A program made the position numbers and the translations under genes. This document shows, piece after piece, positions 1 to 64,000 of a stretch of 64,000 bases of DNA. Each line of letters opens with the position of its first letter. The stretch's first letter is position 1. The DNA is from Haplodiscus bocki (Eukaryota): positions 25,358,001-25,422,000 of the forward strand of contig OZ296653.1 in assembly GCA_965655095.1 (NCBI GenBank), written 5' to 3'. The notes under the pieces were generated by a model. The model was not told the DNA's origin. It made no database searches and saw only the letters and a list, made by a program, of their open reading frames with translations.

Positions 1-867
1 TCTTATATTCCAGCATTTTAACACAGGCAGCAAATCTTTCTCCTATCCTCTCCAAATTGTAGATGCTTGCTTTTGTAAGCTCATTTCACTATATAGTTTG
101 TTGATTTAATTTATTTTTTAAATGTATGTTTAAATCTCAATTTGGAGAAATTAATCTATATCGTATTTTATTCCTATCTCTGCTGCTCCAATAAATTATC
201 CTGTTTCGCTCAATACCTCGTCAGTTCTTTTCAACTCGTGTGCAAATTTTCCGGGCACAATGATAAACACGGTCCCAAAATTGATCTGCATTTTCCAGGA
301 CCGGAAGAGTATCTATCGAGTGTGGAATGTGGAAGAAAACAAGCAAAATATTAGGGGTGAGTTCACCTGCATAAGCTAGGAAGCAGGTAGTAGTACATAC
401 AAGTACAACAAATTGTAAGAAGGAGAAAAGAAGACAAAGAAGTAGAGAAGCAATTAACTGCTTTTGTCGTCTTATTTCCCCTTTCAGTAATACACTCACC
501 TCACGTCACGTGATTCTTCTTCTTTCCCGTAATTATTATCCCCTCCTTCCTGCAATTCCCTACATTGTCCATCTATTCACACTACACAACGACAGTACTA
601 CTACAACAGGTAGTTGAAATACACATATTTTAGCTAGCAAGTACGGTCCAGTTAGCAACAGCGTCAACACGGACAGAGAAAGAGGAACCGCAAAACCAAC
701 CCCAAAGACATTCCCACATTTGTCGCAGCTGGGATAAAGCTACAATTTCGTTTCAATATTAACAAGCTCCACTACACTTTCGCACTTGATTACAGACTAC
801 TTACATAGTTATTTACCAAATTGAGTCCAAAAAAATTTTAAGTTGCAAAAAAGTAACTGTTGACAAT

Positions 868-1998
868 ATGCAGCCTGCTCGAATACCATTAGAAACCTTT
901 GACTCATATCTGCTAAACTTGGATGAAAAGTCCTTGTTCCTGATCATCTATACATTCTTCCTGGCCATTTCTGAACTGTTTTCCGGTTTCACTCTTTCGG
1001 CTCATTTAGACCCCGGACCTTTTGAGGAGTCCTCCTGTAATAGCAATTATCAAAGACGACGCAAAACTCATCCTTTGAAAGTTTACCTCTTTTATTGCAT
1101 TTTATTAATTGTAAGAGCACTTGCGACCATTTATATGGTGCCTGGTAATTATATTGCAATATTAGCGACACTTGTCCCTCCGTCTACATTACACAAATTC
1201 ACATCTGTACAAGCCAAAATTGTGTCACAACACTCCCGAGAAGTATTCCACTTGCTAGTTAATATCGGAACTTCAATACTTGCAATTGGGTTAATAAACC
1301 TAGTTATGATATACTTCCATTTGCAAACCGATGGCTACCCGCTGAAAATAGACCGACTTTACGTTAACTCCTTTCTAGTTTCGCTTTTTCTGCTCAAACT
1401 CATCGGCTATCTTTTCAACAAGATCATTTTCTGGATATCTGACTTCGTTATGGATCATCAAAGGAAAACAAATTTCCTCCTTTGGGTTGCTTTAACTGGC
1501 GCACAAATTTTCTACCTTGTTCGCGACCACCAAACACAGCCCCTTCAAAACTTTATTTACGAGTCTGCTTTTCAAAATCATCTGATAGACTTAAGCAAAT
1601 TTATGATGATTACAACTTTACTTATACCTTTCGTTTTCATTACATTAGCCAAACTTTCTCCAAGGCTTGCACAACCTGTTACATTGCAATTTCTGTGTCC
1701 AGAAATGACTATTTTGTTTGGGCTTCTTTCCTGGTCTTCCGAAAGTGAAATGATAAAGTTGTCGACAATCACTTCTTTGATACTAACAGTATTTCAGTTG
1801 ATACTGGTCGGAGTAATCAAATTCCTCGTCAAAATATGCAAACAACATGAAGTGAAGTTTACCGGTCTGCCGAAACGTGGAAAAACTTATGACGTAAGAG
1901 CCAGCGCGGAAAAGTTTATGGCCAGAAGAGATCATGCGAATAATAACAATTCGGGTGTTGTGACGTTGCAAATAACACCAATCTCTAATGTGCACTGA
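868..1998 (+). CDS. Intronless 376-aa multi-pass membrane protein of unknown family, nested antisense in a HERC2 intron
   Basis: Open ATG-TGA frame of 1131 nt with about 8 hydrophobic stretches (e.g. SLFLIIYTFFLAISELF, ILAIGLINLVMIYF, FMMITTLLIPFVFITL, LILTVFQLILVGVI) and a basic cytosolic tail. No motif recognised. Confidence 0.55.
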   Translation: MQPARIPLETFDSYLLNLDEKSLFLIIYTFFLAISELFSGFTLSAHLDPGPFEESSCNSNYQRRRKTHPLKVYLFYCILLIVRALATIYMVPGNYIAILATLVPPSTLHKFTSVQAKIVSQHSREVFHLLVNIGTSILAIGLINLVMIYFHLQTDGYPLKIDRLYVNSFLVSLFLLKLIGYLFNKIIFWISDFVMDHQRKTNFLLWVALTGAQIFYLVRDHQTQPLQNFIYESAFQNHLIDLSKFMMITTLLIPFVFITLAKLSPRLAQPVTLQFLCPEMTILFGLLSWSSESEMIKLSTITSLILTVFQLILVGVIKFLVKICKQHEVKFTGLPKRGKTYDVRASAEKFMARRDHANNNNSGVVTLQITPISNVH

Positions 1999-3377
1999 TT
2001 ACACAACCAAGTCGACCAACGGAGGAAAAGTTTTTGCCAAAGAAAAAGATGACACCAAAAGAAACTACCTTTTAACAGAAAATGAAAGTTTTTTTAATGA
2101 TTATTCAGGTAACCAAAATAATTTCATTTATAGAAGTATAGTTTTATCTTTCTAAAATAGTACACGTTTTTACTAGATATATACTGTTTTATATTTATTT
2201 TAACCAATAAATTTGCAATTTGAAGCCACAACAATGAAATCCCTAGTGACAAATTGGAAGAGACCGGTTCAAAACTTGCGAAATTGGATGAAGCCGTTAA
2301 AGTGATTTGAGAAATCCAAATTGGGAAACAAAGATGCCTGTGTTTTGTCTATTGGATAATACCTAGAAAAAGGATAACTATATTAGGACTTTAAAAAGGC
2401 TCTAACAACACTGAAGCAGCCTAAGCTTCCGACGCCCTTAAGGCTTAAAAAATTATGGAGGAGCTTTGTCTTATGAAAAAAAGGAAAAGAAAACAAAGTG
2501 ACAAAGGCGAGATGGCGTTTTCGGTCGATAAAAGTTTGCCTTCAAAAGTGTATGACTGGATTCTTTGATACTTTATGTAGTGCCTGTGAAACTCATTAGC
2601 TAAAAATATTGATTCTTTTTTCTAGAAAAAGTTCGGTATATGCAAAGGGAGGGACTTTTCTTAAAACATAAGCATCAAAGATGCTAGACATTAAATTAAG
2701 CGCTGACTTTAGAATAGTGAAAAAAATGAAAAAGCGAATTTATCACACCAATTTGAAAAAAGTAGCACGCCAATTATGAATTACACCAATTCAGCAAAAA
2801 TTTTCTTTGTGTCGGACATTCAAAACGTCAGATAATTTCGGAGCGGTTTGAAATTCGAAAATCTCCGACGATTTGAATAGTTAGCAATTCTTCGGCGCGA
2901 TATATTATCACGATTCTAAAAAACCGGGGAAAAAGATGTGAAATGAATTGGCAAATTTGAGAATATTTGAGCCAATTACTTGTACATGATTCATGTGCTT
3001 GAAATAGTAGAGTAAATAGCCAAAAGTGGAGTCCGCTCTACCTTGGGGAAGCAAAAGAGTAAACAAGAACGAATGAAAGTACATAAGATGTGCTTCACTT
3101 TATCGTTCAGTCTCGCTCAATCGGCCAGTCACGTCAGCGTTAGCGAATCAAAAAAGTAAAATCTACAGGCATTAAGCCAAGCTTCATGCCTACTGAATTA
3201 GACTCATGGTTCAAATTTTTATTACAAAAAAATCGTGCAAGTGCTCGTGGCCTGCTTCCCTTAATCATAAACCTTAATAAAAAATGACTTCCTGAGCAAC
3301 TAGGCAGTGGACAAAACATGGTTATACCCAGCTCGTTTATTCAAAATATTCGACTAAAAATTATCTTTGATTTTATT

Positions 3378-3905
3378 ATTTTCCGCCTCCATATTTTATA
3401 TATGCAAAGGAAAATTACTCAATAGCTAGTGTCGTTTTTTTTCACACATATTTTGCCAATTTTGAATTTGTTCACTTCTAATGCGAATTTGTTCTCACTT
3501 CTTGCTACAAAATTGAAATAATACTTTATACTACAACCGTATAATTTCAGAACTGCAAAGAAATCGAGTCTTGATAATTTCCACCCAAAATTTCATATTT
3601 GGAAAGAAAATCATTCTTTCAACATTCAGGTTTGTTTTAGATCAGATTTGCCAATTGCACGAGGAATTAAAAGTGTGCCTGTACATAGTTTTTATTTTAC
3701 CATTTTAACCACATTTGCCTAAAATGCGTCTAGCATAGTGGTCTTTCTCAAAAAAAGTTTTTGTTGCAAAAATTTAGGTTCTCTGGCAAAAAATAAAAAT
3801 CGATTTTCAATTCAATTTTGGACAGTTTCTAGTTCGAGTTACGGCATTTTAACGTTTCTTCCGTAATTTGGAAGGCGGAAAATATCTCAGAGTTAGCCGC
3901 TCGTT
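3378..3905 (+). mobile_element. DINE-1/HINE-like non-autonomous Helentron, copy A
   Basis: Subterminal inverted motif ATTTTCCGCC (3378) ... GGCGGAAAAT (3874), a short 5' inverted repeat and a degenerate GC-rich 3' end. The same layout recurs four more times in the window. Confidence 0.5.
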
Positions 3906-5059
3906 TCGTTGTTTATTCGCTAAAGGGCTGCTCTAAGGCGACAGTATGAAATAAGAGCAATTGAAAAACGCACAAACGGTTCATAAAACCTCGAGTCATC
4001 ATAAAGCCAATGCAGAGTATACTCAATATGTCGAAGAACTTATCGCAATAAGTGATCAATACAAAAAGGCGTTTTGTTCTAAAAACAAGTCCGGAACTTC
4101 CAAGTTGGCGTTGCACCAAAGGCTCAAAATATGAAAGCGGTTGTCAAATTTTGGAATATTTCCTTGAAGTAGTTTTGGAAAAAATGGTAAATTGGTACAA
4201 GCAAAAATTTATATTAGGGTTGGTTTAAGCACGGCTAGAGGCGTGTCACAAACGTTAAGGCGTCTAGAATTTTTTAGCTTAATAGAAATTTGTAATTAGC
4301 AGCGTCCCGGACTACTAACCTATATGCCTTAAAAGTCAATTATTCTACCCTCTAAACTACCACAGCACGTTGGTGATATTTTTGAATTTTACTGAAATCA
4401 AAAGGTCTAATTTGGACACTTTTAAAACAGCGTTTGGACAAAAAAGACTGTTTTAATAAGCTGATCTTGAAAAAATATATTATTCACAATGGTTTTTCAG
4501 ACCCCCCCCCCCCCCAAACGGATTACACAATCAGCCGAATTATCCGGATACGAGTCAATTTAAACGATTGGTACTCAAATCGAATGCCATTTGTTTTGAT
4601 CAAATACCAAATCAATTTTCAACAATTGTTCAAACTTAAAACAAAATAGCACAATGGTTACAAAAACTAAACAAGACAACATGTTTTGATAGTAGCACTA
4701 TCATCTTCATGTCTAAAAAGTATAATCTAAAAAACAACACTTAAATCACGGAAGGAAACACATGGGTTAGTTGAATGTTTATACAACAAGTGCCATTAAC
4801 AAGCTGAGAACAGCTCAAAGTCGGCCCTGACGATATGTCGGGCGGGAAACTTTGAGTAAACCATAAAGGGGTATCACAAAAAAATTCAATTTTTTTGTTT
4901 CATAGTACCGAAAATTTCGCAGATGGGACCATTTGGTGTTTTTGAAAGTTTCTGATACGGACTTTATACATAAGGGTTATTTGCATTTTTTGTCTCAGCA
5001 TCAACAATTTTTGTATAAGGCACCTTTTGGTGTTTGTGAGTACTTGCCAGTGCTTGTTA

Positions 5060-5420
5060 TAGACTGTACTAGCATGCTTTAAAATAATATGCTTTTTTAC
5101 ATCAGACTTTCCAGAGCACTCTTTGAAATGATGACCGACAGGTGTCAACGGCATTGAGTGTTATTTACATCAGGAGGTTGTCAAATGACTCTGTCTAGCC
5201 AACATACTGGGCTGAACGCCCATGACAAGTGATTTCATAGATCACATGAGACTTGAGATCAGTTGGAACGCGACATTTTGGGCTCAGTAAATCCATAACT
5301 TTCGAGCAGTGACGACCACATTTAGATTTGCTGTCAACAGATTTCATTTTTTCCTCAACCAATCCGAGTTTCGCACTCCGTATTGCATGAAAAATGTTGC
5401 ATGAGTCCTTGCTTTTGCTG
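5060..5420 (-). mobile_element. Penelope-like retroelement remnant (GIY-YIG endonuclease region)
   Basis: Minus strand reads LLSPKCRVPTDLKSHVIYEITCHGRSAQYVG*T...PVGHHFKEC, matching the PLE GIY-YIG pattern VIYxIxCxxCxxxYVGQT. Contains stops and frameshifts. Confidence 0.7.
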
Positions 5421-5479
5421 CTTATTAGTCAGGGCTACAATCTTTCAAACAATTTTTAAAATTTGATATAAATACTAAC

Positions 5480-8400
5480 CAAGTCCAAACTTCCCCTTTG
5501 TCGTTGAGCGCCATTGAAAACTGTGCTCCACACCCTATCTGTACAACTCCGGTATTTGTGAGTGAGACCAACAAATGGGGAGTAAGATAAGCAGCCGAGT
5601 CTCCATGTCCCAACTTCCCGAAATCTCCGTCTCCCCACGTAAAAACCCTCCCATCTTCAGTCAACGCCATCATTTGAGCGTCTCGACTTCCACACGCAAT
5701 CTGAGCCACTCTACAAAACTCCAAAGTCTTCACTTTTTTGGGTTTCAATTGAGCCTGGGTATCACCGTGCCCAAGTCTTCCATAATCCCCTAATCCCCAT
5801 GTATAGAGCGCACCTTGACTGTTGATTGCAGCGCTATGTCCAGTACCACAGCAGATTTCTTTTATTCGTTCGCCCCAGAAGGCTTCAATCATTTTAGGAG
5901 TATCACTCGACACTCTATTGTTCTGACCTAACTTGCCATCGGTGTTATCTCCCCAAGAAAATACTTTACCATCACTGGTCAATGCTAAACAATGTTTTCC
6001 ACCAGAGCAAACAGCCACTCTCTTGATGACGTAGTTTGTGAGTGACGTGATAAGGCGAGGAGTGGTAACCATTTGAGGCAATGCCATGTCTCCAATTCCT
6101 AAACGTCCATTCGATGAATCCCCGCATGAGTAAACTTTACCGTCTGTAGTTACAATGAACAAACTTTTGGATCCTCCAGTGATGCTGGCAACATCCAGTC
6201 TGCTAATCGCTGCATTAAACGACGGATATTTCACTTTTAGTTCTCCTTTTACACCAAGCTGTCCTTTATCGTTCAAACCCCAGGTATAAACGGTGCATTT
6301 GAAATCTTCTCCGCTGTCTACTTTAGCGTCAGACGTAAAAACATCTTCTGAATGAAAGGTATCGGGAGCTAAGTATGGGTATGATGATATCTGCTGACGG
6401 GTTTGTACACGACCAATAATGTTAACTCGGCAAATTCGACAGTCCATTCCGTTATTCGAACATTCAGTGATAGATATCCGGATGTAACGATAGTACTGTG
6501 CCAAATCTGCGAGCAAGAGAACTTCGTTGCCATCCGTTGGAGCAATGTGAACGGATCTCGCTTTTTGCAAGTGACTACCATGCCCCGATTCGTTTCCCAC
6601 ACTCACGACAATAGTTTGGGGTCTGTAACTTGAACCCGCATCTGAGTCACACTCTATTGATAATCGGTGAAGCAGAATATTTGGTTTCAACTCAACCAGA
6701 ATCCAGTGATCACCTTGTTTCCCAGAACTCTGCCAACACAATTTATTGTTCGGGGAAAACATGTTCATAGCGCATTCCGGTTTGCTACTTACTTTAAGAC
6801 ACCTGATAATTTGTTTCCACTCAGTGAGTAGCCCAGAACCAGAATTGGTAGCTGGATTCTTTTTTTGCCGAGTAGCATTGTTTTGAACTACGATTCCCTT
6901 CGGTTGCTTCATTGAACAACTTACAGAATTTGAAGAATCCGGAAGAGCGGAATCTTGGCTGGCAGAATTTTGTTGCTGTCTTGTATGGCACGAGCATTGT
7001 GCGCAAGGAAGTCTCAGAGGTTCCAATAAAGGTATTGCAATTGCTCCTGGCTTCGACTGTCTCTGAATTGACTGAGAGCAACACAGACAAGAGTTCCCCG
7101 GTAGCTCAGAGGTGAACTTATTTTGGCTTGTCAATTTGGAGTCTGATACGATATCAAGTTCAGACAAAAGCGCATTCCAGCTACTTTGTTCAGGAAAATC
7201 AACAATGGCATTTCCTCTTTTATTAAAACCAACCACAGTTCCGACTGATTGATGGGTTACCGATCCCCATTTGTACCTGGGCTGTTCAACTGAAGATTTA
7301 ACTCTCACGCAATCGCCTTGCTTTATTTCCCTTTGGACCAACTCAACCATGTTGCCACTAGCTATATCAGTCGCCAAATTCAGTTCCACGTTTTCGAGCA
7401 TCGCCTCAGACGTGTTGACTCTTCTTTCTGGCGACTCGCTTTGCTCAGAACTAGTCTGGAAACCCAGAAGTTCGACATGGATGTACCGCACCCAATACGT
7501 TCCACCCTTTTCTTTCCAGTCTACTTGAACGTTTAATTCATGCAGCCCGTCGCGATCTAACTTCACAGCTGTTCCTGTATCTCCTTCGTGAACTTCTTCA
7601 AACGATTTGCAACATTTAACTTTCATTCCCACTCGGATGTTATCACGAACATACATTGCGTAATCTCCATTAGTCACGAAATCTTGTCTTGTTTTGAAAA
7701 ACGATTCTTCTTTTGGAGTTTCATTTTCGTGAGAGGGTGCATCAGTCAAAAGACTTCTTTCGGAAGCTTCCTCTCTCATCGTTGAATCATCAATATCCAC
7801 AATGGCTGCTCTCATTTCACAGCTTTCTCCTCTGGCATTGTTAGGCGAAACATCTCTGGCAGTTCCAACTATCAGAGTTTCATCAGCGCTTGCATCATTG
7901 CATCCACTGCTTGCAATGCCAGTTTCAGCGGCTCCATCTACCATTGCGTCTGTGGAAACATTCAAAGACCTGATTCGAAACGATTCTCGCAGTTCTTCAA
8001 ATATTTCCGTCAAATTTGAGGTTTGTTGAATTGTTGCGCTCAATCGTTCCATTAAACTATCGACTTCTTCTTCTGTTCCGCTGAAACTGTTCTCGGTTTC
8101 GTCGGGCAATGAATCGAAATCAGCTCCAGACGCGTCGGCAGGGTCCGGAACATGATCAACTAACCAGCTCACAACTGCTTCAATTTGGGGTCTGTAACCT
8201 TCAATGCTACTCGCTAATGTTAGCTTTTGTATCGCATGCTCAATGTGTTTTCGTTGGAAACCCATTTCCATGATTTGCGAAACAAAAGGATTCGGGGCCC
8301 CTTGAATTTCTTCTGCCGGAATCTGAGTCACTGTTTTACATCGACGGCTTGACCGGCCTGTCTTCATGGTGGCTGATCTTGATGAAGACGATGGTGGCTG

Positions 8401-10672
8401 CACGTCATTAGAATAATGATACGAAGACAGCCAAACACCCGAAGAACTGTCTTCGCCTCCACTGCTATCAATCGAACGCTCTCCGTTGACGTTAGAATCT
8501 AGTGCATTGAAATAATTTTCCATACTATCTATTTCTGAACTGGCCCAACTGGCAAGGGAAACCTCTTGCCTTTCATCTTGTTTCGGCGATGTTTTGGAAC
8601 CGCTTGTACTTGACAAATACCCCATGTCCACGGGCGAGATTAAAGTATAGTTTGTCAAAGTGATGGCATTTTGGACTTCGTTTACATGATACATTTGTTT
8701 CAGAGGAGATGCATTTGTAGCAACTTGAAGCACAGTTTTGAAGTCGACACAGTTTTGGTCTAAGCGACCTTTAACGACTTCTGAGGCAGTAAAACACAAC
8801 TTTTTCAACTCTTCGAGTATTTCAGCTTTCATTTCGACACATAGAACTCGGCGAAACAATCTTTGGTCCTTTGCGACCAGCCTAACCATTTTCAAAATCG
8901 ATGCTTGGATCTGCGTGAAGTAAACTTCACACCGGCTGACAAAACCATCGTTGTTGAAAATTTCTGCAAACGAGCAGATTTTGGAGGCAACACTAAATGT
9001 AAGTAATTTATTCAAAAGTACCAAGGATATTTCGTCATTGAACAGTTTAGACATGTCCACAGCTTTGGCCACTTTTATAATATCTTCAGATAGGCATTTG
9101 GCAACTTTTCGATCAGCAACGGATCTCACTTTGTACCCGTCGGATTCAACAGCTATGATTACGCAATCGCTCCACCTGCAGTGTGAAACTAACGAGCCAA
9201 CTTGGGGTCGAAAGTCGACTTCTCCGATGATAATATATAAACAGGCTAACACTTCCAACATCTCCGACTCCTCAATATCTTCGAGCCCTGATCTCAAACT
9301 AACCGAGGACTCTCTCCGAAGCACATCATGCTTGCTTTCTTCTCTCGAGCACGTGGGGGTCTCGCCAATGGTGATAGCAGCTTTAGCAAAATAGGCCAAC
9401 GCTTTTCTCAGGGCATCTTGGATTTTATTGGCAACGACAGGATAAACTTGCGGGCAATCATTGTGAGTTTCCACAAGTAATTTCACGATTTGATCAGCTA
9501 TAGAGGTTTTCGAGGTTGCCGAATCACTTGGGCGAATGCTTGACAATGAAGAACTAGTTTGGAATCCTTTCAGTGCGTTTTCTTCAGGGATCTCTGCAAT
9601 GGTTTGAGCCAAAATTGAAAGAAGCTGTTCTATAACCACGTTAGAAGGTGTAACGTTTATAGTTCCGACTTCTAAAGCTGATTTAATTCCAATAGCATGC
9701 TCATGTTGGTCCAAGAGACCTCTAATTATCCGTAACATAACAATTCTATTTTTCACACTACCTATTTCATGCTTCATTAGACGAAGTAAAATGGGGACCG
9801 CTCGGACACCAAATGACTTCTGGACTGTACATTTCCATTTGAATAAAATGTACAGCAATATTAGAGAATGAAATCCAGCACTTCTTCTAGCTTCACTTTT
9901 TGTAGACTGAACTCCGTCGACTGTTTTCAGAAGTAGATTCAAAACATTGCGAATATTAGCTTCGCATTGATTATCAATGGTGCCAATAAGTTTCAAACAA
10001 AGCGAACATTCCATTTGCTCCAAACAATCCAAAAAATTGCCGATCAAAAAATTTGACATATTTTCTTCAATTGGACTGTCTTCAACATTACTAGGTCTTC
10101 CCACTTCATCGCCAATATTTTTTGTTCCATTTTGACTCTCACAGACTTTTGCCCAATACTCTGGAGTGAGGGTTAGGTCATACAGACCTTCCTTGCCCAT
10201 TCTGTAAGAATTAGATTCCATGTGACTGCTGGCGGCTGCTTCAGGCGGTCCCCAACATACTTTGGCCCATCCAGTGGAACTGACCTTTTCCACTACAGTT
10301 CCTTCTCTATAAGGTTGGTCCTGGTCTTCCCATTTCCAATCTTTCCCGCGTTTGACCCGGGCACCTGGCACTATGTACTTCAAAAGTTCCTGCCCTTGCG
10401 GCAGTTCACTTGGGTTCACAATTTGCTTCTCTTCCCAACAACTATCTTTTAGTCTTCGATCAATTTGGTTTTGGCTTTTACTGAAGTAAATTTCATCTTT
10501 ATCGGTATCCAACGATTTATTTTGTATAAGTGGTAACTGTGATGATGAAAGAGCGTTGGTGAATATTGGTCTGAGGCTACGCAGAACGCTGATCATTCCC
10601 AGTTCCAGAAGATTTGCCGACGTGTCACTCTTGTTCAGGTCGCACAAGATGTCTAACAACTGGAAGATTGGC
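5480..10672 (-). CDS. HERC2: HERC2 large exon: MIB/HERC2, UBA-like, CPH, SH3-like repeat, degenerate ZZ, DOC/APC10 and RCC1-like domain 2
   Basis: Motifs: [17 protein letters not shown]...[13 protein letters not shown] (MIB/HERC2); [13 protein letters not shown] (UBA-like); [19 protein letters not shown]...[10 protein letters not shown] (CPH); [17 protein letters not shown]; [12 protein letters not shown] (DOC); [49 protein letters not shown] (RLD2). Acceptor ttttag|G at 10672 is in phase with the upstream exon; donor TG|gttagt at 5480. Confidence 0.93.
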
Positions 10673-10704
10673 CTAAAACAATTAGTGACGTAGATACAGT
10701 ACTT

Positions 10705-10737
10705 ACGACACACGACACACACAACGAACAACACACA

Positions 10738-10766
<29 letters not shown>
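10705..10766. repeat. (CA)n microsatellite, imperfect
   Basis: Direct observation. It produces the spurious MCVCVC start of the ORF track. Confidence 0.9.
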
Positions 10767-10768
<2 letters not shown>

Positions 10769-11076
10769 AAAGAATGAACAATCTACTCAATTATGTTTAC
10801 GGTGTTTCATGAAATAAAATGCCCGTCAATAACTGGCTTCTTTTTTAAAGATAACTGCACCACCAGTTATAGCAAATTTACCCAAATTTCATACAAAGTT
10901 GAAACAATTCTACGTGGCAAGTTGGAAGGACAAAAGGGTTCAGAATATGGAGGTTGAAGGTTGGAGTTCCAGTGATAACTACATTTTTTCCAACGTTTTC
11001 AACATTATGCATTCTAGCTTTCCACTTTTGAAAAAAAAAGATGGAGCTATTGGTCCATTTTTTTTTCGTGGTAACA

Positions 11077-11081
11077 CCCAC

Positions 11082-11112
<31 letters not shown>

Positions 11113-11123
11113 ACACACACACA
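11077..11123. repeat. poly-C plus (CA)n microsatellite
   Basis: Direct observation. Confidence 0.9.
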
Positions 11124-11389
11124 TCTTAAAAATCGACCTAAATCGTTCCAAAAAAACAGACCCCAAAATTTCGAGATACCCTGTAAAAATACACCCAAAA
11201 AGTTTCGACAAATGGCCACTTGAGACCAGCGGGCCACGCCGACTTTTGAGCTTTCCCAGCTTGTTGAAACTGTAGATGGCGAATTGCAACGACCACCAAA
11301 TAAACAACATTTACATATTTCTTTATTCATAAGAGAAATATATGCCACTTTAGTCATCTAAAAAGTGACATTGATCAGAACTTTCTTAC

Positions 11390-11856
11390 CTGGAATACTT
11401 GAGAGCGCAAAAATTCTGAACAATCTTTTCCTTGCCCTCACCAACTAAAAGCATTTGTCGTCTTTTGTAGAACAACACATCTTGCTCATACCCTGTGATC
11501 AATCCTTTCAGCTGATTCACCGCCGTTTCCATTAATCTGCGAATGAGAACTCCTTTGATGAGACTTTCAAGGGCTGGTTTTTTGTAATCAATCATCAACA
11601 GTTCACTCAGAGAACTGGCAGACAGACCACTCAAGAGGCAAGTGAGCCATGCAACTTTTCCATCATTTCCCAACTCTCCTTTTTTGCACAGGTACGTTGC
11701 CAGAAAATCTACCTTCTCCGCTCTGAAAACACAGGATGACATAGATTTCCTAGTCAAATCGAAATTGATGCACAGTGAAATACGAACGATTTTTTTCAAA
11801 AGAATTGATGATGATTCTTCTGCAAAGTCCCGGAAAACCCTACTAACAGCAAGATA
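11390..11856 (-). CDS. HERC2: HERC2 internal exon
   Basis: Open frame. Donor TCCAG|gtaag at 11390 (phase 2) fits the acceptor at 10672. Probable acceptor tgtttag|TAT at 11856. Confidence 0.7.
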
Positions 11857-12079
11857 CTAAACACAGAGGCGAAGCCAACGGATTACTAGTGAACAAATCG
11901 ACTAAATATAACTGATTTCTGAAGGGGCAACGATCCTACTAATACTCCTGATAACAAGTGTGCAGAAAATCAGTTAATTCTTCTACATTTATATACAAGT
12001 AAGAAACGCTATAATAGTTCATTCGCTTGATATTTCAAATAAAAATACTGATTCTCAAGCGACAATGGTACAGTCAATG

Positions 12080-12251
12080 GAGTAGTGGAATGCATCGAGA
12101 AAGGTCCCAGGTTAGCCTAGGACACTCCCTCTTATTGGTAAAAATCAAGGAACTTATGCGACTTGTGAATGGATCGGAAAAAAAAGATTTCAGAAGCCTG
12201 TGATATAACACTCGTTTGCGCAAATGTAAACACAGTCCAGAAAAAAAGTAA
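12080..12251 (-). CDS. HERC2: Possible small HERC2 exon (boundaries uncertain)
   Basis: Acceptor tttcag|T at 12251 is in phase with the donor at 14797 and opens the frame YFFSGLCL. No clear donor found. Confidence 0.3.
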
Positions 12252-12310
12252 CTGAAACAGACATCGTGTAACGTAGAGTCGAACGTAGGTAAGAATATGA
12301 TTCGCAATCG

Positions 12311-12716
12311 AAAGTTTGTGGATTTGTTACTTCCTCTCCTCCATGCTTCTGTTGCGCACAGTGTAGCTTAGTTGTCTGCAGGCTAGCCCCACACTCTAAA
12401 ACTCTTAGGCTGAACTCCCTAAGTCAGCGAGCGATTGACTGAGCTGAATATTCAAATACAGAAGCGAAACGGAACTTCGCAAACTCTTTCGGACCTGTCA
12501 CTTGAGGTCATGGATCCCGGAAGACATTTAAAGCCATGAAGGGAGCTGTGATTGACAATTTTAGAATTACTGCACCGGCTGCCAATCGAAAAATTGTTCA
12601 AAATGTAAAATTGAGAGAAATACCTGTCACAGTGCCTCACACCGAAGCATTTAATCTGTAAATCATGCTTTTCCAGGTTCCGCCATTTCACAGACCAATG
12701 TTTCGGAAATTTTCAC
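12311..12716 (+). repeat. Dispersed repeat; near-identical copy at 59513-59927
   Basis: About 410 bp shared. ORFs 12452..12691 and 59663..59902 translate almost identically. Confidence 0.85.
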
Positions 12717-12721
12717 ACAGA

Positions 12722-13128
12722 GAAAGTTTGTTCGAAAAGTCAAATTGAGACAAGTACCTGGCTCAGGGCTTCATACTCAAAAATTTGATATGTCAATCAT
12801 GTCTTTACAGGTTACGCCATTATGCTACCCAATGCTTTAGAAGTTTGCACAGAGAAAAACACAAAAATGAACAAGCAACTGCCACACTGTCTAATAGAAA
12901 ATTGATTAAAAATGCCAATTTCCTGCCCATTGTTTGAGTTCTCATAGTAAAAATACGCAAAAATGATCCAGTTCCTCCCAAAAAAGAACCGTTTTTGACC
13001 GTTTACACTACATGTCTAAGCTCTTTAATGACCTCACAAAATGCTACTTTTGAACAGGATAAAACAAACTAAGCAAAAGCCGGTTTAAATACACATTTTC
13101 CTTTTCAGTCAGAATGCGTAAAAAACCG
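12722..13128 (+). repeat. Dispersed repeat family; other copies at ~54872-55140 and ~55890-56185
   Basis: Shared blocks including aaatttgatatgtcaatcatgtcttt, ttacgccat and aactaagcaaaagccggttt. Confidence 0.7.
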
Positions 13129-13325
13129 ACAATGTATTTATTTGAATCATTGTGACAACAACTACTAAGCAAGACAGAAAGTTGCACTTTTCAGTGCGTT
13201 TGCCATATTTCTTTTTCCAGTACTTTTCCACAACATCTAAAGATTGACTCATTGGCGCAAAAATTCAGAAGAGATTCAGGGAAAATCGAGTTCGAAATTT
13301 AATTATACCAGTACTTCCTCAAATT

Positions 13326-13948
13326 CTGCTCCTAATCACCAACTCATAAATTTGTAAATATTGGCCGACGAATAGTTGTTCTTTCTGGCAGGGATGTTAA
13401 AATCGTGTGCTCAGCATTATTTTATTACATTGACCACCCGGTTGTTGGTAGAAATGCTACAAACAAAAGTGATGGAAGGTAAAAGCAAGAAAATTCGCAC
13501 AAATTACGTTTATGGACACATCTAAATTTGACTCATTCCATGCTACACTAGTTCTGTTTAACTACTTTTTAATGGGACTGTACAAAATGTACACATGCAT
13601 TCGTCGTACACGCAAGCAATTCCCTTGCAAAACTTGAAATGCATTCTTCAGACACCGCTGAAGTATATTGTGACTTATTGAATATTATACTTCGGAGCTC
13701 GTGAGCTTTCAGACTGCCATGAAAGAGTTTTCTGTTTGCGTTAAAATTAGATATGTGTCCATAAACATTATTTGTGCGAATTTTGTTGCTTTTTCCTAGT
13801 ATCACTTTTGTTTGTAGCATTTCTACAAACAACCGGGTGGTCAATGTAATAGAATAGCTGGGCGCACTATTTTAACATCCCTCCTTCAGAAAAAATAACC
13901 ATTCGCTGGACAATAATTACAAATTCATGAGTTGGTGAACAGGAGCGG
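13326..13948. repeat. Fold-back/MITE-like inverted repeat with ~200-bp arms (13326-13528 and 13744-13948); third partial copy at ~14610-14745
   Basis: ttacattgaccacccggttg...gtagaaatgctacaaacaaaagtgat is the reverse complement of atcacttttgtttgtagcatttctac...caaccgggtggtcaatgtaa. Confidence 0.8.
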
Positions 13949-14796
13949 AGACTTCGAGCTGAAGAACCCAGCATCCCCTCGGAGATTTGGGTAGACATGG
14001 GTAGTATGGAAAGGGTCAAAATCATCAAGAGAATCAAAAATATGTTATTTGGTACCTAGCACTAAATGGAGATTGGAAGAGTGTGTGGGCAGCTATCACC
14101 ATCTGGGTACGGCTCTGAAGAATCGTTATTTGAAATGAAATGACTGTTTTTGAAAATTATATCACGGAGTCGAGGAGTTATGACAGTTTCTAGAATATCT
14201 TCTGGACACCGACCCTATTTTTATGAGGGGCTTGAAACTCTACAGTCAAAGCAGATAGATATTCATAGATATCGTTTTCTGCTCTTGGAATTAGTGCTAT
14301 TCCATTGCGAATAGTGGCGCTTGCAAGCAGTCAACCAACAGATACGTTATCCCCCTTCATTAATACAGCAAATAAGTTCACAAAATTTTTGGAGGGTACA
14401 ACGGGCTGTGACAGAACCGTAATTTTGATGATGGTAGTACCAATTTCTCAATCGATGGGCGGGTTTTCCAAAGGAAGGTAGTGTGACACCTTCAATGCTA
14501 TAGTTCACAGTTCATAAGCTATAACATTCAACCGATTGCCATAAGGGACATTTGTTAGAATGAATTTTAGAGATTCGTCCATAAAGGCAATGTTTTTATA
14601 GTTTGTCTCTTTCCCTTGTATCACTTTTTAAAGCACTACTCCAAACAACCGAGTGGTCAATCTAATAAAATATTGCTAAGCTCACAATTTTAACATCTCT
14701 GCCAAAGAATTTATATTCGCCAACTAATAATTACAAGTTGATGAACTACATGTTACCCAAAAACGTGAAGGAAACCATACGATATTGACGCTTACA

Positions 14797-17607
14797 TTTT
14801 GAGCTGTCGCATATTCTCCAATTGAAATTGTGCTATCAATTCTCTGCAATCAGCTGGACCAAACATGACAAAGTTCACAACGTCTTCTCGGATGACGTCA
14901 AATTTCAGCTGAGAGCTTCGAAGATTGGGAAAACTCAGATCGGAGAGAAAACGTTTCTTGGAGAATTCAATTTGCCTCAAAACTTTTCCCCAGTTGTAGC
15001 CAATCTTCTGTTGTGAAAGTCCATTGAAGAGGTCTCGCAGCTTTGTTTGCATAAACGCAGATCTCAGATTATCCAAAAGAAACTTCGATCTCTCGAAGTA
15101 CGGGTTGCAAAGCTCTTTGTAGGATGCATTCAATTCTTGGTGCTTCTTGATCACATGAGTTCGAAACTTCACTATACTTCGGGCCGTGTCCAAAAGCTTT
15201 GGATTATCAGCAGGTGATTGAACTTTGTTCACACAGGATAATAAATTCTGCTGTTTCATTAACAGCACCAGAAGAACCAAAGAGACTTCTTCGAGGGGAT
15301 GTGTAGCTTCAAAAACAGCACAATGTAAAGTCAGTGAGCAATATTTCCAAAATGTGTTGAGAAATTGAGATATTTTGCTACAATTATCTGGGTTTTCTGA
15401 CGTCTTTTGTGAATTTTCACGATACGTCAAAATCTGTTGTGCAATATTTTGAGATCTCTCTTCGTGTTCCAGTGATACAGTTTCGAGATATCGGAGCGCT
15501 TCTTTCTGTTTAGGCGTTAAACTAACTTTGGTGAGGAAGCTGTTCAAAAAAGGATCAGAAATAAGACCATACTCAAAAACAATAGCCGAGTGTGTTTCTT
15601 CTAATGTTGCCGACCCACTCGCAGCTTCGTTTTGAGCGTCAAAAGACAGACCACAAGAATAGCCAATCAGCAATGTGGCCAGTTGTTCTAAAATGAGAAA
15701 TGGGGATGTTGATAAAGACGCACTAGTTGAGTAAGAATCAATCAAGTCCTTCTCACAAACTTGTTCCCCTATCAGGTAATTGTTCAAACATGTGAGCAAC
15801 TCTTCAGGAGCGTCATCTTCTTTTCCATCTTGACAAGACTTCACGAATTCCGCAACTTTGGTCGGCAAGGAGGAATAGTTGTCGAAATTGTAGAGCAGAC
15901 CCTTCAAGTTGAGCCAGTGACCTCCACTGACGTTATGGTTGTGGACCTCGTAATCCGGTATTTTAGGTAACTCGGCCAGCGGTTGCAAAGAAACTTGAGG
16001 TCCTGCAAATACATTCAAGCAGAAAGACATCTCTTCACATTTAAATCTCGGAGAATGTTTATTGAACTTGTTCAGGCAGGCGATCAAATTGGATAAACAG
16101 TTTGACAAGCATTTAGTTTCCACATCAATCTGGCAAGGTCTCAAAAGTGCTGTCAAGGTATATAGAAGTTCTTTCAGAAGAACTAAAACCGAGTTGGATT
16201 CCAGATTTTTAGCACACAGGAAAAAATCGCTTCGAGAGCACTTTGATTTTTCTTCTGCTCTTGTCACAATACTCACTGCGTTTGAAATCATACAACTGAT
16301 GAAACTGAACAGCAGTTTTACATACATTCCTTGCTTGTTGAATTTTCTGAGATAAAAATGTTCGTTCCCACTGCCTGCACTAGCTTTTGAGGAAATTATT
16401 TTTGTGAAAAGAAGTTGCTGATACTTTGTCAATAATTTATGACTTTTGGGCGGATTTTCAAGATCCGACAACTGCAGATTTTGACAAGTCTCAGCCAGTT
16501 GAGACACTAAACGGACAATTTGACTGTCCAGAAGCTTCTCCTCTACAACGTCTTCGAAGTTGTTGAGGTTCACATCTAAGTGATCTCTTCCGCTAGTAAG
16601 TGAAGTCAAATCAACATCGAGTCCATCAGAATCTTCATTTTTACTTCTCATGTTTGCAAACATCTCGGAATTTTCCACCGAACTCCACAAATTGTTAACC
16701 GTAGAATCTAATTCCAATTTCAATTCACCGTTAGAGAGAAAACTGGACACTAGGAGTTCAATAAGAAAGAGAAGATTCTCATCCTTGGTTTGTGAATTCA
16801 AAAACTGCAACAAAAGCATTGATCTTTCTTTGGAAGTTGGAAGCAAAACTGGCCAGCAAATTTTGAGACATTTCTGTGATGCTACCACCAAACTCTCAAG
16901 AGCCTCGGACGATGACGCAAAATGGCAGATGATATCTTTTAGACTTCTCACAACTGGGGCAAAGTCATGACAGCTTAGATCTACCCCATGAGCCATGGCA
17001 GTTCGGATTTGAAGTGTAAGCAAATTGATCATCGCTACGGATACACATTCTTCGCTCTCATTTGGAACTGTATCTTCCATGCTTCCACTGGTTACGGGGA
17101 AGAATCGATTCAAAATATCTCTGATCAGTTCGAAGGTCTCCAATTTCAAGTCAACCAGGAAAGGAATTGATGGGGCAATTTTGGTAAAATTTTGTTCACG
17201 TTCTATAACAATTTGGTTCATAGTAAGAAACACCCGTGAAAAGTCGGAAACTGTTTGTGAAAAAAGAGTTGTAATGTTGATAGGCGATGAAGATGAGCTG
17301 CTTTTGAGACCCATAAGTCTTCCTGTATACGACAAAGGGGAGCCCCAGATAAAAGATTCGCCATTTTCGGTCAAACAGGCACAGCTATGTGATGTAATTT
17401 GCATCGATTTGATCTTTTCGTTTTTCAGAGATTCCACTAGAAGTGGATGCGAGGAGGCTGCGCCTTGAAGACTCAGCACAGAGTTAGTGTCACTCCAAGA
17501 GTAAAGAAGTCCACTTTTGGATTTGAAGAAAGAGACTGCTGGTCCAGCATAGACAGCCAGTGCATCTTCTGGAGTTTGGATGTAAGTCTTTTTGATGCAG
17601 TCGTTGT
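14797..17607 (-). CDS. HERC2: HERC2 exon: degenerate RLD1 end, helical region and degenerate cytochrome-b5-like domain
   Basis: PFLVDL, ECVSVAMINLLTLQI, WPVLLPTSKER, FLIELLVSSF, EVHNHNVSGGHW and HPLEEV match recalled HERC2 segments. Acceptor tttcag|AC at 17607; donor AT|gtaag at 14797. Confidence 0.88.
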
Positions 17608-17977
17608 CTGAAAGAGCGACAACAAAAAAAAAATATTTAAATTGTGAGACATGACCATTCTGATTACTGATATTTGAAAGAAACACAGCCTCACGAAAAT
17701 GTTTGCGACATTTACTATACATGTGTTTTGAAGGTAACACAACAGGAATAGAAAAAGCATGAAAAACTGATTTTACGCCACTAAAAAGTCGCGATTTAAG
17801 TTTGTACTCCAAACGTTCAACAAAAGCGTTTTAACAGTATGGCATTAATTCAATGACCAGATTTTTTTCAACCTAACGCGATCATATCGAACTTACTTAA
17901 GCTATAATAAAGTTAATGGAATCAAGCAAGTTTTAGATGTTGAAATTGGTGTGTTAGCTATCATTAATTCCACTAAC

Positions 17978-18315
17978 ATTCCGTAACATTGACAATCGAA
18001 TAGAACGACGATGCTCGCGCCGCTTCATCATTGGATGAGACCAAAATTAAAGCATGGTCCCAAATTGAAATATCACCAATTGTCTGTCCAGGGCTGAGTC
18101 CCAAATTCAGAACTTCCAGGGGCGGTTTCTCAGTCACCAGTGCAGAGTTGGGGTCCGACGGCAGTGTCCATTGCAATACTTGGAACTGAGTTGTGTAAGC
18201 CAGTATTTTGCAGACTCCAACGGAGAATTTCACAACGGCTCCATACTGAGCGATGTCTCGTTCGTTGTAGAGGGGGAAGCTGCTCTCGATGCAACAATCT
18301 GAGTCTTGTGAGTCA
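17978..18315 (-). CDS. HERC2: HERC2 exon
   Basis: Acceptor ttttag|T at 18315 (phase 2) and donor T|gttagt at 17978 (phase 1), both phase-compatible with the neighbouring exons. Confidence 0.7.
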
Positions 18316-18659
18316 CTAAAACATTTGGAACTTGACTGATTGCAGTCCACCTTTACATAAAATGTGAAATAGAACTGATCCAATTTGAACGTCATAATCC
18401 CATATTTCATGAAACATATTTTAACTATCAGAATGAGGTGTGCTAATATTTATGCTTTTCAAAAGATTACCATCCAAAATATAAACATTTCAAAATAAAC
18501 CATTACTGTTTATGCAAAATCAATTGTTAGAAACGTAAGCAGCTAATTTAATGAGTCTTCACTCTAATAGAAGAAAGTCGAATGAAAGACTTTGTCGCTT
18601 CCTAAAATCCAATTACATAAAATGTAGTCGCACCTTCATCTACTGAAATGAACTTTTAC

Positions 18660-19165
18660 CATTGAGAGCTCAGCAAAGCAATGAACAACTTTCCAGAACT
18701 TTTCTCCTGCAGAACCAGCGTATCTACCGAAGGATTCATCACATTTGAAGCAATCCACGCAATTTCTGCATCCCAGCATCCATCGTCTAATAATGTGGGC
18801 AAATTGCTCTCCACAAAAGTTGGGTTCTTTCTGTGGCAATACACGTTTCCATCAAAAAGCAGGAAAAAGTAGAACCCTCTGGTCTCACAGTAATTGATGA
18901 CGCAATTTGATTGGTCAAGAAAATCTTGCAAGTGTTCATTGATTACACCGGAGCAGAAAACACTGTAATTGAATTTTCCACAGTCAGCCGGCGTTTCACT
19001 GTCTGGAGGCATTAGGCGTTTAGCAGCCAAATCCAAATGACTGGCTATAAAAGTTGCTGCATCGTTCAGGGGCATCAAAAAGTCTTTATTTGGACATTTT
19101 TCTCCGGGTAAAGAGATCGAGAGGAGAAACATTTCACAAGTTGACCACTCGCGTTCACCAAAAAC
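18660..19165 (-). CDS. HERC2: HERC2 exon
   Basis: AATFIASHLDLAA resembles HERC2 AVVVMAHLDRLA. Acceptor ttccaag|GTT at 19165; donor TG|gtaaaa at 18660. Confidence 0.75.
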
Positions 19166-19235
19166 CTTGGAAAAAATCAAAGGAAAACATTACTACACTC
19201 CTATATCCGAACTTTTTGACTCAAAAACGAAAGCA

Positions 19236-19720
19236 AGACGGCCGACTATCACCGGAATCATTTCCGCCCTCCAATTTTTACAAAGATGCTTTTTAGAAGG
19301 TTGAAAGCATTTTTTTTTCTGATAAATACTCTATCCAGAAAATTTTCTAACTTTTCCAAATATAAAAACTTAATTTTTTTGCAAAAAAAAACAACTTACG
19401 TGAAAAAGACGTTCTCAAGAAATAATGTCATTCTATACGAATTCTACAACAAAATTGTCACTTTTACCGATTGCGAAGAAAACCATGTTTTTTTTCCAAG
19501 AAAGCCCAACTTTTCCAAGAAAAAACAAACATCGTACGTCTTAAAAAACCTTACTGTTTCAGTCGCATTGTACGGCAAATTAGCAATAATTTGGTGATGA
19601 AAAATTCAGAATCGTCTAGTCCGGACATTCTTCGCGGACAATTGGCTAGTAAACGAAAAAAACACGTTCGCGTTGACTGGGTGATTTTTCCTTCCATATT
19701 TGAATAAAGCGGGGAAAAAA
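19236..19720 (-). mobile_element. DINE/HINE-like element, copy B
   Basis: Reverse-oriented 3' end gacggccgactatcaccgg...tttccgccc resembles the reverse complement of 52319-52357. The 5' inverted repeat lies near 19685-19720. Confidence 0.5.
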
Positions 19721-19812
19721 ACTAATCTTTACATTTAAACTAATTTAAATTTTATAAACTGGGATTGTATTCACTCAGTGCGTTTGCACTTCTTCGAACT
19801 GAGGTCTAAATA

Positions 19813-20576
19813 ACACGTCCGGATAGCACCGGCATATTTTCCGCCCACCAATTTTGTTACAGGTGCCTTTTAAGAGGATGAAACCGCTTTTTAAAAAAAA
19901 GTGTTTCTTCGAGGAGAGCTTTTTGAGGAAAAGTGTTTTTTTTTCAAAAAAAATATATAATTTTATATTTAATTTCGGACTTTCAGCGAAAATTTTCGGC
20001 AGGGTTTTCAAGACTGCATTCTACGTGTCCAGAGAAACATTTTGAGGAAAAATCTTTCTGAAAAATTACAATTTTGTAATTATTTTGCGCGAAAAAGATT
20101 CGGACTGTTGGCGAAAAATTTTCGGCGGTGTTGTCAAAACTGCATTCTACGTGTCCAGAGGAACATTTTGAGGGAAGATTTTTTTTGTGAAAAAATTATA
20201 ATTTTATAATTATTTCCCGACTTTGCGCGACAAAGATTAAGACATTTGGCGGAAAATTTTCGGCAGGTCTGCCAAAACTGCATCCTACGCGTCCAGAGAA
20301 ACATTGAGGAATTTTTTTGAAAAAATTATAATTTCATATTCTTGGATTTTGAGCAAAAAATTTTCTGATTTTCGGCGAAAAATTTTCGGCATGGATGTCA
20401 AAACTGCATTCTACGAGTCCAGACAAACATTTTAGGGTTTTCCAAACTTTACAAAAATTTTTCCAAACGCGATCGCAACATCGTTTTAAACGTGAACGCA
20501 ATTGGCAAACATCGGGTAAAAAACTCACCATGAGAGGATGATTTTCGTTCCATATTTTAAATATGGCGGAAAATTT
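19813..20576 (-). mobile_element. DINE/HINE-like element, copy C, with central tandem repeats
   Basis: ATTTTCCGCC at 19836 and GGCGGAAAAT at 20565, a CCGG hairpin at 19819-19832 and an internal tandem array. Confidence 0.6.
19975..20440. repeat. Tandem repeat of 4 units, ~125-138 bp each
   Basis: Core actgcattctacgtgtccagagaaacattttgagg at ~20013, 20139, 20277 and 20403. Confidence 0.85.
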
Positions 20577-21419
20577 AAGGTGTTACAAGCTAACAGTACA
20601 ATCTGGTAATATTGAACACGCTAAATATGGCCAGAGTCGGGGCATTTGGTTGAGGATCGGAATATTTTAGAGAAAATTTCTTCAATTTTTTTTTAATAGT
20701 TTTGGTTTTTTAAACTCTGCTATACACACCGGTCGCGTCGAAATGGTATTGTTCGAAACTTTGTGGAAAAAGTAGAGGCGGTATTAGAGCAAATCTTTTG
20801 TTTGCATAGATTCTATGTGTATCGGGATAATAGTTCGTTCGTACATTAAACCATTAAACAAAGCCAACACGTCGTTCTATTGAAACTGCTGTTATGCGAA
20901 AAATATATCATTAACTGATTAACTCCTATTCTTAGCCCTAATGTTAGTGTCAAAATATGTGTACTTTTGCACATTGAGGGTGAATGATTGATGCGAATAG
21001 AGAATAGTAAACTGCCTGGAAATAACCCCCCAAGAACACCAAAAGTGACACTTTCTGTGGTAAAAGTTTACCTGAACATAATCTTTCATATTTTCTATAC
21101 CAACCACAGCCAAAGCGTCTCACATCGTAAAAGCGTCTGATTATTAAGGGTTCTGACGGCCTATTTCAAATCAGAAAAACACTGCAAACTAAAATACATT
21201 GAGTCTAAATTGTTCAATAAACTGTGCTGATGCAGCAAGAGTACTGTTTCTAGCTGAAACCAAACTACCCAGAAAGGTACATGTTAAATTCCTCGAAAAT
21301 AACGACAGAGTCCGGACTGCAAAGCACCGTCTCGAATTTTACTGCATAAACAAGGGAAATTGGCCTAGTGTTGATGACACAATTATTGTGGCCGTTCTTA
21401 ATTGATGGAACTACTTGCG

Positions 21420-23389
21420 CACATTTTGGATTTCTTGGGGAAAAGCCTCTTCGAAACGATCAAAATAATAAACTCAACGATGAAAGGGATAGTCGTTGGA
21501 GCGGATCTTTTAACAAATCCACTGTAGAAAAATTCGCTTCCCGTTGAAGTTCAATTTTCTTAAGAATTTTTAATGGCTATGACTCCAGAACTTGTTACAT
21601 GAGTAATGAAGACAGTTTGCTTCAGATCCTCGATTTGCCAACCGCAACTCGAAGGTTTTATTTTCCCCTGTATTGACTTGCTACACTAGCGACGTTACTG
21701 TAAGAGCTTTCTGCATTGTCGAAATAATTAGTTATAGGTCAATCGTTTGTTTGTGGGATAATTGATCCAGGATACAGTTTAAACTCCTAAAAAAAGAAAT
21801 GTTCTCATTTTCCATTATTTCTTCAATTTTCTCGGACAATGACTAGTTTATGTCGCTTATCATCATTCTCACGTTCTTTTCGAGTATTTGTGCAAATGGT
21901 TCCTTCTCTTGGCGATAGAATTTGAACTCCCTTCACCAAACCAGCCCGGTTTTGACCGTGTTTGCCCAAATGTTCTAGTCAGTAGGAGGTGATTTACCAA
22001 CTTTACCAACTACAGTCGGATTAAACTACACCGACTTGGAAGAGTATATCTTTATATTTCAATTCAACCAACACAGCTGCTCCACAGGGAAATTTCAGAA
22101 AATCTAAATCACGCTTTGCCTGTATCATCGTCTCGCCGTTCTTGTTATTTCGGCACCGGGCAAACTTCTTCGGAACTATGTACGCAATGCACTTGAGGTG
22201 TGTAAGAGATCGACAGCTAGGTTTTACCGATACAGATAACAACTGGCCGGGATTCATGATAACAGACTTGAGCAACGAAATCATCATGATGCTTCTCAAT
22301 TGAGCGTGCATTGAGCTGTAAAACTTACTTTGAAATTTACCTTCACGAACAGTATTATTATGGAATGTGTGACTTCGTCTCTCCTTCAAACTTCACTTTC
22401 AATCTAGGTTTGGGACTCGTGTTCTTTAGTCGATTTTGCTGCCTAGAGAGCAGTAACAATTGCGGGGGCCAGATATTTCATAAAACGGTCAACAAGAGCA
22501 TTCTCGTTAATGGCTGCACCCTCCGCAAGAGAGATATGAGGGCGCGCTTTCTACTACGTCTGTTCGAAAAGAGGATCATCAGCTCTCCTAAGAAGAGTTG
22601 GCACATTAAGAGCGAAATCACAGAGTTGCCAGGGTGACGATAATCCATTTTCGCAGTTTCTCAGTCTGAACTGGACACGCTTTCATTCTCTACATGTCTT
22701 GGCTTAAGTGCCAAGCGTTTCAACCCACGTGGGTGTTCAATTATTGTAGGTGATGGATGTGGAAAATTCAGCGTCAATGTGTCGACTTCTTGTCTGCGGG
22801 TGAACATTGCAACATTTCTATCACACTTCTGCTTTAACACCTTTGTCGCTAGGGACAAGGCACTCCAATAAGAAAACTGGTTTGTTGCGAGAATTTTTCA
22901 ATGTCTTTCAGCTAGGCTCTTGTTTATCACACAAGATCACGGTGCTTGTGGTACAAGAACTGCACAATAAATGGAGCAACTCTGTTCCAGTTCAGAGGAT
23001 GACAAGCTGCAACAAGATCAGATTTATCAATTCCGATCTTAAATAAAAATTTCATTTTGCTGAGGAGATAAGCTACAGGACTGGGAATCACTTCAACGTT
23101 GTACACTATCAGGCAAAGCTTTTCTCGAGTTATATTTCCATTGTATTAACTCTTCCATCAAGTTCGTAAATGTGGTTAGTAATGGCTACTAATCGTTCTT
23201 TATAAACATTCTGTCTTTCAGAAAAGTCTTGATAGTGTGGGCTTGACTTCTCATTTTTCAATCAATGATTTGCTTCAGAATAGGCTGCACCGTTTGTAGT
23301 TTATCAGAGATCAGAAGCTGCCAAATATTTTTTGGGTCGAGAATAGATGACATCCTATCTTCAGTTCCAGAAATAGGCAGTCTCCGATC
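21420..23389 (-). pseudogene. Decayed ORFs resembling LINE ORF1 (coiled coil plus RRM), forming the Maverick target site
   Basis: Fragments ELDGRVNTME-YNSRK-CLIVYNVE, IDKSDLVAACHPL, PFIVQFLYHKHRDLV, KPVFLLECL and a second PFIVEFYYFD. Many stops. Confidence 0.35.
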
Positions 23390-23395
23390 TATGTG

Positions 23396-23607
23396 AGTAA
23401 TATAGGGGATGGGGATATTCACAACGGGGGGGGGGATCCTTTGCAAATGTGGGGCTTACAACGGGTCTAATCCTCAATTTTATTTGTTGTTTGACCCAGA
23501 TTTTTCAACTTCGTGACCTACTTTTTTGTTCATGCAAATACTTTGTTTACATTATTGTGTACACTGCACTAGATTATGTAAGGTAACATTCACAGCCTTG
23601 AAGTTAA
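23396..23607 (+). repeat. Maverick left TIR
   Basis: Reverse complement of 47242-47453 with about 9 mismatches by manual comparison. G-run-rich terminus. Confidence 0.95.
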
Positions 23608-24052
23608 GTACTTTTTCAATAAACCTTCTACTAAGAAGGGCTATGAGTTGTATATATGTCATGATGACTTTTCATGCTGCGGCTTTGGGCATTTTGGGAT
23701 TGTATGAATTATAATAATTATAATTATTTCTTTGCCGCTAAATTTCATTACTAATCGTCTCACATTGATGTTTGAATCAAATGTGTCTTCGATTAAATTA
23801 TTGGGTGAACTGTCCAGCCACGTGTACAATGATAAGTTTTTTTATTTTTAATTGTTACATTGGAAAATTAATCATTTCTGGATTTTCTCATGTTCCTTCT
23901 GATTTTTGTGCAAGACTTCAATTACTATGGACACACTGAAATTGAATTCCAGTTGGGGTCCCCTGTTGTATAGCAGGATTTTGAAATCTATAAATAATTG
24001 GGGGACAGTTTCGGAAGTACTTGTTCTTTCGATGTGTGATGCTATTAGCGTG

Positions 24053-24161
24053 AGTAGTACAGGGGATGGGGGTGCTCACAACGGGGGGGGGGGGGGGGGA
24101 AGGGGGGAGGGGGTCCTTTGCAAATGTGGGGCTTACAAAGGGTCTAATCCTCAATTTTATT
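24053..24161 (+). repeat. Second, internal partial copy of the Maverick terminus
   Basis: AGTAGTACAGGGGATGGGGGTGCTCACAACG(n)...TCCTTTGCAAATGTGGGGCTTACA...CCTCAATTTTATT, after which the sequence diverges. Confidence 0.9.
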
Positions 24162-24255
24162 GCCCATCAATTTTGTTTACAAGCGCAGTATATGTGTATA
24201 TAAAAATTGGGACGCAGTATATGTTTATATAGCAATTAAACTTGCGCATATCAAT

Positions 24256-24518
24256 GGCCCGGTAGTGTAGTGGTCAAGGCTACCGGGAACAGAGAGCAAT
24301 TGAGTTTGCAGGCGGACGGGAGCACCACTCATAGACAGCCGTTGGTTCGCCGCCCTCTGGGATAAAAAACTAAGCGGTTTTGAAAAAAAAAATATTTCCC
24401 GGTTTGTTCGAAATTCAGCCCTACAGCGACGTTCCGGGGTTGAAATGTAACAAGGACCTTTTAGCGGGTTGGGAGGTCGAAATTCACGGGTTCGAGCCCC
24501 ACCGGGAACTCATCTTTT
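24256..24518 (+). ncRNA. Possible Pol III (type-2 promoter) transcription unit or tRNA-derived sequence
   Basis: A-box TAGTGTAGTGG (24263), B-box GGTTCGAGCCC (24489) and T4 at 24515. No cloverleaf can be built. Confidence 0.35.
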
Positions 24519-25490
24519 ACAGGCTCCAATGACTTTCTGGATGAGGGAAAACGTGTATGGAGGTGTTTTTAGGCATGTGCGGGCATTTTTCCTGTATTTT
24601 TATGGATTTTGCATCAGATTTTCCGAAAAAAACCATTTTTGAAATTTTTTTTCAAAGGTTTTAATTGAATATCTCCTCAACCAAGATCCCGCAGGGTGGA
24701 GGCTGGTACCATTCGAAGCACAATGAAGTGAGCTTTCTGGGGGTAGTAATCTCGAGTGTTATAAGTTGTTTTGCGCAATTTTTTCACAAGTTTTTGCAGA
24801 AAAAAAATTTCTCCTTCATTTTTTGTACTTTCCTCGAAATATATCCTCAACCAAGAAACCCCCCCCCCCAGGGTGGGGTTTGATACCACCGGTTTCAACA
24901 TTGAAGGGTTTCACGGGGCAGTCTTTTGGAGTGACACAAGTGGGCTACCTTGATTTTTCACCCTGTTTTTTTGCATGAAAAATGTTTCAACTTTCAATTC
25001 CTGTCCTCCTCTCTGTGTTATTTGCTACAGTCCGACCAATGATAGCTACTGCTGTTGTGAAACCAAAACTTTCATTTATGATTCTAATTTCGTGAGTGCT
25101 TGAAGTGTTTTGTGTAAACAAATGTTGAGAAAGTTTACTTCGTAAGTTATCAACAAATCTCTTGATCAAGCAACGTCCCTTGCGAACTGTTTGTAGCGTG
25201 TCTGCTGAAGCGTGTGTGGTCTTTCTTTCTCTTCTTTTCTAGGACACTAAAAACCTAGTATCGCGGCATTTTTGTTTGGTAATCGTAACCTAAATTCAAG
25301 ATAAAAAGCTGATTGAATTGCACCTCTATTTTGAAAAAGCGTCTACCCCACTGACTCCCGTCTGGTTGACTTTTTAAAAAAATGTTTTAATTTTAAGTAT
25401 TAATGCGAGGCGAGGAAATAATGGAAGCATATCAAAACATAAAATACTTGTAAAATGCTTAAAGTTTCAGGAGACTTCATTATGAAAATA

Positions 25491-28400
25491 CTAAAACTCT
25501 TCACCAGAGCTCAGGATTACATCATGACGTCTTTTTCGTTGCGGTACTTCTTCAGGCTCACTTGTAACTTCCTCAACCGTTTCATCATCAAGGTAGGGAT
25601 TTCTGAATGACGTAGAGATTTCTTGTCCATAGGTTGCATAGAAGTCCGTAGCGTGTTCTCTCATGTCAGTTGCAAGATCAACCAACCAATCGTCATCTAA
25701 ATCAGATTCACTATACTCTTCTTGATGTAAACCAGGATCTGGTGGTGTCCAACTATCATTCAAGATTTCACTAAGGGTGTCGCTATGACCGTCTCGAGCT
25801 CGAGGTGGGGTATTTGAGCGTGGAAGGGTTCTGTTAGATTTGTTATCGAATTGACTGGGGCCATATTCTCTAACTAAAGTTTCCCAGTCTGGACTTGCAA
25901 CAATTTCCTCACCCCAGTCAGGATCTGCTAATATTTCACGGAAAGCCACTCTGTCTCTCACCAAATAATGGCCAAATGGTACAGTTTCGATGCCGTTCTC
26001 TAAAATGTAAAGTTTATCATCGAAAGCGGACAAAGATATTTGCTGCTCGAAATAGTTTCCAATTGATGAAGGGCAGATTCGATGCGTATATTATTGGTTC
26101 TAATGCTGTTGGTTGTTGATAGAACTGTTTTGTAAATATCGTGTTTAAGATTTGTCTGTGCGAATCGAGATACGCCCTTAGCGGAGAGTTTTCGATTATC
26201 TCCAAACTTTATGGAGTACATTTTCGGCTTGAGTCCGACAAAATCTTCAAGAAATTCACCCGCCATCTCGTTTTTGAAGGGAAGTGTAACCATTTTGTTT
26301 CCATTATGATAAAAAGGGTGATTTTGTGGGTAGCTTGAGAAATCGAAGTTTTTTCTCAGGTTTGCATTTCCCGCTAACTCTTTGTAAAGGTCAACATGAT
26401 TTATTTCGTAGAGAAGCGAGTCCGTGTCTGAGTAAAATAGTTGACAATCAAATGCATTTTTCTTAACTTTGTAGTGGAATGAGAACAAGTGAAAATTCGC
26501 AAGTTCGAGAACACATGCTCCGACAGTGGTTGGTTTGTTCCAGTAAATTTTCGTTTCAGTGTTACAGCAGCTAAATTTTCGTCAAAGATTTTGAATGCAT
26601 CAAAGACTTATCAGTGACGCGTTGCGCTTCGCCGATTGATCGTTTTAATTGCACATGAACTCAGTTTCTCTTACTCTCGAGAGTCTTCCCATAGCAGCTG
26701 TTGTTCATCAGCTTGAAAAACCCTTTATGGAAAATGTTAACCGATCGCTGTCTATTCTCTGTGTTGAGCAAGAGGTATGGGCGTAACCAAAGTGATTGAC
26801 GAAACTGCGGAACTCTGTGAACTTTCTTTACTATTAAGCCCAGCTCCACATACAACTTCAAATTGAGATAGTGCACAGTGTAGTTGCTTTTGTTGTTCAG
26901 TGTCTGCATCAGTTTTTGGTGATTCAATTTTTTACTTCCATTTACTCAAATAGTTCAATTGAAATGTATGTATGTCGTAGTTGGATTGTATGTATTGTAT
27001 TAAATTATATGTATGTCGTAGATGTATGTCGTGGTTGGAAGAGTTATGTGCTATGACCGGGATAAAATTTATGCTTCGTCGTTTAAGGTTGCACTGATCG
27101 TGTGCGTAACCTAGAAATTTTCCGGTGTAATGGCAGTGATCTAGAACCTTCAACTCATCAAGGAATCGCTTCTCACAAATCCAACAGTCGGTAACTTGAT
27201 CAATTGAAAAGTCCGGTCTACCTTTGTAGATGCGATGAGTTTGCTTTCTCTGGTAAATTTCCCTTGCAAGTGCTTGAAGATGTATTGCCAATTTTTGCAT
27301 GCACGTTGATGATCGATCTGTAGAAACATGTACCGGTTGCAATGAGCCTCTTTCAATTAACACCAGACAAAAACAGCAAGGTGTGTGCTTTTCCAAAGTG
27401 CGAGTCCAGCTATTTGAGGGATTATTATCACAACTTTGTATGGGAATGACGAGGGATTCCAAATCGAAATATATAACAACTGGAGCAAATGCTCGTGCAT
27501 TGAAGTTTTTGAATTCAACTTTGTCAGCATTTGATGCGGGCATTTCAATTGCTGCTGCTTCTAATTTCACACAATTGTTATGATGATTGATATAACTTTC
27601 CTGTGAGCAAATGTGAAAAGTTACGACACAATTTGTCATCACTTCGTGGTCGTCTCTGTTTAATGTGATTGACTAGGCTCAATATGTTTGTAATGAAAGC
27701 ATAATGATAAATTTGGTCGTCTTGTAAAAGAAGAAGGTCCAGCGTGAACTCAAAGTCGTAATTTTTTGATAAACGCAATGGGAACACCTGTTTATTTTCA
27801 TACCTGAAAACATTTACTTGTACGTTATTGAGAATCTCAAATTTTGCCATGTCTTTGAATCCCATGGGCATTTCAAAGTCCCCTATTGCTTGATGAGCTG
27901 AAGGGGTCACTGCTGTAGAGTGGCGGACTTGTAACTGTTCGCCAAGTATCAGTTTGTAACGGTGGACCGTAGAATAAGTGGTAAGCCGCTGTAAAACAGT
28001 AAAGGAAGCATTTGTTGTCAAGATGGTTACCAATGTTCAACAGGCTCCGTACTCCCTGCAATTCCGATGGTAAAGCTAAGTAAGACGATCCTCTCACCGG
28101 TGCAAAGTTAGCCATTTTCAATTCCAGTTTTGATTTTTGTCCACTATCCACCCACTCCCATGGGCTGTGAATGAGAATAACGTTGGAAGCAATTTGTCTA
28201 TCATCTCGAAAAATGTTTCTTTTGCCAGACCTTGAGCAAAAACAGGAATCATATCCGTGTTCAAATGAACTTCTATCTTGTCGGTATCTTCTTCAATTGG
28301 TTTTTGTAATAGAAGTTTCACTGAAAGTTGTACTTTCACTGGCTGTCGTTGCGAGTTTTCCATCAAAGTTTCTCGAATCAGAGTTTCCTTCTCGAGCAAA

Positions 28401-28780
28401 AATTCTACCAGGTCGTGTTTATCTTCCGTCTCAACTTTGAAGATTTTGAATGTGTCGTTGAAAGCTGAACTGAAGTTTCGGTCGTCTTTTTTATCTGTCT
28501 GATTACGCATGGGAAGTGAGTGCTGTTCACGTAGATGTTTTCTGAAATCTGATTCCGTCATAAAAACTTTCTTGCAGTAAACGCAGATCCGTGACGGCTT
28601 CCCATTGTGTTGGGATGACATGTGCACTTGCATTTCTAATAGTATTTTACAGCTGAAATCACAAGAACTGCAGAATAATTCATGTTCATTCTTGTTCAAG
28701 CCATCAATTTTCTTACGATGTCGATCTAGGTTTTGTCGATTTGCAAAACTTTTGGAACAAATATCACAACGTTGCATTAT
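25491..28780 (-). pseudogene. Protein-primed DNA polymerase B, copy 1: the only copy with the C-terminus, but with a ~1-kb internal deletion and frameshifts
   Basis: N-terminal C2H2 fingers (CDIC...H), YFDLES (ExoI), CWICE...LDHCHYTGKFLGYAHDQCNL, IAHNSSN (ExoII), KLMNNSCYGK (motif B), YSDTDSL (motif C), FVGLKPKMYS, SAFDDK..ILENGIETVPFGHY and an acidic tail. Confidence 0.92.
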
Positions 28781-29275
28781 GAGAACGAATTGAATTGAAA
28801 AAGAATTTTTGTTACAAATGCTTTTGTTTTCTGATTGGTTGAAAGATTCAATCAATTTGAAATCCTATTTTCTTGGATCTTCATTGGCATCTCTCTCTGA
28901 TTGGTTGAAAAAAAGTTTGATTATGAAATTCTTCTTGAGGTAGCCGCTTGCTTGTGCTATGTTGCCACAATCCTTCGCGCTGATGCCTTTCATTTAGAGT
29001 TCACTGTCACTTCCATCTTTTCAGTTGCATAGATTGACTTTTCTACTTCGGGAGAAAAGGACGTTCGCGAGATGACTTTTGTCTTGAACAGTGATACAAA
29101 AAGCTGTCGCAAAACGGAATTTAATTTTTATCAACACTCAAGTATAAATAAAAAAGCGGAAATTCAAGTCGAAAGATCCGACATATCAAAAATAACAAAA
29201 TAGAAGTTTTGATGGCTCATACCAAATTCAGCTTCTCGTTCTCACAGCTCTGAGAAATCGAGTCGTTCCCCAAAC

Positions 29276-29953
29276 TCAAAAAAAAACTCCTGTGATACTT
29301 TTGGGTTTCTTCGGAGCCGGAGGACACTCTTTTTCGTTTGAACCCATTTTCTCAGGAGTCTTGTTGGCACGTAAAAACATCAGCATTTGAAATGTTTCCC
29401 GCTGTTTTCGGCTCTCGATAAACCAGCAAATCACCTTCTTCGGTACTGTTTTCATTGACAAGTGTCTCGAAAGGTGATGGAAGTGTTACTTCTTTCGTCC
29501 TTTGAAATTCTTCTTCCTTGACTATGTCCCAGAACCATTCAAGAGTCTCTAGGTCACTGAAGTACCCCCATCTGATTCTCCGAGAATGGTATTTCTTCAC
29601 AATCGCACTTGAATATTACTTTTTTGACCTGCGTCGGTAACTCCAAGCGATCGACTACTGTTTTTGCTCGATAACTGTTGGTTGACGTTGGGACGTTTTC
29701 AAGAACGGTAGAAATTCTTAGACCTGGATAATTGTTGATTCACGTTGGGACGTTTCCAAGACTGGTAGAAATTCTTGGACCCGATGCTTTCAGTTTTCAG
29801 ATATCCATTAATGGTTTTGGTAACGATACTGAAGTCATATCTTGCCAATCTTCGTCCATCATTTCCCAATAACAACAATTTTATCATTGAACCAAGTTTC
29901 GTAAAATGTGTATCTAGTATAATCGCTAAAGTCAATAAAAGTTTGAATATCAA
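29276..29953 (-). pseudogene. Small Maverick ORFs upstream of pPolB (repeated at 33455-34132 and 37599-38309)
   Basis: Short ORFs, one with a 57-nt internal duplication (SKNFYQSWKRPNVNQQLSR twice, the second W changed to stop) and one ending ECPPAPKKP. Confidence 0.4.
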
Positions 29954-30130
29954 TTTTCATTTCAGAATAAATGTTTCGAGGACTTTAAAAAGCAAGTAGT
30001 TGGTTTTGTCGTAAAAAAAAAGTATGCTAGAATAGTGAAAGAAATCAGAACTTGACAGCAGTTCACTGTTGATGAAAATACTGGTTGTATTTTGTTGGAT
30101 TATCACGAGTTACACAAAAACTGTTTTGCA

Positions 30131-32959
30131 TGTCTGCATCAGTTTTTGGTGATTCAATTTTTTACTCCCATTTGTTCAAATAGTTCAATTGAAAATCGCT
30201 TAAGAACTTTTCTTCAATGTTTTCTTTTGTGGGCGCGAGAGGAAAATCTTTATGTTGATCATGAAGATAGTCGGGGTACTCCAGATCAACCTCAAGAATA
30301 TATCCAACATCTGAATCGAGATCCGTATTGAGAATTTCTTGGATGGGGATCTCAACTTTCTGGAAGTCTTTTAGAGGAAGAGGTAGTTTTTCCATAACCC
30401 CACCATATAAATTGTTAGCGTCCAGAAGTAGTCCAAAACTCGATTCATTATCAGGGTTGAAGCTGTTCATGAACTTTTTGTTCGCTCTGAAAAATCGTTT
30501 CGAGAAGATTGAAGCTACACCGCCTCGAATCACATTTTCGGCCATTTCAAGGTGTTCACGGTCTGTCAAAAGGTGAAGGTCGGCTCGACAAAATTTGATG
30601 AAAGCATCACCTGACAGGTCAGAACTAGTGAAATAATGTGTGCTGTCAAGGCCATATGTGTCTTAACAAAGCTTTCTGAATTCTTCCACTACACAGGCAA
30701 GCAGCAATGTGTCCGTTTTCAAGTACAGGTTGTGATAGTCGCCCAGTGTTTGACAAGCAAAAGTAGCAAAAACTTTTTCAGCATGTGCGTATTCTGTTTC
30801 ATTCAAGAAAATTTCATTGCCATCAAGACTGTTGGTCCAGTAATTTATAGGGGAAGTTGATTTTCTTGGAACTTCTCGAAAGAATCGAAATAACTGTAGG
30901 GATAAAATCCTTTCTGATGTAAAAGCTCTCTTTCTATCGGCTGATAATTTTGAAAGTGGTTGTCTAGTATTTGAAAACTTTCTGTCGGCAGATAACTGAC
31001 CAGCTTCTCCAACGATGAGGGTAAAAAGCGGTAAGAGTCGTTAAACCTCAAGTACTCGTAAACATTGTTAACGACACCTCTCTTATCTGTAAAGAATTGA
31101 CTCTTACACCAACATTTACCGTGATATAATTTTCGTTGGTAACAGGTACAAGTTCAATTTTGCATTCTGACTCGAATTCATGTAAATTCTTACATAAATG
31201 ATGTATGTCGTAGTTGGAAGAGTTATGTGCTATGACCGGGATAAAATTTATGCTTCGTCGTTTAAGGTTGCATTGATCGTGTGCGTAACCTAGAAATTTT
31301 CCGGTGTAATGGCAGTGATCTAGACCCTTCAACTCATCAAGGAATGGCGTCTCACAAATCCAACAGTCGGTAACTTGATCACTTGAAAAGTCCGGTCTAC
31401 CTTTGTAGATGCGATGAGTTTGCTTTCTCTGGTAAATTTCCCTTGCAATTGCTTGAAGATGTATTGCCAATTTTTGCATGCACGTTGATGATCGATCTAT
31501 AGAAACATGTACCGGTTGCAAGGACCCGTTTTCAATTAACACTAGACAAAAACCGCCAGGTGTGTGCTTTTCCAAAGTGCGAGTCCAGCTATTTGAGGGA
31601 TTATTATCACAACTTTGTATGGGAATGACGAGGGATTCCAAATCGAAATATATAACAACTGGAGCAAATGCTCGTGCATTGAAGTTTTTGAATTCAACTT
31701 TGTCAGCATTTGATGCGGGCATTTCAATTGCTGCTGCTTCTAATTTCACACAATTGTTATGATGATTGATATAACTTTCCTGTGAGCAAATGTGAAAAGT
31801 TACGACACAATTTGTCATCACTTCGTGGTCGTCTCTGTTTAATGTGATTGACTAGGCTCAATATGTTTGTAATGAAAGCATAATGATAAATTTGGTCGTC
31901 TTGTAAAAGAAGAAGGTCCAGCGTGAACTCAAAGTCGTAATTTTTTGATAAACGCAATGGGAACACCTGTTTATTTTCATACCTGAAAACATTTACTTGT
32001 ACGTTATTGAGAATCTCAAATTTTGCCATGTCTTTGAATCCCATGGGCATTTCAAAGTCCCCTATTGCTTGATGAGCTGAAGGGGTCACTGCTGTAGAGT
32101 GGCGGACTTGTAACTGTTCGCCAAGTATCAGTTTGTAACGGTGGACCGTAGAATAAGTGGTAAGCCGCTGTAAAACAGTAAAGGAAGCATTTGTTGTCAA
32201 GATGGTTACCAATGTTCAACAGGCTCCGTACTCCCTGCAATTCCGATGGTAAAGCTAAGTAAGACGATCCTCTCACCGGTGCAAAGTTAGCCATTTTCAA
32301 TTCCAGTTTTGATTTTTGTCCACTATCCACCCACTCCCATGGGCTGTGAATGAGAATAACGTTGGAAGCAATTTGTCTATCATCTCGAAAAATGTTTCTT
32401 TTGCCAGACCTTGAGCAAAAACAGGAATCATATCCGTGTTCAAATGAACTTCTATCTTGTCGGTATCTTCTTCAATTGGTTTTTGTAATAGAAGTTTCAC
32501 TGAAAGTTGTACTTTCACTGGCTGTCGTTGCGAGTTTTCCATCAAAGTTTCTCGAATCAGAGTTTCCTTCTCGAGCAAAAATTCTACCAGGTCGTGTTTA
32601 TCTTCCGTCTCAACTTTGAAGATTTTGAATGTGTCGTTGAAAGCTGAACTGAAGTTTCGGTCGTCTTTTTTATCTGTCTGATTACGCATGGGAAGTGAGT
32701 GCTGTTCACGTAGATGTTTTCTGAAATCTGATTCCGTCATAAAAACTTTCTTGCAGTAAACGCAGATCCGTGACGGCTTCCCATTGTGTTGGGATGACAT
32801 GTGCACTTGCATTTCTAATAGTATTTTACAGCTGAAATCACAAGAACTGCAGAATAATTCATGTTCATTCTTGTTCAAGCCATCAATTTTCTTACGATGT
32901 CGATCTAGGTTTTGTCGATTTGCAAAACTTTTGGAACAAATATCACAACGTTGCATTAT
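30131..32959 (-). pseudogene. pPolB copy 2 (N-terminal ~two-thirds)
   Basis: Retains FNDSYRFLPSSLEKLV, KGFYPYSYFDS, IRGG and LLLDANNLYGGVM (motif A). Truncated before motif B. Confidence 0.9.
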
Positions 32960-34309
32960 GAGAACGAATTGAATTGAAAAAGAATTTTTGTTACAAATGC
33001 TTTTGTTTTCTGATTGGTTGAAAGATTCAATCAATTTGAAATCCTATTTTCTTGGATCTTCATTGGCATCTCTCTCTGATTGGTTGAAAAAAAGTTTGAT
33101 TATGAAATTCTTCTTGAGGTAGCCGCTTGCTTGTGCTATGTTGCCACAATCCTTCGCGCTGATGCCTTTCATTTAGAGTTCACTGTCACTTCCATCTTTT
33201 CAGTTGCATAGATTGACTTTTCTACTTCGGGAGAAAAGGACGTTCGCGAGATGACTTTTGTCTTGAACAGTGATACAAAAAGCTGTCGCAAAACGGAATT
33301 TAATTTTTATCAACACTCAAGTATAAATAAAAAAGCGGAAATTCAAGTCGAAAGATCCGACATATCAAAAATAACAAAATAGAAGTTTTGATGGCTCATA
33401 CCAAATTCAGCTTCTCGTTCTCACAGCTCTGAGAAATCGAGTCGTTCCCCAAACTCAAAAAAAAACTCCTGTGATACTTTTGGGTTTCTTCGGAGCCGGA
33501 GGACACTCTTTTTCGTTTGAACCCATTTTCTCAGGAGTCTTGTTGGCACGTAAAAACATCAGCATTTGAAATGTTTCCCGCTGTTTTCGGCTCTCGATAA
33601 ACCAGCAAATCACCTTCTTCGGTACTGTTTTCATTGACAAGTGTCTCGAAAGGTGATGGAAGTGTTACTTCTTTCGTCCTTTGAAATTCTTCTTCCTTGA
33701 CTATGTCCCAGAACCATTCAAGAGTCTCTAGGTCACTGAAGTACCCCCATCTGATTCTCCGAGAATGGTATTTCTTCACAATCGCACTTGAATATTACTT
33801 TTTTGACCTGCGTCGGTAACTCCAAGCGATCGACTACTGTTTTTGCTCGATAACTGTTGGTTGACGTTGGGACGTTTTCAAGAACGGTAGAAATTCTTAG
33901 ACCTGGATAATTGTTGATTCACGTTGGGACGTTTCCAAGACTGGTAGAAATTCTTGGACCCGATGCTTTCAGTTTTCAGATATCCATTAATGGTTTTGGT
34001 AACGATACTGAAGTCATATCTTGCCAATCTTCGTCCATCATTTCCCAATAACAACAATTTTATCATTGAACCAAGTTTCGTAAAATGTGTATCTAGTATA
34101 ATCGCTAAAGTCAATAAAAGTTTGAATATCAATTTTCATTTCAGAATAAATGTTTCGAGGACTTTAAAAAGCAAGTAGTTGGTTTTGTCGTAAAAAAAAA
34201 GTATGATAGAATAGTGAAAGAAATCAGAACTTGACAGCAGTTCACTGTTGATGAAAATACTGGTTGTATTTTGTTGGATTATCACGAGTTACACAAAAAC
34301 TGTTTTGCA

Positions 34310-37134
34310 TGTCTGCATCAGTTTTTGGTGATTCAATTTTTTACTCCCATTTGTTCAAATAGTTCAATTGAAAATCGCTTAAGAACTTTTCTTCAATGTT
34401 TTCTTTTGTGGGCGCGAGAGGAAAATCTTTATGTTGATCATGAAGATAGTCGGGGTACTCCAGATCAACCTCAAGAATATATCCAACATCTGAATCGAGA
34501 TCCGTATTGAGAATTTCTTGGATGGGGATCTCAACTTTCTGGAAGTCTTTTAGAGGAAGAGGTAGTTTTTCCATAACCCCACCATATAAATTGTTAGCGT
34601 CCAGAAGTAGTCCAAAACTCGATTCATTATCAGGGTTGAAGCTGTTCATGAACTTTTTGTTCGCTCTGAAAAATCGTTTCGAGAAGATTGAAGCTACACC
34701 GCCTCGAATCACATTTTCGGCCATTTCAAGGTGTTCACGGTCTGTCAAAAGGTGAAGGTCGGCTCGACAAAATTTGATGAAAGCATCACCTGACAGGTCA
34801 GAACTAGTGAAATAATGTGTGCTGTCAAGGCCATATGTGTCTTAACAAAGCTTTCTGAATTCTTCCACTACACAGGCAAGCAGCAATGTGTCCGTTTTCA
34901 AGTACAGGTTGTGATAGTCGCCCAGTGTTTGACAAGCAAAAGTAGCAAAAACTTTTTCAGCATGTGCGTATTCTGTTTCATTCAAGAAAATTTCATTGCC
35001 ATCAAGACTGTTGGTCCAGTAATTTATAGGGGAAGTTGATTTTCTTGGAACTTCTCGAAAGAATCGAAATAACTGTAGGGATAAAATCCTTTCTGATGTA
35101 AAAGCTCTCTTTCTATCGGCTGATAATTTTGAAAGTGGTTGTCTAGTATTTGAAAACTTTCTGTCGGCAGATAACTGACCAGCTTCTCCAACGATGAGGG
35201 TAAAAAGCGGTAAGAGTCGTTAAACCTCAAGTACTCGTAAACATTGTTAACGACACCTCTCTTATCTGTAAAGAATTGACTCTTACACCAACATTTACCG
35301 TGATATAATTTTCGTTGGTAACAGGTACAAGTTCAATTTTGCATTCTGACTCGAATTCATGTAAATTCTTACATAAATGATGTATGTCGTAGTTGGAAGA
35401 GTTATGTGCTATGACCGGGATAAAATTTATGCTTCGTCGTTTAAGGTTGCATTGATCGTGTGCGTAACCTAGAAATTTTCCGGTGTAATGGCAGTGATCT
35501 AGACCCTTCAACTCATCAAGGAATGGCGTCTCACAAATCCAACAGTCGGTAACTTGATCACTTGAAAAGTCCGGTCTACCTTTGTAGATGCGATGAGTTT
35601 GCTTTCTCTGGTAAATTTCCCTTGCAATTGCTTGAAGATGTATTGCCAATTTTTGCATGCACGTTGATGATCGATCTATAGAAACATGTACCGGTTGCAA
35701 GGACCCGTTTTCAATTAACACTAGACAAAAACCGCCAGGTGTGTGCTTTTCCAAAGTGCGAGTCCAGCTATTTGAGGGATTATTATCACAACTTTGTATG
35801 GGAATGACGAGGGATTCCAAATCGAAATATATAACAACTGGAGCAAATGCTCATGCATTGAACTTTTTGAATTCAACTTTGTCAGCATTTGATTCGGGCA
35901 TTTCGATTGCTGCTGCTTCTAATTTCACACAATTGTTATGATGATTGATATAACTTTCCTGTGAGCAAATGTGAAAAGTTACGACACAATTTGTCATCAC
36001 TTCGTGGTCGTCTCTGTTTAATGTGATTGACTAGACTCAATATGTTTGTTATGAAAGCATAATGATAAACTTGGTCGTCTTGTAAAAGAAGAAGGTCCAG
36101 CGTGAACTCAAAGTCGTAATTTTTGATAAACGCAACGGGAACACCTATTTGTTTTCATACCTGAAAACATTTACTTGTACGTTATTGAGAATCTCAAAGT
36201 TTGCCATGTCTTTGAATCCGATGGGCATTTCAAAGTCCCCTATTGCTTGATGAGCTGAAGGGGTCACTGCTGTAGAGTGGCGGACTTGTAACTGTTCGCC
36301 AAGTATCAGTTTGTAACGGTGGACCGTAGAATAAGTGGTAAACCGCTGTAAAACAGTAAAGGAAGCATTTGTTGTCAAGATGGAAACCAATGTTCAACAG
36401 GCTCCGTACTCCCTGCAATTCCGATGGTAAAGCTAAGTAAAACGATCCTCTCACCGGTGCAAAGTTAGCCATTTTCAATTCCACAGTTTTGATTTTGTCC
36501 ACTATCCACCCACTCCCATGCGCTGTGAATGAGAATAACGTTGGAAGCAATTTGTCTATCATCTCGAAAAATGTTTCTTTTGCCAGACCTTGAGCAAAAA
36601 CAGGAATCATATCCGTGTTCAAATGAATTTCTATCTTGTCGGTGTCTTCTTCAATTGGTTTTTGTAAAAGAAGTTTCACTGAAAGTTGTACTTTCACTGG
36701 CTGTCGTTGCGAGTTTTCATCAAAGTTTCTCCAATCAGAGTTTCCTTCTCGAGCAAAAATTCTACCAGGTCGTGTTTATCTTCCGTCTCAACTTTGAAGA
36801 TTTTGAATGTGTTGTTGAAAGCTGAACTGAAGTTTCGGTCGTCTTTTTTATCTGTCTGATTACGCATGGGAAGAGAGTGCTGTTCACATAGATGTTTTCT
36901 GAAATCTGATTCCGTCATAAAAACTTTCTTGCAGTAAACGCAGATCCGCGACGGCTTCCCATTGTGTTGGGATGACATGTGCACTTGCATTTCTAATAGT
37001 GTTTTACAGCTGAAATCACAAGAACTGCAGAATAATTCATTTTCATTCTTGTTCAAGCCATCAATTTTCTTACGATGTCGATCTAGGTTTTGTCGATTTG
37101 CAAAACTTTTGGAACAAATATCACAGCGTTGCAT
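34310..37134 (-). pseudogene. pPolB copy 3 (N-terminal ~two-thirds)
   Basis: Same motifs as copy 2, with private substitutions and frameshifts. Confidence 0.9.
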
Positions 37135-38879
37135 TTTGAGAACGAATTGAATTGAAAACGAATTTTTGTCGCAAAGGCTTTTGTTTTCTGATTGTTTGAA
37201 AGATTCAATCATTTTGAAATCCTATTTTCTTGGATCTTCATTGGCACCTCTCTCTGATTGGTTGAAAAAAAGTTTGATTTTGAAATTCCTCTTGAGCTAG
37301 CCGCTTGCTTGTGCTATGTTGCCACAATCCTTCCTGCTGATGTCTTTCATTTAGAGTTCACTGTCACTTCCATCTTTTCAATTGAATAGATTGACTTTTC
37401 TACTTCGGGAGAAAGGGACCTTCGCAAGATGACTTTTGTCTTGAACAGTGATACAAAAAGCTGATGCAAAACGGAATTTATTTTTTATCAACACTCAAGT
37501 ATAAATAAAAAAGCGGAAGTTCAAGTCGAAAGATCCGACATATCAAAAATAACAAAATACAAGTTTTGATGGCTCATACCAAATTCAGCTTCTCCTTCTC
37601 ACAGCTCTGAGAAATTGAGTCGTTCCCGAAACTCAAAAAAAACTCCTGTGATACTTTTGGGTTTCTTCGGAGCCGGAGGACACTCTTTTTCGTTTGAACC
37701 CATTGTTTCAGGAGTCTTCTTGGCACGTAAAAACATCAGCATTTGAAATGTTTCCCGCTGTTTTCGGCTCTCGATAAACCAGCAAATCACCTTCTTCGGT
37801 ACTGTTTTCATTGACAAGTGTCTCGAAAGGTGATGGAAGTGTTACTTCTTTCGTCCTTTGAAATTCTTCTTCCTTGACTATGTCCCAGAACCATTCAAGA
37901 GTCTCTAGGTCACTGAAGTACCCCCATCTGATTCTCCGAGCATGGTATTTCTTCACAATCGCACTTGAATATTACTTTTTTGACCTGCGTCGGTAACTCC
38001 AAGCGATCGACTACTGTTTTTGCTCGATAACTGTTGGTTGACGTAGGGACGTTTTCAAGAACGGTAGAAATTCTTAGACCTGGATAATTGTTGATTCATG
38101 TTGGGACGTTTCCAAGACTGGTAGAAATTCTTGGACCCGATGCTTTCAGTTTTCAGATATCCATTAATGGTTTTGGTAACGATACTGAAGTCATATCTTG
38201 CCAATCTTCGTCCATCATTTCCCAATAACAACAATTTTATCATTGAACCAAGTTTCGTAAAATGTGTATCTAGTATAATCGCTAAAGTCAATAAAAGTTT
38301 GAATATCAATTTTCATTTCAGAATAAATGTTTCGAGGACTTTAAAAAGCAAGTAGTTGGTTTTGTCGTAAAAAAAAAAGTATGATAGAATAGTGAAAGAA
38401 ATCAGAACTTGACAGCAGTTCACTGTTGATGAAAATACTGGTTGTATTTTGTTGGATTATCACAAGTTCCACAAAAACTGTTTTGCATGTCAAAAACCTA
38501 CGTTTTGGTACGTAAATTCAAACAAAGTCTAGACATCTAATTTCTTATCACGCATAGTCCAGACATCCTATCTCTTTCAAGTTGACGATGTGTACAAAAA
38601 ATGAAAGTCTGATGTTTCGGCGTCTATCTTTTCTTTGCGATGTGATTGTAAACAAAAGCTCTTATCACATGTATTCGCTCCATGTTTGGTTGCTATGGTT
38701 TCTACGATGTGCGCTTTGCTAGTACTTAACCTAGATATGTTTATTTTTTTGATTGATGAATATGAACTAGGTCAGAAGGTAAACACATGAACCCAACTTT
38801 CATTCTTTTCAACATTAGTTTCTCTGTTCAGTTAACTTCCTAGTCAATCTCAGTTTCACTACTTTTCAACTTTAATTTT

Positions 38880-39232
38880 TAACTCAACCAAAAGGAGTCG
38901 GCCTTTCACCTCTTCTATCGACAAAGAGTTCGGAGATAGTTTCATCGACATCTCAAAAACTGAAAGAAGATTATTGAGGGTTACTACAAAAACCTACGAA
39001 AGTACTGGAACCTATCTTTTCCTGAAACTCTTTAAAAAATGAGCTGATGGTGAATTTTACATCGATCAGCGTTCCTGAGTTTCAAGAGATGATCAATAAC
39101 GTGGAAAACATTAACATAGGACCGCAATCTGGAAAGAGAGAAACTACTGCAGGAGCGCTGAAACGACCCGAAAAGCGGTTCCAGAATAAAGCACATGCAA
39201 AATCAACTAAAGTCTTAACTAATTCAATTTAA
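38880..39232 (+). pseudogene. PC4/Whirly-like ssDNA-binding ORF, the only + strand gene seen in the element
   Basis: FIDISKTERRLLRVTTKTYESTGTYLFLKLFKK*ADGEFYIDQR-SVPEFQEMINNVENI fits a PC4-like beta-strand plus helix pattern. One stop and one frameshift. Confidence 0.45.
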
Positions 39233-39689
39233 GTTGTACTTTTCTCAAAAAGTTCAATTGAAGTGTTTCACTTTCTTCAGATTTTTATTAGAGGTAAGCT
39301 GTCAACAATCGCGCCGCAACTTTTGAAACAGCCTTAAAAAGGCGATTTGGAAGCGTGAGCGGTTTTTGCAGTTGGAACAAAAAAGTGGAAACTACGCGAC
39401 GGTTCTGAAATTTTTGAATTGATCCTGCGTTTCTATTCCTAAGCCTTTTAGAATTTCTAACTGACTCAAGACTTTTCCAGTCTGTCCTCTGCTTTGAACT
39501 TTGTTTTTATGGATAAGAAAACAAATTTTTGAAAATCTAAAATTACAAGTTCTGAGTTACAATTATCAGTGTTGATAGGGTGAATAAAATATGAGATTCT
39601 GTTGATACTACGTGATTTGATATCAGTTTTCAAACTTTTCTTAATGTTTCATATTTTTCCTATTGCCCTCAGAAGTAGTGCCAACAGAA

Positions 39690-40095
39690 TTATAAAGTAT
39701 GCTTCACAAATCGGAGAAACTCGTCTTCTGACATCATAGGTATTAAAGCATAGTAAGCGCAAAACACATATGCAGTAGAGTCCGCAAAAGTTAGATGTAG
39801 GTTTCTGAAGTTGATAATTAATGATCTCCTTTATTCCGAAATCAGTCGAATCCACACGACAGGAAATGTTCTTGTAAGAGGTAGACCCAGTGGGTCGCGA
39901 AAGCAGTATTCGTTTTGTCTATTGCAATAGAGCAGCCAGAGTGAGTTCCATCTTTTTCTGAATTGTCCGAATTGACAACGAAAATATTTTCTCTGAGCGT
40001 AACAGGGAAAATATCTGCAGAATAAACTCCCTCAAATTTAAATTTCAAGTGCGCACATTTGTTAACAACTCTCCATAACCCAGTTCAACGATCAT
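39690..40095 (-). pseudogene. Adenain-like cysteine protease
   Basis: FEGVYSAD, VVNSDNSEKDGTH(W), CDPLG and QLQKPTSNFCGLYCI give His/Asp/Gln/Cys catalytic motifs. Frameshifted. Confidence 0.88.
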
Positions 40096-40119
40096 TTCTT
40101 GCTATCAATCTTCGTATTG

Positions 40120-41405
40120 AGAAAAATGTTTTTCGATACTTTGCGGAAGGAAACGATGTAAATTGTTGGAGACTTTTCTCCCAGAAAGAACAGCTCTAGG
40201 CTGTCTGTTAGTTCAGCTGAGAAGCGCAAATCAATTGATATGGAGCCGTTGGTTAACTCAGGTTAGAGATAGTCGTGAGAAGCCTGTTGGGTGCTTGTAA
40301 GGTCGAATACTAAAACGTAGTGGTTTGGAAAGTCGGAAAATGGAACATCAAGGCCGTGAGATTCCAATGGAAGAGCCTCGTGAGAGTTTAGGTAAAGTTT
40401 TTATTGTTGTCTGTCTGTAGTGGTGTTGCAGCAATGGGATAACCATTCCGGTACACCTTAATGTTCTCTAGGTTGAACTTCTGGTAGTGAAAAGGATTGT
40501 CAGCTTTCGAGCCAAGGCTTTGTTTGTTGTCATCGCCAAAGCAAAACGTCGGATAGGTTCGCGATTAAAAATGTCCTCATGGTTCCAACTTTTCGAACCT
40601 GTCGAAACTAGAGAAGTTTTTGGTATCATTTTTGTGTATCTGCAGATTGCAGGTGTCTTCGTTAGGGTACTTTCAATTGCAGAATAAACATTTTCAGAAA
40701 CTGTCATTTTACGTACATACAAATTTGCTGGTGATATTTCAATCTTGTAATCTTTATATTCATCATCATAAATCAAACAGAATTCGCGATTATTTCTGAG
40801 AAAAGATACCCGGAGGGCTACGCCGCTGATGAGATGTTTCTCGCAAGAGAAAATATCAGCTGCAACTTTGCCAATAAATGTAACTACTGCAGACCGTTTT
40901 GTCTCATTTTGACGCTCTATAAACACAACATCGGTAAAAGTGTCGGGTGATTTTTCGTAGGAATATCCTTGACACTTCAACCATGTGTCCTAAGCCTCTC
41001 TATTATGAGAAAACTCTGGCTCGATGAAAGCTTTCTGCGCATAGTTTCCATTGGATGAAGAAATTTTCATGCCATTTGCAGAGACACTGCAATCAGAAAC
41101 TAACGAGTGTAATGTGTTGTTGACGAAAATGGGTAAATCACTTGCCGCTGCATCTCCAGTGGTGAAACGAAGCCTATTGCTGTCCGACTGAAGAATTTTG
41201 CACTTCACTTCGAGGTAGATATTCTAAATCGACGAAGTTGGTTCTATCTCCTACTACTTCGAACTCTAAAGTAGGTCCGTTTGGAGAATAAAGGGGTCCA
41301 ACCTTCTGCTCAAATGAAGCATCAAATGTGATCAGAACTGGGGTCTTTCGAATAGATCCCACGAGCTATGCGATGCTTCAACTGGTAGAACGTTAGGTAA
41401 CATTT
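40120..41405 (-). pseudogene. Major capsid protein (double jelly roll, PY)
   Basis: GPTLEFEV, NNTLHSL..DCSVSANG..ISSSNGNYAQKAFIE, ANLYVRKMTV, PIRRFALAM and YVLVFDLTS. Frameshifted. Confidence 0.88.
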
Positions 41406-41411
41406 TCAACT

Positions 41412-41778
41412 TTAGAGAAGAAATCTGACCGACTTCTCTGTAGCTTGCGTTTTAGTCGAATGTTTCTGTTTTTTTCGGCGCCCAACCCCTCCTATTTGCT
41501 TTTTGACTGTTTTTTTTTCAGTGCAGCTTTTGCTGCTCGTTTGAAAGATTTCTTCTTTGTAGCAACTTCCATTATTTCTGGTAACTTTGGACAAATAACT
41601 CTTTACCAATCGATTGAACAGCAGGTAGAAGTACTTTTTTCGCAAATGGCAATGCAACGCGTCCGACACCAAGTGCTAAGGATCCAAAACCGCCACCTCG
41701 TTGACGAGCAAGGCCGGTGAAAAGAGGCATGATAGCTTGACGTGAGTAATAACTATCCAACGTTTCAAAATTTTCCAA
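41412..41778 (-). pseudogene. Basic core-protein-like ORF (PW-like)
   Basis: YYSRQA..FTGLARQRGGGFGSL and KQIGGVGRRKK: basic, with adenain-type xGG cleavage sites. Confidence 0.7.
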
Positions 41779-41779
41779 A

Positions 41780-42595
41780 CTTTGAGCGAGAACTACTCTT
41801 CCTGTGCCAACAAAAGGAACTTAATTTCCAGTAGGTGTGACTGAATTCAACACTAGTTTTTCGAATTGCAACTCCGTGAATGTTTTATGAGTTGTAGAAG
41901 ATGTGATATTGAGCTTACCGTCTGTTAGCTTTCTTCCTGTATCAATGACGCGTAATATTGGTGCTTTGGCGCCAACAACGTGTTGCTGTTCTTTGATGTT
42001 GCCGTTAACAAAAAAGATTCCTGTTCGTGAAAGAATATCGGCTGGAAAGTCTCCTTTCATTGGCTGTGTTTGATTCCGTACCTTGTTGTGCGTTCCGATG
42101 AAGTATCCACCTCGAGTGGTGTCAGGGACACCACTAAACCGTAATACGTCCAATAAGCTGCGGTCTCGAACACTGATGCCATAGCCTTCTGCAAACTCCA
42201 GCTCAACCGTTTTCTGTTCACAACTTGCTTTCAGGAGTGGTTTGTTGAATACTGTAGCCTTTTTTAGTATTTCCAAGATATTCTCTATGCTTTCAATTTC
42301 TCCGTCTGGGAATGTTGCGTTGCTGGAAAAATCCGGACGTTGAACTATCACGCCTGCAAAAGCTGAGCGGTTGAGATTAGACAAAATTTATTTCGCCGTG
42401 CGAGGTGTGTAAATGAAGTAATCCTTTGTTACATTTTTGATATTAGAAGGAAACGTAATTTCTCCCAATGCAACTCGCCAGTCTCCATCCAAATGCAGGA
42501 GTTCAGAGAGCACGTTGCGAAAGTATGCCATTTTGTTGTTTTGGTAGGTTTGCGTTGAACCGGTTGACTCTAAAGAGATCAAATTCGTCCACTTT
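41780..42595 (-). pseudogene. Minor capsid/penton (PX)
   Basis: LESTGS..YQNNKMAYFRNVL..LHLDGDWRVALGEITFP, FFVNGNI..QHVVGAKAPILRVI and VPFVGTG. Confidence 0.85.
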
Positions 42596-43495
42596 CAGCG
42601 AATTCTTATCAGTTCTGGTTCATAAAACTTTCCTTGAATGTTTTCACCAATTTTGTCAGCCAATGAATACGTAGGCGGATTGAATGTTGCAATATTGGTA
42701 ACCCGAAAAACTTCATCAGTGAAATTTTTTCTGTAACCTTTCTTGAAGGTTGAATCTTCTTTTGCAATTTGAACCCTGTTGACTATTTTATATCTTGGTT
42801 TCCGAACCATTTTCCTCGTTAGCTCAGCTTGTAATGAAATTAATTTTGGAACATGTCGCATCGAGATTTTATTTGGTGCTAAGCCAGTCATTCTGTTGAC
42901 GCGAGAATTGATCGTTTGTACAAATGATTGCAAATCGTTCATGTAGTGATACGACCACTTGTTCTCTAAATGTTTGTATATGTTTCTCAAGGACCGGATG
43001 TTTCTTTCGGCAAAGGCTGACTTCGCTTCACTATGAACTGAGTACGTTGCAATCTCATTGCTTTGGCAAAAACGTTCAAAAGCACCTCTGAATTCAGTTC
43101 CCTTGTCCGACCAAACTTTGTGGTTTCTTCTTTATCATTCGAGCAAAGGATTTTGCAGTTTGCTCTGCGGATTTGGAGCGCATGGGTTCCACTCTTAGTT
43201 TCCGTGACAGAACGTCAACAGCAACCAGTAAATATTTTACTCCATGATTATACTTGGCTAACTTGTCAACGTAGGCCACATCAATGTCGTATGAGATAAC
43301 TTTGAGACGTGGAAACTTTCGGCGGAACTGCCTGTACTTTGTGTGAGCATTTTTGTTTCTCAAGAATGATTTCAATTTTTTTCCGGGGTAGTTTACTTGC
43401 TTTTTGTAAGTTGGTTATACTTCCGTAGGCTGCTGGTCCTTTCCGATAGAGTAAATCTATTTTTTTCCTCGTCGTTAGATTTGATCCCAGCGTCT
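42595..43495 (-). pseudogene. Retroviral-like (rve) integrase of Maverick type
   Basis: YRKGPAAYGS, KYLLVAVDVLSR, WSDKGTEF, KSAFAERNIR, FKKGYRKNFTDEVF and GKFYEPEL. DDE residues present; frameshifted; no chromodomain seen. Confidence 0.92.
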
Positions 43496-43559
43496 CGTTG
43501 GGCTCTTTTCTTCCTCAGGATCGTCGATAGAGGACGCATCATCGGAAGAGATACTTGCC

Positions 43560-44119
43560 AAATGTCGTTTTTTGCGAGTTCTGTTTTTCCGGGTACTGAT
43601 TCCAACCCTTTTCTTACCGCTTGCTGTTTGCAAGTATGATTTGGCCGTTGAATTAGGGATCAAATGAGGTGAAATGTCATTTTTGTCGAGAAATTTTTTA
43701 AAGTCTGGATCGAGCAGGCCTCTTTTCGGTTGTTGTAGGTTATAAGGGAAATTGGTTGTTTCAATCTAAGTTTCTCTGTCGCCAATTTTTAGAAAACCAT
43801 CTTCGCTTATTGAAACATTGTCTGAATCAAAAATTTTCCGGAGAATCGGTTTGCTTTTTTCTATCTGCCATGGTTTGATCATTGACAGGGATTTCAGCAC
43901 TCTTTTCTCGATGATTTATTTCTGCAATGGGCTCCACTGAGGTCTTTTATTCAGCTTCTCATCCTGTTCAACTGTTTCTGAAGATTTTTGCTGTCTTTGA
44001 AGCAAAGATATTATTTGTGCTTTCTGGTTTATCGTTGCATCATCTAAAACTTCCAGCGTTTTCGGTTGTTGTTTAACGTAGTTCTCTTTTGGTATAAGAA
44101 TAAATTCTTGAGAAGTCAT
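43560..44119 (-). pseudogene. Conserved Maverick ORF (PZ-like)
   Basis: MTSQEFILIPKENY..., ISEDGFLKIG, YNLQQP and IPNSTAK, located immediately upstream of the integrase. Confidence 0.5.
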
Positions 44120-44360
44120 GGTGTAAAAGTACGAGCTGACTGGTCGACTGATCACTGAGTAATTTGATTCCTTTGGTTGATGCAAGTGTCCTTCTTCTTT
44201 TCTCAGCCTCGCAAGGGACTTTGCCGTTTATAATATTTACCGCGCATTCGCATATGAATTTGATTGCGTCATCGTTACACTCACAGATGAAGCTTTTGTA
44301 GTCCTTCTTGTTCTTTGTACTCTGTGAATGCTTCAGTGTAAGCTCGTTTTTCTCGTTCAT
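44073..44360 (-). pseudogene. Conserved small Maverick ORF (ICECxxNIxxGxVP family)
   Basis: AIKFICECAVNIINGKVP motif, positioned between the ATPase and the PZ-like ORF. Confidence 0.6.
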
Positions 44361-45001
44361 TTGTCAGATTCGTTTCTCTGGCAATTTCGGAAGGTATATG
44401 AGATATGCTGGCACCTGGTGCTGTAATATTGGAACAAAAATGTAAGCACTCGCTAGTTTTGGATCTAAGTTATTCAAAAAGTGTCCGTAGGGTTCCAAGG
44501 GTGCTCTGGTAAAAAAATCTCGTATGAACTCAACTTTATTCAGCTACCTGCCGAAGTGATCAATTTGTTGTAAATCGCGTGGTGACTTGAACAAAATGAG
44601 GGGAGTTGTATTGAGGTCAATGGTATGCGACCACTTACTCTGATGAAATAAATTATGTTTCACGAAAATGCAATGAACTTTTTGTCTTCCGGCAACAGCA
44701 AGTTTCACAAACTCTTTTTCCTGATAAATCTCTTCGCATGAATCATCGAAAACTAGTAGGCAATCCTCTAGCTTCTTGATCATGCTGAAATATAGACAGG
44801 GAACAAACTCTATATCCAAATTCTTAGCCACCTCGTTAAATACAGGTTGATACTCTTTGTAAAAATAGAACGTTTTTTTTTGAAACTGGGACGAAATGTT
44901 TTGGAAGCTAACATGGAAAAAATTAGTCTAGTCTTCCCGGATCCACCAGGACCAACAACGGACATGAAAAGACGGTCGCTTGTGAAAATTATTTCGTTCA
45001 T
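44360..45001 (-). pseudogene. FtsK/HerA-family genome-packaging ATPase
   Basis: Walker A VVGPGGSGKT, Walker B LLVFDD, AVAGR, IDLNTT.LILFKSPRD and PYGH. Frameshifted. Confidence 0.92.
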
Positions 45002-45275
45002 AACCGTGGGCTAGGAAGTATATATCCAACTGCAGCTGACAAGACTGATACCCAAAATGGCATATCCTCACAGGGAACTTCATAGAAGGTGAGCTTAATA
45101 AGACACGATATGATTACAATCAACAGTGTAATTGCTTGGAAAAAAATACAACTTCCGATCTAGGTAATGTTGTGGAATTGCAAAACTTCCAAGCGGACCT
45201 TTCGCTATGATTCTCATCAAATACTAAATCTTCAACGTTAATCGCTTCTTCGCAGTCAACTGTTCGGTCTTCCAT
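45000..45275 (-). pseudogene. Small two-TM membrane protein
   Basis: RSEVVFFS-LIVIISCLIKLTF...FWVSVLSAAVGYILPSPRL, directly upstream of the ATPase. One frameshift. Confidence 0.6.
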
Positions 45276-45365
45276 CCTCCAAAAAAATGAATAGTTACTC
45301 AAAGTTAATTGAAATGAAGCAGATACTTTCACAATCATACGTAAAATACGTTTATATTAAATTCA

Positions 45366-45602
45366 TCACTTCTTGAAAGTCACTCGGTATTGACATTTCG
45401 TTCTTCTCCCATATGGAGGTAAATAGGCAATTTCCAGAATATCTTTTCGGGATTTGAGTTCTTCCGCAATCTGTTTGGGTAATAGATGATCATCGATGCC
45501 GGATAATATGATGGGATCAGGTGGTGGTGGTAGCTCCAGCAGTTGGATTTTCAGCTCCTTCATCAAGTTCTGCAGACGTTGGTTTGACATTTTTCTAATC
45601 AA
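45366..45602 (-). CDS. Hypothetical Maverick protein
   Basis: Open 78-aa frame co-oriented with its neighbours. No motif recognised. Confidence 0.4.
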   Translation of the reverse strand: MIRKMSNQRLQNLMKELKIQLLELPPPPDPIILSGIDDHLLPKQIAEELKSRKDILEIAYLPPYGRRTKCQYRVTFKK

Positions 45603-45750
45603 TGAATTGGAGGAAGGAATCTATGGAGTTTGCGCTACACTTCAGGTGAAAATAATCTGCTGGAGATATATTGATAACTGTTTTCCGTAAAAGTTTGCGA
45701 TCGCCAATTTTTGTGTACTCTTCTTTAACGAAGTCTATCGAACAATTGTT

Positions 45751-46392
45751 CTAATGATTACTTGTTGTCGCATTTTGTATTGTTGATACCGAAATTGTTG
45801 GGTTCGGGGATAAGAGACAAGTCGTAGGTTGTCTTTGATCATTTGGTCCGCTGCAATGTTGGCAAGGTTGTTCTTGCTGGTATTGTTGTTGTTGTTGTGG
45901 TTGTTGTTGGCAACAGGTGATCCAATCGAAGAACAAACTAGCTTTCTCTCTTGCGCAGTGGTCCCTGTGGTACTTATTTTGGTGGTTCAAGCAGATGAAA
46001 CCATCCGTTTTATTGAACTCTGAGGATTTTGGACAACTTAGCGTGTCCAAGTCGATGGTGTGCGGGAAAAAACTACTCAAATACTCACACTTTTCTCTAC
46101 CCTTTGCGTACACCAGTATGTTCGGGAATCGCAATTTGAGGCTAAGGAAGAAACAGAAGACGAATGAACAATCGTAATTACCAGAATCCCAAGTTAGACC
46201 GTGTAAGTTTTTTGTTACCCAGTTATACGATTTCAGAGCTTTGGCGTTGAGAATGTTGGAACTATCTGGATGTCTTAATAAAATAGTGTCGTGGTAGTCT
46301 ACGCCCCGGACTGATAATTCCTTCAAGATAAAAGGTTGATTTGTCAAAGGATAGACTTCAAAATCGATAACAACTGGTTGAGGGCTGAGCAT
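45751..46392 (-). CDS. DEDD-type 3'-5' exonuclease-like protein with a poly-Q tail
   Basis: VIDFEVY (ExoI D-x-E), FILKELSV, WVTKNLHGLTWDSG, KGREKCEYL and C..H....HCA. Frame is intact. Confidence 0.65.
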   Translation of the reverse strand: MLSPQPVVIDFEVYPLTNQPFILKELSVRGVDYHDTILLRHPDSSNILNAKALKSYNWVTKNLHGLTWDSGNYDCSFVFCFFLSLKLRFPNILVYAKGREKCEYLSSFFPHTIDLDTLSCPKSSEFNKTDGFICLNHQNKYHRDHCAREKASLFFDWITCCQQQPQQQQQYQQEQPCQHCSGPNDQRQPTTCLLSPNPTISVSTIQNATTSNH

Positions 46393-46589
46393 TGCAATGC
46401 ACTGATGGATACGTTGAGGCACTTTTTCCTGACGCGAGATAGTCAAGACTGATTTCGTTTTCTGGATAATTATAGTAACATAAATGCTCAGCTGTAATAG
46501 GTTGAAAAGTATACCTGTGTAGCAAACTAAGTATTTTATTTCGAAAATCTAAACCAATCAGATAACGATGGTGTTTCATCAGGACTGTT

Positions 46590-46820
46590 CTAGTGGCATC
46601 TCCAATGTAAAAATGCTGCTCTTATCAGGTGAAGAAAAACTACAACTGATATTAATTGGATGAGAATATTTGTGTTATAGGAGAAACAAACTGCGTCCTT
46701 CGAAACAGCTTCAGTGGTTTTCGGAGGGATCTGCAGAAGGGTAGTTTGCACCGTGGATGAATTCCAGAAACGATCTATCAACAAGAGAGACATACTGTAA
46801 AAAACGACTGTGAGCCACAA
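46590..46820 (-). CDS. Small putative membrane protein
   Basis: Hydrophobic N-terminus, Ser/Thr-rich linker and a second hydrophobic stretch ILIQLISVVVFLHLI. Confidence 0.4.
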   Translation of the reverse strand: MWLTVVFYSMSLLLIDRFWNSSTVQTTLLQIPPKTTEAVSKDAVCFSYNTNILIQLISVVVFLHLIRAAFLHWRCH

Positions 46821-46860
46821 TAAAATCTAATGAAATGAAAAAGTGTGTCTGTCAATGGTA

Positions 46861-47163
46861 TCATAAAAATTTTTCACACCTTTTGCCACCATATAGAGAT
46901 TTGCAAAAACATGCTACTACCAGAGGATCTCTCAGACGAACACGTTTTCCTCCATTCAAGCAGTAACCTCGGTATTTTGGTGAGCATTCAAGTGAAACGG
47001 TTTTTAATGTCGAACTTGTTACCCGTAGCTTTTCTGTTACATCTTCACTACTATCCATGCGAGGTTTGCTACGATGATTGAGAACTACAGCAAGTACACC
47101 GGCCGCTAGTAGGAATAGGCCAACAAGAACTATGGCAGCAAATAGCTGATGTTTGTTGAACAT
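46861..47163 (-). CDS. Signal/anchor plus EGFR-ligand-type EGF-domain protein (viral growth factor-like); Cys3 changed to Arg
   Basis: Hydrophobic FAAIVLVGLFLLAAGVLAVVL, then C-SPKYRGY-C-LNGGK-[R]-VRLRDPLVVA-C-F-C-KSLYGGKR-C. This is the x7/x5/x10/x1/x8 spacing with YxGxRC. Confidence 0.85.
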   Translation of the reverse strand: MFNKHQLFAAIVLVGLFLLAAGVLAVVLNHRSKPRMDSSEDVTEKLRVTSSTLKTVSLECSPKYRGYCLNGGKRVRLRDPLVVACFCKSLYGGKRCEKFL

Positions 47164-47241
47164 TGTGATTTTCATCACAGGTATTTTTTAGAACACACTT
47201 GGGTGGAAAATTAAGGTGTCTGACGCCTTGGATGTTTTTAA

Positions 47242-47453
47242 TTAACTTCAAGGCTGTGAATGTTACGTTACATAATCTAGTGCAGTGTACACAATAATGC
47301 AAACAAAGTATTTGCATGAACAAAAAAGTAGGTCACAAAGTTGAAAAATTTGGGTCAAACAACAAATAAAATTGAGGATTAGACCCGTCGTAAGCCCCAC
47401 ATTTGCAAAGGACCCCCCCCCCCGTTGTGAACACCCCCATCCCCTATACTACT
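47242..47453 (-). repeat. Maverick right TIR
   Basis: Ends CCCCTATACTACT and is followed by the TSD TATGTG. Confidence 0.95.
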
Positions 47454-47881
47454 TATGTGATAAGTTTATCACAGCTAAATTGAAAGTCGACTGCAAAAGC
47501 TAATAAAAAGAAAGCTTAGCATGAACTAGTTCTGTAACATAGTACAACAATTGTACAACGCAAGTTCCGATTCAATAACTTCAAATTCTCTCGCAATACA
47601 TGAGCGAACACAATTTTCTCCGACAAGTTTTTGTGAATGAACAAAAATTTCATCGACCAGAGTTCTCACAAGAAATCAGACATGTAAAAATGTGAAGCAT
47701 TTTAAAAAAAAAATCTGTTCAAACATGTTGCGGGCCAGACATACCGACCACGAGCCATCTATGTGGGCAGCGGCTTTACAAAACTCGAGTTTACGCTTAG
47801 CTTATTAAAGATCTTTTTAAATACTACTTTTGATTCCGATATTCCTCAGCTCTAACTAAATCCCATGACGGAACACTCGTA

Positions 47882-48289
47882 TATTTTTTCCTCCCATATT
47901 TTCTATATGGCAGGGAAATTATTCATTCATCATTCGACTTTTCTCATATAAAGCTTGCAACTTGCACGATTAGCAAACTTGTACGATTCTGGTCTCGATT
48001 TTTTTCCACTGACATGCAAAAAAAATGCCATAGAACTTGATTAAAATAGTAATATTTCTGATAGAAAAGACGTTTTTGACCAAAATTCGTTTATATAAAA
48101 GATCAAAGTTTTCTTAAAGGTTCAAGGCGGCAAATTTGCTGCAAAATCCACAATAAAAAGTATTTTTTCACTAGAAGTTTTGGTCCCTATTGATTTTCTT
48201 CGGTAGCTTCCTCCTGAAGTCACTTTTTATAGCTGTTTTAAGCAAATATGAGCGGCGGAAAATATCCCGGTACTAACCGGGCGTCGTTT
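47882..48289 (+). mobile_element. DINE/HINE-like element, copy D
   Basis: 5' inverted repeat (ttttcctcccatat...atatggcagggaaat), GGCGGAAAAT at 48254 and a perfect hairpin CCCGGT-ACTA-ACCGGG at 48266-48281. Confidence 0.6.
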
Positions 48290-48370
48290 GGAACCAACAT
48301 TCAAGTCATCAATCATGAAAAGGAACTCTTTTTGTTACAGCGTAGGTACTGAAAATGCTTCCAAACTAAC

Positions 48371-48692
48371 TATTTCTTCGCCATCATTCAGCAGCTGATG
48401 ATTTTTATTGATAGCCGCAATTCTTCTGAGCTGTTCCACAACAGGAGCCGCTTTCAAACTTTTTGTTGACACAACTGTCGGTTCAGAGCCTTCATTTACG
48501 ACTGAAGAGTCTTCGTTTACGTCGTATTCAAGCTCACACTCAGCAGCACTCCACAAATCCAAAAGCAATGAAAGACTTTTCAAAATTTCGGGCAAGTTTC
48601 CAAATTGAAGACTCAATTCTAACCGCAGGGCAAGAACTAAGTACTGGTCTTCTAAGGGTATCAATGTTTCTTCGTCTGAGCCTCCAAAACTC
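48371..48692 (-). CDS. HERC2: HERC2 exon
   Basis: IPLEDQYLVLALRLELSLQFGNLPEILKSLSLLLDLW matches HERC2 IPLQDQHLAL..LLELAVQRGTL. Acceptor tttctag|G at 48692. Donor ATA|gttagt (phase 0) fits the acceptor at 19165. Confidence 0.88.
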
Positions 48693-48853
48693 CTAGAAAC
48701 ATTTCAGCTCAATTATTCGAACCATGTTTCACATAAGATGTTGCACTTAGACTCAGCTAAATTTTTTTTTCATTTGGCACTTCACAAGCAAAAATTCCAA
48801 ACTCATATAGATTTTGAAAATAATAACCGAAAGAGTTTTTGGAAAGAGTTTTT

Positions 48854-49156
48854 GGACCAAGTGAACAATCTTTCTCTCTCTCTCCCCCCCAAGTGAACAA
48901 TCTCCCCCCAGACTATAGTAGCTATCTGTAGCTGATCAGTATTGAAACCGGTGACCTAAGTACCACTACATCGTCCGTATGAATGCCTTCGGTACTCTCG
49001 GAGATTATTGTCTGGCGTCAATAAGAACAAGTGATACTCTTAGTTGGAAACCTCTGATACGAATATCGGTTTCTCTAGCATTCATTGCTTAAGGTAACCT
49101 AGTGAACTATCTCCCCCTCCTAGCAGCAGTTAGAGGGGAGATTGCTCACTTGGTCC
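48854..49156. mobile_element. 303-bp MITE with 8-bp TSD
   Basis: TIR GGACCAAGTGAACAATCT / AGATTGCTCACTTGGTCC. TSD GAGTTTTT at 48846-48853 and 49157-49164. Confidence 0.85.
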
Positions 49157-62900: not shown

Positions 62901-64000
62901 TACCGGAAAGTTTTGAATGAAAAAGACAATTTTACAATAAAATCGTAGTATAACGTCAGCTTACAACGGTGCCGGAAAGTGACGTTGTTTCCGAATGATG
63001 CTCCACACGCAAGTACTACTACTACCTTGACAAGATGACGTCAAGCGAAACTTAATTTAGGCCGTTTTACTTGTGGTGACATCATAAGCGCTGAGATTAT
63101 ATCCCAAACTCACCATTATACATTTAGTGCACTACGCAATTATTGCAAATTAATCATTTCATAGTTTTGTCACCACATTTAACGATTCAATTCAACCAAA
63201 ATCGACACAGGGACACGGAGGAGTGTGTTAGGCAGACAAGGCAATCAGAAGACAGGTCAAAAAGCAGAATAAACTATGCGAGTATACAGTATTGTTTCAA
63301 AAGATTGGAGCTGCCATGTATAACAACAGCTAGGCCGTACAAACCGAATTAAACTCCAGTCCATTTATTTTCAGTTCCCTTATTTCCAAAAACTTGTGAC
63401 TCAAGTACCATCGAACTCTAAACACCAAAAATTGCTTTTCGTAACAAAAATCAATAAACGTAAATACACCTTCGTTTCAGTTCGACAACACTAATATTTC
63501 CTATCGCTGCATTGTTAGAAGACATACATTATTTTCTATGCCCTTCTTTCAACAAAACTCTGTGTCCAATTCACAACTATACTCAACAATTAACCTTCCA
63601 GGTGAGACTTCTGAAAACAATAAAAAAGAACTACTTCCCCCCTTTTTACCTGTGGCCCAAGACTCTCGCACAATGTTTTTACCGTCACTGAATTTCAGTG
63701 ACCACAAGTTAAGATCTACTTCACCAGACTACGTCCAAACCTAATTTCCACAGCTTTCTCCTGTTTCTGAGGCTTTATGCTAGTCCTGGCACGGCCCAGT
63801 AAGATGGCGCTTAAGTTTCGAAGATTTCACGTGAATACTAACTTAAACCTCGAAATTGAAATTTTTGTACACTTTTGCTTTTATAGCCAACTTTTCTTAT
63901 AATATCTGCTCAGTTATCAGCTCATACTTCACCCCATGCCCGAGTTCTTTCTGTCAGTCCTCTCTCACCTGGGTACTGAACCGTGCGAAATCGTGTCCCT

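Follow-up and report, generated by a model that had tools for sequence, protein, structure and literature searches.

Mavericks in the genome of Haplodiscus bocki carry a real, family-wide accessory gene for a single ligand-like EGF module, and in family B, one of three divergent families in which it occurs, this gene was under purifying selection while the element was active. Comparison with the host genome makes it likely that the gene was captured from the host's own EGFR-ligand gene. The copy in the window, as the 64,000-nucleotide stretch of DNA analysed here is called, is a fossil that has lost one disulfide Cys and a conserved Trp after Cys6. The surrounding genome measures 1.5 Gb in the own-genome search; with 38% GC and many Mavericks, it resembles the genome described in the available text of PMC6451197.

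Self-comparison of the window delimits a 24,058-bp Maverick at 23396-47453, which has terminal inverted repeats (TIRs) with AGT-type ends and a 6-bp target-site duplication (TSD) on both sides (Table 1). Its genes are broken, and integrase, ATPase, and PolB survive as fragments. Family C homologues of PolB and the retroviral-like integrase score above the Pfam cut-offs for DNA_pol_B_2 and rve. Matches to Pox_A32 (E 3-4e-4, families A and C) and Peptidase_C5 (E 0.012, family B) lie below the curated cut-offs, and the gene order is that expected for a Maverick. The ORFs in the capsid positions have the expected size and place and gave no Pfam or PDB sequence match; the putative minor capsid fragment likewise had no match in a Pfam search. 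Triplication of the PolB region has inflated the element to 24 kb, and the ~4.18-kb units of these repeats (window 26900-38500) are 97-100% identical to each other. A second terminus-like copy lies at ~24054-24160, ~660 bp inside the left end, and matches part of the right TIR at 85%. The window also holds a host HERC2 gene (5425-17830, reverse strand) with very large exons, including open frames of 1785 and 1012 codons, and with only 42-48% identity to any listed animal HERC2. Its first ~680 residues are unmatched in the window, so the Maverick may sit upstream of or inside HERC2.

Table 1. Features of the Maverick in the window (positions are those of the window).
Feature	Position	Strand	Remarks
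Left TSD, TATGTG	23390..23395	.	6 bp, matches right side
Left TIR	23396..23610	+	215 nt, 95% complementary to right TIR
PolB region (protein-primed), fragmented, tandemly triplicated	26000..37221	-	Repeats of a ~4.18-kb unit; fragments match a family C ORF with DNA_pol_B_2 at 2.8e-14
Putative major capsid protein fragment	40468..40989	-	Named from position and size only; 71% identity to a 440-aa family C ORF before the protease-position ORF
Putative minor capsid protein fragment	41821..42387	-	Named from position only; conserved after integrase in families A and C
Retroviral-like integrase, two frames	42595..43414	-	rve E 7.6e-4; family C homologue above Pfam cut-off
A32-like packaging ATPase fragment	44544..44927	-	Pox_A32 3-4e-4 in sister and family C homologues
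Conserved Maverick ORF between EGF gene and ATPase, function unassigned	45751..46548	-	Conserved in all three families (A-C); w 0.37 for shared variants in family A, p 3e-5
EGF-ligand-like accessory gene, decayed copy	46861..47163	-	100 codons and stop; first gene inside right TIR
EGF module, Cys1-Cys6	46876..46986	-	Third-Cys position (46942-46944) is Arg in the window copy
N-terminal hydrophobic segment, residues 6-29 (putative signal peptide or type II signal anchor)	47077..47148	-	Kyte-Doolittle 19-window 3.0
Right TIR	47239..47453	-	215 bp; upstream of EGF gene in 29/30 family-A loci
Right TSD, TATGTG	47454..47459	.	6 bp

The EGF gene occupies an ORF that runs from stop to stop at 46861-47187 on the reverse strand, with an ATG at 47163, at a distance of 76 bp from the TIR's inner end (47239). 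Its 100-residue product consists of a 24-residue uncharged, hydrophobic segment (residues 6-29), a stalk of ~30 residues, and an EGF module (residues 60-96) with GYCL, YGGKRC, and the predicted ligand-type Cys spacing. This position and layout were noticed in an earlier reading made from the letters alone (hereafter, the sequence-only reading), and every part of that description is seen. The codon expected to encode the third Cys is CGT (Arg), and the frame ends four residues after Cys6, past EKFL. The best PDB sequence matches of this decayed protein are EGF, epiregulin, neuregulin, betacellulin, and TGF-alpha, and the top 22 of 32 PDB matches (E<=10) are all EGFR/ErbB ligands or one ligand-like venom peptide. 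A Pfam search with the window protein returned no match, an unbroken sister copy scores above the Pfam EGF cut-off, and the best ESM Atlas score of the window protein (0.84) serves as a lead only. The ligand matches in the PDB and the score of the sister copy rule out a chance ORF.

Searching the genome with the window gene gave 4723 candidates, and all of the 150 that were scored match. Family A, as used here, is the set of the 30 best near-full loci, the window copy included. The TIR lies just upstream of the gene in 29 of these loci, and downstream element sequence follows in all 30. The start Met, the third Cys, and the Arg before Cys6 are each present in 24 of the 30 copies. Five residues after Cys6, Trp is found in 21 copies and a stop codon in 6, and 27 copies stop three codons further on. 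Only eight copies are open through the six Cys, the Arg, and this Trp; the same residues are the commonest in their respective columns. Because these marks are kept across the family, the window copy is a decayed member of a family-wide gene. The columns bear out both repairs proposed in the sequence-only reading, a Cys in place of the CGT codon and a decayed TGG at the stop. They also dispose of the case in which the ORF would be absent from sister copies and the gene a one-off host fragment, since it is a heritable accessory gene of the whole family. Among the family-A loci, one copy (L172:200-6300) has about six tandem ~1.02-kb repeats over the integrase's N-terminal part. A piece of family A also turned up in a JGI metagenome, as a 1.3-kb contig (L148) with 95.6% identity to window 45677-46987. 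For window 42500-47450 no RNA run is listed; two sequencing runs, whose kind is unrecorded, span it entirely as contigs with many variant copies and are uninformative on expression.

Apart from the third Cys of the window copy, the six-Cys module with ligand-type spacing and the Tyr, Gly, and Arg residues is present in the family. A profile of 22 family members finds ErbB ligands or one ligand-like peptide in the best 28 of 33 PDB matches. The Arg before Cys6, the Tyr-Gly-Gly motif, and a hydrophobic residue five positions after Cys6 are invariant or near-invariant among these 22 members and recur in the host ligand; they are the receptor-binding residues of EGF. The predicted structure of an unbroken family-A copy has a mean pLDDT of 74, falling below 50 at the C-terminal end. 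In a fold search of the PDB with this model, neuregulin, epiregulin, EGF, and Spitz rank first, all with E above 0.001. Among viral proteins, the growth factor of rabbit fibroma virus comes first (E 0.02), and EGF-domain proteins of the Esparto and Kallithea viruses are also returned. The sequence-only reading had assigned the module to the EGFR-ligand type and not to the calcium-binding repeats. Sequence, profile, and fold searches agree with it in placing EGFR/ErbB ligands first, as do the conserved Tyr, Gly, and Arg. Calcium-binding or tandem EGF repeats of the Notch or fibrillin type were rejected on two grounds: the single module ends a ~100-residue frame, and proteins of that type rank under the ligands in the profile and fold searches.

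A modelled complex between the unbroken family-A module and a fish EGFR ectodomain scores 0.55, compared with 0.01 for the best of three controls, and at least 78% of contacts recur between runs, with a partner pLDDT of at least 69. Of 78 solved pairs, 51 attain the score mark applied, as do 2 of 108 mismatched pairs, and the range at or below 0.60 holds only 5 solved pairs and all 4 passing mismatches. Similar complexes have already been solved, so the weak support that the model gives speaks to likeness only. In families A (sister L002), B, and C, the charges flanking the hydrophobic segment favour an N-in, C-out orientation. In this orientation the module is predicted to be lumenal; it would be set free by signal peptidase or, alternatively, stay tethered as a type II protein. 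The net charge of the module is basic in family A (+6) and acidic in the host ligand and in families B and C (-1 to -4); with its charge reversed, the family A protein may behave differently toward a receptor.

The weaker matches of the genome search belong to families B and C, two further Maverick families with the same kind of EGF gene upstream of the same block, which comprises the unassigned ORF, ATPase, integrase, putative capsid genes, and protease. Their ATPases are ~42% (family B) and 81% (family C) identical to that of family A, and the EGF proteins share ~31-40% identity between families. For family B, 7306 candidates yielded at least 150 matches. The ATPase lies downstream of its EGF gene in 17 of 19 loci, Maverick genes were found in 16 of 19 further loci, and 18 of 30 copies are open with six Cys and the Arg. 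In family C, an AGTAGT terminus lies 445-517 bp upstream of the EGF gene in 13 of 15 loci, and 10 of the 15 are open. The gene is thus adjacent to the TIR in families A and C but not in family B, in which it is internal, more than 4.8 kb inside the element. The parallel with poxviruses that keep a growth factor gene at their genome ends, drawn in the sequence-only reading, therefore fits families A and C, fails for family B, and is a loose one overall. Three structural peculiarities were observed in these families. In a family B subfamily (L031-L040), a ten-residue unit with an extra Cys is present in duplicate ahead of the EGF module. At L097, five tandem units of ~1.8 kb each contain the C-terminal part of the family-B EGF gene, with no match to any other element ORF. 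Family C (L170:7177-9192, L166) has a long Lys/Arg-rich repeat frame after PolB that is open in several frames and recalls core proteins of the histone-H1 or protamine type.

The EGF gene is not universal among Mavericks. When 20 elements were picked by their ATPase alone (Pox_A32 search), none had an EGF gene within ~6.5 kb upstream of the ATPase, in keeping with the earlier view that it is not a core Maverick gene; Mavericks in this genome can do without it. Nineteen of the 20 belong to another, AT-rich class that is unrelated to families A-C by BLAST. This class of A32-ATPase elements (L185-L203) has many open frames and is abundant, with 5172 candidates in the genome search.

A search of 1.84 billion representative proteins returned 40 proteins, mostly of 80-120 residues and with the same layout and tail. 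One named match comes from Convolutriloba macropyga. Three multi-member clusters (9, 10, and 23 members) lie on long ENA contigs, and none has a close copy among the 150 candidates scored in the genome studied here (best 48%, 45%, and none at 1e-14). Their absence there suggests that other genomes carry such multi-copy short EGF ORFs. A scan of IMG/VR gave 16 pattern matches, of which none was confirmed. Among 17 loci from a JGI metagenome scan, only L148 matches the element's DNA or ORFs; the 11 others whose frames were read encode mostly ordinary EGF-repeat or neuregulin-like proteins. One library protein (P0029) proved to be a false match, a repetitive bacterial-type protein.

Selection was assessed by separating private variants (one copy), taken to be mostly post-insertion, from variants in at least three copies, taken to stem mostly from the element's active life. 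Since the copies are related, counts of shared variants are not independent events. Purifying selection is clear for family B: in its EGF module (59 copies), N/S is 69/13 for private variants (w 1.04) versus 16/15 for shared ones (w 0.21; Fisher p 0.0011). This result is unchanged without CpG sites and at higher sharing thresholds. The family B ATPase, used as a control, gives w 0.79 private and 0.06 shared; constraint on the EGF module is thus weaker than on the ATPase. The evidence is suggestive for family C, with N/S of 21/10 private versus 0/3 shared in the module (14 copies, p 0.048) and p 0.15 for the whole gene. In family A (30 copies), the difference is not significant (w 0.96 private, 0.72 shared with N/S 35/15, p 0.48), whereas the ORF next to it, taken from the same set of copies, gives w 1.13 versus 0.37 (p 3e-5). 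Of the 10 amino-acid variants common to at least five family A copies, 9 precede the EGF module, which leaves a test of the module with low power. The expectation in the sequence-only reading of dN/dS below 1 therefore holds for family B, is suggestive for family C, and is not significant in family A, the family of the window copy. A host-domesticated gene is ruled out by the neutral private variants (w ~1). One mark of a virokine, a gene that a virus-like element encodes and selection maintains, is thus seen in family B, with suggestive evidence in C and a non-significant result in A.

The candidate donor was reached through a library match (P0041), a full type I precursor with signal peptide, stalk, EGF module, transmembrane helix, and tail. 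In an Atlas comparison, P0041 resembles gurken-like (0.96) and pro-neuregulin-4 (0.94) clusters. Its tail led to a host gene at G000:C6 ~82.21-82.24 Mb with six matched exons: a signal peptide exon, an EGF module interrupted between Cys4 and Cys5 by a GT-AG intron, a transmembrane exon, and tail exons. The element's ORFs have no match in the 64 kb surrounding this locus. A splice site between Cys4 and Cys5 and a module next to a transmembrane helix are given as marks of ErbB ligands in the available text of PMC1618406, and the host gene shows both. Compared exon-wise with the host ligand, the EGF module is 63% identical in family A (27/43) and 49% in each of families B and C (21/43), and the likeness extends to the aromatic tail that follows Cys6. 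In the Maverick genes the Cys4/Cys5 intron is absent, the frame ends with the post-Cys6 tail ahead of the membrane anchor, and there is no cytoplasmic tail, as expected for a captured and shortened form. Capture from spliced host RNA would be the simplest reading of the intronless form. A tree of 27 EGF modules over 46 columns, from which three modules that do not fit the extraction pattern were left out, has stars on 3 of 24 inner branches and no usable root; it shows neither a single origin nor the direction of transfer. The signalling proposed in the sequence-only reading needs a host receptor, and the same genome has one: domain I and cysteine-rich exons of an EGFR gene lie at C4 6.76-6.80 Mb, with closest database matches at 36-49% identity. 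The ectodomain is spread over several exons, and a stretch of 60 kb yielded none for domain III. Another receptor-L-domain gene, more divergent, lies at G000:C5 26.35-26.39 Mb (L134, L135) and is possibly a second EGFR-like receptor.

Taken with the anchorless form of the gene, these comparisons point to the Maverick EGF protein having probably acted as an EGFR-activating virokine, an agonist encoded by a captured host ligand mRNA and freed from shedding control. An ancestral element would have acquired the ligand as a spliced copy that ended immediately after the EGF module. The N-terminal hydrophobic segment would direct the product into the secretory pathway, where it would either be cleaved off to leave a soluble protein or remain as a type II anchor that holds the EGF module on the outer side. 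Lacking a C-terminal anchor, the ligand would need no sheddase and could signal in an autocrine, intracrine, or paracrine manner, uncoupled from host control. Activation of EGFR and ERK would then induce the infected cell or its neighbours to divide or gather and so provide cells in which the element could replicate and integrate. The step that frees the ligand is modelled on EGF without its anchor, for which the available text of PMC2133076 reports uninterruptible autocrine or intracrine signalling.

The protein could instead have bound the host EGFR to dampen or bias its signalling, for example in wound, regeneration, or defence responses. Agonists and antagonists cannot be separated by sequence, the complex model is silent on activation, and family A has a changed loop along with its reversed charge. 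However, the Arg before Cys6, the Tyr-Gly-Gly motif, and the hydrophobic residue after Cys6 are kept in all or nearly all of the 22 members as in the host ligand, and the available text of PMC2133076 credits poxvirus ligands that lack the anchor with promoting proliferation; a decoy thus appears unlikely. Still less probable is a gene that is functional in families B and C and already relaxed or repurposed in family A, for instance as a matrix- or heparan-binding tether. The net charge of +6 and the lack of a significant purifying signal in family A would fit such a change. Against it, the six Cys, the Arg, and the Trp remain the commonest residues in their columns, family A is the closest of the families to the host ligand, and its shared amino-acid variants avoid the module.

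A host mRNA fragment that hitch-hikes in Mavericks without benefit to the element is the most improbable of these readings. Nematode Mavericks do take up host cargo near their ends, according to the available text of 10.1101/2022.07.12.499685, and the ATPase-picked elements lack the gene within ~6.5 kb upstream. Yet an open frame with the same ends has been kept in families whose ATPases are only ~42% identical, similar short multi-copy ORFs occur in what seem to be other genomes, and the shared variants of family B (w 0.21) largely refute passive cargo for that family.

The agonist reading can be extended, tentatively and with considerable doubt, to a Maverick that counterfeits the host's wound or regeneration signal, whose anchorless ligand would draw in or activate the pluripotent adult stem cells that make the germline. 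The parallel is with the acoel Hofstenia, in which, according to the available text of PMC13046036, a single-EGF transmembrane neuregulin acts through EGFR to gather proliferating neoblasts at wounds without raising their number; it would apply if the host is an acoel, a lead that draws on the Convolutriloba macropyga match, long branches, and the Maverick-rich genome with 38% GC. If true, such recruitment of stem cells would explain the very high copy numbers of Mavericks.

Large DNA viruses, poxviruses among them, are known to mimic growth factors. The closest likeness is to the leporipoxvirus growth factors of Shope fibroma and myxoma viruses, which in the available text of PMC2133076 resemble the Maverick protein in having a hydrophobic segment at the N terminus and a single EGF module and in lacking a C-terminal anchor. 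In contrast to these factors, the Maverick gene resides in an integrating invertebrate element of 15-25 kb rather than in a large cytoplasmic mammalian poxvirus, can be traced to a ligand gene that the host itself carries, and is known here from sequence alone. Host single-EGF transmembrane ligands (Spitz, Gurken, LIN-3, and neuregulin-4 type, and the NRG-1 architecture of Hofstenia) have the same Cys spacing and tail, whereas the Maverick genes lack the Cys4/Cys5 intron, the transmembrane helix after the module, and the cytoplasmic tail. Accessory regions of Mavericks are described in the available text of PMC8097293. Like the EGF gene, the accessory genes of adintoviruses (Oncoids, Bcl2, IAP, PLA2X, and gasdermin-like; PMC8502044, available text) lie outside the core module and would manipulate the cell cycle or biology of the host. 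The cargo of nematode Mavericks (WASP proteases, KRMA kinases, and the MFUS-1 fusogen; 10.1101/2022.07.12.499685, available text) is also outside the core module. The products of these known accessory genes work within the cell, at membranes, or as toxins, whereas the EGF gene would encode an extracellular receptor ligand, a class that goes unmentioned in the texts searched. The literature searched, whose reach did not extend to subscription journals and Repbase entries, contained no report of an EGF gene in Mavericks, Polintons, or adintoviruses. The term EGF does not occur in the available main texts of PMC8502044, PMC8097293, 10.1101/2022.07.12.499685, and 10.64898/2026.10.13.758929, or in the available supplements of the first two.

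A transposon that stays inside the cell would have little use for a ligand released outside it. Growth-factor mimicry kept by selection in divergent families of these elements would be independent evidence that they lived as viruses with a stake in neighbouring cells. With the donor gene and the receptor in the same genome, the capture, shortening, and divergence of a virokine become directly traceable. The finding also opens to test how Mavericks reach the germline and amplify in it.
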